19,819 nucleotides of DNA, from assembly GCF_003334315.1 (NCBI RefSeq), contig NZ_QOWR01000071.1; one strand, 5' to 3'. Source of the DNA: Escherichia coli (GTDB taxonomy: Bacteria > Pseudomonadota > Gammaproteobacteria > Enterobacterales > Enterobacteriaceae). The translations under genes and the position numbers were made by a program. Under the pieces are notes generated by a model. That model was not told the DNA's origin. It searched no databases and was given only the letters and a program-made list of their open reading frames with translations. This document shows, piece by piece, positions 1 through 19,819 of this stretch. Positions within the stretch are counted from its first letter, which is position 1; the number at the start of each line of letters is the position of its first letter.

Positions 1-149
1 GGTTGAGAAGCGGTGTAAGTGAACTGCAGTTGCCATGTTTTACGGCAGTGAGAGCAGAGATAGCGCTGATGTCCGGCGGTGCTTTTGCCGTTACGCACCA
101 CCCCGTCAGTAGCTGAACAGGAGGGACAGCTGATAGAAACAGAAGCCAC
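1..149 (-). CDS. insA: IS1 InsA, N-terminal part (partial CDS, runs off window start)
   Basis: GTG start at 149..147 (reverse complement of cac), followed by codons for [48 protein letters not shown] as recalled for InsA. Below the 60-aa track threshold because it is truncated by the window edge. Confidence 0.75.
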
Positions 150-204
150 TGGAGCACCTCAAAAACACCATCATACACTAAATCAGTAAGTTGGCATCAT
201 CACC
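1..204 (-). mobile_element. IS1 insertion sequence, partial (left inverted repeat and insA 5' region); element continues beyond window start
   Basis: Reverse complement of 181-204 reads ggtgatgatgccaacttactgatt, matching the IS1 terminal inverted repeat from memory (one A/C variant); the rest of 1-204 matches the IS1 insA 5' region as I recall it. IS end abuts the yjgL-like frame at 204/205. Confidence 0.85.
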
Positions 205-907
205 TCGATGTTGAAGACTTTTTTAAAATTGCCATATATTAATGATGTAAAAATTCTGGAGTGGTGTTTTAATCAAAGTATGCAATATTCTGATGATACT
301 ACAAAGATAAAGCATGCCCGCTCCGTGATCGATCATATTGATTTTAACTGCGATCAGTCTAAAATAGCTGAGACATTATTTTTCAACCTCAATAAAGAAC
401 CCTATAAAAACAGCCCTGAGTTACAGGAATTGATTTGGGAGAAGTTGGTTGTATATGTCAATGATTTTAACTTAAGCAATCAAGAAAAATCACGCTTAAT
501 ACTAAGGTTATTTGATGATGTTAAGTTGCTATTTAATGAAGTGTCTGTCAGCATTTTAGTAAATGATATTTTTTTTGAAGGATTTTTTCATGAAGCAACC
601 TGATTTTGCGAAGTGGTACTTCTATCAATTACTTAAGAAGTATGAGGGCGAACAGCTGTATCTTAATGAGTTAGGATATGTTTATGGTAATGAAGAAAAA
701 ACAAATGAAATTGTAAAAAAACATCCGGGTTATGTCATTAAGATTTTTGAAGAAAAGATGGGTAATGAATTAAAAATTAGAACAAGAATGATGAAAATCC
801 TCCGGAATGGCAAAATCAATATATATGAATATATTAATAATGAACAGTTGGGAAAATTAAATCCTCCGGAAGATTTACGTATAGTAATAGAAAAATTTGG
901 GTGGTAG
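205..907 (+). pseudogene. AT-rich ORF remnant truncated at its 5' end by IS1 and split into two frames (208-603, 563-907); position matches yjgL of K-12 by synteny only
   Basis: Reading frame is open from the IS1 boundary (stop at 187-189 lies inside IS1) into the 131-aa ORF. A second 114-aa ORF overlaps in another frame near a T8 homopolymer (about 568-575). Low GC, F/N/K/I-rich. Lies upstream of and divergent in strand from argI, as yjgL does in K-12. Confidence 0.5.
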
Positions 908-936
908 AATAGAACTATTACTACATAAAATAATGT

Positions 937-968
937 GATGCCGGGATAGTTTTGTATTTCCCGGCATC
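937..968. terminator. Bidirectional hairpin terminator between the yjgL-like remnant and argI
   Basis: Perfect 10-bp inverted repeat gatgccggga (937-946) / tcccggcatc (959-968) with a 12-nt loop; T-rich flank on the minus strand just 3' of the argI stop (985). Confidence 0.5.
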
Positions 969-984
969 TTTATAGCGATATCAA

Positions 985-1989
985 TTATTTACTGAGCGTC
1001 GCGACCATCACCGCTTTGATGGTATGCATACGGTTTTCCGCCTGATCAAAAACAATGCTGGCGGCAGATTCGAAGACCTCATCAGTCACTTCCATTCCGC
1101 CATGTAGGCCAAATTCTTCCGCCATTTTCTTACCAAGCGTCGTTTGGTCGTCATGAAACGCGGGCAGGCAGTGGAGGAATTTGACCTCCGGGTTACCAGT
1201 CAACTGCATCATCTTGCTGTTCACCTGATAATCACGCAGCAATGCAATCCGTTCCGCCCATTTCTCTTTTGCTTCACCCATCGACACCCATACATCGGTA
1301 TAGATAAAGTCAGCACCTTCAACTCCTTTGGCTACATCTTCCGTCAGCGTAATATCCCCGCCATTTTGCTGTGCCAGGGCGCGGCATTCCGTAACCAGCG
1401 CAGCTTCCGGCCAGCATGCCTTTGGCGCGACCAGACGCAAATCCAGACCGGTAAGCGCCGCAGCTTCAAGCATCGAGTTTCCCATGTTGTTACGTGCGTC
1501 ACCTGCATAGACCAGCGTCATTTCGTTGAATGTTTTACCGGGCAAATGCTCTTGCATGGTGAGAAGATCCGCCAGCAGCTGGGTGGGGTGGAACTCATTG
1601 GTCAGGCCGTTCCATACTGGCACGCCAGCGTATTCCGCCAGTGTTTCGACAATCTCCTGACCATAGCCGCGATACTGAATACCGTCATACATGCGACCAA
1701 GCACGCGGGCAGTGTCTTTAATCGACTCTTTATGACCAATCTGGCTGCCGCTTGGGCCGAGATAAGTAACGCGAGCACCCTGGTCATATGCGGCAACTTC
1801 GAAAGAGCATCGGGTACGAGTCGAGTCTTTTTCGAAGATGAGCGCGATGTTTTTACCAGTGAGTTTGGCTTCTTCTTTACCACTTTTCTTATCGGCTTTC
1901 AGCTTCGCGGCTAACTGCAGCAGGCTGTTGAGTTCAGCTGGCGTGAAATCGAGTAATTTCAGGAAATGCTTATGATAAAACCCAGACAT
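985..1989 (-). CDS. argI: Ornithine carbamoyltransferase chain I
   Basis: 334-aa ORF beginning [35 protein letters not shown] and containing STRTR and HCLP motifs; N-terminus matches ArgI rather than ArgF (MSDLYKKHFL) from memory. Synteny with rraB. Confidence 0.95.
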
Positions 1990-2014
1990 AGATCCCTCCT
2001 GTGGCTAACGCCTC

Positions 2015-2053
2015 AATGAATTAAAATTCAATTTATATGGATGGTTATTCATT
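2015..2053. promoter_or_regulatory. Tandem ARG boxes (ArgR operator) in the argI promoter region
   Basis: Core TGAATTAAAATTCA at 2017-2030 is a perfect match to the ARG-box palindrome; a second degenerate box TGGATGGTTATTCA at 2038-2051 is spaced as expected, 26-64 bp upstream of the argI start. Confidence 0.75.
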
Positions 2054-2150
2054 TGCAAGTCTAAAGCATAAATCTTTGTCACAAAGGTGGAGGCAATGTC
2101 AGTGGTGTGTGACAATAAGAGTATCGGCAGGACATTAAGAGGAATGAGCC

Positions 2151-2567
2151 ATGGCAAACCCGGAACAACTGGAAGAACAGCGTGAAGAAACACGTTTGAT
2201 TATTGAAGAATTACTGGAAGATGGCAGCGATCCGGACGCGCTGTACACCATCGAACACCATCTTTCCGCAGACGATCTGGAAACCCTGGAAAAAGCAGCA
2301 GTTGAAGCGTTTAAACTTGGTTATGAAGTGACCGATCCAGAAGAGCTGGAAGTTGAAGATGGTGATATCGTGATTTGCTGCGACATCCTCAGCGAGTGCG
2401 CGTTGAATGCCGATCTGATCGATGCCCAGGTTGAACAACTGATGACGCTGGCGGAGAAATTTGACGTTGAGTACGACGGTTGGGGCACTTACTTTGAAGA
2501 TCCTAACGGCGAAGACGGCGACGATGAAGATTTTGTCGATGAAGACGATGACGGGGTTCGCCACTAA
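2151..2567 (+). CDS. rraB: Regulator of RNase E activity B (acidic protein)
   Basis: 138-aa highly acidic [40 protein letters not shown] with a D/E-rich C-terminus; divergent from argI as in K-12. Confidence 0.9.
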
Positions 2568-2580
2568 TTAATTGATTAAA

Positions 2581-2614
2581 ATGCCCGATAGCACACACTA
2601 GCGGGCATTTTTTT
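2581..2614. terminator. Intrinsic terminator shared by convergent rraB and yjgM
   Basis: Stem atgcccg / cgggcat (2581-2587 / 2602-2608) followed by a T7 run at 2608-2614; the yjgM stop codon overlaps the T-tract. Confidence 0.7.
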
Positions 2615-3116
2615 AGAGTTCGCGTAGCATCCGCACTTCACAATCGACATGGCCCGTGCAGCCAAGCGCATAGTCGATATGCTCAAAGCCCAAATGCTCA
2701 TAAAGCGCAATGGCTTCCTTTAAAAAAGCGGTCGTTTCCAGATAGCAGCGTTTGAAGCCCATCTCTCGTGCCTGCTCCATCGCCATTAAGGCCAGTTTTT
2801 TCGCCAGCCCTTTACCGCGAATAGCCGGAAGAAAATACATCTTTTGCAGTTCGCAAATGTCCGATTCACTACCTGCTAATGGCGCAATCCCACCGCCGCC
2901 GACCACTTCACCATCGAACTCAACCACCCAATATGCATGGCCAGGCTGACTATACACTTGATACAACTCGTCAAGGTTCGGATCGGCGACGGTGTAGCCT
3001 TTATCAGCGGTAAGACCGTATTCGGCGGATACCTGACGAATGACGCGGGCGATAGCGGGATTATCCTGCTGCGTCAGGCGACGCATTACAGGTGATTGCG
3101 GCGCAATGTTATTCAT
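2613..3116 (-). CDS. yjgM: GNAT-family N-acetyltransferase
   Basis: 167-aa ORF with an acetyl-CoA-binding style motif ([25 protein letters not shown]); position between rraB and yjgN. Confidence 0.85.
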
Positions 3117-3308
3117 AGTTTAACCCAATAAAAATAAAGTAATTATACATTTGTTTAATACCACTCTCTTCTTACGTGCGCAAGCGACTTATAAAGTAAT
3201 AAAGTTTTTGCCAGCCTATTACTGATAAGAGTATTGTAACGTGGCAGAACATTTTACTGTCTGTATCTATAAATTATATCAATGGATTTTTTAATTCAGG
3301 GAATTTTT

Positions 3309-4505
3309 ATGGCTCAAGTTATTAATGAAATGGATGTTCCGTCCCATTCGTTTGTTTTTCATGGCACAGGTGAGAGATATTTTCTTATTTGTGTGGTGAA
3401 TGTGTTGTTAACGATTATAACGCTAGGTATCTATTTACCATGGGCATTAATGAAATGTAAGCGTTATCTCTATGCTAATATGGAAGTTAACGGACAACGA
3501 TTTTCTTATGGAATTACCGGTGGGAATGTTTTTGTTAGTTGTCTTGTTTTTGTTTTTTTCTATTTCGCAATCTTAATGACAGTGTCAGCAGATATGCCGC
3601 TTGTTGGCTGTGTTTTGACTTTGTCACTGTTGGTTTTGCTTATATTTATGGCAGCAAAAGGACTGCGTTATCAGGCCTTGATGACCAGTCTCAACGGCGT
3701 AAGATTTAGTTTTAATTGCTCTTTGAAAGGGTTCTGGTGGGTAACCTTTTTCTTGCCGATTTTAATGGCCATTGGGATGGGGACTGTTTTCTTTATCTCG
3801 ACAAAGATGCTACATGCCAATAGTTCAAGTAGTGTTATTATATCTGTGGTTCTGATGGCAATAGTTGGTATTGTTTCCATTGGTATTTTTAATGGTACTT
3901 TATATAGTCTGGTAATGAGTTTTCTCTGGAGCAATACCAGTTTCGGTATACATCGTTTCAAGGTGAAATTAGATACTACGTATTGTATAAAATATGCCAT
4001 TCTCGCATTTTTAGCTTTATTACCTTTTCTCGCTGTTGCTGGTTATATTATCTTCGATCAAATATTAAATGCGTATGATAGTTTTGTGTATGCAAATGAT
4101 GATATTGAGAATTTACAGCAATTTATGGAAATGCAACGTAAAATGATAATCGCGCAGTTAATCTATTATTTTGGGATTGCTGTTAGCACCAGTTATTTAA
4201 CGGTGTCGTTGCGAAATCATTTTATGAGCAACCTGTCACTGAATGATGGGCGTATTCGTTTTCGCTCAACTTTAACTTACCACGGTATGCTTTATCGCAT
4301 GTGTGCGTTGGTAGTGATATCCGGGATTACGGGCGGTCTGGCTTATCCACTGCTGAAAATATGGATGATTGACTGGCAGGCAAAAAATACGTATTTGCTG
4401 GGCGATTTGGATGACCTTCCTTTAATCAATAAAGAAGAACAACCAGATAAAGGCTTCTTAGCCAGTATTTCACGGGGAATTATGCCTTCTTTACCATTTC
4501 TGTAA
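3309..4505 (+). CDS. yjgN: Inner membrane protein, DUF898 family
   Basis: Multi-pass hydrophobic ORF. Start placed at ATG 3309 (MAQVINEMDVPSHSFVFHGTGERYF) rather than the track start 3282, giving 398 aa as recalled for YjgN. Confidence 0.85.
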   Translation: MAQVINEMDVPSHSFVFHGTGERYFLICVVNVLLTIITLGIYLPWALMKCKRYLYANMEVNGQRFSYGITGGNVFVSCLVFVFFYFAILMTVSADMPLVGCVLTLSLLVLLIFMAAKGLRYQALMTSLNGVRFSFNCSLKGFWWVTFFLPILMAIGMGTVFFISTKMLHANSSSSVIISVVLMAIVGIVSIGIFNGTLYSLVMSFLWSNTSFGIHRFKVKLDTTYCIKYAILAFLALLPFLAVAGYIIFDQILNAYDSFVYANDDIENLQQFMEMQRKMIIAQLIYYFGIAVSTSYLTVSLRNHFMSNLSLNDGRIRFRSTLTYHGMLYRMCALVVISGITGGLAYPLLKIWMIDWQAKNTYLLGDLDDLPLINKEEQPDKGFLASISRGIMPSLPFL

Positions 4506-4510
4506 GAGAT

Positions 4511-4545
4511 AAAAAAGGCCGGAGCATTCTCCGGCCTTCGTTTTC
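4511..4545. terminator. Bidirectional intrinsic terminator between yjgN and valS
   Basis: 10-bp stem aaggccggag / ctccggcctt (4515-4524 / 4529-4538) with a 4-nt loop; A6 on one side and T4 on the other give U-tracts on both strands. Confidence 0.8.
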
Positions 4546-4558
4546 ATCACGGTGTTGA

Positions 4559-7414
4559 TTACAGCGCGGCGATAACAGCCTGCTGTTCAATCAGCTTCGC
4601 TTTCGCTTCCGCATAGCCTTCCAGCTTCTCACGCTCTTTCGCGATGACCGCTTCCGGTGCGCGGGCGACAAAGCCTTCATTCGCCAGCTTGTTCTCGATA
4701 CGGCTGATTTCGCCTTCGATCTTCGCCACTTCTTTCGCCAGACGCGCCAGCTCATCTTCTTTGTTGATGAGGCCAGCCATCGGGATCAGCAGCTCTGCGC
4801 CGTCGATGATCTTCGTAACGGAAACCGGACCTTTGTCATCGGCAGGCAGCACGGTGATGCTTTCCAGACGCGCCAGGGTTTGCAGGAAGCCACGGTTTTC
4901 ATTTACGCGACGTTCTGCATCCGCGCTGCAACCACGCAGCAGCAGCTCCAGCGGTTTGCCCGGCGCGATGTTCATTTCTGCACGGATGTTACGTACCGCA
5001 ACGATCGCCTGTTTCAGCCATTCGGTGTCGGCCAGTGCGGCTTCATCAACCTGAGATGCATCGTACTGCGGGAACGGCTGCAGCATGATGGTGTCGGCAG
5101 TGATACCGCAAAGTACTTTCACACGCTGCCAGATGGTTTCGGTGATGAACGGAATGATCGGATGCGCGAGGCGCAGCAGACCTTCCAGTACAGTCACCAG
5201 CGTATGGCGAGTACCGCGCAGTTCGGCTTCGGTGCCACCGTTCATTACCGGCTTGGTCAGCTCCAGATACCAGTCACAGAACTGGTTCCAGGTGAACTCA
5301 TACAGAATGCCTGCAGCGATATCGAAGCGGAAGCTGTCCAGCGCTTCGCGGTACGCTTTGATGGTCTGGTTGAACTCTGCCAGAATCCAGCGGTCCGCCA
5401 GCGACAGTGTCATTTCGCCGCCGTTAAAGCCGCAATCCTGACCTTCTGTGTTCATCAGCACAAAGCGGCTGGCGTTCCACAGCTTGTTACAGAAGTTACG
5501 GTAACCTTCCAGGCGCTTCATATCCCAGTTGATGTCACGACCGGTAGACGCCAGCGCCGCCAGGGTGAAGCGCAGGGCATCGGTGCCGTGCGGCTCAATG
5601 CCGTTCGGGAACTGTTTCTCGGTGCGCTTACGGATTTTGTCCGCCAGCTGCGGCTGCATCATATTGCCGGTACGTTTTTCCAGCAGTTCTGGCAGCGAAA
5701 TACCGTCAACCATATCCAGCGGGTCGATAACGTTACCCTTGGATTTGGACATCTTCTGGCCTTCGTCGTCACGAATCAGACCGGTCATGTAAACAGTGTG
5801 GAACGGCACCTGCGGTTTGCCATTTTCATCTTTGATGAAGTGCATGGTCATCATGATCATGCGGGCAATCCAGAAGAAGATGATGTCGAAGCCGGATACC
5901 ATCACGCTGGTTGGGTGGAACTGACGCAGGGCGTCGGTGTTTTCCGGCCAGCCAAGGGTAGAGAAGGTCCACAGTGCAGAAGAGAACCAGGTGTCGAGAA
6001 CGTCTTCGTCCTGACGCAGGGCAACGTCGGCACCGAGGTTATTTTCCTTGCGCACTTCTTCTTCGTTGCGGCCAACATAAACGTTACCTGCTTCGTCGTA
6101 CCATGCAGGGATACGGTGACCCCACCACAGCTGACGAGAGATACACCAGTCCTGAATATCGCGCATCCAGGAGAAGTACATGTTTTCGTACTGCTTCGGT
6201 ACGAACTGAATGTCGCCGTTCTCAACCGCTTCAACCGCCGGTTTCGCCAGTACATCGGCACGCACGTACCACTGGTCGGTCAGCATTGGTTCGATAACTA
6301 CGCCGCCACGGTCGCCGTAAGGAACGGTCAGGTCGTGCGGTTTAATTTCTTCCAGCAGGCCGAGTGCGTCAACCGCAGCAACGACTGCTTTACGTGCAGC
6401 AAAACGCTCGAGTTTCTGGAACTCTGCCGGGATTTCGCTGGAATAAACGTCAGATTCGTTACCTTTGGTATCGAACACCTGGGCGCTTTCACGGATATCG
6501 CCGTCAAAGGTCAGGATGTTGATCATCGGCAGCGCGTGACGTTTACCCACTTCATAGTCGTTAAAGTCGTGCGCCGGAGTGATTTTCACGCAGCCGGTGC
6601 CTTTTTCCATGTCGGCGTGTTCGTCGCCAACGATCGGAATACGACGGTTAACCAGCGGTAGAATGACATATTTGCCAATCAGGTCTTTGTAACGCGGATC
6701 TTCCGGGTTAACGGCCACGCCGGTATCGCCCAACAGGGTTTCCGGACGGGTAGTCGCAACCACCAGATAATCTTTACCGTCTGCGGTTTTCGCGCCGTCA
6801 GCCAGCGGATAGCGGATGTGCCACATCGAACCTTTCGATTCGCGGTTTTCCACTTCCAGGTCAGAGATAGCGGTGCGCAGTTTCGGATCCCAGTTTACCA
6901 GGCGTTTGCCACGGTAAATCAGGTCTTCTTTATACAGACGAACGAAAACTTCTTTCACCGCATTGGACAGGCCTTCGTCCATCGTGAAGCGTTCACGCTC
7001 CCAGTCGACGGAGTTGCCGAGACGGCGCATCTGACGGGTAATGGTGCCGCCGGATTCCGCTTTCCATTCCCAAATTTTGTCGATGAAAGCTTCGCGGCCG
7101 TAGTCGTGACGGGTTTTACCTTCTTCTGCGGCAATCTTGCGCTCAACGACCATCTGGGTAGCGATCCCGGCGTGGTCAGTACCGACCTGCCACAGGGTGT
7201 TTTTGCCCTGCATGCGCTGATAGCGGATCATGGTATCCATGATGGTTTGCTGGAAGGCGTGACCCATATGCAAACTGCCGGTGACGTTCGGCGGCGGGAT
7301 CATGATGCAGAAACTTTCCTGGCTTTCATCGCCATTAGGCTTAAAGTAGCCCTGCTTTTCCCAGTGCTCGTAAAGCGGCTGTTCGATATCTTGTGGGTTG
7401 TATGTCTTTTCCAT
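4559..7414 (-). CDS. valS: Valine--tRNA ligase
   Basis: 951-aa ORF with the class I aaRS HIGH-type motif ([12 protein letters not shown]) and KMSKS; length and sequence match ValS. Confidence 0.97.
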
Positions 7415-7857
7415 TATTTCCAGGTTGCCGTATTCAGGTTGAAACCAGCCACGCGGTAGGCTTTATAGCGTTCGCGCGCCAGTTGTTTCAGAGAATCTTC
7501 ATAAGGAACGAAGTCTACCACTTCTGTGAAAGCGGTGGCAAAATCTGCAAAGCTTGTTCGCAGACTAATCAATATATCGCGCGGGCTGCTGCTGCGTTTT
7601 TGCGGCCAGGCGATCTCCACCGGCGCACCGCCGCGCGGTCCTTCTCCCGCTAAATTATGCGGAACAAAGCTTTCTGCCGGACGCGCCCACAGGGCTTCAT
7701 CCAGCCGGTAAGCCTGCTTTTCATCTTCACAGGCGATGAGCACGCGCTTACCGCTGCGCCAACGTTCTGCGGCAATTTCACACACCAGCTGCTCAACGGC
7801 GCTTAAGCCATCGACGGTGGTGTCATTGTCCAGAAGGTAGAACGTCGCGTTTTTCAT
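7414..7857 (-). CDS. holC: DNA polymerase III chi subunit
   Basis: 147-aa [49 protein letters not shown]; its stop overlaps the valS start (ATGA at 7414), consistent with the holC-valS operon. Confidence 0.93.
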
Positions 7858-7889
7858 AAATGGGGCTTCTTGTGGTGGATTTAAATACG

Positions 7890-9725
<1,836 letters not shown>

Positions 9726-9988
9726 CTACGCTCCTGAATCTTAAAGACAACGGCGGTGGCTACAGATAGAATTGCAAGCTTTCGTAACTCATGTCCGCTG
9801 TTGCGATGACTTCGTGTTAATCTTAACGTTATTACGGCATTGGCACGTCAGAACAAAATCTGAGAGGTGAATCCGTTGAGTATAATTATCTTAGCGACGA
9901 TTTCGACGACTCAAGAGAATAAATGACGTTTAAGCCATGAAACAAGCTAAAATCCTGCAAAAGACGAGTTTTTACGGGCGTATTTAAA

Positions 9989-11089
9989 GTGATAATCATA
10001 AGATATCTGGTGCGGGAGACGCTCAAAAGCCAGCTGGCGATACTCTTCATCTTGCTTTTGATCTTCTTCTGTCAAAAGTTAGTGAGGATCCTCGGCGCAG
10101 CGGTTGACGGCGATATTCCGGCGAATCTGGTGCTCTCCCTTCTCGGGTTGGGCGTGCCGGAAATGGCGCAGCTTATCCTGCCATTAAGCCTGTTCCTCGG
10201 GCTGCTGATGACGCTGGGCAAACTGTATACCGAAAGTGAAATTACGGTAATGCATGCCTGCGGCCTGAGCAAAGCGGTTCTGGTGAAAGCGGCAATGATC
10301 CTTGCGGTATTCACGGCAATCGTCGCGGCGGTTAACGTGATGTGGGCGGGACCGTGGTCATCGCGTCATCAGGATGAAGTGTTAGCAGAAGCGAAAGCGA
10401 ACCCTGGCATGGCGGCGCTGGCGCAAGGGCAATTCCAGCAAGCGACTAATGGCAGCTCGGTGCTGTTCATCGAAAGCGTTGACGGCAGCGATTTCAAAGA
10501 TGTGTTCCTCGCACAAATTCGACCAAAAGGTAATGCACGTCCTTCTGTGGTGGTGGCCGATTCCGGACATTTAACCCAGCTGCGCGACGGCTCCCAGGTC
10601 GTCACTCTCAACCAGGGAACGCGCTTCGAAGGCACTGCACTGTTACGTGATTTCCGCATTACGGATTTCCAGGATTATCAGGCGATCATTGGTCACCAGG
10701 CGGTGGCGCTCGACCCGAACGATACCGACCAGATGGACATGCGCACATTATGGAACACTGACACCGATCGTGCTCGCGCAGAACTGAACTGGCGTATCAC
10801 GTTGGTATTCACCGTGTTTATGATGGCACTTATGGTCGTACCGCTGAGCGTGGTTAACCCACGTCAGGGACGCGTACTGTCGATGCTGCCAGCCATGCTG
10901 CTGTATCTACTTTTCTTCCTGATCCAGACCTCCCTGAAATCGAACGGCGGTAAAGGTAAGCTGGACCCGACGCTGTGGATGTGGACCGTTAACCTGATTT
11001 ATCTGGCTTTGGCGATTGTTCTCAACCTTTGGGACACCGTGCCGGTCCGCCGCCTGCGCGCCAGTTTTTCGCGTAAAGGAGCGGTGTGA
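9989..11089 (+). CDS. lptF: LPS export ABC transporter permease LptF
   Basis: 366-aa membrane ORF starting at GTG 9989 (MIIIRYLVRETLKSQLAILFILLL), immediately followed by lptG. Confidence 0.93.
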   Translation: MIIIRYLVRETLKSQLAILFILLLIFFCQKLVRILGAAVDGDIPANLVLSLLGLGVPEMAQLILPLSLFLGLLMTLGKLYTESEITVMHACGLSKAVLVKAAMILAVFTAIVAAVNVMWAGPWSSRHQDEVLAEAKANPGMAALAQGQFQQATNGSSVLFIESVDGSDFKDVFLAQIRPKGNARPSVVVADSGHLTQLRDGSQVVTLNQGTRFEGTALLRDFRITDFQDYQAIIGHQAVALDPNDTDQMDMRTLWNTDTDRARAELNWRITLVFTVFMMALMVVPLSVVNPRQGRVLSMLPAMLLYLLFFLIQTSLKSNGGKGKLDPTLWMWTVNLIYLALAIVLNLWDTVPVRRLRASFSRKGAV

Positions 11090-12171
11090 TGCAACCTTTT
11101 GGCGTACTTGACCGCTATATCGGTAAAACTATTTTCACCACCATCATGATGACGCTGTTCATGCTGGTGTCGCTGTCGGGCATTATCAAGTTTGTCGATC
11201 AGTTGAAAAAAGCCGGGCAGGGGAGTTACGACGCGTTAGGCGCAGGAATGTATACCTTGCTGAGCGTGCCGAAAGATGTGCAGATCTTCTTCCCGATGGC
11301 GGCTCTGCTTGGGGCGTTGCTTGGTCTTGGGATGCTGGCGCAGCGCAGCGAACTGGTGGTGATGCAGGCTTCTGGTTTTACCCGTATGCAGGTGGCGCTG
11401 TCGGTGATGAAAACCGCCATTCCGCTGGTCTTGCTGACGATGGCGATTGGCGAATGGGTTGCGCCGCAGGGCGAACAGATGGCGCGTAACTACCGTGCGC
11501 AGGCGATGTACGGCGGCTCGTTGCTCTCTACCCAGCAAGGCTTATGGGCGAAAGATGGCAACAACTTCGTCTACATTGAGCGGGTTAAAGGTGACGAAGA
11601 GTTAGGTGGCATCAGCATTTATGCCTTTAACGAGAATCGTCGTCTGCAATCCGTACGCTATGCCGCTACTGCGAAGTTTGACCCGGAACATAAAGTCTGG
11701 CGTCTGTCGCAGGTTGATGAATCTGATCTGACCAATCCGAAACAGATTACCGGTTCGCAGACGGTGAGCGGCACCTGGAAAACCAACCTCACGCCAGACA
11801 AACTGGGCGTGGTGGCGCTGGACCCGGATGCACTCTCCATTAGCGGTTTGCACAACTATGTGAAGTATCTGAAGTCGAGCGGTCAGGATGCCGGACGTTA
11901 TCAGCTCAACATGTGGAGCAAAATCTTCCAGCCGCTATCCGTGGCGGTGATGATGCTGATGGCGCTGTCGTTCATCTTTGGCCCACTGCGTAGCGTACCG
12001 ATGGGCGTGCGTGTGGTCACCGGTATCAGCTTCGGTTTTGTCTTCTACGTACTGGACCAGATCTTCGGCCCGCTGACGTTGGTTTATGGCATCCCGCCGA
12101 TCATCGGCGCACTGTTGCCAAGCGCCAGCTTCTTCTTAATCAGCCTGTGGCTGTTAATGAGAAAATCGTAA
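11089..12171 (+). CDS. lptG: LPS export ABC transporter permease LptG
   Basis: ATG at 11089 overlaps the lptF stop (GTGATG); product begins MQPFGVLDRYIGKTIFTTIMMTLFMLVSLSG, 360 aa. Confidence 0.93.
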   Translation: MQPFGVLDRYIGKTIFTTIMMTLFMLVSLSGIIKFVDQLKKAGQGSYDALGAGMYTLLSVPKDVQIFFPMAALLGALLGLGMLAQRSELVVMQASGFTRMQVALSVMKTAIPLVLLTMAIGEWVAPQGEQMARNYRAQAMYGGSLLSTQQGLWAKDGNNFVYIERVKGDEELGGISIYAFNENRRLQSVRYAATAKFDPEHKVWRLSQVDESDLTNPKQITGSQTVSGTWKTNLTPDKLGVVALDPDALSISGLHNYVKYLKSSGQDAGRYQLNMWSKIFQPLSVAVMMLMALSFIFGPLRSVPMGVRVVTGISFGFVFYVLDQIFGPLTLVYGIPPIIGALLPSASFFLISLWLLMRKS

Positions 12172-12289
12172 CCAAGCAAGGGAGCGAAAGCTCCCTTTCA
12201 CATTGTTGATAAAGTCAAATACGAGTTCGATCGGTCCCCTCGCCCCTTTGGGGAGAGGGTTAGGGTGAGGGGCACAGACCGCACCTGAC

Positions 12290-13792
12290 TTACCTTCTTC
12301 TCCCCCCCAGCAAACTCCCCAACATCCCGCGTACAATCTGATTCGTCACCTGGCGAGCGGCGCTTTTGGCCATTGTTTGCACCACACCATCTTTCTTCCC
12401 GCCGCGTGGTCCGGTAGTGCCAAACAAAATATCCTTCAATCCACCAAGAATACCGTCATCCACCGCCACCTCTTTCCCTTTCGCGGCAGGATTATTTTGC
12501 TGCTCGGTACTGGCCTGAAAGCCTTTTTGCAACATCTCATAGGCGGATTCTCGGTCCACCTCATCCTCATATTTGCCATACACCGGGGAGTGATTAATCA
12601 GGCCATTACGCTCATCTTCCGTCACCGGCCCCATTCGCGAACAAGGCGCGATCACCATCGCCCGCTCCACCACTGAAGGACTTCCTTTCACATCAAGAAA
12701 CGAGATTAACGCCTCGCCGGTGCCCAGTTCCTGAATCGCCTTTTCGGTATCAAACGCCGGATTGGCCCGCATGGTTTGCGCCGCAGCTTTTACCGCTTTC
12801 TGATCTTTGGGCGTAAAAGCACGCAAAGCGTGTTGAACGCGATTACCGAGCTGCCCGAGCACGTTATCCGGAATATCAGACGGGTTTTGCGAAACGAACC
12901 AGACGCCCACGCCTTTTGAGCGAATAAGCCTTATCACCTGCTCAATCTTATCCAGCAGTACCTGCGGTGCGTCATTAAACAGCAGATGTGCTTCGTCGAA
13001 GAAAAACACCAGTTTCGGCTTCTCCAGATCGCCTGCTTCCGGCAATTGTTCATACAACTCCGAGAGCATCCACAACAGGCTGGCGGCATATAGTTTCGGC
13101 ATCTGATAAAGCTTTTCGGCGCTGAGGATATTGATAACGCCTTTACCGTTGGCATCGGTGCGCATCCAGTCTTTGATATCCAGCATCGGCTCGCCAAAGA
13201 AATGCTCCGCACCTTGTTGCTCCAGCGACAGTAATCCGCGCTGGATGGCACCAACCGATGCGCTACTGATATTTCCGTACTGATTCTGGAAAGATTTGGC
13301 GTTATCGCCGATGTACTGGGTAATCGCCCGCAAATCTTTAAAGTCGAGCAGTAACAGCCCCTGATCGTCAGCAATGCGGAAGATGATATTCAGCACGCCA
13401 GACTGCACATCGTTGAGATTCAACAGCCGCGCCAGCAACAGCGGCCCCAGGTCTGAAACCGTCGCCCGCACCGGATGGCCTTTCTCGCCAAAGATATCCC
13501 ACACCACCACCGGATTGGCATGCGGTTGCCAGTCATTGACGCCGATATTTTTAAGCCTTGTGAGCAGTTTTTCCGACGCCGTTCCTGCCTGCGCGATACC
13601 GGTCAGATCGCCTTTCACATCAGCCATAAACACCGGCACGCCGATTTCCGACAATGACTCTGCCAGTTTTTGCAGCGTAACGGTTTTACCCGTCCCCGTT
13701 GCGCCAGTAATCAGCCCGTGACGGTTAGCCATTCCCGGCAGTAAAAACAGTTCTGTGTCCGGCGTGCGGGCAATTAACAGGGGTTCGCTCAT
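12290..13792 (-). CDS. yjgR: DUF853-family P-loop NTPase
   Basis: Walker A GATGTGKT near the N-terminus. Start placed at ATG 13792 ([16 protein letters not shown]), giving 500 aa, rather than the longer track ORF from 13840. Confidence 0.85.
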
Positions 13793-13891
13793 GAGATTTC
13801 CTCCAGTTTCCTGCCTGGAGTATAGGCAACGGCTGTGCACTCTTCACCGCTAAATTCAGCAGATTGCGAGACGCCTTCCAAAGAGATTTAA

Positions 13892-13915
13892 GTGCCGGGC
13901 GACAGGCACCCGGCA
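13892..13915 (-). terminator. Putative hairpin terminator downstream of ahr
   Basis: GC-rich inverted repeat tgccggg / cccggca (13893-13899 / 13909-13915), 7 bp 3' of the ahr stop; the minus-strand flank after it is moderately T-rich. Confidence 0.45.
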
Positions 13916-13921
13916 AAGGGA

Positions 13922-14941
13922 TCAGAAGTCGGCTTTCAGGACCACGCGGTAGCGCGCTTTACCATCGCGTACATGCTGGATGGCGTCGTTAATTTTCGAC
14001 ATCGGGAACAGTTCGGTGGTCGGCGCAACCTTGCTGCGGGCGGCAAAACGCATCAGCTTACGCAGCTCATAAGGCGTGCCGGTAGCAGAACCAGAGACGC
14101 TGCGATCGCCCGCAATTAACGTAAAGGCCGGAACAGACAGCGGCGTGAGAACCGCACCGACCGTATGGAAATTACCGCCATAGGTCAGCGCCTCAAAATA
14201 AGGCTGCCAGTCGAGGCTGACGTTGACGGTGTTGATAATGAGATCAAACTGCCCCGCCAGTGCTTTCAGTGCCTGCGGATCGCGGCTATTCACCACTTTA
14301 TCGGCACCCATCGCCAGTACTTCCTGCTCTTTCGCCGGATTAGAACTAAAGGCCGTCACCTCGCATCCCATTGCGTGCAGAAGTTTTATAGCGATATGCC
14401 CCAGCCCGCCAATACCAATTACCCCAACGCGGCTGGTAGCAGTGATATGGTGCATCAACAGTGGTTTAAAGACCGTGATACCACCACACAACAGCGGCCC
14501 GGCGGACTCGATATCAATATTTTCTGGCAGTGGAATCACCCATTGCCAGTCCGCACGCAACTTCTCGGCAAAACCACCACGATTCATAATTGTTGGCACC
14601 GCACCTTGCTCGCAGTTGATCTGATTACCGCTAATACAGGCGTCGCAGTGACCACAGCTACGCGCCGTCCAGCCAATCCCGACACGCTGACCGACCTGCA
14701 AACCTTTATCCTGCGCGGCGCTCCCGAGTGCCACCACGCGCCCAATCACCTCATGCCCGGCAACCAGCGGATATTGTGAAAATCCCCATTCGTTATCGAT
14801 CATCGACAGATCGGAATGGCAGATCCCGCAGTAATCCACCTGCACTTCAACATCTTGTGGCTTCAGCTCACCGGGATCGTACTCATAAACTTCCAGTTCG
14901 CCGCCCGCTTCTTTTGCGGCATAGCTTTTTATCATCGACAT
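13922..14941 (-). CDS. ahr: NADPH-dependent aldehyde reductase, zinc-type alcohol dehydrogenase family
   Basis: Start at ATG 14941 ([26 protein letters not shown]), 339 aa; contains the Zn-ADH motif [12 protein letters not shown] and the Rossmann motif [10 protein letters not shown]. Lies directly upstream of leuX as yjgB/ahr does in K-12. Confidence 0.9.
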
Positions 14942-15136
14942 TTTTGGGTCCTTCTCTGGTGTTGTTTGGGAAGTGTAGAGCATGGCAGGGCGGGGTGCCT
15001 GGAGTGTGACAAAGGTTACACATCGCGGTATGCAATGCTGAAAATTTCAGCACTTAGCGAGGTGCGAGCAAGCTGGCGCTTGCATGGTGGCGTGCGACAG
15101 GTATAATCCACAACGTTTTCCGCATACCTCTTCAGT

Positions 15137-15221
15137 GCCGAAGTGGCGAAATCGGTAGACGCAGTTGATTCAAAATCAACCGTAGAAATACGTGCCGGTT
15201 CGAGTCCGGCCTTCGGCACCA
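15137..15221 (+). tRNA. leuX: tRNA-Leu (anticodon CAA)
   Basis: GCCGAAGTGGCGAAATCGGTAGACGCAGTTGATTCAAAATCAACCGTAGAAATACGTGCCGGTTCGAGTCCGGCCTTCGGCACCA: cloverleaf with long variable arm, anticodon loop TTCAAAA giving CAA, and 3' CCA. Confidence 0.95.
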
Positions 15222-15234
15222 AAAGTATGTAAAT

Positions 15235-15258
15235 AGACCTCAACTGAGGTCTTTTTTT
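15235..15258 (+). terminator. Intrinsic terminator of leuX
   Basis: Stem agacctc / gaggtct (15235-15241 / 15246-15252) with a 4-nt loop, followed by T7. Confidence 0.85.
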
Positions 15259-15407
15259 ATGCCTGAAATCCAGTATTTACCTACCTTTCCCGCTATATTA
15301 ACTCTCTCAAGGTCAACCGACATCAACGTACATCTACCAACACATGTTGGTACAGATGATGGTATTTCCGGTTCGATAATGCTTGTACCAACAGGGAGGG
15401 GATAAGC

Positions 15408-16673
15408 ATGGCGTTAACAGATATCAAGGTCAGAACAGCCAAGCCAATGGATAAGCAGTACAAACTGACCGATGGCAGCGGTATGCACCTGCTTGTCCAT
15501 CCTAATGGTTCTAAGTACTGGCGTTTGCAGTACCGTTATGATGGCAAGCAAAAGATGTTGGCACTTGGGATTTACCCTGAAATAACACTGGCGGATGCCA
15601 GAGCACGTCGTGACGACGCGCGTAAGCTGCTAGCGAATGGCGTCGATCCGGGAGACAAAAAGAAAAATGATAAGGTTGAACAGAGTAAAGCACGAACCTT
15701 TAAAGAGGTCGCGATCGAGTGGCATGGCACCAATAAAAAGTGGTCTGAAGATCACGCCCATCGTGTGCTAAAAAGCTTGGAAGATAATCTCTTCGCGGCA
15801 CTTGGTGAGCGTAATATCGCTGAGCTAAAAACTCGTGATTTATTAGTACCCATTAAAGCCGTAGAGACATCTGGACGTCTTGAAGTGGCTTCCCGCCTTC
15901 AACAGCGCACCACGGCCATCATGCGTTATGCAGTGCAAAGCGGGTTAATTGATTACAATCCGGCGCAAGAGATGGCGGGGGCGGTTGCTTCCAGTAATCG
16001 ACAGCATCGTCCGGCGCTGGAGTTAAGGCGTATCCCTGAGTTGCTTGAGAAAATAGACAGCTATACCGGCAGGCCGTTAACCCGCTGGGCGACAGAACTC
16101 ACTCTGCTTATCTTTATTCGGTCCAGTGAGCTGCGTTTTGCTCGCTGGTCAGAAATCGATTTTGAAACGTCAATGTGGACTATCCCGCCCGAGCGAGAGC
16201 CTATTCCTGATGTGAAACATTCTCAGCGAGGATCAAAGATGCATACACCGCATCTGGTGCCGCTTTCAAAGCAGGCGCTGGCGATCCTGAAGCAGATAAA
16301 ACAGTTCTGTGGCGAACATGAGCTGATTTTTATTGGCGATCACGATCCGCGTAAGCCCATGAGCGAGAACACGGTAAACAGTGCGCTACGGGTGATGGGT
16401 TATGACACTAAGGTTGAAGTTTGCGGCCACGGCTTCCGTACAATGGCCTGTAGTTCGTTAATTGAGTCAGGACTATGGTCGAAGGATGCGGTGGAAAGGC
16501 AGATGAGCCATATGGAACGCAATTCGGTGAGGGCGGCGTATATCCATAAAGCGGAACATCTGGATGAGCGCAAGCTGATGTTGCGGTGGTGGGCGGATTT
16601 TCTGGATGCGAACCGGGAGAAAGGGATTACGCCGTTTGACTACGCGAAGATCAATCGGGGTAATGGCGAGTGA
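15408..16673 (+). CDS. P4-type tyrosine integrase (site-specific recombinase) at the leuX tRNA
   Basis: 421-aa ORF with strong SD (agggagggg) before the ATG; catalytic-domain signatures HGFR and RAAYIH (His-X-X-Arg ... Tyr); begins about 190 bp after the tRNA 3' end, the typical layout for P4-like integrative islands. Confidence 0.9.
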   Translation: MALTDIKVRTAKPMDKQYKLTDGSGMHLLVHPNGSKYWRLQYRYDGKQKMLALGIYPEITLADARARRDDARKLLANGVDPGDKKKNDKVEQSKARTFKEVAIEWHGTNKKWSEDHAHRVLKSLEDNLFAALGERNIAELKTRDLLVPIKAVETSGRLEVASRLQQRTTAIMRYAVQSGLIDYNPAQEMAGAVASSNRQHRPALELRRIPELLEKIDSYTGRPLTRWATELTLLIFIRSSELRFARWSEIDFETSMWTIPPEREPIPDVKHSQRGSKMHTPHLVPLSKQALAILKQIKQFCGEHELIFIGDHDPRKPMSENTVNSALRVMGYDTKVEVCGHGFRTMACSSLIESGLWSKDAVERQMSHMERNSVRAAYIHKAEHLDERKLMLRWWADFLDANREKGITPFDYAKINRGNGE

Positions 16674-16714
16674 GTTGAATGCCGTTATTCCTCGGCTGAT
16701 GTTTAAATTTAAAA

Positions 16715-16757
16715 GACCAACCAGCCCGCTTAGGACTGGTTGGTCGCTGTATTTTTT
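16715..16757 (+). terminator. Intrinsic terminator after the integrase gene
   Basis: Perfect 10-bp stem gaccaaccag / ctggttggtc (16715-16724 / 16736-16745) followed by a T-run at 16751-16757. Confidence 0.8.
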
Positions 16758-16877
16758 CAGAATTCCATCTGCCAGGTACAGAGCCGTCAGGCAAAATGGA
16801 TGTCTGCAATAATGCCTTGAATGTACATATAGTTGCGAGCATCATCGCAAATATGTGCTCATGGATTCTCCAACGCA

Positions 16878-17756
16878 ATGACCTCTGACAAAACCCTAAA
16901 ACAAGCGATATCAAATATCACCATCTGGCGCAAAGGCGAACAACGTGCGCCACATAAGCCATTATTGCTGCTGTACGTTCTCTCACACTATCGGCAGGGT
17001 CATGGTCGCATGTTTAACTATGGTTCTGAAATCTACGAGCCCCTGTTGGATCTCCTGGAACGTTATGGACCGCAGCGCCGTGACCAGCGCCCGGACATGC
17101 CGTTCTGGCGTCTGAAGGGCGATGGCTTCTGGGAACTACATAACGCGGAACTGTGCTCAACCAGTGGTAGCCGCCAGCCGCCCCGACGTGAACTCATTGA
17201 ATATAATGTCGCTGGTGGATTTGATGCCGATAATTTTGCGTTGGTGGCAAAAAATCACAGGTTAATTGATACGCTGGCTCAGCAGCTCCTGGAGGCGCAT
17301 TTCCCGGCCAGTATTCAGGAAGAGATCGCTGACGAGATGGGTTTTGATATTCGCACCTCTCTCCGTCAACGCGATCCGAAGTTTCGCCAGATGGTGCTAC
17401 GTGCTTACAATTATCAGTGCGCTATCTGCGGCTTTAACATGCGCCACGACAATGCGCCGATTGCTCTGGAAGCCGCTCATATCAGATGGAAGCAGCACCA
17501 TGGCCCTTGCGAAGTACCTAATGGCCTGGCATTGTGTGCAATCCACCATAAAGCGTTTGATCGCGGTTCGATTGGCCTGGATGAAAATATGCGTGTGGTG
17601 GTTTCCGGTGCGGTAAATGGTGGTGGAGTGGTACAGCGACTGTTCTGGGATTTTGCGGGAAAGGCGATTGCGTTGCCACCGGTTAAAGAAAATTATCCGG
17701 GCGAGCAGTTTGTTGAATGGCACAGAAAAGAGGTGTTCAGAGGAGAGGGAATCTGA
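16878..17756 (+). CDS. Two-domain protein: N-terminal uncharacterised (possible DNA-modification reader) domain fused to a C-terminal HNH nuclease; candidate type IV-like restriction or defence nuclease
   Basis: HNH motif readable directly in the C-terminus: YQCAICGF ... LEAAHIRW ... NGLALCAIHHKAFD. The N-terminal roughly 170 aa has no HNH features but distinctive motifs (PHKPLLLLYVL, MPFWRLKGDGFWEL). Start chosen at the first ATG (16878); the track ORF begins at a TTG at 16833. First cargo gene after the integrase. Confidence 0.6.
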   Translation: MTSDKTLKQAISNITIWRKGEQRAPHKPLLLLYVLSHYRQGHGRMFNYGSEIYEPLLDLLERYGPQRRDQRPDMPFWRLKGDGFWELHNAELCSTSGSRQPPRRELIEYNVAGGFDADNFALVAKNHRLIDTLAQQLLEAHFPASIQEEIADEMGFDIRTSLRQRDPKFRQMVLRAYNYQCAICGFNMRHDNAPIALEAAHIRWKQHHGPCEVPNGLALCAIHHKAFDRGSIGLDENMRVVVSGAVNGGGVVQRLFWDFAGKAIALPPVKENYPGEQFVEWHRKEVFRGEGI

Positions 17757-17825
17757 AATAGATTGATTTTTTTCTTTAGATTATTAAGTTAGTTATTGAT
17801 AACGGCTTTATTATGTGGAGGGTAT

Positions 17826-18146
17826 ATGGTTAGGCGTAATGTGAAATGGTTGTCTTTCTTTATTTTTATTTCTATTCTGTCTTTATTTCGCGGGTGGTCG
17901 TTTATTAAACAGTTTCATCTGTCGGCATTTACTGTACTTGCTGTATTTATTTATGCGTTGTATAGCTATATAAGAATTTCAACTTTTGTAAATAAGATGG
18001 AGTTAAATAATAAATTTATTGTTTTTCTTAGGTTGAAGAAATTTGTTTTGTTTTTTAAGCAAGGGACTAAGCTCACTATTCTGGAAAGAAATATTGTCTT
18101 TTTTTCAGTTTATATACCTTGTCTGCTTATCATGTGCTTATATTAG
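17826..18146 (+). CDS. Hypothetical small hydrophobic protein (about 106 aa, 2 predicted TM segments); may be a composition artefact
   Basis: ATG at 17826 preceded by GGAGG (17817-17821); hydrophobic stretches LSFFIFISILSLF and AFTVLAVFIYALYSYI. The region is very AT-rich, which favours F/I/L codons, so coding status is uncertain. Confidence 0.3.
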   Translation: MVRRNVKWLSFFIFISILSLFRGWSFIKQFHLSAFTVLAVFIYALYSYIRISTFVNKMELNNKFIVFLRLKKFVLFFKQGTKLTILERNIVFFSVYIPCLLIMCLY

Positions 18147-18447
18147 GTAAAATGCATGTCATTAATAAATGGTTAAATGTGGGTTTGTATAACTAATTCA
18201 TAGGTGTCATTCCAGTTTTATTAGTTAAATTTGTCGTTCTGCTGCTTCAATGTGCCGAAAATAATTTTTTGTTCTTAAATAAGTATTGGCTGATAAATTG
18301 TCTCTCCTTTAATAAAATTTGAAGTTGTTCACGGTTTATAGGGTTCTTCAATTATTAATGTTTTTTCTTTGTTAGCATCTTTCCTCAATGCTATGTATCT
18401 TTATAAAGATACGACCTAATCTTATTTGTCATTTTTAAAATCCTGTA

Positions 18448-18944
18448 TTATATTGTGAAGTATAATAAGCTAAGGAACGAGCCGAAAATAAAAACATGTC
18501 TAAATATTGCTAATCCAACCAGTTCATCAAGGCGACAGCCTTTCCATGATGCATTCCTCCAGCCTAGCTGAAACAATGTTGACCATGATAGAATAAATAT
18601 TCCGGTGGCGCTAACGGCGTCTTTCCATTCTAATGGATAGATAATCCGAAATTTCCCTGAGTAAAATCCAATCGCAATTACTATAAAAAGCACACCCAAC
18701 ATTATTAGCACTGACGCAAGAATGGACTTTCTTAAGTCATCACAATACTCTTCGAGGGAGTGTTTGTGATCATCTGGATTTAGACTGTATTTCCCCGCCT
18801 CAAGTTTTCTCTTATATTCATCCTTCTCAAGTTCAAAAGCCATCTTATTGATAGCACCAAGCGTAATAAATTTTTCCTTGTTGAAGAAAAAATAAAACAT
18901 TGCTTTATAAATATTTTCTTTTTTAGGTAGTTGTGCTGTGTTCA
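18448..18944 (-). CDS. Hypothetical membrane protein (about 165 aa; soluble charged N-terminal part plus 3 predicted TM helices)
   Basis: ORF on the minus strand with ATG at 18944 (MNTAQLPKKENIYKAMFYFFF); the track's longer version starts at a TTG at 18981. Predicted TM segments ILASVLIMLGVLFIVIAIGFY, GIFILSWSTLFQLGW and LVGLAIFRHVFIFGSFLSLLYF. No recognisable family from sequence alone. Confidence 0.4.
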
Positions 18945-18970
18945 TATTCTCATAAAAAATAAGTAACGAT

Positions 18971-18993
18971 GTTGACAGCAAGAAGCTGTCAAC
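18971..18993 (-). other. Perfect 9-bp stem hairpin between the hsdR-like remnant and the membrane-protein gene (possible terminator or leader structure)
   Basis: gttgacagc (18971-18979) / gctgtcaac (18985-18993) with a 5-nt loop, 8 nt 3' of the hsdR-like stop; the T-run lies 9 nt further on, so this is not a textbook intrinsic terminator. Confidence 0.4.
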
Positions 18994-19000
18994 ATGAAAT

Positions 19001-19366
19001 TCACATCGTCCAATGATTCGAAATAACTTCCGCTTGTTTCAAAATTAACTCCACCGCACCCGGCGTTTTATCTGGCGGATACTTATACCGACGCAGAGTC
19101 TGGCGAACCAAGATACGCAGCCTTGCACGAACGCTCTCGCGCACCTGCCAGTCAACGGTAGTTGATTGCCTCAACTTCAAGGTGACTTCTATCGCCAGTT
19201 TCTTAAGCACCTCATCCCCTAACTCTCGGACGGCACTTTCGTTTTCTGCCAGTGCGTCGTAGAAAGCGATTTCGTCAGGATTCAGGCCAAGCGCATCATC
19301 ACGCTCCATTGCAGACTGAAAATCCTTCGCCATCTGGATCAGCTCTTCAATCACCTGCGCCGTCTC
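19001..19366 (-). pseudogene. 3' remnant (about 122 codons) of a type I restriction enzyme R-subunit-like gene, truncated by IS1 insertion
   Basis: ORF ...LNPDEIAFYDALAENESAVRELGDEVLKKLAIEVTLKLRQSTTVDWQVRESVRARLRILVRQTLRRYKYPPDK... resembles the conserved HsdR C-terminal domain (DUF3387-like) as I recall it. The frame stays open upstream right to the IS1 boundary at 19366/19367, as expected for an insertion into a longer gene. Confidence 0.5.
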
Positions 19367-19819
19367 GGTAATGGTCCCAACTTATTGATAGTGTTTTATG
19401 TTCAGATAATGCCCGATTACTTTGTCATGCAGCTCCACCGATTTTGAGAACGACAGCGACTTCCGTCCCAGCCGTGCCAGGTGCTGCCTCAGATTCAGGT
19501 TATGCCGCTCAATTCGCTGCGTATATCGCTTGCTGATTACGTGCAGCTTTCCCTTCAGGCGGGATTCATACAGCGGCCAGCCATCCGTCATCCATATCAC
19601 CACGTCAAAGGGTGACAGCAGGCTCATAAGACGCCCCAGCGTCGCCATCGTGCGTTCACCGAATACGTGCGCAACAACCGTCTTCCGGAGCCTGTCATAC
19701 GCGTAAAACAGCCAGCGCTGGCGCGATTTAGCCCCGACATAGCCCCACTGTTCGTCCATTTCCGCGCAGACGATGACGTCACTGCCCGGCTGTATGCGCG
19801 AGGTTACCGACTGCGGCCT
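19367..19819 (-). mobile_element. IS1 insertion sequence, partial (right inverted repeat and insB); same orientation as the copy at 1-204; continues beyond window end
   Basis: 19367 onward reads ggtaatggtcccaacttattgatagtgttttatgttcagataatg, the reverse complement of the IS1 right end from memory (variant at 2-3 positions); the remainder to the window edge matches insB. Confidence 0.85.
19382..19819 (-). CDS. insB: IS1 InsB (transposase C-terminal part; partial CDS truncated by window end)
   Basis: Translation ...[125 protein letters not shown] matches IS1 InsB; the frame continues open to the window edge. Confidence 0.9.

Follow-up and report, generated by a model that had tools for sequence, protein, structure and literature searches.

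The window (the whole 19,819-nucleotide stretch of Escherichia coli DNA analyzed here) begins and ends inside IS1. It is best explained by two separate IS1 copies, belonging to different natural isoforms and situated in dispensable DNA, that flank a conserved and partly essential block of the chromosome, with contig ends set by an assembler working at k = 77. We put the probability of this explanation, taken as a whole, at roughly 0.85. The host lineage would be a phylogroup-A-like E. coli in which the element has multiplied to dozens of copies. The left copy would have landed in yjgL, an AT-rich gene that was already frameshifted and is repeatedly hit by insertion sequences elsewhere, or else would mark the end point of a rearrangement there; the right copy would have landed in hsdR of the type I system of the leuX island. 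The assembler would then have extended into each IS1 as far as the point where the two isoforms cease to differ, and ended the contig there.

Table 1. Coordinates of the features in the 19,819-nucleotide window
Feature	Position	Strand	Description and basis
IRL-proximal 204 bp of IS1	1..204	-	IRL variant GGTGATGATGCC and intact first 49 insA codons (translation)
Host bases abutting IRL	205..213		TCGATGTTG; predicted 9-bp target duplication if a simple insertion
3' remnant of divergent yjgL allele	205..907	+	Codons 292-524 of the 524-aa form (BLASTP)
T8 homopolymer frameshifting the yjgL remnant	569..576	+	T8 in L004, L005, L006; T7 in L001, L002, L003
argI, ornithine carbamoyltransferase	985..1989	-	Intact; PGAP label 'argF'; synteny with K-12 argI
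Conserved block rraB, yjgM, yjgN, valS, holC, pepA, lptF, lptG, yjgR, ahr	2151..14941		ORFs, synteny
leuX, tRNA-Leu(CAA)	15137..15221	+	ARAGORN, Rfam; island attachment site
leuX island	15408..18945		P4-type integrase, 15408-16673; HNH endonuclease, 16878-17756; 165-aa protein, 18448-18945 (-)
hsdR 3' remnant, type I restriction subunit R	19001..19366	-	Last 121 codons; T1RH-like_C domain (Pfam PF11867)
Host bases abutting IRR	19358..19366		CGCCGTCTC; predicted 9-bp target duplication
IRR-proximal 453 bp of second IS1	19367..19819	-	IRR variant GGTAATGGTCCC and intact insB' 3' part

The two edges of the window belong to different IS1 isoforms

A first reading of the letters alone (hereafter, the sequence-only reading) had placed IS1 at both edges, in direct orientation and some 19.2 kb apart. 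Alignment bore this out. Both fragments align to one and the same full 768-bp IS1 of strain 2017.17.03CC, the left one at 100% (204/204; L001 positions 3875-4078) and the right one, in the same orientation, at 98.5% (L001 3311-3763); both lie on the minus strand and enclose 19,162 bp of unique DNA. The left fragment is also 100% identical to an IS1 of RCAD0514 (L026 22436-22639). For the right fragment, the best match among complete E. coli genomes was 99.8% (452/453), found in at least 25 genomes, and 784 records matched it at 99% or better; its isoform is that of E. coli C and PSS-10, with one private synonymous base at position 19649. Identities of the two fragments to IS1A of K-12 are 98.7% and 99.5%. 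With ends 98.5 to 100% identical to annotated IS1 copies, and with the 5' part of insA and the 3' part of insB' intact, the fragments are ordinary members of the IS1 family.

IS1 ends in imperfect inverted repeats of about 23 to 30 bp. Both termini are present at the junctions, begin GGT(G/A)ATG, and carry their substitutions at positions 8 to 10. The IRL differs from the canonical GGTGATGCTGCC by a single substitution (C8A) and the IRR from the canonical GGTAATGACTCC by three (A8G/C9T/T10C), so that both ends depart from IS1A to IS1E of K-12, which have identical ends (PMC12903888). That the ends are variant had been remarked on in the sequence-only reading; the variants are real, but they are those of common isoforms found at several sites, and the IRR bears three substitutions rather than the two marked there. 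IS1F was ruled out as the origin of the end variants (47 and 22 mismatches).

The sequence-only reading had also proposed comparing the two copies with each other. This comparison assigned them to different isoforms, whose full copies are distinguished by IS1 positions 8, 9, 10, 52, 373, 376, 642, 645, 651, 700, and 761 and are identical over positions 377 to 641. The left isoform occurs base for base at three sites in relatives, namely at the point corresponding to window positions 506-514 in 2017.17.03CC and at 608 and 18938 in RCAD0514, while the right isoform (bar the base at 19649) adjoins a different hsdR in E. coli C and parB-like genes in PSS-10. Because they recur at different sites in other E. 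coli, both end variants are natural mobile isoforms and not anomalies. In E. coli C, the copy of the right isoform (L023, 1149005-1155457) seems to fall about 33 bp short of the full 768 bp; it is located 30 bp downstream of another type I hsdR, which is intact, a second and coincidental association with a restriction locus.

Between them the two copies contribute 657 of the 768 bp of IS1 to the window, IS1 positions 454 to 564 (111 nt) being in neither fragment. The portions of insA and insB' that are in the window are open in translation; the A6C programmed frameshift site presumably falls within the missing positions. We infer that both IS1 copies are complete.

The fragments share an orientation, have no overlap, and leave only those 111 nt of IS1 unaccounted for, and the assembly graph of a segment lying between direct repeats could, topologically, also describe a circle. 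They could on these grounds be the two halves of a single IS1, coming from a circular or permuted 19.9-kb molecule or from a misjoin, which the sequence-only reading had named as a way in which it could be wrong. However, each fragment matches its own isoform: the left fragment has 5 mismatches in 204 positions to full copies of the right-hand isoform, and the right fragment has 7 in 453 to full copies of the left-hand one. Although a hybrid IS1 is formally possible, the DNA between the fragments consists of essential chromosomal genes in conserved synteny in every relative. We consider a single IS1 extremely improbable.

The window ends fall 77 nt past the last isoform differences

The window stops at IS1 position 453 (= 376 + 77) and starts at IS1 position 565 (= 642 - 77). 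Each end thus lies exactly 77 nt past the final base at which the two isoforms differ. In a k = 77 graph, the 77-mers at 377-453 and 565-641 are the merge and split nodes of the isoform paths, and a contig must therefore end there. Contigs that end in collapsed repeats are standard behavior of de Bruijn assemblers, and it is hard to attribute to chance that both ends should fit one k which is, besides, a standard assembler value. Quite likely, the window represents a whole contig of a short-read assembly. A k = 77 unitig alone would be unable to cross a 231-nt stretch in the right fragment (IS1 53-282) that is common to all isoforms, and hence paired-read repeat resolution must be assumed. A k of 127 was considered for the right end and rejected, as it is off by one there and does not fit the left end, whereas 77 fits both.

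The bracketing is therefore largely an effect of assembly and sampling, since contig ends in a genome rich in IS1 tend to fall within the element. About 36 to 40 IS1 matches per genome were counted in the nearest relatives, the median being about 11, and by our own arithmetic the random placement of some 38 copies yields about five neighboring IS1 pairs within 20 kb per genome, around half of them direct. The view that IS1 bracketing is a notable property of this locus was accordingly not upheld. In all respects, including k = 77 at both ends, the window resembles the IS-bounded contig ends of short-read assemblies of IS-rich enterobacteria.

The left IS1 end lies in a frameshifted yjgL

In agreement with the sequence-only reading, IS1 interrupts a yjgL homolog beside argI. 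By BLASTP, window positions 208-600 match residues 367-493 of K-12 YjgL (E = 3e-65) and positions 563-904 match residues 487-597 (E = 2e-35). An intact 524-aa allele is found in FACU 2024 between tabA and argI, the same neighbors as in K-12, and relative to it the left IS1 cuts the gene before codon 292. This allele is divergent from K-12 YjgL, with 89% identity over the N-terminal 183 residues and 63% over the C-terminal 343. The GC content of the remnant is 30%, compared with 49% over the window's unique DNA; IS1 insertion into AT-rich DNA is classically described, and the left site is AT-rich. NCBIfam and PADLOC returned no family for YjgL, and our literature search returned nothing relevant on IS1 in yjgL.

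The remnant had been taken for one open frame. It is in fact split into two (208-603 and 563-907) by the T8 run. The T8 allele is also present in SRR1122540 and in two metagenome contigs without the window's IS1, and its occurrence in contigs lacking that IS1 shows the frameshift to be a genuine allele rather than a read error. Thus, yjgL may already have been dead before IS1 arrived. Upstream in the yjgL region, two metagenome contigs carry, instead of IS1, what we take by eye to be the end of an IS5.

The left junction (204/205) is exact as judged against FACU 2024, which is uninterrupted at this site and reads ...GGTCATCGAT|TCGATGTTGAAG; the host continues from the junction as GGTCATCGAT|TCGATGTTG. 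The junction is reproduced by Logan contig SRR1122540_251, the product of an independent assembler, which was recovered by an exact-product look-up of the 131-aa yjgL remnant and shows 0 mismatches over 7.9 kb. The two metagenome contigs with the IS5 end came from this look-up as well. Among all 5,426 complete E. coli genomes the exact left junction was absent, the near matches being IS1 copies at other positions in yjgL. No exact match was on record for the predicted product of a fusion between the YjgL N terminus and IS1 (guesses of 320, 304, 303, and 302 aa).

Across strains, the 3' 700 bp of yjgL has IS1 junctions at five different places (in window coordinates, about 191, 205, 506-514, 608, and 794-801). 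The IS1 of AST19 is 14 bp upstream of that in the window; that of 2017.17.03CC, of the left isoform, is flanked by a 9-bp duplication at 506-514; that of the RCAD0514 group is at 608; and that of 13C1065T, at 794-801, is in the opposite orientation. Among the 5,426 complete genomes, at least 63 carry an IS1 end no more than about 1 kb from the yjgL 3' region. This suggests that yjgL is either a recurrent landing site for insertion sequences or a gene whose loss is tolerated or favored.

The right IS1 end lies in hsdR of the leuX island

The target of the right copy, not named in the sequence-only reading, is identified here as hsdR. Window positions 19150-19366 are 100% identical to the 3' end of the intact 1,044-codon hsdR of FACU 2024 (L002 24700-27834), which scores 620 bits to TIGR00348 (cutoff, 285) and 1210 bits to PADLOC REase_I. 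The right junction (19366/19367) is exact when judged against this uninterrupted gene, which reads on as ...GCCGTCTC|AATAGCCCGG. By severing its last 121 codons, the right IS1 would probably abolish restriction by this system.

The right junction was seen in this contig alone, being absent from the 5,426 complete E. coli genomes, where near matches were hsdR genes lacking an IS1, and from the contigs returned by look-ups of the hsdR remnant (117-aa and 110-aa products), all of which lacked the IS1. Most of these contigs have an IS-less truncation of hsdR 12 bp from the window's IS1 site. The same truncation, 12 bp beyond that site, occurs in many E. coli assemblies (142 index blocks; L003 22477-22492 and L007 to L014), where hsdR is joined directly, with no IS, to a WYL/GTPase/CP4-like island segment and leaves the same 117-aa remnant ORF.

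In the leuX island, the ORF at 16878-17756 encodes a phosphorothioate-DNA-binding HNH restriction endonuclease (NCBIfam NF045808, 445 bits; also matched by PADLOC HNH). The leuX island is a small defense island, with this endonuclease adjoining the type I restriction system. Two small ORFs situated between the two, one of 106 aa that is called in relatives and the other of 165 aa (18448-18945), had no family match (for the 165-aa product, in NCBIfam and PADLOC).

The intervening segment is core chromosome in its native context

The gene content between the two IS1 ends (argI, valS, pepA, lptFG, and leuX) had been correctly recognized from the letters and is supported by the ORFs, ARAGORN, and the annotation of relatives. 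The ArgI protein is identical in relatives, and among the proteins encoded in the right half of the window there is no variant private to it in comparison with relatives.

Several features of this segment may be recorded in passing. The L-idonate operon idnRTODK, which in K-12 lies between yjgR and ahr (L019 16562-24210), is missing from window positions 12290-14941 and from close relatives. The holC-pepA intergenic region (7910-8205) contains a tandem array of REP/BIME-type units (96 bp, 3.1 copies) with Rfam naRNA4 matches at 7965-8040 and 8061-8136; the array is about one unit shorter in FACU 2024, 13C1065T, and RCAD0514, and the SRR1122540 Logan contig has a 2-bp indel relative to the window at 7957-7958. 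A match to Rfam Ysr276, a Yersinia antisense small RNA, is found at 8970-9164 on the plus strand (175 bits versus a gathering score of 100). It lies inside pepA, which is on the minus strand, and probably just reflects conservation of the pepA coding sequence.

A search of 5,426 complete E. coli genomes with the 19,162-bp interval gave a match in every one, covering at least 80% of the interval in 1,755. Wherever the flanks were read in a relative, the interval occupies its native locus, with yjgL on one side and the leuX island on the other. FACU 2024, 2017.17.03CC, and L6-21, the complete genomes closest to the window, are 99.9% identical to it over the 19,162 bp, and neither junction is present in them; in FACU 2024, yjgL and hsdR are both intact. 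In the RCAD0514 group, the same block is bracketed by IS1 at 608 and 18938, here in inverted orientation, and RCAD0514 lacks yjgH through tabA and most of yjgL beside its IS1. AST19 lacks the middle of yjgL, and in FACU 2024 an IS1 joins the leuX island to a truncated fimD. What emerges is a block that cannot be lost, flanked on both sides by dispensable DNA in which IS1 accumulates and IS1-linked deletions occur.

Simple insertions or rearrangement end points

IS1 generates direct target duplications of 8 to 9 bp, and we infer that both copies are simple insertions with 9-bp duplications. The term insertion, as used in the sequence-only reading, is apt insofar as clean IS1 termini are found at the junctions, but it already interprets them, and relatives do show IS1-linked deletions here. 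At least one of the IS1 ends might instead be the end point of an IS1-mediated deletion or inversion, the DNA on its far side then not being the 5' part of yjgL or the rest of hsdR. The deletions of RCAD0514 and AST19, the IS1-fimD joint of FACU 2024, the many genomes with an IS-less hsdR truncation 12 bp from the window's IS1 site, and the absence from the record of the yjgL::IS1 fusion product that a simple insertion would create are all in line with such an event. Against this, there is no positive evidence for a deletion or inversion end point, and the fusion look-ups, which need the exact product, say little; at both junctions, moreover, a clean IS1 terminus meets host sequence that the closest relative carries uninterrupted. 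A rearrangement end point at one or both sites thus appears unlikely, if not negligibly so, and simple insertion is the reading that we prefer.

The segment as an IS1-bounded unit

The sequence-only reading had drawn a parallel with argF of K-12 and had raised amplification or transposition as the events that such an arrangement would permit. The parallel is accurate in that argF is located between direct copies of IS1 (IS1B and IS1C, in the cryptic prophage CP4-6), so that here as in K-12 an ornithine carbamoyltransferase gene lies between two direct IS1 copies, but the likeness is coincidental. The argF interval is 11.5 kb of acquired, dispensable prophage DNA flanked by two copies of the same isoform; that of the window comprises 19.2 kb of the core chromosome, includes essential genes, and is flanked by two isoforms, argI being one of some 15 genes in it. 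The insertions in the window are, furthermore, recent and lineage specific, unlike the argF segment of K-12.

The genes valS, lptF, and lptG are essential. In recombination between the direct repeats, a deletion would be lethal because these genes would be lost, leaving duplication as the only viable outcome. This part of the earlier argument is sound. The direct 768-bp repeats, about 98.6% identical, would in principle be able to recombine, and no data point to either deletion or duplication; there is likewise no sign of amplification or transposition, the segment being in its native context in all relatives examined.

That the segment should nevertheless be a functional IS1-bounded unit, amplifiable like argF or mobile like Tn9 and kept for extra copies of argI, valS, lptFG, or leuX, seems to us highly improbable. 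The direct orientation of the ends and the precedent of argF speak for it, as does the IS1 bracketing of the block in a related group of strains; direct pairs of IS1 can mobilize the DNA between them, as in Tn9 (PMC12903888). As in Tn9-type composite transposons, co-oriented IS1 ends flank other DNA in the window, but its interval is at the native locus, with native neighbors, in all genomes compared, and the closest of these lack both IS1 copies. In the RCAD0514 group, the bracketing is at different sites and the copies are inverted, which implies that there is no conserved unit. Finally, about 38 copies per genome give several pairs by chance, and contig breakage accounts for the bracketing of the window.

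Repeated and independent bracketing by IS1 (direct here, inverted in the RCAD0514 group) could also be viewed as the outcome of selection, a notion to which we give very little credence. The selected trait might be conditional tandem amplification in the manner of argF, or the inactivation of yjgL and of the adjacent restriction system; the alternative is that IS1 accumulates neutrally in whatever dispensable DNA is nearest.

Significance

The elements, the disrupted genes, and the phenomenon itself are all known, and the finding is an ordinary one. The window is a draft contig, and its IS1 edges are not to be read as genome architecture. Were amplification of the segment true, it would constitute a second natural case of IS1-mediated dosage change at an ornithine carbamoyltransferase locus, but nothing points there. 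In this strain, the disruption of hsdR in the type I system of the leuX island could lead to restriction deficiency.

Follow-up and report, generated by a model that had tools for sequence, protein, structure and literature searches.

A probable slippage frameshift in an IS1-disrupted yjgL/icaR gene remnant of Escherichia coli

Background

Two short, overlapping open reading frames (ORFs) that adjoin an insertion sequence may be the broken halves of one gene, two genes in their own right, or the consequence of a single misread base. The locus examined here, at one end of a 19,819-nucleotide stretch of Escherichia coli DNA (contig NZ_QOWR01000071.1 of assembly GCF_003334315.1; "the window" below means this whole stretch), raises that question. 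ORF listing, inspection of the sequence and tblastn alignment all bear out the first-pass annotation's observation that two plus-strand ORFs at 208..603 (131 amino acids (AAs); ORF A) and 563..907 (114 AAs; ORF B), which overlap by 41 bases in different frames, change frame at a run of eight Ts in a remnant of the yjgL gene.

The yjgL gene has been renamed icaR (PMC9241512). In Shigella flexneri it is activated by MxiE/IpgC via an MxiE box, and the first 20 residues of the IcaR protein direct its secretion by the type III apparatus (PMC9241512). The same authors found that icaR has a low G+C content and has received IS insertions on several independent occasions, and they view it as a fossil gene or one on the way to becoming so; a poly-T frameshift is not mentioned there (PMC9241512). 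In addition, yjgL is listed as an MxiE-dependent pseudogene in strain 2457T (PMC9769918).

Results and Discussion

The two ORFs and the interrupted gene

Our analysis identifies positions 205..907 (plus strand) as the 3' remnant of the yjgL/icaR allele that encodes the 524-AA protein WP_032161340.1; it contains codons 292-524 and the stop codon, with one extra T. This ORF is intact in strains 162.2 and FACU 2024 and represents a shorter allele type than that of strain K-12, whose yjgL is one intact ORF of 604 AAs. When one T is removed, window positions 205-1100 are identical at 895 of 895 bases to positions 2001-2895 of the strain 162.2 locus (L017; such L numbers are our designations for individual copies of the locus). 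A single ORF spans both parts in K-12 and in L014, L016, L017 and L018, and a split is seen only in copies with T8 or other lesions. Since removal of one T gives a single ORF that is, base for base, the annotated intact gene of other strains, the ORF pattern is not due to chance.

The run itself occupies positions 569..576 (plus strand), so that the first-pass annotation was correct about its existence and length but had put it one base too far to the left (568-575). The intact allele has seven Ts at this point and reads GAT ATT TTT TTG AAG GAT (D I F L K D), where K-12 has the colinear residues D I F M N D. In a tblastn search with K-12 YjgL, the frame of the alignment is +1 for residues 363-493 and +2 for residues 487-604 (98/131 or 75% and 62/121 or 51% identity, respectively, with a combined E value of 9e-86 over residues 363-604), and this change of frame places the switch exactly at the T run. 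It had also been proposed to align the K-12 gene in order to see whether a single-base indel restores the frame; such an indel is indeed found relative to the intact 524-AA allele, but K-12 is a poor base-level comparator, as it has ATTTTTATG (T5, T5-A) at this position and no long run.

The two ORFs divide this gene as follows. ORF A keeps to the native frame as far as the T run, and its start, ATG 208, is an internal Met codon of yjgL/icaR (..DS-M-LKTF..); past the run it continues through nine out-of-frame codons (FEGFFHEAT) to TGA at 601-603. ORF B has 114 AAs if read from ATG 563 and 105 AAs if read from ATG 590, the start chosen by gene callers, and after the run it follows the native C-terminal frame of the gene to the normal stop codon of the allele, TAG at 905-907. 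The Shine-Dalgarno-like motif that had been noted before ATG 590 is present (AAGGA-N7-ATG, 578..592, plus strand; AAGGA 578-582, ATG 590-592), but in intact alleles it forms ordinary codons in the interior of the gene (K D F F M). K-12 has AATGATTTCTTTATG there, in which the Met is conserved and AAGGA is not.

The yjgL/icaR locus lies between tabA and argI. In the window the remnant is next to argI (985-1989, minus strand) and rraB, as in all relatives, and the tabA side is beyond the IS1 element and outside the window. The G+C content of the window's allele is 34%, versus 51% for argI. Between the convergent remnant and argI is a 10-bp G+C-rich inverted repeat at 937-968 (GATGCCGGGA ... TCCCGGCATC, with a 12-nucleotide loop), which is probably a terminator common to both; because of its long loop it was missed by our promoter/terminator scan.

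The intact 524-AA protein has nothing significant in NCBIfam, Pfam and PDB sequence searches, and its best weak matches are to the Pfam family SopA-central (i-E 0.0068) and a Cag10 chain (E 0.18). The label "DNA-binding protein" that PGAP attaches to it is not substantiated by these searches. The yjgL alleles fall into very divergent classes, with about 80% DNA identity between K-12 and the 524/531-AA types in the 3' part, and K-12 YjgL (L004 1406-3220) contains a block of approximately 75 residues (~186-262), made up of LNNxQE-like tandem repeats, that is absent from the 524/531-AA alleles.

Elsewhere in the window, the holC-pepA intergenic region (7910-8205) contains tandem REP-like units of about 96 bases, one more than in FACU 2024, which differ from one another by a few bases and a TG dinucleotide. 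Positions 15137-19819 carry a tRNA-Leu(CAA) gene (leuX), after it an integrase gene (15408-16673), and then island genes, for which the FACU 2024 annotations are phosphorothioated-DNA-binding restriction endonuclease and type I restriction subunit. Over 19367-19819, its final ~450 bases, the window has no match to FACU 2024, so the island content differs.

The IS1 insertion

The left end of an IS1 element occupies positions 1..204 (minus strand), and its terminal inverted repeat adjoins base 205. The 5' part of insA runs on the minus strand from ~149 down to 3, pointing away from the gene remnant; minus-strand translation gives the InsA N-terminus (49 letters), which matches the NCBIfam IS1/IS1595 Zn domain (E 5.5e-11) and the IS1 transposase model. 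Comparison with strain 162.2 places the junction after codon 291 of yjgL/icaR, and the cut left the remnant with neither promoter nor start codon, nor the secretion signal of the N-terminus. The MxiE box promoter and the secretion signal both belong upstream of codon 291, outside the window, and the remnant has neither. There are seven promoter-like sites in positions 1-1100 against 4.5 ± 2.2 expected, which is no excess and is uninformative on expression of the remnant.

The window's IS1 junction is present in none of the complete E. coli genomes of our collection, and it was traced through exact-protein look-ups in draft and Logan assemblies, for which the queries were the exact 131-AA product of the T8 truncation and the exact 232-AA product expected for the T7 truncation. 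Three sequences with the same junction are pertinent. A Logan contig (ERR271230, found in four samples; L020) is 100% identical to window positions 179-3600 (3,422 bases); it covers 26 bases of IS1, the junction and T8, and its called gene at 412-729 corresponds to window 590-907. The draft assembly GCA_002466665.1 (L022) matches window 1-3600 at every base but the one T (it has T7), with InsA upstream (its upstream ORF matches Pfam Zn_ribbon_InsA/HTH_Tnp_IS1), and a second Logan assembly (SRR16631698; L024) has the same junction with T7. Thus the IS1-marked lineage holds both T7 and T8 members, and the uninterrupted but otherwise identical haplotype is T7.

The gene is a recurrent IS landing site (window 1-204 and L001, L007, L008, L009, L019, L021 and L023). 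IS1 alone is found in it at at least five different positions across E. coli strains, at times with an internal deletion (AST19), and in other strains an IS5 and an IS10 end lie 113 and 182 nucleotides, respectively, upstream of the junction seen in the window.

Length of the T tract among E. coli genomes

When the 85/86-base context of the tract was counted by exact match in 5,426 complete E. coli genomes, at least 1,365 of them had T8, on three allele backgrounds. The window-type allele has T7 in 124 genomes and T8 in 6, the L010-type allele T7 in 239 and T8 in 999, and the L003-type allele T7 in 317 and T8 in 360. Inside one type, T7/T8 pairs have zero or one mismatch over flanks of -300/+200, and between types the substitutions are numerous and in some cases come to within 25-33 bases of the tract. 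The length of the tract has therefore changed at least three independent times, and on these comparisons it appears to be a recurrent slippage hot spot. RefSeq/PGAP mostly annotates the T8 copies as "frameshifted" pseudogenes and sometimes as two hypothetical proteins.

In many strains the reading frame of the downstream part of the gene is broken again, in independent events, near residues 466 and 491-510 (numbered according to the 531-AA L016 reference allele, which was the tblastn query). A second indel site lies at window positions 815-835, where the sequence is AT-rich (ATATATGAATATAT / caATATATGAATATATtaat); a 16-base insertion is present there in L019 and L021, and frame changes near it give a shortened C-terminus in L014, L002, L012 and L005. 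The frame breaks, the recurrent T8 and the IS insertions fit relaxed selection on a fossil gene.

Origin of the eighth T

We believe, with a probability of about 0.9, that the split is a neutral secondary lesion, a slippage frameshift in a yjgL/icaR pseudogene already disrupted by IS1. The IS1 element inserted after codon 291, so that the promoter, the start codon and the secretion signal were parted from the last 233 codons. At a later time T7 became T8, presumably by slipped-strand mispairing during replication, and the eighth T shifted the frame of the remnant by +1 to give the two overlapping ORFs. The finding of the same IS1 junction with both T7 and T8 indicates that the insertion came first and the extra T later, and this order, with the second event in an already dead gene, is the simplest history. 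Comparison of the available genomes establishes that the remnant differs by one base, where IS1 joins it, which event came first and that T7/T8 recurs on other alleles; we infer in addition that replication slippage was the mechanism and that the remnant has neither expression nor function. The suggestion, made before these comparisons, that this was a genuine frameshift in an already IS-disrupted gene is therefore supported, with exactly one T separating the remnant from the intact 524-AA allele.

Three other explanations deserve consideration. Homopolymer miscalls are frequent on some sequencing platforms, and the eighth T might be such an error of sequencing or assembly in a genome that is truly T7; all of the closest complete genomes over 19 kb are T7, and T8 is found in only 6 of the 130 genomes that match the window-type context exactly. 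But T8 together with the IS1 junction is present in separate public sequence data, in the Logan contig described above (although its four samples might include the window's source or clonally related runs), and T8 is a common natural state of the tract in the species. FACU 2024, the nearest complete genome (99.9%, with ~19 kb shared with the window), can be told apart by three SNPs, a single-copy change in REP units near 7,910-8,205 and one homopolymer indel, that in the T run; there are eight runs of at least seven bases in these ~19 kb, and none of the others differs. The repetition of junction and T8 in a second data set and the lack of any other homopolymer indel make a sequencing error unlikely, though it is the least improbable of the three. 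Still less credible is the idea that there are two real small genes, the second of them a 105-AA C-terminal part translated from ATG 590 via AAGGA and coupled to the stop codon at 601-603. The AAGGA-N7-ATG spacing is good, the Met is kept in K-12, gene callers and some RefSeq records give two CDSs in T8 genomes, and T8 is in the majority on one allele background (999 versus 239). However, the motif is identical in T7 alleles and so was neither created nor selected with the split, and in the T7 genomes and K-12 the two parts are one gene, so that separate genes in relatives, which the first-pass annotation had named as the finding that would refute it, are not seen in the intact alleles. Moreover, PGAP's usual verdict on the T8 copies is a frameshifted pseudogene, the downstream part is broken further and independently in many strains, and in the window the upstream ORF had already been stripped of its start and promoter by IS1.

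The third explanation is that the tract is a site of programmed recoding (transcriptional slippage, or +1 ribosomal slippage on UUU_U) or a reversible on/off contingency tract. Its length does change repeatedly, with T7 and T8 on three allele backgrounds and inside one IS1-marked lineage; UUU UUU U allows perfect tRNA-Phe re-pairing in the +1 frame, and in Shigella the production of MxiE, the regulator of icaR's regulon, itself depends on slippage at a T9 run. On the other hand, orthologues do not preserve the tract as a shift site (T7 keeps intact alleles in frame, and the K-12 sequence is T5-A), the fold of the RNA of positions 560-680 has no structure beyond that of shuffled sequences (z = -0.51), so there is no downstream structure beyond chance, and the codon after the run is GAA, which is neither slow nor a stop. 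Typical phase-variable or slippage tracts have nine or more bases, and this one has only seven or eight. Above all, no recoding could rescue the window's copy because IS1 had already removed the 5' 291 codons, and for that copy we regard this explanation as exceedingly improbable. A related proposal concerns the T8 strains with an intact promoter and not the IS1-decapitated copy in the window: in those strains the T7/T8 tract might act as a recurrent and perhaps reversible on/off or long/short switch, or be subject to low-level transcriptional slippage. The tract is short, and we consider this very improbable, but if it were true, the approximately 1,365 complete E. coli genomes with T8 would still make some full-length protein, or a functional 427-447-AA form and a 105-AA C-terminal piece translated separately.

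The slippage frameshift in an IS1-disrupted pseudogene, our preferred reading, is a textbook case of stepwise pseudogene decay, with an IS insertion followed by a homopolymer indel, and it has little biological weight. Its practical consequence for annotation is that 205-907 should be described as one yjgL/icaR pseudogene fragment and not as two hypothetical proteins. In the species as a whole, at least one complete E. coli genome in four carries the T7-to-T8 frameshift, which may explain much of the length variation reported among IcaR orthologues.

Comparison with known systems

The window's remnant and the icaR gene of Shigella flexneri and E. coli share the locus adjoining argI, and the remnant's protein identity to K-12 (the 75% and 51% given above) accords with this relationship. 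The 34% G+C of the window's allele is close to the 35.7% reported for icaR, both have the weak Pfam SopA-central match, and the window's copy is IS-disrupted like icaR of Shigella and several E. coli strains (PMC9241512). There are differences as well: in Shigella the IS takes the 3' end of icaR and the secreted N-terminal protein stays, whereas in the window only a 3' remnant is left, which unlike Shigella icaR has no promoter, MxiE box or secretion signal, and the window's allele is of the shorter 524-AA type without the LNNxQE repeat block of K-12.

The Shigella type III secretion gene mxiE, which is expressed by transcriptional slippage on a T9 run, is similar in having a T run on the coding strand and flanking frames that together form one protein. 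The window's run is shorter (T8), however, T7 alleles that read in frame are known, T7 being the ancestral state on this haplotype, and the shifted arrangement is not conserved in icaR.

There is also a parallel with the homopolymer-slippage frameshift pseudogenes of bacteria. As in that class, the window has one additional base in a mononucleotide run, and removing it restores the frame; the change of T7 to T8 is a one-base change of the run whose reversal restores the ORF (895/895). As in that class also, the shift is in an already inactive gene and recurs at one run in unrelated lineages. Nothing material separates the present case from this class, although the shifted state is unusually frequent in E. 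coli (at least 1,365 of 5,426 complete genomes). The case is already accounted for by known processes and is the ordinary decay of a dead gene.

Follow-up and report, generated by a model that had tools for sequence, protein, structure and literature searches.

What is the short GC-rich palindrome that lies between the convergent genes lptG and yjgR of Escherichia coli: a signal that serves its two neighbours, or one copy of a repeat that occurs elsewhere in the genome? The window considered here is the whole stretch of DNA that was analysed, 19,819 nucleotides of one E. coli contig. An original prediction, made from its letters only, had described an imperfect palindrome at 12236-12273, where the window indeed reads cccctcgcccctttggggagagggttagggtgaggggc, and had likened it to the small interspersed intergenic repeats of enterobacteria rather than to a canonical terminator. 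The convergent intergenic placement that was claimed for it is found as described: lptG, on the + strand, stops at 12171, and yjgR, on the - strand, at 12290; the same locus is annotated, and identical, in E. coli ATCC 8739, which confirms the identities of both genes. The intergenic spacer that separates the two stop codons is 118 bp long, and the element sits in it with 16 nt (12274-12289) between its edge at 12273 and the yjgR stop codon.

The dyad described in the prediction (ccctcgcccc / ggggagaggg) exists, but its pairing is not perfect, as there is one G.A mismatch, and a better, outer pairing is available between 12236-12245 and 12263-12272 (10 nt, 90% complementary according to the repeat finder). 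Because of this second, better pairing the element is seen to consist of three related arms, not two, of which one is C-rich and two are G-rich, with arm 1 able to pair with either G-rich arm (Table 1). The third arm, GGGTGAGGG, had been overlooked, as had the name of the family, its occurrence in wider taxa and the absence of this copy from K-12. Arms 2 and 3 together provide four G-tracts with 3-nt loops between them, and the stretch 12250-12272, GGGG-AGA-GGG-TTA-GGG-TGA-GGGG, conforms to the G-quadruplex motif of four tracts of at least three G with loops of 1-7 nt. The third arm therefore makes the element a potential intrastrand triplex as well as a canonical four-tract G-quadruplex motif. 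The 22-nt G-rich core, when searched with up to 3 mismatches allowed, occurs once in the window, compared with 0.00 occurrences expected from 200 shuffles.

The geometry of the pairing depends on the variable position of arm 1. As read from the sequence, the G at this position is mismatched opposite the A of arm 2 but can form a G.T wobble (G.U in RNA) with the T of arm 3, and the ‘mismatch’ type therefore favours the pairing of arm 1 with arm 3 in the outer hairpin rather than the inner hairpin. The minimum-free-energy folds of the + strand, calculated for the 51-nt core and for the 67-nt unit, also show the outer pairing. The folding energy of the 51-nt core as RNA is within the range of chance (z = -1.3 for the + strand, z = -1.2 for the - strand, compared with dinucleotide shuffles), because any sequence with a C-run and a G-run folds well, and these non-significant z-scores have been left out of the evidence.

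Table 1. Features of the lptG-yjgR spacer in window coordinates, followed by RNA 3' ends at BoxC copies in K-12 coordinates
Feature	Position	Strand	Basis or remark
lptG CDS	11086-12171	+	upstream convergent neighbour
Hairpin after lptG	12178-12185 / 12190-12197	+	8-bp GC-rich stem, GAAA loop, then TTTCACATTGTTG; -14.5 kcal/mol, z = -4.6, 0/200 shuffles as good
Whole BoxC unit with outer imperfect palindrome (..CGATCGGT / ACAGACCGCAC)	12218-12284	+	alignment of other copies, conserved flanks in the stack, allele alignments
Arm 1, C-rich, CCCTCGCCC	12237-12245	+	pattern match; variable position is G, the ‘mm’ variant
Loop 1, CTTTG, 5 nt	12246-12250	+	loop 1 has 5 nt in 17/23 K-12 copies
Arm 2, first G-rich, GGGAGAGGG	12251-12259	+	pairs with arm 1 by Watson-Crick bonds in the triplex model of Holder et al. 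2015
Loop 2, TTA	12260-12262	+	defines ‘type A’ (Holder) and HPG1 (Kaplan); TTA in 15/23 K-12 copies
Arm 3, second G-rich, GGGTGAGGG (12263-12271), plus G at 12272	12263-12272	+	mirror of arm 2; Hoogsteen strand in the triplex model
Predicted yjgR 3'-UTR stem-loop enclosing BoxC in C-rich orientation	12289-12214	-	-31.4 kcal/mol, z = -2.6, 0/200 shuffles as stable
yjgR CDS	12290-13840	-	downstream convergent neighbour
Term-seq 3' end at BoxC copy	164636	+	downstream of hrpB
Term-seq 3' end at BoxC copy	632098	+	downstream of cstA
Term-seq 3' end at BoxC copy	847200	-	
Term-seq 3' end at BoxC copy	3781065	+	primary, lldD
Term-seq 3' end at BoxC copy	3959467	-	ppiC side
Term-seq 3' end at BoxC copy	4231270	-	

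With virtual certainty, the element belongs, as a type-A copy, to the BoxC / PIT / TMECO family, a non-coding interspersed repeat of about 56-70 bp with a three-arm core. The sequence 12237-12271 (+) is an exact match to the pattern CCCTCNCCC-N3-6-GGGNGAGGG-N3-GGGNGAGGG, which occurs once in the window compared with 0.00 expected (200 shuffles), and this is the pattern by which TMECO has been defined (Holder et al. 2015, PMC4666352). According to the same paper, TMECO is the BoxC repeat reported in the 1990s and is also the same as the PIT (potential intrastrand triplex) elements of Hoyne/Maher 2000. Moreover, 12237-12272 agrees base for base with the TM oligonucleotide CCCTCGCCCCTTTGGGGAGAGGGTTAGGGTGAGGGG, a 36-mer that was examined by CD, NMR and DMS probing by Holder et al. 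2015 (PMC4666352), and the identical 36-mer is present at three K-12 loci. The ‘type A mm’ class, having a TTA loop 2 and a G at the variable position of arm 1, is the commonest type in K-12 (PMC4666352). When the element is compared with this class, the core pattern, the loop lengths, the TTA loop, the arm-1 G, the outer flanks, the intergenic position and the multi-copy nature are all shared, and there is no sequence difference. The arm-1 variant CCCTCGCCC, with G, is carried by 15 of the 23 K-12 copies and, among the matches listed, by 6 of 34 in viral contigs and 65 of 166 in genomes.

The family has also been rediscovered independently, as HPG1, for which a G-quadruplex/hairpin/duplex switch was proposed (Kaplan et al. 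2016, PMC5100583). The HPG1 consensus is the G-rich 21-mer GGGAGAGGGTTAGGGTGAGGG of the element, and its C-rich region ends 5 nt upstream of the 21-mer, such that HPG1 and BoxC are one element under another name and with another structural hypothesis; the paper itself reports no link of HPG1 to any known motif (PMC5100583). The copy between lptG and yjgR is not among the 23 BoxC copies of K-12, because K-12 carries another allele of this spacer. Holder et al. mapped 63 TMECO loci in 56 strains (PMC4666352), and the gene names lptG and yjgR are not found among the entries listed from the supplement of that paper. In Rfam 15, a scan at the gathering thresholds gives no family over the element, the best sub-threshold match (E-value up to 10) reaching 22.5 bits compared with a threshold of 94. 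Elsewhere in the window, the Rfam family Ysr276 (‘Yersinia sRNA 276’) is strongly matched at 8970-9164 with 175 bits, inside the coding region of pepA, and because of this position the match is probably due to conservation of the coding sequence rather than to an RNA gene of its own.

The original prediction had proposed a genome-wide search for relatives and had named single-copy status as the observation that would speak against an interspersed repeat. When this search is done with a 61-nt query, each of the 5,426 complete E. coli genomes has matches, at 19 places in the median genome and at no more than 36 in any, so that the palindrome does belong to a multi-copy interspersed family, and to one that already has a name. 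K-12 MG1655 has 23 strict copies at 18 loci (all loci listed by Kaplan et al. were fetched), in agreement with the numbers of Holder, and at 5 of these 18 loci type A and type B copies occur as inverted pairs. All the K-12 copies are intergenic, with 9 of the 18 strict loci between tandem, 7 between convergent and 2 between divergent genes; the family is therefore found mostly downstream of genes, as is the lptG-yjgR copy.

The repeat unit is longer than the 36-nt core. When 16 type-A copies are stacked, the conservation extends into the flanks as ..cg..CGGT[core]GaAcag..cg, with an A-rich stretch preceding the left part, and the conserved left and right flanks together make up an outer imperfect palindrome. 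Other genomic copies align to 12230-12284 with about 93% identity. The extension of the core as an imperfect palindrome gives a unit of about 56 bp, and lengths of 56 and 50 bp have been given for BoxC in the literature. In many type-A copies, including the window copy (12206-12235) and six of the retrieved loci, an A-rich left extension like TGACAAAGTCAAAAA is seen some 20-30 nt before the core, and a similar AGCAAAGT is kept at the breakpoint of the K-12 REP allele. This extension may belong to the repeat unit, or it may represent a preferred target site or a remnant.

Within E. coli, the lptG-yjgR spacer exists in two forms, in which two unrelated repeat families alternate at one site. The BoxC allele, when defined by a 95-nt query over both junctions that is at least 80% covered, is present in 1,742 of 5,426 genomes (~32%), and the K-12 REP-type spacer, at the same coverage, in 3,581 of 5,426 (~66%), such that the BoxC and REP-like alleles jointly account for ~98% of the E. 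coli genomes. In MG1655, the spacer is 160 bp long (4488401-4488560, which is 8402-8561 of the retrieved K-12 stretch) and the REP-like GATAAGACGCGCCAGCGTCGCATCAGGC replaces BoxC. The segment of the window that differs from K-12 is 12218-12273 (56 bp), and the hairpin close to lptG as well as the sequence adjoining yjgR are common to both alleles. A further variant is observed in strain WP2-W18-ESBL-08 (NZ_AP021933.1, around 436-495 of the retrieved stretch), where the GGGTTA unit in the BoxC of the same locus is expanded by 24 bp; the expanded copy reads GGGGAGAGGG(TTAGGG)5TGAGGGG, which is a run of the vertebrate telomere hexamer. This expansion is a small example of the instability that Holder et al. 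associate with TMECO loci (PMC4666352).

The window strain and K-12 also differ beyond yjgR. In both the window and ATCC 8739, ahr comes directly after yjgR and is itself followed by a tRNA-Leu gene (15137-15218), the region compared being 13841-13921. In the retrieved K-12 stretch (10065-14623), yjgR is followed by idnR, idnT, idnO, idnD and idnK, a block that the window strain does not have at this position.

BoxC and the REP/BIME elements are both short, GC-rich, palindromic interspersed repeats of the spacers downstream of genes. However, they have no sequence similarity, and REP is a two-arm palindrome with another consensus. An Rfam scan by E-value of 12100-12400 gives no REP-related match. 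For REPs, a mobilising enzyme has been proposed, and for BoxC we know of none. REP elements are also credited with the stabilisation of mRNA and the protection of its 3' end. Two tandem matches to Rfam naRNA4 (REP325-type), with 83.7 bits each, are found in the window at 7965-8040 and 8061-8136, away from the element.

A separate hairpin lies between lptG and the element. It had been placed at 12179-12196 in the original prediction, and it is real, although it extends slightly further, over 12178-12197. This hairpin, which is kept in both alleles of the spacer, is a probable imperfect intrinsic terminator of lptFG, separate from BoxC, and it is a likelier terminator of lptG than BoxC is. The terminator consensus scan does not call it, because its T-run is short. 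The spacer as a whole has no terminator-like and no promoter-like site according to the promoter/terminator scan.

A hint at what a transcribed BoxC may do comes from K-12, in the curated Term-seq 3' ends that Adams et al. 2021 list (PMC7815308, supplementary file 1). At least six K-12 BoxC copies have Term-seq 3' ends at or just past their outer end, in both orientations, these being plain coincidences of position (Table 1). When the listed 61-nt sequences are folded, the ends at 3959467-, 3781065+ and 164636+ are located no more than about 1 nt from the last paired base, and the other three are 5-18 nt past the folded structure. The ilvC transcript continues past a BoxC copy and has its end behind the following hairpin (3959531+), which shows that a BoxC copy is not always an end point. 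K-12, which is without BoxC at this site, has no 3' end for lptG or yjgR in the table. For the read-through of lptFG, a Rho-dependent region has been mapped at 4488692+, inside yjgR and antisense to it, and Rho-terminated RNAs are trimmed back by exonucleases according to Adams et al. 2021 (PMC7815308). No paper that links BoxC to RNA 3' ends was found in the open-access literature searched.

The best overall explanation, which we consider likely, is that the lptG-yjgR palindrome is a copy of the BoxC family with a passive effect at the RNA level and with no locus-specific regulation; a passive effect on 3' ends is regarded as the most likely one because of the Term-seq ends at the K-12 copies. 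BoxC would then be a tolerated, repeat-derived insertion in a transcriptionally harmless spacer between convergent genes. Transcripts of yjgR would run into it, as would those lptFG transcripts that pass the weak upstream hairpin, and the transcribed BoxC with its outer flanks would fold into a very stable stem-loop, by which 3'-to-5' exonucleases would be blocked or the transcript ended, such that the mRNA 3' end would be defined. We infer that exonucleases are blocked at BoxC, rather than that transcription is terminated there. On the yjgR side, the predicted 3'-UTR structure is a single long stem-loop that begins directly behind the yjgR stop codon (Table 1). By analogy with the K-12 copies, it is an evenly balanced possibility that BoxC marks or protects the 3' end of the yjgR mRNA, and the presence of a REP-like element at the same spot in the other allele fits such a 3'-end-protecting role. 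A dedicated regulatory role at the lptG-yjgR locus is probably absent.

An alternative, which we consider rather unlikely, is that BoxC is a non-autonomous mobile element, MITE-like or REP-like, which is spread by a recombinase or transposase and in which the structure serves mobility, not the host. This is suggested by the identity of the copies within a genome (~90-100% over ~55 nt), by the presence/absence polymorphism at orthologous sites and by the very uneven copy number: E. coli strains have 1-29 copies, Enterobacter asburiae has 143 and Salmonella has none (PMC4666352). It is also suggested by the wide distribution of the pattern, which extends beyond the enterobacteria that the original prediction had named. 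Both collection scans (viral contigs; one genome per species) gave at least 120 matches each, which provide example taxa, not a distribution. Among the matches listed for one genome per species, the full pattern is found in a Candidatus Methylomirabilota MAG, in Candidatus Contendobacter and in the betaproteobacterium Mitsuaria chitosanitabida, which accounts for most of them, has very many copies and has many of these as inverted pairs ~100-200 bp apart. The plasmid records with matches include those of Klebsiella, Enterobacter, Pantoea, Aeromonas, Rhizobium, Sinorhizobium and Azospirillum. It is the exact three-arm sequence, not merely the structure, that is shared with a betaproteobacterium and with a non-proteobacterial phylum. 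The loose pattern GGGNGAGGGNNNGGGNGAGGG alone was rejected as too unspecific, as it catches (GGGCGA)n-like tandem repeats in viral contigs.

Against a mobile element, the stacked flanks display only the imperfect outer palindrome, no association of TMECO with transposons, phages or plasmids was seen by Holder et al. (PMC4666352), and homologous recombination between strains could replace the alleles without any transposition. A mobile origin is nevertheless compatible with the passive 3'-end effect described above. More boldly, an enzyme may carry this three-arm sequence unchanged between phyla, from the Enterobacteria and the Burkholderiales as far as the Methylomirabilota.

In the model of Holder et al., the G-rich strand of an opened duplex forms an intrastrand purine-motif triplex, which stalls polymerases and makes the locus prone to rearrangement. 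For the identical 36-mer, the CD spectra are indeed of the triplex type and 18 sharp imino signals are seen by NMR; the melting temperature of the type A mm oligonucleotide is 74 C (PMC4666352), and DNA polymerase is blocked in vitro by PIT elements, as reported in the part of PMC4666352 that summarises earlier work. The locus is also variable, with its BoxC and REP alleles and the 24-bp (GGGTTA) expansion in one strain, in line with the higher variability that was found around TMECO loci than at control sites (Holder et al., PMC4666352). However, in vivo DMS footprinting gave no protection of the central G-tract (PMC4666352), and the published studies of PIT elements, as far as they are summarised in that paper, describe no in vivo effect and no effect on RNA polymerase, reverse transcriptase or conjugation. 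Moreover, the insertion or loss of a mobile or recombining element gives the same variability without any structure, and the BoxC allele is stable enough to persist in 1,742 genomes. As an account of the lptG-yjgR copy, the triplex model is therefore judged unlikely. Concerning TMECO and intrastrand triplexes, no new functional study was found in the literature after 2015.

Kaplan et al., in their HPG1 model, propose instead a switch between G-quadruplex, hairpin and duplex that regulates the neighbouring genes. The canonical four-tract motif with its 3-nt loops, GGGG-AGA-GGG-TTA-GGG-TGA-GGGG, is present in the element; CD supports hairpin and quadruplex forms alike, according to Kaplan et al. 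(PMC5100583), and the calculated free energies of the two forms are close (PMC5100583). The Term-seq ends at 3959467- and 847200- lie 0-2 nt beyond arm 3, which would agree with a structure of that arm in the RNA. For the same oligonucleotide, however, the NMR data of Holder et al. argue for a triplex (PMC4666352). The C-rich arm is carried by most of the genuine family members among the matches listed for viral contigs, though a quadruplex needs no such arm, and degenerate copies in which a G-tract is broken still have Term-seq 3' ends (847200-, 4231270-, 632098+). Both neighbouring genes end towards the element and no promoter-like site is called close to it, such that a switch would have no obvious target, and we consider a regulatory switch at this locus very unlikely. 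The triplex and quadruplex models have both been published for this exact sequence, and neither has in vivo support.

It is equally improbable that the element acts as a bidirectional intrinsic terminator, lacking a U-tract, for yjgR and/or lptG. BoxC does resemble an intrinsic terminator in being a GC-rich stem-loop just past a stop codon, at a distance of 16 nt in the case of yjgR, and stable stem-loops are predicted on both strands; the RNA 3' ends at the K-12 copies would also be accounted for. Yet, as the original prediction had pointed out, it is no canonical terminator. The stem is followed by GCACAGACC on the + strand and by ACCGATCGAA on the - strand, with no U-run on either, and the terminator scan makes no call on the element. 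In addition, PIT elements had neither promoter nor terminator activity in reporter tests, as far as these are summarised in PMC4666352, a BoxC copy is passed by the ilvC transcripts, and the ending of the lptFG read-through in the Rho-dependent region (4488692+) fits Rho termination followed by trimming. A BoxC-like arm pair with a T-run, TTTAGGGTGAGGGATAACCTCGCCCTTTTT, precedes the K-12 Term-seq 3' end at 2945855- (Adams et al. 2021, PMC7815308) and has the appearance of a usual intrinsic terminator. Finally, a chance GC-rich palindrome without relatives is refuted by the median of 19 places per genome, the published identical member and the expectation of 0.00 in the window, even though the folding energy of the core lies inside the range of shuffled sequences.

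The palindrome between lptG and yjgR is thus an already known repeat, ordinary and without a new signal, and the original prediction was right about its kind. The literature holds at least four descriptions of BoxC, each under another name; for annotation, BoxC copy is the useful label for the element, in place of terminator or regulatory site. Only two observations are mildly new, namely that BoxC and REP alternate as alleles of this spacer and that published Term-seq ends coincide with BoxC copies. Taken together, the two alleles of the spacer and the Term-seq ends at no fewer than six K-12 copies point to the tentative idea, for which we see some but less than even likelihood, that BoxC elements may provide E. 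coli with another class of structures, besides REP and exchangeable with it, by which mRNA 3' ends are defined or stabilised. The spacer is a clean natural pair of BoxC and REP alleles, usable for testing the stabilisation of mRNA 3' ends against the destabilisation of DNA.

Follow-up and report, generated by a model that had tools for sequence, protein, structure and literature searches.

The yjgR–ahr slot of Escherichia coli: a common idn-less allele in place of the L-idonate (GntII) gene cluster of K-12

The gene idnK together with idnDOTR makes up the subsidiary GntII system, or L-idonate pathway, of Escherichia coli (Bausch et al. 1998, as cited in PMC3251573), which is also summarised in PMC6054384. 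In PMC8545132 idnODRKT is treated as accessory, with a presence in 83% of pks+ as compared to 31% of pks- E. coli and absence from ST95 clade IV, and PMC4216125 gives the genes for L-idonate degradation as enriched in some STEC groups. The lineage-associated presence/absence polymorphism is the same as the one investigated here. The passages concerned report gene counts, whereas the anatomy of the junctions and the cross-genus age of the alleles come from the present analysis. Variable presence of idn is already known; the anatomy of the replacement, the proposed single origins and cross-genus age of the alleles and a short tract in common with E. fergusonii are what we add, which amounts to a modest refinement.

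In K-12 MG1655 the genes are ordered yjgR-idnR-idnT-idnO-idnD-idnK-ahr-leuX, and yjgR and ahr are not directly adjacent. The original prediction was thus right about the K-12 gene order when it proposed that the cluster is missing here relative to K-12. We analyzed a stretch of 19,819 nucleotides of E. coli DNA (hereafter the window), in which yjgR occupies positions 12290–13792 on the minus strand, encoding a 500-aa ATPase of the DUF853/HerA-like C-terminal domain type with its ATG at 13792 according to the open reading frame listing. The ahr gene (yjgB) follows at 13922–14941 on the same strand and encodes an NADPH-dependent aldehyde reductase of 339 aa, an assignment based on NCBIfam, tblastn and RefSeq annotation. 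The start codon of yjgR reads CAT on the plus strand at 13790–13792 and the stop codon of ahr reads TCA at 13922–13924, so that the gap between these co-directional genes is exactly 129 bp (13793–13921), as had been predicted. Five idn genes are located at this position in K-12; in the window the whole GntII/L-idonate cluster is absent from the slot. A tblastn search of the 19.8-kb window with the five K-12 Idn proteins gave no homologues beyond the distant paralogy of IdnD and Ahr. The two flanking products are 98.8% (YjgR) and 99.7% (Ahr) identical to those of K-12 by tblastn, and Ahr scores 554 bits against the Ahr equivalog model NF047908 of NCBIfam, well above the cutoff of 470. Over the 2.7 kb comprising yjgR and ahr no difference exists between the window and the finished genomes of E. 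coli H1 and AH65 (100% identity); in the identical sequence RefSeq calls both genes in H1 and yjgR in AH65.

On the other side of ahr the conserved block is limited by the leuX gene for tRNA-Leu(CAA) at 15137–15221 on the plus strand, which was recognized by ARAGORN and an Rfam tRNA match and agrees with the K-12 annotation. leuX is an integration site for genomic islands, and in the window it is followed by a small island (15230–19819) consisting of a P4-type tyrosine integrase gene (15408–16673) and hypothetical ORFs. At 16833–17756 the island encodes a phosphorothioated-DNA-binding restriction endonuclease of the SBD-HNH/ScoMcrA type (NCBIfam NF045808, 444 bits). A type I restriction R-subunit gene is represented by its last ~366 bp (19001–19366), cut off by an IS1 element starting near 19367. 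At least 80% of the island is found in 16 of 5,426 complete E. coli genomes, for example in the chicken isolate AH65 with an intact hsdR, and the same island adjoins the yjgR of an E. fergusonii-type contig (L089). Differences to strain H1 were also seen at some distance from the slot. Upstream of the ornithine carbamoyltransferase gene, NCBIfam gave no match for two overlapping plus-strand ORFs (208–603 and 563–907), and the H1 counterpart of 208–907 is annotated as a frameshifted DNA-binding-protein pseudogene; yjgN is intact in the window (3282–4505) and split by IS3 in H1.

Alignment of the junction with the K-12 GntII locus showed that both share the slot and its flanks (lptFG-yjgR and ahr-leuX), the ahr coding sequence as far as the stop codon and a 39-bp stretch directly in front of yjgR. 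Going upstream from the yjgR start codon, homology breaks off after these 39 bp, at 13831, and is regained precisely with the stop codon of ahr. The first part of the spacer (13793–13831, minus strand), which contains the yjgR leader, is therefore common to alleles with and without idn, and the remaining 90 bp (13832–13921) are specific to the idn-less state, as is also seen in alignments across species. When the 129-bp spacer was compared by BLAST with 7-nt words to the 5.1-kb idn segment of K-12, no match was found for these 90 bp. Since they have no counterpart in K-12, the two states represent alternative alleles of 90 bp and 5.1 kb, respectively, and neither is an insertion or deletion derivative of the other. 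The window thus differs from the K-12 locus in lacking all five idn genes and in having instead 90 bp that include a hairpin of ahr's own. In K-12 the stop codons of idnK and ahr are 3 bp apart, and the equivalent hairpin is contained in the 3' end of idnK.

The original prediction had offered a clean deletion as one possible origin of the adjacency, which would mean a recent loss of idnK-idnDOTR from a K-12-like ancestor of the strain. Intact flanking genes and a junction free of any IS element or scar would fit such an event. Neither the window junction nor the ends of the K-12 idn segment showed an IS element, meaningful terminal, inverted or direct repeats or a target-site duplication, as had been anticipated for the window. 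With 90 of the 129 bp foreign to K-12, however, no deletion between two points of the K-12 sequence can yield the observed spacer, and we regard a recent deletion as very improbable. The K-12 segment does not resemble an integrase-mobilized island either, as it consists of five metabolic and regulatory genes only. No transposase gene is present in the slot according to the ORFs of the window and the K-12 annotation, and the integrase of the window is encoded beyond ahr, in the leuX island, which is a separate element.

A search for microhomology showed the 8-mer CAAAGAGA in the idn-less spacer (13880–13887) and, in the other allele, immediately within the border of the idn segment that faces yjgR; each of the two allele families has kept its copy. 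The chance expectation of this microhomology is about 0.04, and a further copy on the ahr side in K-12 is not kept in Citrobacter. Possibly the 8-mer indicates where the insertion really took place, but as evidence it is too slight to support a model.

We also inspected the spacer for transcriptional signals. It contains one strong stem-loop at 13893–13915 on the minus strand, confirming the single hairpin that had been predicted. A 9-bp G+C-rich stem is followed by the tail CUUAAAUCUCUUU (13880–13892), and the complete terminator-like element (13880–13915, minus strand) was recognized by a terminator scan, with a match at 13911–13890 on the minus strand, and by folding: the 71-nt context of the hairpin yields -22.5 kcal/mol with a z-score of -2.5. 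The predicted element has the features of a Rho-independent terminator, namely a G+C-rich stem-loop and a U-rich tract just after the stop codon. The hairpin of the window begins 7 nt after the ahr stop. A strong hairpin 8–12 nt after this stop is present in all eight taxa and alleles compared, although the stem sequences differ, and in alleles carrying idn the post-ahr hairpin lies in or beside the 3' end of the convergent idnK. Given this constant position, termination of ahr transcription is the most likely role of the predicted hairpin.

On the yjgR side a Shine-Dalgarno sequence GGAGGA is located at 13799–13804 on the minus strand, six bases upstream of the start codon. A -10-like hexamer TATACT, assigned by eye, lies at 13819–13824 on the same strand, at the very edge of the region common to both alleles. 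A scan of the spacer for the sigma-70 consensus gave no full promoter, and an Rfam scan of 12100–15500 returned leuX and nothing in the spacer. Since the putative -35 position of yjgR falls into allele-specific sequence, the difference between the alleles probably also alters yjgR transcription.

We then determined the frequency of both states in 5,426 complete E. coli genomes. The direct adjacency of yjgR and ahr as in the window was found in 3,213 of them (59%), and a 101-bp junction probe at a minimum of 95% identity detected 3,212. The window has the breakpoints and the ~90-bp specific sequence of this idn-less allele, and the junctions of most E. coli differ from it by point differences only. 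The finding is therefore real but ordinary: the window carries a common allele of the locus. Its particular yjgR-ahr haplotype represents a minority, with at least 99% identity in 207 of the 5,426 genomes. Sequences of idn were detected in 2,055 genomes, in every case on the chromosome and never on a plasmid. At least 80% of the cluster was present in 2,038 genomes, and the full K-12 arrangement yjgR-idn-ahr was found in one piece in 2,039. In none of the complete genomes did idn occur outside the yjgR-ahr slot, from which we infer that the genome the window comes from is also devoid of the cluster elsewhere.

In a third state, seen in about 156 genomes, the last 150 bp of ahr are missing, which leaves an ahr pseudogene beside leuX. 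Inspection of two of them, LH09-a (L003, 10504–11030) and N50 (L094, 6966–7546), showed a partly preserved idn-less spacer next to an ahr gene that lacks its 3' part or most of its length. Together these states account for the whole collection, so that presence of idn and the idn-less spacer are mutually exclusive. Both are spread over diverse serotypes and sequence types: O157:H7, O26, O103, O111, O121, O145, ATCC 25922, NC101 and O127:H6 are idn-less, and K-12, laboratory strains of the B lineage, O104:H4 and ST1193 carry the cluster. On a contig of the Escherichia sp. TW14182 type (L092) we noticed that no ahr gene call adjoins yjgR. One genome, MLI104K2 (NZ_CP116925.1, L004/L005), appeared as a candidate for an intermediate allele with a yjgR-ahr spacer of 928 bp. 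Although RefSeq lists the assembly as complete, this spacer is dominated by long homopolymer runs of G, C and A with scattered idnR- and idnT-like fragments. An error of the consensus or of polishing is the almost certain cause, so that we did not regard the spacer as a real intermediate and left it out of the comparison.

The MLI104K2 assembly demonstrates that junk homopolymers can enter this slot in a public sequence. We therefore considered that a collapsed or mis-joined contig might have dropped the idn region from the window, an explanation for which we counted no actual support. It is contradicted by the complete identity of yjgR-ahr to the finished H1 and AH65 genomes. That the junction recurs in four other species as well as in 3,212 complete E. 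coli genomes speaks both against such an artefact and against a recent deletion in this strain. An assembly error is accordingly extremely improbable.

The four other species were identified in a sample of at least five close relatives and of contigs encoding YjgR homologues, comprising one to three genomes per species, with Salmonella outside the sample. E. albertii shows the adjacency with a 129-bp spacer of ~94% identity to that of the window. Contigs whose YjgR is named E. fergusonii by NCBI are idn-less as well and have a spacer of 129 bp. In Citrobacter koseri and C. werkmanii the spacers measure 135–136 bp and are clearly homologous over the allele-specific part. The idn-less junctions of E. 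coli and these four species coincide in their breakpoints, in the position of the hairpin and in a common core (ACTCTTCACCGCTAAATT...GAGATTGCG...TTCCAAAG). Citrobacter sp. FP75 and the C. amalonaticus group, on the other hand, possess the full idn cluster in K-12 order and with the K-12 junction sequence. Accordingly the idn-less spacers align as one family, and the junctions of the idn-carrying K-12, FP75 and C. amalonaticus as another. Between K-12 and FP75 the idn genes show 78–83% nucleotide identity, as compared to 82–85% for the flanking genes lptG, yjgR and ahr. As the identity of the idn genes is in the range of the flanks, the cluster has co-diverged with them, which argues against a recent transfer between Escherichia and Citrobacter. 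The same junctions and the same allele-specific sequences across both genera thus suggest that each allele arose only once and has an age comparable to that of the genera themselves.

A different content was found in two Enterobacter genomes. In E. cloacae DSM 26481 (L010, 8217–9863) and Enterobacter sp. Ag1 (L012, 8224–9930) the slot is occupied by a gene for a dihydroxyacetone kinase of ~550 aa, and the spacers of these two genomes show no significant similarity to either allele. The slot between ahr and yjgR is consequently variable across the Enterobacteriaceae, with at least three contents. Downstream of ahr in E. cloacae (L010) we noticed a G+C-rich palindrome resembling CCCCTCGCCCCTTTGGGGAGAGGGTTAGGGTGAGGGG, a G+C-rich palindromic repeat located in the lptG-yjgR intergenic region of the window and of H1. 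This region (12172–12289 in the window) has no BLAST match to K-12, where the corresponding spacer is longer and contains a REP-like element. The gene order on this side of yjgR also differs in E. fergusonii-type contigs (L088–L090, 9610–10650), in which the 3' side of yjgR is occupied by an ArsP_1-family permease gene and unrelated genes and not by lptG-lptF as in E. coli, which places a rearrangement breakpoint directly at yjgR.

Which of the two alleles is the older one in Escherichia was assessed from the same comparison. The original prediction had suggested an ancestral state without idn as the other possible origin of the adjacency. This is plausible for Escherichia, where the sampled E. 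albertii and E. fergusonii genomes lack the cluster, but it is unproven, since Citrobacter has an idn allele with the same junctions and of no lesser age. In its extended form the proposal holds that the idn-less spacer is ancestral in Escherichia and that recombination with another enterobacterium later brought the cluster (back) into E. coli, where it spread. The lower G+C content of idn (43–51%, flanks 54–56%) would agree with this, and so would the uniformity of the cluster within E. coli, where 1,973 of 2,055 carriers (96%) have at least 99% identity to K-12 while yjgR varies by 4–6%. Against these points stand, besides the old allele of Citrobacter, the report of idnT and idnO in Salmonella (PMC6054384) and the small number of genomes per outgroup species, which may themselves be polymorphic. 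The gene in the Enterobacter slot is homologous to neither allele and cannot polarise the change. The points in favor tip towards an ancestor of Escherichia without the cluster and a later entry of idn, a course to which we give slightly less than even odds.

The reverse course would start from an allele with idn in the common ancestry of Escherichia, Citrobacter and Salmonella, with the idn-less allele originating in one event that replaced the cluster, followed by its spread between species. It draws on the synteny, identical junctions and co-divergence with the flanks of the idn allele in two genera, and on the near identity of the idn-less core in E. coli and E. fergusonii, which indicates that this allele moves between species. 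Between Citrobacter and E. coli, however, the idn-less spacers have diverged to about the same degree as the flanks, which is not expected of a recent invention, and the origin of the 90 bp would be left unexplained. We therefore hold this course to be possible but rather doubtful.

The flanks of the junction were compared for traces of allele exchange. A stretch of ~430 bp of the window, made up of the spacer with 150 nt of coding sequence on either side (the 3' end of ahr and the 5' end of yjgR), is 97–100% identical to E. fergusonii-type sequences, and the ahr and yjgR ends within it are 95–97% identical to K-12. Just beyond this core the relation is reversed, with 97–99% identity to K-12 and 92% to E. 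fergusonii. Eight of the 18 differences between the ahr genes of the window and K-12 are located within the last 100 nt. In the complete genomes, identity to K-12 over the 3'-terminal 150 bp of ahr is 90–96.7% where idn is missing and 96.7–100% where it is present. This reversing identity is the pattern expected of a recombination tract travelling with the allele, and we infer that the allele has been exchanged even between species. In the Citrobacter pair FP75 (with idn) and C. werkmanii (without) the flanks show no higher divergence beside the junction than farther away, so the signature of a recombination tract is limited to Escherichia. As regards the neighboring genes, yjgR is unusually diverged within E. 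coli, the window being 95.5% identical to K-12 as compared to 99.2–99.5% for the adjacent lptF and lptG, and the yjgR of the window is a mosaic between E. fergusonii and K-12.

Taken together, we favor the reading that the window carries the idn-less allele of an old slot with two alleles, each of which arose once and which are switched by homologous recombination in the flanks, and that the GntII/L-idonate pathway is absent; we assign this reading a probability of roughly 85%. One allele would then consist of the 129-bp spacer with the predicted intrinsic terminator of ahr and the yjgR leader, and the other would carry the 5.1-kb segment with idnK and idnDOTR in place of 90 bp of that spacer. 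Lineages would change from one to the other through homologous exchange within the conserved genes on either side, and not by transposition or site-specific excision. Such exchange would explain why the junctions carry no scar and why the two states are scattered patchily over the lineages of E. coli. A more far-reaching proposal is that both alleles predate the split of Escherichia and Citrobacter and have been kept by niche-dependent selection on the use of idonate and 5-ketogluconate, through repeated exchange of the short core between species. We put this forward tentatively and think it rather unlikely to hold in full. If true, it would constitute a trans-species polymorphism, which is more than plain loss or gain in single lineages.

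With regard to metabolism, a cell with the idn-less allele would be without IdnT transport, IdnD, IdnO, IdnK and the regulator IdnR. Going by established knowledge of the pathway, such a strain should be unable to grow on L-idonate or 5-ketogluconate, and it should retain the use of gluconate via the unlinked GntI system. Non-homologous idonate-like clusters have been described on some plasmids (pChiOTDR, PMC3251573), and these would be missed by DNA similarity. In annotation and metabolic models the strain should be scored as being without the GntII/L-idonate pathway, like most E. coli. K-12 represents the minority state at this locus, and absence relative to K-12 is consequently a poor guide to what is unusual in the species. 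The two-allele structure would provide a tidy example of an accessory operon that is exchanged by recombination in its flanks without leaving the scars of mobile elements.

Follow-up and report, generated by a model that had tools for sequence, protein, structure and literature searches.

No variable site of the Escherichia coli chromosome is better known than the leuX tRNA gene: it is the attachment site of phage P4, harbors KpLE2 in K-12 and GI-leuX in ST131, and anchors defence hotspot #37. This hotspot (Hochhauser et al. 2023; EcoSal Plus review 2025) is described as a leuX-anchored locus whose left end carries an arm-type integrase and whose variable defence cargo includes type I restriction-modification (R-M) and phosphorothioate (PT)-related systems; it is occupied in 97.3% of E. 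coli, with 31 types of defence systems (PMC10121019; PMC12707154). For ST131, the GI-leuX in the literature is the one described in EC958, a composite of 79.1 kb in which fec is also present (PMC3203889). In K-12, KpLE2 (cryptic prophage PR-Y) occupies the same attachment site with a homologous integrase gene. Among the PT-related enzymes, EcoWI is a characterised PT-dependent restriction enzyme with a mass of 33.4 kDa that recognises GpsAAC/GpsTTC, cleaves at N7/N6 and restricts dnd+ DNA (PMC7461809).

We analyzed the leuX region of a 19,819-nt stretch of E. coli DNA (contig NZ_QOWR01000071.1; hereafter, the window). With a probability of about 0.9, the region represents the 4.1 kb nearest to attL in a leuX island with a P4-family integrase, the cargo of which comprises an EcoWI-type restriction endonuclease and a type I R-M system cut by IS1. 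Given its leuX position and the PT-dependent restriction endonuclease (PT-REase) as a defence system, it belongs to hotspot #37, as one degraded occupant that does not differ in kind from the others. Because leuX is a published defence hotspot, the finding as such is already known, and islands of this type are annotated in RefSeq genomes, including that of E. coli W; the island is real but ordinary and matters little beyond annotation. The HNH protein can now be named as an EcoWI-type PT-dependent restriction enzyme, and the locus illustrates decay and reshuffling (mosaic integrase, sharp cargo junction, degenerate attR, IS1 truncation), a pattern relevant to the published remark on the unclear mode of mobilisation at hotspot #37. 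The sole new lead is ORF165, from a 165-aa membrane protein family encoded directly 3' of a restriction R-subunit gene in every context read.

leuX, the attachment site and the integrase

The integration target, leuX (15137-15221, plus strand), is a tRNA-Leu(CAA) gene detected by ARAGORN and Rfam (RF00005, 59.4 bits) and identical to K-12 leuX in an alignment. Its last 20 nt, GAGTCCGGCCTTCGGCACCA (15202-15221, plus strand), match the attP core annotated in phage P4 (L014, 1318-1337) at every position, which identifies them as the attL core; a hairpin with a T-run at 15235-15259 (plus strand, terminator scan) is the predicted leuX terminator. The integrase ORF starts 186 nt beyond leuX, and this spacing, together with the core at 15202-15221, is the layout of integration at a tRNA 3' end. 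The initial annotation had placed a P4-type integrase about 190 bp after leuX and interpreted the region as the attL side of an insertion at the leuX 3' end; both proposals hold, as this end bears the integrase and the core is the end of leuX.

Arm-type repeats, TG(T/A)TGGTA(C), cluster at 15334-15393. A pattern search returned copies at 15334-15342 (minus strand), 15345-15353 (plus) and 15385-15393 (minus) and an extra one inside the integrase gene (15556-15564), and direct reading of the sequence added a weaker copy at 15357-15365 (plus); four of the six matches of the pattern in the window fall within 230 nt. The positions correspond to the annotated arm repeats of P4 and the layout is that of the P4 P' arm. 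P4 shares with the window the integrase family, the 20-bp leuX core and the arrangement of arm repeats 5' of int, but not the repeat sequence, which is TGTTGGTAC in the window and TTGGGGGCA in P4.

The integrase gene (15408-16673, plus strand; Pfam, PHROG 1 integrase) has an uninterrupted reading frame of 421 codons. The protein contains the Arm-DNA-bind_3 (PF13356, residues 3-87), Phage_int_M (PF22022) and Phage_integrase (PF00589, 209-383) domains and all the catalytic motifs, IRSSELR (237), HGFR (341), SHMERN (367) and AAYIH (376), and aligns with P4 Int in tblastn over 97% of its length, at 58.5% identity (E = 1e-152). Judged by its catalytic motifs, arm-binding domain and similarity to P4 Int, it is an intact P4-family tyrosine integrase. 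The gene is followed by a terminator-like hairpin with a 13-bp stem (16715-16745, terminator scan). By analogy with P4, the integrase would bind the arm-type repeats 5' of its own gene and recombine at the 20-bp core, such that integration would restore the tRNA gene at attL, with part of the tRNA end duplicated at attR.

Compared with K-12 intB, a pseudogene with a stop at codon 19, the intact integrase gene of the window is a mosaic allele: the nucleotide identity is 85.6% overall, with a K-12-like 5' part (88-97% over the 5' third, preceded by a leuX-int spacer of 96.7% identity) and a 3' part that resembles those of E. coli W and the ST131 strain SaT040 (96-100%). Homology to K-12 stops at 16655, inside the 3' end of intB, and therefore the cargo differs: KpLE2 carries IS2, yjgX, nanXY, fec, yjhFGHI and sgc, whereas the window carries the PT-REase and type I R-M genes. 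The region shares with KpLE2 the site and an integrase homologue but no cargo homology beyond 16655, and hence is not KpLE2. The initial annotation, in which the genes were considered different from those of KpLE2, was right about this cargo but not about the integrase, a mosaic homologue of intB.

Complete relatives of the island

Complete islands of 21-23 kb are present at leuX in AH65, SaT040 and E. coli W, with a cargo of type I R-M, WYL, GTPase and AlpA-like HTH genes (the latter seen only in these complete relatives) and a DUF932/RadC/YeeU-CbtA backbone. The AH65 island is 100% identical to the window over 15000-19366 but has no IS1 truncation. In SaT040, the island occupies the left end of the leuX region and shares 96.4% identity and the gene order with the window; it shows the full element, with hsdR-DUF4268-hsdS-hsdM, a TIR protein, the backbone and attR, again without IS1 truncation, and the 5' end of its integrase gene is of the W type, unlike that of the window.

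The E. coli W island shares the site and the gene order leuX-int-REase (integrase WP_001219046.1, PT-REase WP_000199891.1), with the 3' two-thirds of the integrase gene 97-99% identical to the window, and has in common with the complete relatives of the window island the WYL/GTPase/DUF932/RadC/CbtA backbone and attR. It differs in the 5' third of the integrase gene and the P' arm, which are of another type (54-67% identity), and lacks IS1. The sequence of W departs from that of the window 9 nt before the stop codon of the REase gene: W has a 5'-nucleotidase gene, two hypothetical genes and another type I R-M system, whereas islands of the window type have ORF106, ORF165 and a DUF4268-type R-M system. 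The mosaic integrase and this breakpoint suggest that hotspot #37 exchanges its cargo by homologous recombination between conserved anchors, not by site-specific integration, although we consider this reading weaker than the one offered below for ORF165.

The island of the complete relatives ends with CGGCCTTCGCACCA, followed by the remains of a second integrase island. This far end contains a copy of the leuX 3' terminus, CGGCCTTCG-CACCA minus one base, that is the predicted attR; such one-base-short copies are located at 43092-43105 of L004 and 37311-37324 of L006. In AH65 (L001), attR is further rearranged, and no attR-like repeat was found in K-12. In E. coli W, the repeated segment includes the core and the leuX terminator stretch, the flank being identical for about 58 nt downstream of the core. 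Given that attR is imperfect in the relatives, these islands may no longer excise. A repeat of the leuX 3' end is absent from the window, which ends in IS1; the predicted far-end repeat has its counterpart in the shortened copy of the complete relatives.

An EcoWI-type restriction endonuclease

The gene downstream of the integrase (16878-17756, plus strand) encodes a 292-aa, 33.5-kDa protein; the RefSeq start at 16878 is used here, the mechanically delineated ORF (307 aa) beginning at 16833. The protein matches the NCBIfam model NF045808 with a score of 444.5 bits (cut-off 180) over model positions 2-284 of 284. Residues 16-157 of the 307-aa ORF (1-142 of 292) are homologous to the sulfur-binding domains (SBD) of ScoMcrA and SprMcrA (phmmer matches to 5ZMO, 5ZMM and 7CC9, with E-values from 2.5e-6 to 5e-4), and PF26340 is recorded for homologues of the protein in two other loci (L015 and L016). 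The PHKP motif aligns with LHRP of ScoMcrA, HK being an accepted variant of the HR/HK motif in sulfur-binding domains (PMC7461809); the position of YP in ScoMcrA is occupied by MP. An HNH_2 domain (PF13391) spans residues 196-250 of the 307-aa ORF, and its Cys/His residues are intact (CAIC...AAH...N...CAIHH). Considering the SBD, the HNH domain and the family-model match, sequence analysis assigns this HNH protein to the EcoWI-type SBD-HNH PT-dependent restriction endonucleases.

The protein encoded at the same position in E. coli W, WP_000199891.1, is identical in 288 of 290 residues (99%); the two substitutions, H37L and M45L, are both inside the SBD. No protein accession is given in the EcoWI papers, but the enzyme name, the family and the mass of the W protein (33.41 kDa) suggest that WP_000199891.1 is the published EcoWI. 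Taken together with the EcoWI data, the identity to the W protein implies that the window enzyme would bind, as a dimer, phosphorothioated GpsAAC/GpsTTC and cut nearby; we propose that such PT-dependent cleavage would restrict incoming DNA from dnd+ donors.

The hsdR remnant, IS1 and alternative explanations

On the minus strand, 19001-19366 contains, in frame, the last 121 codons of a gene for a type I restriction R subunit; the match to the PADLOC REase_I profile covers positions 910-1024 of 1029 (E = 2.9e-32). The initial annotation had listed such an hsdR-like remnant along with an HNH protein and two small membrane proteins, and all were found in place. The window is collinear with AH65, where a full hsdR of 3,135 bp is annotated, up to 19366 (99.9% identity over 8000-19366). 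That base, the last of the region delineated initially, directly precedes the terminal inverted repeat of IS1 (19367-19819, minus strand; NCBIfam transpos_IS1), of which the right inverted repeat, GGTAATGGTCCCAACTTATTGAT, and the 3' part of insB are present before the element runs off the window. The IS1/hsdR junction is shared by no complete E. coli genome. The second cargo is a type I R-M operon with a trailing membrane-protein gene, in which IS1 has removed or displaced all of hsdR except the last 121 codons. Of the HsdR, HsdM and HsdS genes that constitute a type I system, only these codons are in the window. With hsdR cut by IS1, type I restriction is inactivated, and the island in the source genome is probably immobilised.

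Alternatively, the island could be complete and mobile here, IS1 being a simple insertion in hsdR with about 17 kb, including the AlpA-like gene and attR, beyond it. The intact integrase is compatible with this possibility, as is the fact that, in relatives without IS1, collinearity extends beyond 19366 to a complete hsdR within an island of 21-23 kb. However, the window ends within IS1, attR is degenerate even in the complete relatives, and in the closest IS1-bearing relative, PSS-13 (the IS1 of which is 99.1% identical to that of the window), IS1 at a nearby position abuts fimB, a deletion having taken away nanCMS and the remainder of the island. We therefore regard a complete, mobile island as the less probable option, albeit one that merits attention, and favor a truncated one. 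A very improbable alternative to a non-phage island is a P4-like satellite prophage, which would have P4 genes for replication and capsid hijacking as well as a defence hotspot adjoining int. Such satellites occur at hotspot #37 (PMC10121019) and are known to carry defence hotspots (10.1101/2021.01.21.427644; PMC9122126). The similarity to P4 Int and the common leuX core fit this possibility as well. Nevertheless, the annotation of the complete AH65, SaT040 and W islands contains no primase (alpha), sid, delta, psu or cos. Instead, the complete relatives carry WYL, GTPase, 'inovirus Gp2', DUF932, RadC, YeeU/CbtA and DUF4942 genes, a backbone typical of CP4-type cryptic elements.

Least probable of all, and hardly conceivable, is an origin of the region as ancestral core DNA flanking leuX, with an unremarkable difference in GC content. 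In its favor, 3,217 of 5,426 complete E. coli genomes have an integrase homologue, and neither in GC content nor in dinucleotide signature do the integrase and PT-REase genes fall outside the range of the window core. But the PT-REase gene is present in only 242 of these genomes (4.5%) and the whole arrangement, counted at a coverage of at least 80%, in 64 (1.2%); K-12 has unrelated cargo, that of E. coli W departs from the window 9 nt before the REase stop codon, and the relatives have attR and tandem integrase remnants. The presence/absence pattern refutes a core origin: the leuX arrangement is accessory. The PT-REase gene is covered by at least 80% in 187 genomes and contiguous with the integrase 3' end in 177; the low-GC block is found in 91. 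The proposed comparison with other leuX regions accordingly shows that this gene order is not core, and the description of the island as strain-specific needs to be relaxed: it is accessory (1.2-4.5% of genomes) but common to dozens to hundreds of strains, including W and ST131.

The low-GC block and a membrane protein family encoded next to restriction R-subunit genes

The DNA following the integrase had been described as low in GC, and a composition profile had been suggested as a check. Compared with 54.3% GC in the chromosomal core (4600-15136), the integrase gene has 50.5%, the HNH gene 51.6% and the hsdR remnant 51.1%, so that the description does not apply to these genes, and the contrast with the core is weak outside a 1.24-kb block at 17757-19000. 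This block, with 31.4% GC, is the only strongly GC-poor segment and the only one with a dinucleotide signature deviating from that of the core; here the proposed shift is clear.

The block encompasses two convergent ORFs separated by an AT-rich, little conserved spacer (18147-18447, 28% GC). ORF106 (17826-18146, plus strand; ORF list, hydrophobicity) possibly encodes a small membrane protein with three hydrophobic segments, and has GGAGGG 3 nt 5' of its ATG. It has no annotation in RefSeq relatives, and its relatives, with only 76-99% identity, are in E. coli and Salmonella. Compared with these, it shows 5 synonymous and 2 non-synonymous substitutions, a density about one-third of that in the adjacent spacer, and it adjoins the PT-REase gene in L015 and L016 too.

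ORF165 (18448-18945, minus strand), directly 3' of hsdR, encodes a conserved helical membrane protein that is annotated as "hypothetical" in the relatives and has homologues with 47-93% identity. No match was found in Pfam, PADLOC or PDB; the AlphaFold model (pLDDT 82) is all-helical and has no Foldseek match. In all six contexts that were read, a member of this family directly follows, in the same orientation, the gene for a restriction R subunit; this gene is a type I hsdR in three arrangements other than that of the window island type, and a type III-like res in another three. ORF165 might represent an accessory component, so far undescribed, of helicase-type restriction enzymes, a proposal we make tentatively and with considerable doubt; for example, it could be a membrane anchor for the R subunit or a membrane-damaging back-up effector. 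Between the hsdR stop and the ORF165 start, the terminator scan detected a hairpin with an 11-bp stem (18969-18995, minus strand).

An accessory island at the leuX hotspot

The DNA downstream of leuX is an island, as indicated by its presence/absence pattern, the comparison with K-12 and the attachment site. The tRNA-Leu(CAA) gene leuX (15137-15221, detected by ARAGORN and Rfam) is followed after 186 nt by an integrase gene (15408-16673) whose 421-aa product contains Arm-DNA-bind_3, Phage_int_M and Phage_integrase domains and shares 58.5% identity across 97% of its length with the Int protein of satellite phage P4, in agreement with the initial annotation, which had placed a P4-type integrase about 190 bp after the tRNA gene. 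Further downstream are a gene for a 292-aa SBD-HNH protein (16878-17756), a predicted phosphorothioate-dependent restriction endonuclease (hereafter PT-REase), two hydrophobic ORFs of 106 aa (ORF106, 17826-18146, plus strand) and 165 aa (ORF165, 18448-18945, minus strand), and a type I hsdR remnant (19001-19366, minus strand) which retains the final 121 codons in frame and covers positions 910-1024 of the 1029-position PADLOC REase_I profile. An IS1 terminal repeat begins at 19367 and is followed by insB up to the end of the window. The HNH protein, the two small membrane proteins and the hsdR-like remnant that had been listed from the sequence alone were thus all recovered with exact coordinates, and the end point assigned to the region is the hsdR/IS1 junction.

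The initial annotation had also described the DNA after the integrase as low in GC and had proposed a composition profile across it. This description holds for 17757-19000 (31.4% GC), the only strongly low-GC block and the only one with a departing dinucleotide signature, but not for the integrase gene (50.5%), the HNH gene (51.6%) or the hsdR remnant (51.1%), the core (4600-15136) being at 54.3%; the rest of the island stretch displays no dinucleotide shift. A second low-GC stretch (3000-4600, 35-38% GC) coincides with the core gene yjgN, annotated in the relatives too; low GC alone is therefore no island marker in this window. A promoter scan yielded fewer sites than shuffled sequence and was left unused.

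In a survey of 5,426 complete E. coli genomes, 64 contained the entire arrangement at 80% coverage or more, so that the gene order is accessory, as had been proposed, and far from universal. The HNH gene is present in 242 of these genomes (187 at 80% coverage or more), the low-GC block in 91, and the HNH gene contiguous with the integrase 3' end in 177; integrase homologs are encoded in 3,217 genomes, with the allele of the window represented at 95% identity or more by only 49 records. These frequencies rule out a reading of the region as core DNA.

The leuX gene is the P4 attachment site and the site of KpLE2 in K-12, as well as that of GI-leuX in ST131 (PMC3203889, PMC4134206). It also corresponds to 'hotspot #37', which has the highest occupancy among 41 defence hotspots of E. 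coli: it is filled in 97.3% of genomes, harbors 31 system types and carries an arm-type integrase at its left end (PMC10121019; PMC12707154). Homology with K-12 extends from ahr across leuX and intB, ending at position 16655, past which K-12 contains IS2, yjgX, nanXY, fec, yjh and sgc (KpLE2). The suggestion that the cargo differs from that of K-12 is accordingly borne out, and identity with KpLE2 is ruled out. Identity with a P4 satellite is rejected as well, given that no P4 replication or capsid genes are annotated in the complete relatives of the element. The region is a degraded example of an element type already described, located at an established hotspot.

Another presence/absence polymorphism, immediately upstream of leuX, involves the idn (GntII) cluster. 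In E. coli W, idnR-idnT-idnO-idnD/idnK is located between yjgR and ahr, and in K-12, idnD and idnK lie on either side of ahr in the stretch compared; the cluster is absent from the window (13840-13922) and from the strains AH65, PSS-13 and SaT040.

The complete element and its attachment sites

Relatives that lack the IS1 run on collinearly into an element of 21-23 kb; over 15000-19366, AH65 is 100% identical to the window and SaT040 (ST131) 96.4%. The element encompasses hsdR-DUF4268-hsdS-hsdM and genes for a WYL protein, a GTPase, an AlpA-like HTH protein, 'inovirus Gp2', DUF932, RadC, YeeU/CbtA and DUF4942 proteins and a RelE/ParE pair; the SaT040 element includes a gene for a TIR protein.

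The last 20 nt of leuX (15202-15221) are identical to the annotated P4 attP core, GAGTCCGGCCTTCGGCACCA, and copies of TG(T/A)TGGTA(C), clustered at 15334-15393 with an additional one at 15556, share the layout of the P' arm repeats of P4. The far-end direct repeat had been expected outside the window, and indeed the leuX end is not repeated within it. A search for the leuX 3' end allowing up to three substitutions gave no match in the window, AH65, K-12 or SaT040; the right-end (attR) copy, from which one base is deleted, was detected only by blastn-short combined with alignment. The right edge of the element in the relatives reads CGGCCTTCGCACCA, that is, the leuX end minus one G. In SaT040, this copy (43092-43105 of the compared locus) precedes integrase remnants and a diverged leuX-int spacer, which represent a second, older island in tandem; in E. 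coli W, it is found at 37311-37324, and the integrase gene that comes after it, the second one, is complete; in AH65 it is rearranged, and K-12 has no such copy. The predicted attR is therefore present in relatives, though imperfect, and because of this imperfection the islands of the relatives may be fixed in place.

A mosaic integrase and possible exchange of cargo

The integrase gene contains a recombination breakpoint (within 15237-16220) that separates a 5' part similar to K-12 intB from a 3' part similar to E. coli W and ST131. Identity calculated in 100-nt windows is 88-97% to K-12 intB vs 54-67% to W/SaT040 across the leuX-int spacer and the initial ~400 nt of the gene, and from ~16200 on it is 96-100% to W/SaT040 vs 77-81% to K-12. 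The K-12 intB gene has a stop at codon 19, unlike the window's integrase gene, which is intact. The similarity to E. coli W ends at a sharp junction (17747/17748), 9 nt before the stop codon of the PT-REase gene, beyond which both the genes and the type I system of E. coli W are different. Hence the same PT-REase occurs with two integrase 5' types and two cargo sets, a combination that, in the few genomes compared, suggests exchange between conserved anchors by homologous recombination. This bears on the statement that the mode of mobilisation of the hotspot 'could not be readily determined' (PMC10121019).

The predicted phosphorothioate-dependent restriction endonuclease

Against NCBIfam NF045808 ('phosphorothioated DNA-binding restriction endonuclease'), the HNH protein scores 444.5 bits (cut-off 180). 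Homology to the sulfur-binding domains (SBD) of ScoMcrA and SprMcrA, which have been crystallised, spans the N-terminal 140 residues, and the C-terminal part is an HNH_2 domain whose Cys and His residues are intact. The protein encoded in the same place after leuX-int in E. coli W is identical at 288 of 290 positions and has a mass of 33.41 kDa; the published mass of EcoWI is 33.4 kDa (PMC7461809). EcoWI is a dimer; with Mg2+ it cleaves GpsAAC/GpsTTC at N7/N6, and in its presence dnd+ plasmids no longer transform (PMC7461809). We infer from the enzyme name, mass and family that the E. coli W protein is EcoWI, the papers giving no accession. The window's enzyme differs from the E. coli W protein by two substitutions in the SBD, H37L and M45L, and, judging by the sequence, very likely acts like EcoWI.

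K-12 (42276-42395 of the compared locus, minus strand) retains, beside nanS at the distal end of the leuX variable region, a 70%-identical sulfur-binding-domain remnant of a second PT-REase gene. In the same place, AH65 (L001 41533-41682, minus strand, and 41819-42469) and YZ22PE106 contain a restriction-endonuclease remnant, annotated in AH65 as a PT-REase fragment, and a separate HNH endonuclease gene.

Two small hydrophobic ORFs

ORF165 represents a real gene family, whose homologs in E. coli and Salmonella show 47-93% identity and share invariant motifs. Neither ORF106 nor ORF165 has a match in NCBIfam or PADLOC; in PHROGs, ORF106 has none and ORF165 matches one family of unknown function over its N-terminal half. 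Searches with ORF165 of Pfam, PDB profiles and Foldseek returned nothing significant; its predicted model is all-helical and confident (pLDDT 82). In all 6 contexts read, a gene for a restriction R subunit, encoded on the same strand, lies directly upstream of the family member; this gene is type I hsdR (L009, L012, L013) or a type III-like res beside an N6_N4 methyltransferase (L008, L010, L011). In the window, a hairpin with an 11-bp stem (18969-18995) lies between hsdR and ORF165. The association of this family with R-subunit genes is the only unexplained item of the region.

For ORF106, only close relatives were found. The ORF remains next to the PT-REase gene where the downstream genes differ, and its 5 synonymous vs 2 non-synonymous substitutions, at one third of the density in the neighboring spacer, weakly suggest constraint.

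Truncation by IS1

With nothing left of HsdR but its C-terminal domain, the type I system of the window is dead or displaced. The hsdR::IS1 junction is absent from all complete E. coli genomes searched, and its exact pattern had no match in a genome contig collection. PSS-13 has an IS1 close to this position that directly abuts fimB, an arrangement that makes an IS1-mediated deletion plausible in the window's genome too.

Positions 1-204 of the window are the final ~200 bp of an IS1, and 19367-19819 are the first 453 bp of another in the same orientation; thus, two IS1 copies in direct orientation flank a 19.2-kb yjgL-to-hsdR segment. The one on the left interrupts a low-GC hypothetical gene between tabA and argF (L002 430-2004), which we take to be yjgL of K-12. 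Contig breaks in a genome rich in IS1 may be all that lies behind this flanking arrangement.

Elsewhere in the window, matches above the Rfam gathering score comprise two tandem copies of naRNA4 (REP/BIME-derived; 7965-8040 and 8061-8136) and Ysr276 (8970-9164); the naRNA4 pair explains the 88.7% internal repeat detected by blastn at 7902-8208.

Follow-up and report, generated by a model that had tools for sequence, protein, structure and literature searches.

Predicted arm-type integrase sites between leuX and a P4-family integrase gene of an Escherichia coli genomic island

Short repeats lying immediately in front of an integrase gene raise the question of what they are for: sites for the integrase itself, an operator for some other protein, part of a leader hairpin, or nothing at all. 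The repeats considered here are found in the window (the whole stretch of DNA that was analysed, 19,819 nt in length), which represents a segment of E. coli chromosome carrying valS, holC, pepA, lptFG, yjgR and ahr, followed by leuX. Window positions 794–19366 are 99.9% identical to NZ_CP019259.1 (locus L001). The repeat site sits between the leuX gene for tRNA-Leu(CAA) (15137–15221, plus strand) and a P4-family integrase gene (15408–16673, plus strand).

The tRNA gene was identified by ARAGORN and by an Rfam tRNA match, and is annotated as tRNA-Leu in the 99.9% identical record. Its 3′ end contains the att core GAGTCCGGCCTTCGGCACCA (15202–15221, plus strand), whose 20 bp match the annotated attP core of phage P4 exactly. 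Downstream, an island-borne terminator, detected by a terminator scan as a hairpin plus T-run (15235–15259, hairpin at 15235–15252, plus strand), replaces the native leuX terminator. Across island types the leuX terminators occupy the same position with hairpins of different sequence, and downstream of each come the same T-run and a conserved block, TGAAATCC. The integrase (Int) is a tyrosine recombinase of 421 aa, identified from the list of open reading frames, its identity to P4 Int (58.5% over 97% of its length) and its Pfam domains, which are PF13356 (Arm-DNA-bind_3, residues 3–87, E = 2.8e-27), the central PF22022 and the catalytic PF00589. A ribosome-binding site read from the sequence, GGGAGGGG (15394–15401, plus strand), precedes the int ATG at 15408.

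The near-identical record annotates the next gene after int (16833–17756, plus strand) as a restriction endonuclease that binds phosphorothioated DNA, the CDS there corresponding to window positions 16878–17756, and in L001 it is followed by a type I restriction fragment; the island thus carries defence cargo. Both ends of the window (1–204 and 19367–19819) consist of IS1, 98.7–99.5% identical to the IS1 copies of L001. The right-hand IS1 breaks the island about 2.7 kb after int, a place at which L001 has no IS1.

The exact 8-mer TACCAACA is present in three copies in the window, all inside one 59-bp stretch, compared with an expected count of 0.40 in shuffled sequences, of which 1 in 200 reached three copies. 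When the 186-nt intergenic region was shuffled with its dinucleotides preserved, any 8-mer reached three copies in 57 of 20,000 trials. The original prediction described three 9-mer repeats in front of int, and all three are real, although the first (CTACCAACA) lies at 15334–15342 rather than at 15335–15343; the second (TGTTGGTAC) is at 15345–15353 and the third (GTACCAACA) at 15385–15393. As had also been proposed, copies one and two form a palindrome, with arms of 8+8 nt and a spacer of 2 nt. Copies two and three make up an inverted repeat that is perfect over 10 nt (TGTTGGTACA / TGTACCAACA). The set of three was incomplete, however, in that a fourth, degenerate direct copy, TGATGGTATT at 15357–15366, had been overlooked. 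It lies exactly 12 bp past TGTTGGTACA in the same orientation, so the unit is one of four sites, with the shared consensus TG(T/A)TGGTA(C/T). Once the degenerate copy is included, a P4-like layout becomes recognisable.

The attP arm repeats of P4 and its integrase promoter, Pint, were reportedly described by Pierson and Kahn in 1987. In the P4 record X51522 five stretches flanking the 20-bp core are labelled "attP arm sequence repeat": a tandem pair of 12-mers about 54 nt before the core, a second tandem pair (TTGGGGGCATAA and TTGGGGGCATCT) starting 112 nt after it, and an inverted copy that abuts the start of int. A sixth annotated repeat is found inside the P4 int coding region. The sites of the window were named by this scheme. 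P′1 (TGTTGGTACA, 15345–15354, plus strand) is a predicted arm-type site at a position corresponding to P4 P′1, and the predicted site P′2 (TGATGGTATT, plus strand) is the degenerate direct repeat that follows it; the 12-bp period of P′1 and P′2 is common to P4 and all other motif types. The predicted inverted site P′3 (15384–15393, minus strand; TGTACCAACA on the plus strand) is located directly before the ribosome-binding site and matches the inverted P4 repeat that abuts the start of int. P′0 (15334–15342, minus strand; CTACCAACA on the plus and TGTTGGTAG on the minus strand) is an extra inverted copy, palindromic with P′1 and confined to TGNTGGTA lineages. Between P′2 and P′3 there is a TTCGAT box (15372–15377, plus strand, within CCGGTTCGATAAT at 15368–15380) that is invariant across arm-motif types, including P4. 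From left to right the order is P′0 (inverted), 2 nt, P′1, 2 nt, P′2, 5 nt, TTCGAT, 6 nt, P′3 (inverted), the ribosome-binding site and int. P′1 is placed 123 nt past the core in the window and in loci L017 and L015, and 112 nt past it in P4.

All sequences downstream of leuX core copies in E. coli genomes, viral contigs and metagenome contigs were then compared. Thirty-five distinct downstream sequences contained TTCGAT, most of them recognisable P′ arms with a shared geometry: P′1, 2 nt, P′2, 5–6 nt, TTCGAT, 5–6 nt, inverted P′3 and the int start. The P4-type arrangement was seen in more than 10 distinct P′ arms belonging to four motif types. The motif is TGTTGGTAY or TGATGGTAT in the window lineage (which includes the K-12-like intB region), TGYGGGTAY in the STEC711 / L017 lineage, GTGAGTATA (the GAGTATA type) in L015, L018, L075, L146 and L147, and TTGGGGGCAT in P4 and L016. 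A comparison with the integrase-proximal regions of related P4-type islands had been suggested, and it supports the proposal: the arrangement is kept, and the motif is swapped in concert between lineages. At least four leuX lineages, with the motifs TGTTGGTAY, TGYGGGTAY, GTGAGTATA and GGGGGCAT, differ at all of their sites together and retain both the geometry and TTCGAT. Concerted replacement of this kind is expected of repeated sites that are read by one co-evolving protein.

Within the window lineage the sites are more conserved than their surroundings. Among 12 distinct sequences, variation affected 2 of 36 motif columns and 25 of the 99 remaining intergenic columns (Fisher p = 0.014). P′0 (15334–15342) was invariant in the 12 members, and the palindrome spacer position 15343 carried three different bases among them. 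The more distant TGATGGTAT lineage (L046, L148) has a counterpart of P′0 that reads ATATACCAAC-cga-TGATGGTATA. In the comparison of P′ arms, P′0 was absent from the TGYGGGTA, GAGTATA and P4 types.

The N-terminal 88 residues of Int also fall into four sequence types, and these match the four arm-motif types; the type of arm motif goes with residues 1–60. One case is L075, whose Int is 96% identical to that of the window after residue 190 and 60% identical in residues 1–60, and whose arms are of the GAGTATA type. In this chimeric protein the arm motif tracks the N-terminus and not the catalytic domain. The L075 Int (2985–4217) can be described as a natural chimera, with a window-type catalytic half joined to an N-terminal domain and arms of the GAGTATA type. 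In L146 and L147 the first 50 or so nt after the core are shared with the window type and are followed by GAGTATA-type arms. The three chimeras point to recombination breakpoints both inside the P′ arm and inside int. Because the P′ arm adjoins the N-terminal coding region, linkage could contribute to the association of motif and Int, and the co-variation may partly reflect this rather than co-adaptation.

If the repeats are arm-type sites, then by analogy with P4 the other arm is predicted to carry tandem TGTTGGTAY about 55 nt before the right-end copy of the core. A metagenome scan requiring one TGGTAY 40–70 nt before GAGTCCGGCCTTCG returned 120 loci, many of them leuX-type attR junctions. 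Together with the loci collected earlier, these gave 63 distinct P arms with two tandem repeats of 12-bp period at −78/−66 from the core, most of the repeats being GTGTTGGTATCTGTGTTGGTATA or CTGATGGTATCAATGATGGTATC. Two loci, L098 and L083, have core copies on both sides as well as this type of integrase, and both carry two tandem TGTTGGTAT about 55 nt before the far core copy. L098 has the leuX core at 29, a P′ arm of the window type, an Int that is 91% identical, and a core copy at 5232 preceded by GTGTTGGTATCTGTGTTGGTATAGG; its right arm carries GTGTTGGTATCTGTGTTGGTATA. L083 has a core at 818, the same P′ arm, an Int that is 86% identical, and a core copy at 14518 preceded by TGTGTTGGTATCGATGTTGGTATA. 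A corresponding case for another motif is the L015/L017 tandem array on one viral contig, where a GAGTATA integrase has GAGTATA on its P′ arm and again 56 nt before the next core copy.

Of 5,426 complete E. coli genomes, 1,615 have the right end seen in L098. Since the left end of L098 is K-12-like and its right end is this common attR, the locus looks like a deletion derivative, that is, an internally deleted island, so that its two ends are likely, rather than certain, to be cognate. Recurrence of the motif on the attR side had been put forward as a check of the arm-site idea. It holds for L098 and L083 but not for the nearest complete genome, L001, the right junction of which is of the GAGTATA type. 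As that right end carries a different arm motif, a search of L001 alone would have led to the arm-site idea being wrongly refuted.

Scans of viral contigs gave one unrelated match only for a P arm of the window type, and only a chance match in a high-GC phage for one of the TGYGGGTA type, so that no P arm of the TGYGGGTA type was recovered. Several other candidates were set aside. The "tRNA-only" matches sampled as empty leuX sites carry other integrase islands instead. As links between attL and attR, JJ1886 was rejected for its island of more than 70 kb, duplicated and rich in IS elements, and CFSAN061763 for a leuX more than 9 kb from attR. L064, taken as a possible bounded element, has two cores, but its left core has no adjoining integrase.

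Core copies at right-end junctions almost always have one G missing (GAGTCCGGCCTTCG-CACCA), the copy inside leuX alone being intact. Several contigs have two to four tandem copies of CCTTCGCA in their right-end cores (L001, 34307–34346; L024, L025, L028, L046, L121, L123 and L129). Slippage and the position of the crossover are possibilities for both the missing G and the CCTTCGCA expansion. Tandem arrays at leuX (L011, L012 and L013, at about 9700–9815; L016, 11890–11992) contain a P4-like satellite between leuX and an island of the window type. The satellite has P-arm repeats GGGGGCACAAAAGGGGGCATA, and the window-type P′ arm then follows a secondary core copy and not the tRNA gene. Plasmid pCP53-92k (L010, 92 kb) carries, at 1621–5044, a 44-bp fragment of the leuX 3′ end flanked by genes for a P4-like tyrosine recombinase (minus strand) and for a 636-aa site-specific integrase. 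The same 636-aa integrase also occupies leuX in strain WCHEC020032 (L009).

A strict promoter scan of 14900–15600 found no sigma-70 site. The best candidate of a looser scan, TACAGA-18 nt-GATAAT at 15351–15380, is weak (8 of 12 matches), and its GATAAT (15375–15380) is the best −10 candidate. This candidate promoter overlaps P′1 and P′2, and its expected start site falls in P′3. The L017 type has TCTACA-18 nt-TACAAT on the P′1/P′2 junction, as in P4, for which X05947 annotates the Pint −35 TTGAAA and −10 CATAAT with the −10 on the junction of the tandem repeats (P′1/P′2). IHF sites were sought by eye, with imperfect matches only. Since the sites cover the sole promoter-like sequences before int, bound Int would be expected to repress its own gene, and from this overlap the sites probably also act to repress the int promoter.

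There are precedents for such control. P4 Int is reported to regulate itself by binding DNA directly close to where int starts (Piazzolla et al. 2006, described in PMC2951348), and the Vis protein is stated to lower P4 int expression as well, with the suggestion that it acts on int mRNA. IntS of KplE1 represses its own promoter through overlapping P′ sites, and integrases linked to Leu-tRNA genes are predicted to be mainly autoregulated (PMC2951348). For PAI I-536, IntI is likewise a repressor of its own promoter, and the remaining PAI integrases have promoters with hardly any activity (PMC7286903).

Taken together, the repeats most likely represent the P′ arm of the attL of an island inserted in leuX, and would be arm-type sites for the Arm domain of the adjacent P4-family Int. 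This was one of the options originally proposed, and it is supported by the Arm domain present in Int, by positions and geometry that agree with the P4 annotation, by the way the motif tracks the N-terminus, and by the occurrence of both arms in L098 and L083. The island has its left end in leuX, and arm-type sites are an expected, ordinary feature of such islands. A heterobivalent Int would then act through its C-terminal domains on the core in the tRNA 3′ end, while its N-terminal domains would hold the P′ arm sites and the two tandem P-arm copies, giving a recombination complex. Int seated on the P′ arm sites would also repress int, as P4 Int and further tRNA-linked integrases are reported to do. 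The anatomy, the positional agreement with the annotated P4 repeats, the recurrence of the motif on both arms of bounded relatives and its co-variation with the Int N-terminus are seen in the sequences themselves. Physical binding of Int is inferred, as is, from P4 and related systems, autorepression, and this particular island may or may not still use the sites for excision.

Other readings of the repeats have to be weighed against these observations. An operator for a protein other than Int, such as an AlpA/Vis-like directionality factor or a helix-turn-helix regulator, has several features in its favour: directionality factors typically have direct repeats as their sites, spaced by roughly one turn of the helix (PMC7498355), and P′1 and P′2 are 12 bp apart; the P′0/P′1 palindrome resembles the operator of a dimer; small helix-turn-helix genes exist in such islands; and Vis down-regulates P4 int (PMC2951348). 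The sites are nevertheless at positions annotated as Int arm repeats in P4, the motif is present in both orientations and on both arms, as expected of arm sites, and it tracks the N-terminal domain of Int even in a natural chimera. P4 Vis, moreover, is suggested in PMC2951348 to act on int mRNA and not on the repeats. No directionality-factor gene was found in the window, and the original option of an excisionase or directionality-factor operator received no specific support. Such an operator is conceivable at P′0/P′1; a foreign operator in place of Int sites is improbable. Still less probable is an RNA or DNA hairpin formed in the leader of int to regulate its translation or termination, with pairing of 15345–15354 to 15384–15393 or of 15335–15342 to 15345–15352. 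It would account for a perfect 10-nt inverted repeat beside the ribosome-binding site, and one partly compensatory change keeps P′1 and P′3 complementary in other lineages. The fold of 15330–15420 is unremarkable (z = −1.74, with 15 of 200 shuffles folding as well), however, and the minimum-energy structure lacks the P′1/P′3 pairing; in an Rfam search tRNA was the sole family matched at E ≤ 1. P′1 would also lie upstream of the transcript under the best promoter candidate, and a hairpin leaves both the co-varying direct P′2 and the two tandem, distant P-arm copies unexplained. A functionless chance cluster can be practically dismissed: some 8-mer occurs twice in about 45% of shuffled intergenic regions, but a triple 8-mer is as rare as the 57 in 20,000 shuffles given above, and the arrangement turns up again, built of other motifs, in independent lineages as well as on the far arm.

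One further reading accepts arm-type sites and concerns their present activity, not their identity: that these are true ancestral arm sites in a mosaic or decayed element, no longer serving excision and at most an autoregulatory operator. The right junction of L001 (34220–34346, outside the window) consists of TTGAGTATACATGTGAGTATATA, which supplies the GAGTATA tandem repeats, then about 55 nt and a degenerate core damaged by a fourfold CCTTCGCA expansion, and continues into the remnant P′ arm of yet another type. A search of the far end of L001 for an intact second leuX core and for the window-type motif found neither, and that motif occurs nowhere else in the 41.6 kb of L001. Because an Int and P′ arm of the TGTTGGTA type are paired with a P arm of the GAGTATA type, the L001 island is a mosaic, probably not excisable by its own integrase. 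The sequence of the window island is cut by IS1 at 19367, before any right end is reached, and because the right end is mismatched in L001, the nearest complete genome, the window island too may no longer excise. Many int genes of the lineage are truncated or frameshifted in other strains. Against decay, the int ORF of the window is intact (421 aa) with all three domains, and throughout the lineage the four sites stay constant amid variable neighbouring sequence, a pattern that speaks for ongoing selection. Loss of excision with retention of the sites is therefore a serious possibility, though on balance a doubtful one.

Two details, P′0 and the TTCGAT box, fall outside the textbook picture of arm-type sites. 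P′0 stands head-to-head with P′1 in the TG(T/A)TGGTA lineages, and the pair makes a palindrome resembling an operator, restricted to the P′ arm. TTCGAT resembles the tRNA T-loop sequence GGTTCGAG beside the core, and CCGGTTCGA of the TTCGAT region repeats tRNA T-arm sequence (15195–15203). Possible roles for the box are those of a −10 element, a site for an accessory factor or a core-like site for Int. Many elements have a TTCGAT-like sequence (GGTTCGAT or GATTCGAG) on the P arm too, ahead of the repeats and some 100–105 nt before the core (5125–5132 in L098). It is conceivable, if unlikely, that P′0 is a lineage-specific device for tighter autorepression by Int, or is also used by a second, dimeric regulator, and that TTCGAT is a site for an accessory factor not described so far, or a core-type-like site for Int in all P4-family elements that target leuX.

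The practical value of the assignment is modest: it provides an arm-site consensus and layout for one widespread lineage of leuX island integrases, and the same P′ arm is carried by intB of E. coli K-12. Arm sites help to delimit the ends of islands, to judge whether left and right arms match and hence whether excision is possible, and to choose integrase/att pairs with orthogonal arm specificity. At least four motif types sharing one core, together with a natural N-terminal swap, make a ready system for studying how arm specificity evolves. The known workings of such integrases are unchanged by the finding, and its general interest is low.

A literature search on the arm sites of leuX islands or of P4-like island integrases returned nothing specific, and comparison was made with better-studied systems. 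With phage lambda (P1, P2 and P′1–P′3), the predicted arrangement shares a heterobivalent Int, short arm repeats flanking the core and assembly of a higher-order complex (Ross and Landy 1982, cited in PMC2951348). The lambda motif is unrelated, with other spacing and an N-terminal domain of another family, and no promoter inside attL drives lambda int. The PAIs of uropathogenic E. coli 536 also have P4-like integrases of tRNA-linked islands, and the near silence of PintII to PintVI fits the weak candidate promoter of the window; that work centred on PAI I-536 and IHF, without defined arm-type sites (PMC7286903). KplE1 (argW), with its IntS/TorI system, resembles the window in having the tRNA gene and int in one orientation and, as predicted for the window from its candidate promoter, an int promoter (PintS) inside attL whose −10 region is overlapped by P′ arm-type sites (PMC2951348). 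It differs in its integrase lineage, in a motif of TAAA-containing sites, in having mapped directionality-factor sites, and in that negative autoregulation by the integrase is experimental there, the window locus being known from sequence alone (PMC2951348).

The closest counterpart is P4 itself. The motif differs (TTGGGGGCAT in P4 versus TG(T/A)TGGTAY in the window lineage), as does the distance from core to P′1 (112 versus 123 nt). P4 lacks P′0, whereas the window has this inverted site in palindromic arrangement with P′1, and the P4 promoter, TTGAAA-18 nt-CATAAT, has in the window only a much weaker match. P4 is also a satellite phage, whereas the element here is a CP4-like genomic island. 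Common to both are the core GAGTCCGGCCTTCGGCACCA in leuX and the type of integrase (58% identical), the P4 int product being annotated in NC_001609 as arm-type DNA-binding-domain-containing. Both have two direct sites at a 12-bp period, TTCGAT, and one inverted site abutting the start of int, and in both the sites overlap the int promoter region, which in the window is a candidate promoter. On the other arm, P4 has a tandem pair of sites some 54 nt ahead of the core, and the same is seen for the present type of island in its relatives L098 and L083.

Follow-up and report, generated by a model that had tools for sequence, protein, structure and literature searches.

The nuclease considered here is encoded in a leuX island within a 19,819-nucleotide stretch of Escherichia coli DNA (contig NZ_QOWR01000071.1, assembly GCF_003334315.1; the whole stretch is referred to below as the window), and the systems to which it is most readily compared are restriction enzymes that join a sulfur-binding domain (SBD), a reader of phosphorothioate (PT) DNA, to an HNH nuclease domain. 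ScoMcrA of Streptomyces coelicolor (PDB 5ZMM, 5ZMN, 5ZMO) has a homologous SBD fold and shares with the window nuclease a His-(Lys/Arg)-Pro motif, a central cavity proline, and a C-terminal HNH domain; however, at 561 aa versus 292 aa it carries an additional N-terminal region and an SRA domain (SBD-SRA-HNH), and the two SBDs have a sequence identity of only ~24%. ScoMcrA is further set apart by its preference for GpsGCC, its requirement for Mn2+, and its variable cutting distance. Its sulfur cavity is floored by the P165 pyrrolidine ring and walled by methylene or methyl groups from H116, R117, Y164, and A168, with R117 contributing a salt bridge from a position that is occupied by Lys in most homologs (Liu et al., 2018; PMC6224610).

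SprMcrA resembles the window nuclease in its two-domain SBD-HNH layout, and the SprMcrA and Hga SBDs (PDB 7CC9, 7CCD, 7CCJ, 8H0L) are homologous to that of the window nuclease at <20% identity. SprMcrA differs in being Mn2+-dependent and promiscuous (GpsGCC > GpsATC > GpsAAC), with a variable cutting distance, while SBD_Hga, in which H25, K26, L75, P76, and H79 take the equivalent cavity roles, is likewise sequence-promiscuous (PMC10602919). TagI and VcaM4I (PDB 6GHS, 6YEX), which are HNH_2-type modification-dependent enzymes, possess a homologous C-terminal HNH domain but have N-terminal readers of their own that show no match to the window N-domain.

The enzyme EcoWI is Mg2+-dependent and specific for GpsAAC/GpsTTC, and it cuts at N7/N6 to leave a one-nucleotide 3' overhang; fully and hemi-modified sites are both cut, the protein is a dimer in solution, and it becomes promiscuous with Mn2+ (Lutz et al., 2020; PMC7461809). 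In vivo, EcoWI abolished transformation by a dnd+ plasmid (PMC7461809). Proteins of the EcoWI type have no SRA domain, and because the cleavage distance is fixed EcoWI has been proposed to be Type IIM/IIS-like and not Type IV (Lutz et al., 2020; PMC7461809). It is in use as a reagent for mapping phosphorothioate sites (EcoWI-seq; PMC9521924).

A protein of E. coli W and its derivative LY180 (WP_000199891, 291 aa; hereafter the W allele) is the nearest characterized relative. Its RefSeq CDS in LY180 occupies 4690841–4691716. The GenBank entry CP006584.1 presumably corresponds to the RefSeq record NC_022364.1. The DNA synthesized by Liu et al. (2018) comprised the LY180 gene and 504 bp upstream, at CP006584.1 4690337–4691716 (PMC6224610); since this fragment and the CDS share their 3' terminus (4691716), the protein studied there is WP_000199891. 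Its SBD (residues 1–170) bound Rp but not Sp PT-DNA in electrophoretic mobility shift (EMSA) and fluorescence polarization assays, mutation of the cavity proline weakened binding, and the full-length protein, expressed from its own upstream region, lowered transformation by a plasmid bearing the Salmonella dnd cluster ~1000-fold (PMC6224610). No activity against phage, as distinct from restriction of plasmids, is described in the cited literature. The computed mass of WP_000199891 is 33,410 Da. The "W" in EcoWI presumably stands for strain W, following restriction-enzyme naming. A predicted mass of 33.4 kDa is given for EcoWI (PMC7461809), and neither Lutz et al. (2020) nor Yang et al. (2022) provides an accession or sequence for it; on the strength of enzyme name, mass, and species, EcoWI is very probably WP_000199891.

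The leuX Island in the Window

The nuclease gene is the first gene 3' of the integrase of the leuX island. The features of the region are as follows, with the basis of each in parentheses.

15137–15221, plus strand: tRNA-Leu(CAA), leuX, the island attachment site (ARAGORN; same gene order in E. coli W)
15408–16673, plus strand: tyrosine recombinase (integrase), 421 aa (ORF; NCBIfam PRK09692, E = 3.5e-76; RefSeq)
16715–16745, unstranded: 13-pair G+C-rich hairpin between the integrase and nuclease genes (terminator scan; sequence)
16878–17756, plus strand: gene assigned to an SBD-HNH phosphorothioate-dependent restriction endonuclease (ORF; NF045808; RefSeq name)
16878–17387, plus strand: SBD, residues about 1–170 (phmmer; profile search; Foldseek)
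17418–17582, plus strand: HNH nuclease core, residues 181–235 (Pfam HNH_2; TagI/VcaM4I matches)
19001–19354, minus strand: truncated hsdR, the gene for type I restriction subunit R (PADLOC REase_I, E = 6.5e-32)
19367–19819: IS1 copy that cuts off hsdR (transposase NCBIfam NF033558; blastn against strain 13C1065T)

The initial annotation had described the gene as lying behind an integrase at a tRNA hotspot and close to a type I restriction-modification (R-M) remnant, and the tRNA, the integrase, and the hsdR remnant were all found. Only the C-terminal 117 aa of HsdR are left (REase_I profile positions 912–1024 of 1029), and an AT-rich 1.2 kb separates this remnant from the nuclease gene. For a 165-aa gene (18448–18945, minus strand) and a 116-aa ORF (17796–18146) there was no NCBIfam or PADLOC match. 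The integrase-nuclease pair is conserved: over 15717–17747 its DNA is ~94% identical to that of E. coli W, the similarity holding only from window position 15717 onward. Cargo downstream of the pair is variable: here it consists of an AT-rich hypothetical gene and the hsdR remnant, and in E. coli W of a complete type I R-M system together with a 5'-nucleotidase gene and hypothetical genes. Neither the window nor the 37.6-kb region of a near-identical strain contains dnd or ssp genes.

The hairpin at 16715–16745 is bordered by T/A runs and is probably a bidirectional terminator that closes the integrase transcript; the nuclease gene should therefore have its own promoter, in 16746–16877. A sigma-70 consensus scan of the 204-bp intergenic region 5' of the nuclease gene found no site. 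For the W allele, 504 bp of upstream DNA drove functional expression (PMC6224610).

The Nuclease Gene and Its Family

According to the ORF list and translation, the ORF at 16878–17756 runs from an ATG to a TGA and encodes 292 aa. An in-frame TTG lies further upstream at 16833 and would give a protein of 307 aa; this start was rejected, RefSeq starting at the ATG and position 2 of the NF045808 profile corresponding to residue 6. All of the motifs that the initial annotation had quoted as an HNH signature and as marks of a separate N-terminal domain were located in the 292-aa ORF, with PHKPLLLLYVL beginning at residue 25 and FWRLKGDGFWEL at residue 76, and with CAIC (181–184), AAHI (199–202), and NGLALCAIHH (215–224) toward the C-terminus.

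The NCBIfam model NF045808, "phosphorothioated DNA-binding restriction endonuclease," is matched with a score of 444.8 bits, the curated cut-off being 180, and the alignment is end to end, residues 6–288 of the nuclease pairing with profile positions 2–284 of 284; the RefSeq product name is the same phrase. Clustering at 50% identity gave 523 clusters for the family (E ≤ 1e-30), nearly all with proteins of ~290–310 aa and an identical two-domain span. Because an identical protein is on record in 458 contigs and the family has 523 clusters, the ORF is a real gene and not a chance reading frame. Among 5,426 complete E. coli genomes, megablast found the gene in 239, in 187 of them at a coverage of at least 80%.

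The Sulfur-Binding Domain

Against PDB sequences, phmmer matched residues 4–142 of the nuclease to the ScoMcrA SBD (5zmo, E = 3e-6) and also found the SprMcrA SBD. A profile for remote searches, built from 114 homologs with 33–58% identity to the nuclease, recovered the SBD chains of ScoMcrA (4.9e-24), SprMcrA (3e-16), and SBD_Hga (1e-9); its alignment with ScoMcrA was limited to the SBD part, ScoMcrA residues 97–235. The AlphaFold2 model made from the 114-homolog alignment had a mean pLDDT of 95.9 and a pTM of 0.91, and its best Foldseek match in the PDB was 5zmo_A, the ScoMcrA SBD with phosphorothioated DNA (target-normalized TM 0.81, rmsd 2.8 Å, 156 columns), followed in rank by the SprMcrA and Hga SBDs and by two restriction enzymes with HNH domains, VcaM4I and TagI.

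In the phmmer alignment, P75, H26, K27, M74, and R78 of the nuclease correspond to P165, H116, R117, Y164, and A168 of ScoMcrA, and a sulfur cavity made up of H26, K27, M74, P75, and R78 is predicted on this basis. All 114 homologs have the proline at P75, and at least 90% of them keep H26 and K27. The lid tyrosine of ScoMcrA, Y164, is M74 in the window nuclease. This replacement presents no difficulty, because Y164 is kept in only a subset of homologs and the Y164M substitution strengthens binding (Liu et al., 2018; PMC6224610).

N-terminal of M74, P75, and R78 is a basic loop with R67, R68, and R71, in which R67 and R68 align with the acidic E156 and D157 of ScoMcrA in the phmmer alignment; in a published alignment (PMC7470945), a basic residue of SprMcrA, R73, stands at the position of R67. 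Substitution of both acidic residues in ScoMcrA (E156R/D157R) conferred binding and restriction of GpsAAC DNA (Yu et al., 2020; PMC7470945). By analogy, the native R67/R68 loop would be consistent with a GpsAAC/GpsTTC preference.

The HNH Nuclease Domain

Pfam HNH_2 (PF13391) matches residues 181–235 with E = 1.1e-9 and is the only domain that Pfam reports in the 292-aa protein, no SRA domain being found. Residues 174–248 align with the TagI HNH domain in the phmmer search of PDB sequences, and the profile search matched both TagI (6ghs, 5e-11) and VcaM4I (6yex, 1.2e-6), each of which was also matched by fold with Foldseek. In the 114 homologs C181, H201, and N215 are invariant, and C184, C220, H223, and H224 are conserved in at least 90%. 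C181, C184, C220, and H223 are the predicted zinc ligands and H201, N215, and H224 the predicted catalytic or metal-binding residues. The cavity, HNH catalytic, and zinc residues are all present in the window nuclease.

The initial annotation had suggested, from the letters alone, a likeness to SBD-HNH phosphorothioate-dependent nucleases related to ScoMcrA, and this proved right at each level of comparison. Profile and Pfam searches of the two domains gave a full-length match to NF045808, HNH_2 in the C-terminal part, and SBD matches down to 4.9e-24; structure prediction and Foldseek set the N-domain on the ScoMcrA, SprMcrA, and Hga SBDs, the first with the TM of 0.81, and the C-domain on the HNH domains of TagI and VcaM4I.

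Proposed Function and Alternative Readings

The W allele shares with the window nuclease the SBD-HNH architecture, the RefSeq product name, and the genomic position, the order in E. coli W and LY180 being ahr, tRNA-Leu, integrase, and then nuclease. The window protein is identical to WP_000199891 at 288 of 290 residues, differing by H37 and M45, each in place of Leu, and at the C-terminus, which reads GEGI (292 aa) as against GEH (291 aa). We put the probability that the window gene encodes a stand-alone SBD-HNH modification-dependent restriction endonuclease, an allele of the W enzyme, at about 93%. The ORF, its architecture, fold, and key residues, the 99% identity to the W allele, and the genomic position were observed in this DNA; PT binding, stereospecificity, and in vivo restriction are supplied by the literature on the W allele, and cleavage geometry, metal dependence, and the dimeric state by the data on EcoWI.

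As a W-type enzyme, the nuclease would dock through its SBD on double-stranded DNA and bury the Rp sulfur of the phosphorothioate in a small non-polar surface cavity, with P75 as its floor and with walls of methylene groups contributed by H26, K27, M74, and R78; K27 would in addition be salt-bridged to the phosphorothioate. The neighboring bases would be read by SBD loops, giving the preference for GpsAAC/GpsTTC. The active form would be a dimer, and the HNH domain would cut both strands at a fixed short distance downstream, at N7/N6, with Mg2+ and with a one-nucleotide 3' overhang as the product. Incoming DNA from dnd+ donors, whether plasmids, islands, or phage, would be destroyed, while host DNA that carries no phosphorothioate would be spared; the host would be safe because its own DNA is not phosphorothioated. 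The suggestion in the initial annotation that this is a single-gene defense system in the leuX island agrees with every test made here and with the restriction of a dnd plasmid by the W allele (PMC6224610).

The same family assignment would hold if the window allele were inactive or had a shifted sequence preference owing to H37, M45, or the altered C-terminus. There are three differences from the published W allele, the structural model puts residues 37 and 45 within or immediately beyond the helix that begins with H26 and K27, and sequence preference does vary among the published SBD homologs. Against this, the frame is intact with every cavity and catalytic residue present, positions 37 and 45 fall outside both the invariant or ≥90% conserved columns and the published cavity residues, and an identical protein in 458 contigs is unlike what is seen with a decaying gene. 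An altered allele is therefore very unlikely, and H37, M45, and the different last two residues presumably change nothing relative to the W allele.

A Type IV enzyme of the McrA type, dependent on methyl- or hydroxymethyl-cytosine and not a reader of phosphorothioate, is suggested by PADLOC, which has no dedicated model for an SBD-HNH nuclease and returned only a generic HNH model and a weak match (E = 1e-5) to mREase_IV, its "Type IV methyl-directed restriction enzyme" model; no homology to DptF/G/H or SspE was indicated by PADLOC, these being its only two models to match. ScoMcrA, moreover, also cuts Dcm-methylated and 5hmC DNA. However, the mREase_IV match covers residues 4–142 and profile positions 94–233 of 560, which is the same region that aligns with residues 95–234 of full-length ScoMcrA, its SBD part, and the nuclease consists of SBD and HNH only, with neither an SRA nor an NEco domain. 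The NEco domain of EcoKMcrA had no sequence match, and the EcoKMcrA structure (6ghc) came only at Foldseek ranks 19–20 (rmsd 13–18 Å, probability 0.75), a weak fold match in which the N-domain was not superposed. We regard an McrA-type cytosine reader as extremely improbable. The description in the initial annotation of a modification-dependent Type IV enzyme stands as to modification dependence, which is in line with NF045808, but not as to the Type IV label, given the Type IIM/IIS-like classification proposed for EcoWI (PMC7461809).

HNH nucleases are frequent in homing elements. A homing or selfish HNH endonuclease, or an island-stabilizing toxin, in place of a defense enzyme would accord with a gene inside an integrative island directly after its integrase, but next to no probability attaches to it, as the gene has no intron or intein around it, structures are known for homologs of its modification-reading N-domain, the full architecture is kept over hundreds of clusters, and the W allele when expressed was non-lethal and blocked modified DNA selectively.

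The initial annotation had proposed an undescribed specificity for the case that the N-domain is not a known reader fold. This is not upheld: the N-domain maps confidently to a characterized family, and published data exist for an allele with 99% identity. The window gene is an already known kind of enzyme, and the novelty hoped for earlier is absent.

The leuX Site and Phosphorothioate Writer Islands

That dnd islands occur at a tRNA gene for Leu has been noted earlier (Ho et al., 2015). In strain 55989 the leuX site holds a dptFGH-dndBCDE island, that is, a PT writer with its own restriction partner; the integrase of this island is 92% identical (aa) to the window integrase, and a remnant of an integrase 3' end lies immediately 5' of dptF. 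The dndC gene was found in 207 of the 5,426 genomes, a frequency close to that of the nuclease gene, and among the genomes listed one, EC7, was common to the nuclease and dndC matches. In EC7, which is dnd+, the match is a scar only, made up of the integrase 3' end and 86 nt from the start of the nuclease gene.

These observations hint at mutual exclusion between writer islands and reader-nuclease islands at the leuX hotspot. A stronger proposal, that leuX is a two-state "epigenetic incompatibility" locus where gaining either a PT writer or a PT-dependent nuclease forces loss of the other, is put forward tentatively and is on balance unlikely to hold; such a relationship between writer and nuclease at leuX was not found stated in the cited literature.

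Significance

The enzyme encoded in the window is one already named by NCBI annotation, and binding and in vivo restriction have been published for a near-identical allele. It is useful as a calibration, since an identification made from raw sequence proved correct. The leuX locus is a single tRNA hotspot that carries opposing cargoes, a "writer" or a "reader-nuclease," in different strains, and these opposing cargoes may shape which E. coli lineages exchange DNA.

Nuclease module and the PT writer island at leuX

In E. coli 55989 (NC_011748.1), the ahr-leuX site that carries the integrase and nuclease in the window (15137-17756) is occupied by a dptFGH-dndBCDE phosphorothioate (PT) writer/restriction island (positions 14184-33922 of the 55989 locus, L004). 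The integrase preceding this island is 92% identical to that of the window (383 of 416 aa), and an additional integrase 3' remnant lies immediately upstream of dptF (L004 18706-18847). From this arrangement, leuX looks like a single hotspot that takes either the PT writer or the PT-dependent nuclease as its cargo.

A dnd+ strain, E. coli EC7 (NZ_CP192729.1; dndC at 879791-881425 of the record), has the integrase-nuclease module reduced to a scar (positions 3610-4087 of the EC7 locus, L005) that runs from the 3' end of the integrase across the intergenic region into the nuclease gene, of which the first 86 nt remain, with 92% identity to window 16488-16963; the scar is annotated as a pseudogene. 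This one genome fits the idea that dnd and an intact nuclease are incompatible.

Among the matches listed, many E. coli genomes retain nothing of the nuclease gene but its first 292 nt, at 97-98% identity (for example NZ_CP058596.1, 103067-103358), mostly annotated as hypothetical protein. These fragments are recurring N-terminal pieces of the SBD.

Integrase and intergenic spacer

The window integrase (15408-16673) was compared with those of E. coli W (positions 14675-15943 of the W locus, L003) and 55989 (L004 14455-15720). Its N-terminal ~110 aa resemble the integrase of the 55989 dnd island, and the remainder matches that of E. coli W almost residue for residue; over the whole protein it shares 92% identity with the former and 84% with the latter, and megablast identity to E. 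coli W begins only at window 15717. Judged from these alignments, the gene is evidently a mosaic of 55989-like and W-like parts. The spacer between integrase and nuclease contains a likely bidirectional terminator:

16715-16745, hairpin with a perfect 13-bp stem, eight G-C pairs and A/T runs on both sides

Region downstream of the nuclease and window ends

Downstream of the nuclease, window 17757-19000 is AT-rich, with 28-38% G+C against ~52% in the nuclease gene, and both ends of the window (the 19001-19819 side and 1-204) are cut by IS1 copies. The near-identical strain 13C1065T also has an IS1, but at another position than the copy at 1-204. The features concerned are:

17796-18146, plus strand, 116-aa ORF, probably spurious
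18448-18945, minus strand, 165-aa hypothetical protein that looks membrane-associated
19367-19819, minus strand, IS1, truncating hsdR (type I restriction subunit R), of which the last 117 codons are left
1-204, minus strand, IS1 inside a hypothetical gene

Neither ORF had a match in NCBIfam or PADLOC. By megablast, at least 80% of the stretch formed by the AT-rich region and the hsdR remnant (17757-19366) is present in 61 of the 5,426 complete E. coli genomes.

Other differences from related strains

E. coli W and 55989 carry the idnRTODK operon for L-idonate catabolism between yjgR and ahr, whereas in the window (~13831-13922) and in 13C1065T the operon is missing and ahr directly follows yjgR. 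The holC-pepA intergenic region (7910-8205) includes tandem ~98 bp units that are 91% alike, one fewer than in 13C1065T, and the corresponding spacer of E. coli W is even shorter than that of the window.

Follow-up and report, generated by a model that had tools for sequence, protein, structure and literature searches.

Organization of the Locus

The window analyzed here is a stretch of 19,819 nucleotides of Escherichia coli DNA (contig NZ_QOWR01000071.1). Two small ORFs, hereafter ORF106 (106 aa) and X (165 aa), are located in it between a gene for an HNH nuclease and a remnant of hsdR cut by an IS1 element. The features considered below are as follows.

16878–17756, plus strand: HNH nuclease gene, with which ORF106 travels
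17817–17822, plus strand: Shine-Dalgarno-like GGAGGG, 3–4 nt upstream of the ATG of ORF106
17826 (ATG)–18146 (stop), plus strand: ORF106, separated from the HNH gene by about 70 nt
18099–18105, plus strand: poly-T tract inside ORF106, where alignment gaps and changes fall
18147–18447, no strand: non-coding AT-rich spacer between the convergent ORFs, covered by selection tests and by protein and Rfam searches
18448–18945, minus strand: X, annotated by PGAP as hypothetical protein WP_032161345
18969–18995, minus strand: stem-loop in the interval separating the hsdR stop from the start of X, with a perfect 11-bp stem, a 5-nt loop, and a T-rich run behind it
19004–19366, minus strand: C-terminal remnant of hsdR, its last 121 codons (residues 924–1044)
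19367–19819, minus strand: IS1 copy truncating hsdR; similarity to strains with an intact operon stops at 19366
19382–19759, minus strand: an entry of the ORF list that, from its translation, we take to be insB of the IS1 copy

The preliminary description of this DNA, made from the letters alone, had placed both ORFs between the HNH gene and the hsdR remnant, and it did so correctly, except that its end coordinate for X (18944) is one base short. It was also right in calling the DNA AT-rich, as the GC content is 0.28–0.40 in the region compared with about 0.53 in the flanks. For X, an alternative TTG start would give a 177-aa version reaching 18981.

The hsdR remnant was identified by tblastn with the intact HsdR of E. 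coli AH65 (NZ_CP058302, operon at 2927947–2934915), and it matches the PADLOC REase_I profile at positions 912–1024 of 1029. The sequence past 19366 recurs at thousands of sites in the genomes of E. coli. Among the loci compared, here cited by L number, L001 and L002 contain an intact hsd operon. In the window, the IS1 insertion took out hsdR codons 1–923 together with the operon promoter, and X is hence orphaned there.

The spacer shows a synonymous excess in none of its six frames, and protein and Rfam searches with it gave no match. The gap between the genes, spacer included, holds no annotated feature among the 30 matches listed (E. coli genomes, 92). We considered whether a gene remnant is hidden in the spacer and rejected this, since tblastn with genes located behind X in other loci (FRG, EcsC, DUF6615, and others) was negative. 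In the Salmonella locus L010, the spacer holds a 100-bp insertion.

The HNH gene matches NCBIfam NF045808 (PT-DNA_restrict) over its full length with 445 bits, and it is assigned to HNH by PADLOC; the PGAP name agrees, and its relatives carry the Pfam domains DNA-SBD_ScoMcrA and HNH_2. By these profile matches, it is a putative SBD-HNH restriction endonuclease of the EcoWI kind, dependent on phosphorothioate DNA. The SBD-HNH enzyme EcoWI, itself from E. coli, has a mass of 33.4 kDa (PMC7461809), and the size of the window protein (292 aa) fits it. Cloned alone, ecoWIR restricts PT-modified plasmids in vivo as a single-gene system (PMC7461809); a nuclease of the EcoWI type thus needs no partner. 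The EcoWI system has been described without a downstream small ORF, leaving ORF106 without a known counterpart.

ORF106: a Small Gene or a Chance Frame

In L001, L002, L008–L016, L018, and L029, ORF106 begins about 70 nt past the HNH gene, and it is intact at 106 aa in L001, L002, L010, L011, L014–L016, L018, and L029. Its frame is broken in L013 (E. coli YA-1, 47 aa) and in L008 and L009 (a frameshift at codon 74), and it is shortened in L012. Changes in the length of the poly-T tract shift approximately the last 12 codons among strains: alternative C-termini were observed in the relatives P0026, P0028, and P0030, with frameshifts in the first two, and P0028 additionally has an in-frame deletion of two codons (6 nt). 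All relatives are at least 72% identical to ORF106. The preliminary description had proposed that frames disrupted in close relatives, with the DNA conserved, would speak against coding, and for ORF106 this is partly what is observed.

We conclude that ORF106 is probably a small ORF restricted to certain strains or lineages, translated but weakly constrained and dispensable. That it is instead an open frame that arose by chance in T-rich DNA, its apparent conservation reflecting recent common ancestry, is a substantial possibility, although its chances fall clearly short of even. The pattern of substitutions speaks against chance. Compared to Salmonella L010, 14 of 26 changes are synonymous, and the NG86 omega is 0.20, whereas the two remaining frames give 0.61 and 1.9. 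In the permutation test, the synonymous excess was specific to the ORF106 frame, with P = 0.010 for L010 and P = 0.022 for L008 (codons 1–73), whereas the other frames and the gap controls showed no significant excess. The replacements relative to L010 are conservative (V/I, K/R, N/D, T/S), the 6-nt deletion in P0028 preserves the frame, and the ATG is closely preceded by GGAGGG, which is unchanged in the alignment of L002, L008, L010, and L011. Finally, an ORF of at least 106 codons arises in just 0.6% of simulated gaps of matched composition.

Other observations favor a chance frame. These are the close similarity of every relative, the broken frames of YA-1 and L008/L009, and the C-terminus that varies by poly-T slippage. 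The nucleotide identity to L008 is 91.9% in ORF106, barely above the approximately 89.6% in the rest of the gap, and pooled haplotypes have 43% synonymous changes compared with 38% in the best control frame. ORF106 is not called by PGAP in any of the E. coli loci whose annotation we inspected, and the 30 matches listed carry no annotation here; comparison with Pfam, NCBIfam, PADLOC, and PHROGs yielded no match. The AF2 model has low confidence (pLDDT 50.5) and tells nothing about the fold.

The three TM-like segments of ORF106 do exist, in line with the 2–3 hydrophobic helices initially ascribed to each ORF, but they are no more than the composition predicts: its GRAVY is 0.91, compared with 1.04 ± 0.31 in matched random translations, which have on average 3.2 such segments. 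Since this hydrophobicity is expected from the T-rich composition, a role as a membrane effector is unsupported. ORF106 thereby serves as a caution for scans of defence islands, as base composition alone can mimic a membrane protein. The suspicion that extreme AT-richness had created pseudo-ORFs was therefore apt for the hydrophobicity of ORF106, the coding signal of which is modest, but not for X, which is clearly coding.

ORF106 and X converge physically, as was first described, but they do not form a pair, as they occur separately across loci. X is present without ORF106 in L003–L007, L017, L019, and L027, and ORF106 is present with a degraded X in L010; in L011 and L012 the sequence ends before X. 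The two are unrelated genes and not a functional pair.

A Widespread Family of Membrane Proteins

X is a genuine gene, encoding a predicted inner-membrane protein of a widespread family without a name. Compared with L008, 22 of 35 changes in X are synonymous against a null mean of 10.1, and compared with L005, 52 of 128 against a null mean of 31.6 (permutation P < 0.0005 in both cases). Homologs remain full-length (162–176 aa) down to 47% identity, and an exhaustive profile search yielded 218 clusters of relatives of about 165 aa, mostly aligned end to end.

For X, the hydrophobic helices noted at the outset are seen both in the Kyte-Doolittle profile, with peaks at residues 75–93 and 142–160, and in the AF2 model, an all-helical membrane protein with pLDDT 90.3 and pTM 0.80 and with helices at 64–96, 107–127, and 139–164. 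The predicted architecture thus comprises a helical N-domain (approximately residues 1–70) and three TM helices at approximately 75–96, 107–127, and 142–164; the N-domain would be cytoplasmic, with the N-terminus inside. The most conserved residues are in TM2, the TM2–TM3 loop, and the start of TM3 (W121, E141, G155, and the motif SW[AS]TLF[EQ]LG). Structural matches in AFDB50 have TM scores of 0.8–0.97 and are all uncharacterized, several of them in named proteobacterial genera.

No significant Pfam family (best i-E 0.036) and no NCBIfam family match X, and X and eight remote members matched none of the families in PADLOC-DB v2, candidate families included. Two fusion proteins of about 470 aa (P0142 and P0156) were tried as a clue to function and discarded: they have no significant Pfam domain, and PADLOC gave only weak matches in their TM regions (E 0.0013–0.026), the best being PycTM-like at E 0.0013.

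A search of PHROGs matched X residues 2–95 to positions 2–96 of 97 in phrog_32029, a family of unknown function (E 4.2e-25). This profile spans only the N-domain and TM1, the same extent as the IS-truncated 97-aa copy in E. coli O104:H4, and therefore it probably represents a fragment of X rather than a phage family. Neither the 50,697 phage records nor the 72,556 plasmids searched by tblastn contain a match to X, and a scan of viral contigs found none; since no phage record contains X, membership in phrog_32029 is functionally uninformative. All X loci are chromosomal islands. In the literature, we found no description of X or of any membrane gene following hsdR or res.

Association of X With Restriction Genes

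In every enterobacterial locus examined, X is the terminal gene of an ATP-dependent restriction operon and follows the gene for the restriction (R) subunit, the motor-nuclease. The operons are of two kinds, with the order hsdM-hsdS-(DUF4268)-hsdR-X in type I systems and mod-res-X in type III systems. It is directly 3′ of hsdR in the window as well as in L001, L002, L004, L005, L008, L013, L014, and L029, and directly 3′ of type III res, by gene calls and annotation, in L003, L006, L007, and L027. Three further loci are of the type III kind: L028, in which the copy after res is shortened by IS elements, and L017 and L019, assigned by their ORF layout (an ORF of 537 or 563 aa, an ORF of 956 aa, and then X). 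The R-linked loci were drawn from E. coli, Salmonella, Pantoea, Kosakonia, and metagenome assemblies. The analysis covered approximately eight independent contexts in all; the genome scan gave three loci.

In all of the approximately 14 enterobacterial loci and in two of four remote ones, a gene for a defence nuclease is found no more than 100 bp from X. The neighbors confirmed by PADLOC are REase_III, MTase_III, IetA, IetS, PDC-S11, PDC-S15, and SduA, and the genes downstream of X vary, being FRG/PDC-S15 or DUF6615. Remote members (30–34% identity) adjoin SduA_C (Shedu) or precede HEPN_AbiU2 and a XhoI R-M system. In the other two remote contexts, L022/L023 of Nitrosomonas and L024/L025 of a Pseudomonadota MAG, X stands alone among housekeeping genes; hence the family is not uniformly restriction-linked.

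The position behind hsdR is not exclusive to X. In a sister hsdR lineage (77% amino acid identity; L030 and L031), it is occupied by an unrelated soluble HTH protein of 164 aa; the possibility that this is a diverged X was rejected by hhalign (probability 0.1%).

R and X can also be lost one at a time. R is lost and X is intact in the window and in L016, and strains 13C1065T, L6-21, and cM2a have an intact, 100% identical X with hsdR annotated only as an endonuclease-domain fragment. Conversely, X is cut short next to an intact mod-res in E. coli O104:H4. A single loss of R or of X is tolerated, and this counts against the link. In its favor, X decays in Salmonella L010, where R is lost: it has an internal deletion, with the HNH gene and ORF106 intact.

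A Conserved Hairpin Upstream of X

The stem-loop preceding X folds as RNA at −19.1 kcal/mol (z = −4.2), and none of 200 shuffles was equally stable. It is retained in the type I loci L004, L005, and L008, with a compensatory change from T-A to G-C. Type III loci have a different hairpin of 13 bp at the same place after res, without a T-run; stem-loops of either kind are located 10–25 nt upstream of the X start codon. The element appears terminator- or attenuator-like, and the lack of a T-run in the type III version makes the label of terminator not secure. A scan for promoters of X found promoter-like sites no more often than in shuffled sequence, so we claim no promoter for X. The gene would be transcribed by read-through past the hairpin, and its product would be made at a lower level than R.

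Possible Role of X

Type I and type III restriction enzymes have been treated as purely cytoplasmic machines of three or two subunits, respectively; type I enzymes reportedly associate with the membrane (Holubová et al.). X may contact R and would have a role in defence, and we propose X as a candidate new family of restriction accessory proteins. Most likely, X would be a partner or sensor in the inner membrane through which the restriction motor is tied to this entry site of foreign DNA; a membrane-acting back-up effector seems a less likely form of the same link. The joint reading, in which X is an accessory membrane component linked to R and ORF106 is an unrelated, probably translated, weakly constrained small ORF, has in our estimate a nearly even chance. 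If X has such a role, it may be an unrecognized component (anchor, sensor, or back-up effector) of both kinds of operon, and this would provide a name and a testable function for a family of more than 200 clusters that is absent from defence catalogues. In a stronger form, which we put forward as an unlikely speculation, classical ATP-dependent restriction enzymes would have in X their first dedicated membrane subunit. As a three-helix inner-membrane adaptor or sensor, it would bind the motor-nuclease subunit of type I and type III enzymes and either hold the enzyme where DNA enters the cell or switch its activity in response to changes that phages induce in the membrane, with remote relatives doing likewise for Shedu and HEPN nucleases.

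The initial suggestion that small membrane proteins of such islands are often abortive-infection effectors, toxin components, or superinfection-exclusion factors holds for X insofar as a link to defence is concerned, since in Enterobacterales X always adjoins a restriction R subunit. The effector part found no support here: no known effector family was matched, the phage and plasmid collections lack X, and strains tolerate the loss of R or of X. A rival explanation is that X is an autonomous gene of defence islands, acting, e.g., by membrane abortive infection or by blocking DNA entry, with no functional tie to R; it would adjoin restriction genes only through the general clustering of defence genes. 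The diversity of its neighbors (HsdR, Res, SduA, HEPN_AbiU2, and the variable downstream genes) is compatible with this, and so are the unrelated gene in the post-hsdR slot of the sister lineage, the persistence of X in the window and L016, and the solo members of the family. Yet in Enterobacterales the position of X is invariant, immediately after R on the same strand, behind a hairpin and with no space for its own promoter, a constancy seen in four genera and in two restriction types that are unrelated. Phages and plasmids, the usual home of exclusion genes, gave no match, nor did the PADLOC families, including candidates, and the conserved polar motif at the TM2–TM3 loop is unlike simple pore-formers. 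We regard an autonomous X as rather unlikely.

The strains that lack hsdR and retain an identical X (the window, 13C1065T, L6-21, and cM2a) bear on a further explanation, that X is a PrrC-like guardian toxin, restrained by the intact restriction complex and, once an anti-restriction protein of a phage has disabled R, freed to attack the membrane. With R as the antidote, an intact X in these strains is hard to reconcile, except if X is not expressed when the operon promoter is gone. The truncation of X beside an intact mod-res in O104:H4 likewise argues against a guardian, as does the lack of any domain in common with PrrC or RloC, and we consider it quite unlikely, even though X is membrane-embedded and stands behind an attenuator-like hairpin that would keep a toxic product low. 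Restriction operons do carry such accessory genes, proposed or shown, e.g., PrrC in EcoprrI and Rlo (PMC12707154; PMC4619093), and DUF4268/PDC-S11, a second embedded gene, shows that the present operon accepts such cargo. It is similarly improbable, in our view, that X is a small membrane protein merely carried on leuX islands and without a defence role. The housekeeping neighbors of the homologs in Nitrosomonas and the MAG, xseA and DUF423 among them, and the lack of a match to any known defence model would agree with that; on the other hand, proximity to a defence nuclease in the enterobacterial loci and half of the remote ones far exceeds the genomic share of defence genes, and leuX itself is the most heavily occupied defence hotspot of E. 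coli (PMC12707154).

Comparison With Known Systems

The ZorAB proteins of Zorya are membrane sensor components of a DNA-targeting defence. Our favored model for how an R-linked X would work is provided by these proteins and by KwaA of Kiwa, as X is likewise a small multi-pass predicted inner-membrane protein adjoining a DNA-acting partner. Kiwa is a membrane-embedded complex that senses phage-induced membrane changes (PMC11785009). X itself has no PADLOC match to KwaA, and none of the examined loci has a DUF4868 (KwaB) neighbor.

X also resembles T4 Imm, P22 SieA, and lambda RexB, phage or prophage membrane proteins of superinfection exclusion or abortive infection, in being a small helical inner-membrane protein in mobile AT-rich DNA; it differs from them in its absence from the phage and plasmid collections searched. 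Toxins of type I TA systems are usually shorter than 60 aa, have one or two TM segments, and are accompanied by an antisense RNA, whereas holins reside in lysis cassettes. X was rejected as a candidate for either class, as it has 165 aa with a soluble domain of 70 aa and three TM helices, and neither an Rfam sRNA nor lysis genes were found nearby.

As an extra non-R-M gene attached to a type I hsd operon, X is comparable with PrrC of EcoprrI and Rlo of Campylobacter, examples of accessory genes co-transcribed in such operons (PMC4619093; PMC12707154). It differs from PrrC and RloC in having three TM helices and neither the ABC-type ATPase N-domain nor the anticodon-nuclease C-domain, and we found no sequence relation to them. 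Furthermore, its family, unlike PrrC and Rlo, also occurs behind type III res. X is located after hsdR, whereas prrC lies between hsdS and hsdR; it is the DUF4268/PDC-S11 gene that occupies the position of prrC in EcoprrI.

Layout of the leuX Island

The window is a segment of the E. coli chromosome with the leuX tRNA island at its end, and identical or 98%-identical DNA is found in 127 of 5,426 complete E. coli genomes. leuX is E. coli defence "hotspot 37", the defence island with the highest occupancy (reviewed in PMC12707154). The flank runs pepA, lptFG, yjgR, ahr, tRNA-Leu, and then:

15408–16673: P4-type integrase
16878–17756 (+): SBD-HNH phosphorothioate-dependent restriction endonuclease (HNH gene; NCBIfam NF045808, 445 bits)
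17757–18447: AT-rich gap between the HNH gene and X
17826–18146 (+): 106-aa ORF (ORF106)
18448–18945 (–): membrane protein X, 165 aa
18969–18995 (–): stem-loop
19004–19366 (–): type I hsdR remnant, last 121 codons
junction 19366/19367 and beyond: IS1

Strains with an intact island carry a minus-strand operon, hsdM-hsdS-DUF4268-hsdR, followed by X; there the NCBI pipeline labels X a hypothetical protein and gives ORF106 no annotation. In E. coli YA-1 (L013, 1–3065), the island integrase is directly preceded by a P4-like satellite module (Icd-like, DUF5375, primase), and this leuX island may be connected to a phage satellite or stacked with one.

X Represents a Widespread Membrane Protein Family

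The preliminary description took the two ORFs for a convergent pair of small membrane proteins in AT-rich DNA (GC 0.28–0.40 here vs. about 0.53 nearby) and warned that such DNA may create pseudo-ORFs. It was largely right: both frames exist, ORF106 exactly as placed and X ending at 18945, one base further than described, and the warning was apt for one ORF of the two.

X is a genuine gene. In a permutation test preserving the type of every base change, synonymous differences were in excess against both L008 (22/35; null mean 10.1) and L005 (52/128; null mean 31.6), with P < 0.0005 in each case. The HNH gene, used as a positive control, gave a similar outcome, and none of the six frames in the rest of the gap was significant. 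Homologs of 162–176 aa keep their length down to 47% identity and share the N-terminal segment and the motif SW[AS]TLFQLGW..SWKG..LDELV. When 1.84 billion cluster representatives were searched exhaustively with a profile, 218 relatives emerged at E ≤ 0.001, mostly of 155–175 aa with end-to-end alignment.

The membrane assignment holds for X. Its AlphaFold2 model (pLDDT 90.3, pTM 0.80; 67-sequence alignment) has short helices over residues 12–60 and then three long helices (64–96, 107–127, 139–164), with Kyte-Doolittle peaks at 75–93 and 142–160. The charged N-domain (14 K+R) suggests a three-pass topology with the N-terminus inside. W121, E141, and G155 are near-invariant family-wide. X had no significant match in Pfam, NCBIfam, or PADLOC, and its AFDB50 structural neighbours (named sources: Salmonella, Raoultella, Delftia, Aliivibrio, Pelobacter, and Paracidovorax) are uncharacterised throughout. 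X represents a new, widespread three-helix family. The single PHROG match (32029, function unknown, 97 positions) covers residues 2–95 only. We interpret this PHROG as a piece of X, since the copy in E. coli O104:H4 is 97 aa long and X is absent from the phage and plasmid records searched.

Two long family members, P0142 (472 aa) and P0156 (462 aa), have an additional N-terminal TM helix and a C-terminal extension of 250–300 aa with more TM segments and a charged tail; residues 268–401 of P0156 weakly resemble the Pycsar effector PycTM (E = 0.0013).

X as the Terminal Gene of Enterobacterial Restriction Operons, Types I and III

In all enterobacterial loci examined, X lies directly 3' of a restriction motor-nuclease subunit (R; HsdR or Res) on the same strand. 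Three architectures, with neighbours confirmed by PADLOC, were observed:

(a) hsdM-hsdS-DUF4268-hsdR-X: window relatives L001, L002, L008, L013, L014, and L029, and L004, which has an FRG/PDC-S15 gene 3' of X
(b) hsdM-hsdS-hsdR-X-DUF6615: L005
(c) SNF2 helicase, IetA, IetS, type III mod, res, X: Salmonella L003, E. coli L027 and L028, metagenome contigs L006 and L007

A mod-res-X layout in Pantoea (L017) and Kosakonia (L019) was deduced from ORF sizes. L027 (E. coli PigCaeca_2, 1–9488) is a different leuX island, in which X adjoins the integrase after type III mod-res; IetA and IetS of the L027/L028 island were detected by PADLOC with E values of 1e-105 and 0. As type I and type III R subunits are unrelated apart from their helicase cores, X is linked to the role of its neighbour rather than to one lineage.

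Among four remote contexts, one member (33% identical) lies 3' of a short Shedu SduA_C gene and another (30%) has a HEPN_AbiU2 gene and then an XhoI R-M system on its 3' side, while those from Nitrosomonas and a Pseudomonadota MAG are solitary among housekeeping genes.

The DUF4268 gene, present in intact relatives and lost from the window (L001, 13452–14645), belongs to the PADLOC candidate family PDC-S11 (E = 7e-178). It occupies the hsdS/hsdR interval, the position of prrC in EcoprrI, and DUF4268 has been tied to type IV (modification-dependent) restriction enzymes (PMC4619093; bioRxiv 10.1101/2025.02.28.640651).

Between the R stop codon and the X start codon, the window contains a stem-loop with a perfect 11-bp stem (z = –4.2), then a T-rich run, the X start lying about 20 nt beyond. 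In type I loci (e.g., L004, 9957–9983; L005, 7246–7272) this terminator-like element with its T-run is kept, with a compensatory T-A to G-C change, whereas type III loci (L003, about 9947–9987) have a different 13-bp hairpin in the same place, without a T-run. The hairpin-to-start interval is too short for a promoter, and X is probably expressed less strongly, through read-through. Within the stem, a perfect TTGACA occurs on each strand.

Losses, Replacements, and the Possible Role of X

The R–X link has exceptions. In a sister hsdR lineage (HsdR 77% identical at the amino acid level), hsdR is immediately followed by the gene for a soluble helix-turn-helix protein of 164 aa (L030, 5069–5563; L031, 4484–4978), unrelated to X but nearly equal in length; the slot takes alternative cargo. 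X is intact and R lost in the window, in L016, and in close strains where only an hsdR fragment is annotated. Conversely, E. coli O104:H4 (2009EL-2071, L028) retains mod-res and has lost X, of which IS3/IS30 elements have left 97 aa, with the pic gene alongside. Salmonella L010 has an hsdR truncated at the same codon as the window (924); X is decayed there, whereas ORF106 and the HNH gene are still intact.

Accessory genes in restriction operons are an established idea (PrrC, Rlo genes; PMC12707154, PMC4619093), and in the literature searched we found no description of a membrane protein common to type I and type III operons. Whereas its coding status, fold class, family breadth, gene order, and the hairpin were demonstrated, the role of X is inferred: we take it for an accessory membrane protein linked to R. 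It might serve as a membrane partner or sensor of the restriction motor, a tentative reading that we favour because the most conserved surface of X is a polar loop, predicted to be cytoplasmic, and because remote relatives also adjoin nucleases. Kiwa, with a membrane component in a DNA-targeting defence system (PMC11785009), would be an analogue. Somewhat less probably, X is an autonomous membrane defence gene. A guardian toxin resembling PrrC is unlikely: the loss of R or X singly is tolerated, contrary to strict toxin–antidote pairing. We consider it equally unlikely that X has no defence role.

Several relics were also observed. L010 (9151–9513) holds the identical hsdR remnant (residues 924–1044), joined in frame to an ORF for a PapC usher and lacking IS1. 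As the window has the same remnant, cut by IS1, this suggests an ancestral IS1 insertion and later rearrangement. In Citrobacter amalonaticus (L018, 2810–6496), hsdR and X are apparently frameshifted, whereas ORF106 and the HNH gene (98% identity) are intact; R and X may truly have decayed together, or the frameshifts may be homopolymer errors of a long-read assembly. What looks like the vestige of a former X copy lies beside a decayed IS5 in the selC/tRNA-Sec island of E. coli N1454: 44 nt (L032, 5001–5044) that match the central part of the type III-linked X gene at 95.5% identity. Of the 194 E. coli genomes with matches at 95–99% identity, most appear to match these 44 nt only (8/8 sampled).

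ORF106 Accompanies the HNH Gene

A functional pairing of the two ORFs was not borne out. ORF106 always lies about 70 nt 3' of the HNH gene and shares its strand, also in L010 (where X is degraded) and in L011 and L012 (where the sequence ends before X), and is missing from all other X loci; therefore, its association is with the HNH gene rather than X. Such an enzyme can act without a partner, as cloned ecoWIR by itself restricts PT-modified plasmids in vivo (PMC7461809).

ORF106 starts with ATG preceded by GGAGGG, and ORFs of at least 106 codons arose in 0.6% of gaps simulated with a first-order Markov model. Compared with L010, 14 of 26 differences are synonymous (permutation P = 0.010; omega 0.20 vs. 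0.61 and 1.9 in other frames), and codons 1–73 compared with L008 gave P = 0.022. The amino acid exchanges are conservative, and in one relative two codons are deleted in frame. On the other hand, there are no relatives below 72% identity, which counts against coding; the pooled synonymous fraction is 43% vs. 38% for the best control frame; and the frame is broken in YA-1 (4-nt deletion, 47 aa left) and in L008/L009 (codon 74, 4+1-nt deletions). The AlphaFold model is of low confidence (pLDDT 50). Random translations of DNA of matched composition are equally hydrophobic and have as many TM-like segments, so the membrane-protein label carries no weight here. On balance, ORF106 is probably translated, weakly constrained, and dispensable, with no assigned function.

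Slippage at the poly-T run 18099–18105 shifts its C-terminus. Length changes there and at the ATTTATTTAT repeat near 17948–17957 give alternative C-termini or truncations, with products of 47, 107, 120, and 121 aa among strains.

Follow-up and report, generated by a model that had tools for sequence, protein, structure and literature searches.

An IS1-truncated remnant of the type I restriction gene hsdR at the leuX island of Escherichia coli

The stretch of DNA analyzed here (the window) comprises 19,819 nt of Escherichia coli contig NZ_QOWR01000071.1. At its right-hand end, an IS1 end very probably transposed onto codons 924–926 of the type I hsdR gene of the leuX island, leaving a dead 121-codon 3' fragment. 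The fragment is the C-terminus of the restriction subunit HsdR, it ends exactly where IS1 begins, and the gene that it comes from closes an hsdM–hsdS–DUF4268–hsdR operon in relatives. Both the type of event, an IS1-truncated hsdR pseudogene in a defence island, and the system are already known.

The gene order of the window was argI–rraB–yjgM–yjgN–valS–holC–pepA–lptF–lptG–yjgR–ahr, followed by a tRNA-Leu gene, an integrase gene, an endonuclease gene, a gene for a 165-aa protein and the hsdR remnant (Table 1). The identical endonuclease product in relatives carries the Pfam domains DNA-SBD_ScoMcrA and HNH_2. No dnd or phosphorothioate (PT)-modification genes were found within the window. This type IV PT-dependent endonuclease survives in all relatives, even in those with the type I system destroyed. 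The hypothetical gene between the endonuclease and the remnant had no NCBIfam or PADLOC match, and the open reading frame (ORF) at this place spans 165–177 aa (18448–18981, minus strand). A private SNP of the window, 16643C, is synonymous and lies in the integrase gene.

Table 1. Coordinates of features at the two ends of the window and in the island
Feature	Position	Strand	Remarks
Second (left-hand) IS1, 204 nt from the IRL end	1..204	-	Same orientation as the right-hand copy; identical to the IS1B copy of PSS-13
tRNA-Leu(CAA), island boundary	15137-15221	+	ARAGORN
Tyrosine integrase	15408-16673	+	Annotations, Pfam
PT-DNA-dependent restriction endonuclease (SBD + HNH), intact	16878..17756	+	NF045808, E = 1.1e-133, 445 bits vs cut-off 180
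Hypothetical gene, conserved, 165 aa	18448..18945	-	Directly downstream of hsdR; annotated in AH65 and relatives
Hairpin, 11-bp stem	18969..18995	-	Just past the hsdR stop; terminator-like, poor T tail
hsdR remnant	19001..19366	-	Codons 924-1044 and stop of the gene for a type I restriction subunit (1044 aa)
IS1 target site, cgccgtctc	19358..19366		Would be one of the two 9-bp repeats in a simple insertion
IS1 right terminal inverted repeat (IRR), variant	19367..19389		GGTAATGGTCCCAACTTATTGAT vs GGTAATGACTCCAACTTATTGAT in IS1B; alignment, SNP list
Partial (right-hand) IS1, IRR end, 453 nt out of about 768	19367..19819	-	3' part of insB, reading toward the remnant

The two IS1 copies are direct repeats that bracket 19.16 kb of chromosome (valS, holC, pepA, lptFG and leuX). 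The gene cut short by the left-hand copy has 1575 nt in strain PSS-13, where it is intact, and leaves a remnant ORF at 208–603. The junction of this IS1 copy was absent from complete E. coli genomes, and the 131-aa ORF that it creates was found in 6 short public contigs only, none extending to the right-hand junction. Four tandem 96-nt REP/BIME-like units lie between holC and pepA (7861–8246), where all complete relatives carry about 98 nt more, that is, one extra unit. The difference is either a real one in copy number or a collapse in a short-read assembly. The IS1 sequence at both ends, together with the shorter tandem repeat, suggests that the window represents a short-read contig with repeats at both ends.

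The remnant frame runs on the minus strand from 19366 to a stop at 19001–19003, and translation gave 121 sense codons plus the stop. An earlier note, made from the letters of this DNA, had described a 122-codon frame ending at 19001 as an HsdR C-terminus that stays open up to an IS1 terminal repeat at 19367. Both its coordinates and its codon count were correct, and the identity of the frame was confirmed by a match to Pfam PF11867 (T1RH-like_C, the type I R-subunit C-terminal domain; E = 8.4e-48) and by 100% DNA identity to an intact hsdR. The same note had allowed that the remnant might turn out unlike HsdR C-termini; it does resemble them, although the match covers only part of the model (positions 212–328 of 329), just the final third of the C-terminal helical domain. 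PDB sequence and NCBIfam searches with the remnant returned no match. The longest ORF in it with an ATG or GTG start lies at 19001–19354 and encodes 117 aa.

The nuclease domain (HSDR_N, PD-(D/E)xK) and the SF2/SWI2-SNF2 ATP-dependent translocase motor were both absent from the window, the remnant frame stopping at IS1. The missing nuclease and motor indicated that the remnant is a fragment derived from the HsdR family and not a functional R subunit. As two thirds of the C-terminal domain are also gone, the remnant is a non-functional pseudogene, and restriction by this system is abolished. The inactivation of the restriction subunit had been proposed in the earlier note, and it holds: only residues 924–1044 are left, with IS1 adjoining at 19367. 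The remnant ORF is most simply regarded as recent neutral debris.

The uninterrupted gene was found in relatives. Megablast of positions 18400–19819 against 5426 complete E. coli genomes showed that 18400–19366 is 100% identical in AH65, AH62 and FACU 2024. In AH65, hsdR is uninterrupted (3135 nt) and encodes 1044 aa; the product, WP_089079036.1, is shared by AH65 and FACU 2024. Its domains are HSDR_N (1–209), SWI2_SNF2/ResIII (267–526), T1R_D3 (domain 3, 623–694) and T1RH-like_C (712–1040), and PADLOC called it a full-length REase_I. The uninterrupted allele reads ...CGCCGTCTCAATAGCCCGG... at the target site, and at the point where the window changes to IS1 it passes from CGCCGTCTC to AATAGCCCGG. 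A longer hsdR therefore once existed here, as the earlier note had supposed, given an intact 1044-aa orthologue identical over the shared 366 nt.

In relatives, hsdR is the last gene of the operon hsdM (568 aa)–hsdS–DUF4268–hsdR, which lies on the minus strand of a leuX-integrated defence island. Genes for TIR, WYL and GTPase proteins lie beyond it. The placement of a type I restriction–modification system in this tRNA-Leu island, also suggested in the note, thus agrees with the position of the orthologous operon in relatives. The complete operon, including hsdM (568 aa) and hsdS (459 aa), was found in strain bR_120 and in draft genomes with an identical HsdR; hsdM was intact in three of these draft genomes, and hsdS as well in two (L022 and L025). 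The DUF4268 gene between hsdS and hsdR belongs to the PADLOC candidate defence family PDC-S11 (E = 9e-178; 15752–16945 in relatives L018 and L001). It is also an IS1 target in at least three relatives.

In every match, homology to the uninterrupted hsdR ended exactly at 19366, and the IRR of IS1 started at 19367. The exact stop indicated a genuine IS1 terminus at this boundary, as opposed to a chance likeness. The imperfect terminal inverted repeat of about 23 bp beginning GGTRATG was present at 19367–19389, and the IRL of the other copy lay at 182–204. An IS1 transposase (InsB/DDE_Tnp_IS1) was encoded next to the IRR. Its C-terminal part matched NCBIfam NF033558 (transpos_IS1) with E = 1e-40 over profile positions 82–199 of 199, the rest lying past the window end. 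A complete IS1 has about 768 bp, with insA, a –1 frameshift site and both ends. Many E. coli genomes have IS1 copies with 99.8% identity to the 453-nt part in the window, which carried four substitutions in its first 52 nt, three of them inside the IRR. The 9 bp before this part, given as cgccgtctc in the earlier note, were confirmed. The insB stop (TAA, 19382–19384) is in the frame of the remnant, with five IRR-encoded codons (VGTIT) between, and the translation reads ...NIKHYQ-stop-VGTITETAQVIEEL.

Many strains, E. coli C among them, have a fixed IS1 copy at about 1.15 Mb with the same variant IRR end. That copy (within NZ_CP020543.1, 1151305–1153157, in E. coli C) has 735 nt with a 33-nt internal deletion, and its flanks carry no matching 9 bp. 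It sits 30 nt downstream of another type I hsdR, whose identity to the hsdR of the leuX island is about 77%. An origin of the right-hand IS1 from the 1.15-Mb copy, by recombination between the two hsdR paralogues, was rejected because the hsdR genes have opposite orientations relative to IS1 and the IS1 body of the window is IS1B-like after 52 nt.

Lesions of the operon were then compared among close relatives, defined by at least 99.8% identity over the island. Among the complete genomes, every close relative inspected had a broken system. In AH65, hsdM is truncated. In FACU 2024, IS1 lies in DUF4268 and is directly followed by a fimD fragment; in 2017.17.03CC, IS1 in DUF4268 is followed by distal island genes, and OZ249091 has a similar IS1 lesion. 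The whole operon was lost beside IS1 in PSS-13, where IS1 is followed by fimB, and in the RCAD0514 group. One metagenome contig carried IS1 in hsdM. All five IS1 copies with a readable far side at this locus bordered a deletion in which either hsdS/hsdM or the entire operon was lost, and none was a simple insertion. Taken together, hsdM/hsdS were absent or truncated in AH65, FACU 2024, 2017.17.03CC, 13C1065T, cM2a, PSS-13 and RCAD0514.

Other lesions had no IS. 13C1065T, L6-21 and 8 draft contigs share a 6.6-kb deletion that joins hsdR to the WYL gene at about 6 bp of microhomology, and cM2a has another, distinct non-IS deletion of the operon. The IS1 lesions lie in hsdR (the window), in DUF4268 (at least two) and in hsdM, and deletions without an IS number at least three. 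The hsdR breakpoint of the 6.6-kb deletion (13C1065T, 9967–9985) is only 12–13 bp from the IS1 site of the window. Two independent breakpoints this close together in a 3.1-kb hsdR are an unexplained coincidence; they could mark a local fragile site or a target hotspot. At SNP 9793, the window has G, like AH65 and FACU 2024, and all deletion-allele genomes covering the position have A. Derivation of the 13C1065T allele from the window allele by loss of IS1 was rejected, because 12 nt beyond the IS1 site are kept and SNP 9793 differs.

In the mechanism that we propose, transposition joined the IS1 end to codons 924–926 of the promoter-distal gene of the hsdM–hsdS–DUF4268–hsdR operon, in an IS1-rich E. 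coli lineage that had the operon on a leuX (tRNA-Leu) integrative island. Type I enzymes restrict DNA only when HsdR is bound to the M2S1 methyltransferase. According to the title of Grinkevich et al. 2018, as cited in PMC11411939, the C-terminal domain of EcoR124 HsdR is involved in complex assembly. From these two points, the remnant would not be expected to restrict, and nor would a putative N-terminal fragment of 926 aa.

On the pattern of IS1 with an adjoining deletion in relatives, the upstream part of the system (the 5' part of hsdR, hsdS and hsdM) was probably lost or displaced by an IS1-mediated adjacent deletion or rearrangement, and we hold this with moderate confidence. The alternative, a simple insertion of IS1 flanked by a 9-bp duplication, would leave 926 codons of the hsdR 5' part, DUF4268, hsdS and hsdM intact just beyond the element and give the restriction-minus, modification-plus (r-m+) state proposed in the earlier note. 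We consider it possible, with odds clearly against it. Since hsdR is promoter-distal in the order M–S–DUF4268–R, such an insertion would be non-polar and would leave the expression of hsdM and hsdS untouched. The genomes L022 and L025 combine an identical HsdR with complete hsdM/hsdS, which means that a full system may have been present in the immediate ancestor, and SNP 9793, a single informative SNP, places the window with the non-deleted alleles. An r-m+ state through an hsdR lesion is also well known: hsdR17 is a stop at codon 363 with hsdM and hsdS active (PMC11148124). Yet no relative carried a simple IS1 insertion, and all five IS1 cases with a readable far side carried a deletion. A simple insertion predicts an N-terminal product of 926 aa plus GDAANLLI or GDDANLLI, by read-through into either IRL variant, and a junction of IRL, 9-bp duplication and hsdR that reads ...AAGTTGGCA(G/T)CATCACC and continues as CGCCGTCTCAATAGCCCGGTTG. 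Neither predicted 934-aa truncated product was on record in an exact look-up among 153 billion gene positions; these negatives are weak because one SNP, another start-codon call or a duplication of other than 9 bp defeats exact matching. The hsdR/IS1 junction of the window was spanned by no record in the megablast search of 5426 complete E. coli genomes, and its exact pattern had no match in GTDB representative genomes or in JGI metagenomes. A literature search for IS1 in hsdR gave no specific precedent at the leuX-island locus. Judged from relatives, the r-m+ state would be more likely wrong than right; given a simple insertion, it would be mechanistically reasonable.

The order of events might also have been different, with hsdR truncated first by a deletion of the 13C1065T type (codon ~930 fused to a truncated WYL gene) and IS1 landing 12 bp away later. 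The deletion allele is common: the 117-aa remnant ORF occurred in 142 listed blocks, and each of the 8 contigs examined had the IS-free microhomology deletion and not the window junction. Its breakpoint is also just 12–13 bp from the IS1 site. However, the deletion alleles that cover position 9793 have A there and the window has G like AH65 and FACU 2024, though this is one SNP only, and a deletion-first order needs a chance landing of IS1 in a 12-bp interval. We regard this order as unlikely. Far less probable still is an expressed remnant, transcribed by read-through from IS1 and translated either from the GTG at 19354 or past the insB stop, in which the C-terminal HsdR domain would act as a decoy for a type I methyltransferase. 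The in-frame insB stop only five codons away and the assembly role named in the title of the EcoR124 paper (as cited in PMC11411939) could be cited for it, but the in-frame arrangement has a 1-in-3 chance, the remnant is only the last third of the domain, and the junction has no promoter-like site or convincing ribosome-binding site. In addition, the remnant ORF is equally kept in the IS1-free deletion alleles, as expected for recent neutral debris. It is just as improbable that the hsdR/IS1 junction is an assembly artefact, a chimeric contig end at a repeat. Both window ends do lie inside IS1, and the 96-nt tandem repeat is one unit short compared with all complete relatives. Against this, the sequence switches precisely where the IS1 terminal repeat begins, and the four SNPs of the IS1 variant fall no more than 52 nt from the junction, close enough for one read to cover both; this is the pattern left by a real transposition. 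Transposition of an IS1 end into hsdR, probably with loss or displacement of the upstream genes, is the reading that we prefer.

In annotation, the hsdR fragment should be labelled a pseudogene, and the type I system should not be counted as a source of restriction in the strain. The case has little import beyond strain annotation and represents ordinary IS-driven decay of a restriction–modification system. With many independent breakages in an IS1-rich lineage, one could ask whether restriction is lost in step with IS expansion and the acquisition of genes. That the repeated loss of the operon in this IS1-expanded lineage (from poultry, humans and sewage) reflects selection against restriction, and not neutral decay, seems to us rather improbable; if true, the selected loss of restriction would open the lineage to foreign DNA.

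Compared with the intact orthologue WP_089079036.1, the window has the same last 366 nt and the same C-terminal domain family, and the island context (leuX, the integrase, the PT-dependent HNH endonuclease and the 165-aa hypothetical gene) is common to both. A difference is that the window retains residues 924–1044 only, whereas the nuclease, the motor and most of the C-terminal domain are gone. The closest type I R subunits are those with a HindI-like C-terminal domain (PF11867), and the solved EcoR124I HsdR structure is distant from the intact orthologue (E about 1e-29, residues 104–488 only). The right-hand IS1 is IS1/IS1B-like in its terminal repeat, insB coding sequence and orientation logic, though incomplete in the window, and its positions 53 to 453 are identical to the IS1B copy of PSS-13. 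Like the hsdR17 strains DH1, JM109 and XL1-Blue (PMC11148124), the window has a lesion in hsdR that could leave a methyltransferase active. The hsdR17 lesion, however, is a nonsense mutation in strains whose hsdM/hsdS are known to be intact; that of the window is an IS1 junction, and comparison with relatives makes the presence of hsdM/hsdS doubtful. The nearest parallels are the IS1 deletions of the sister strains FACU 2024, 2017.17.03CC, PSS-13 and RCAD0514, which share with the window the island, the IS family, the lineage and a disabled type I system. The breakpoints and IS1 variants differ, which marks these events as independent.
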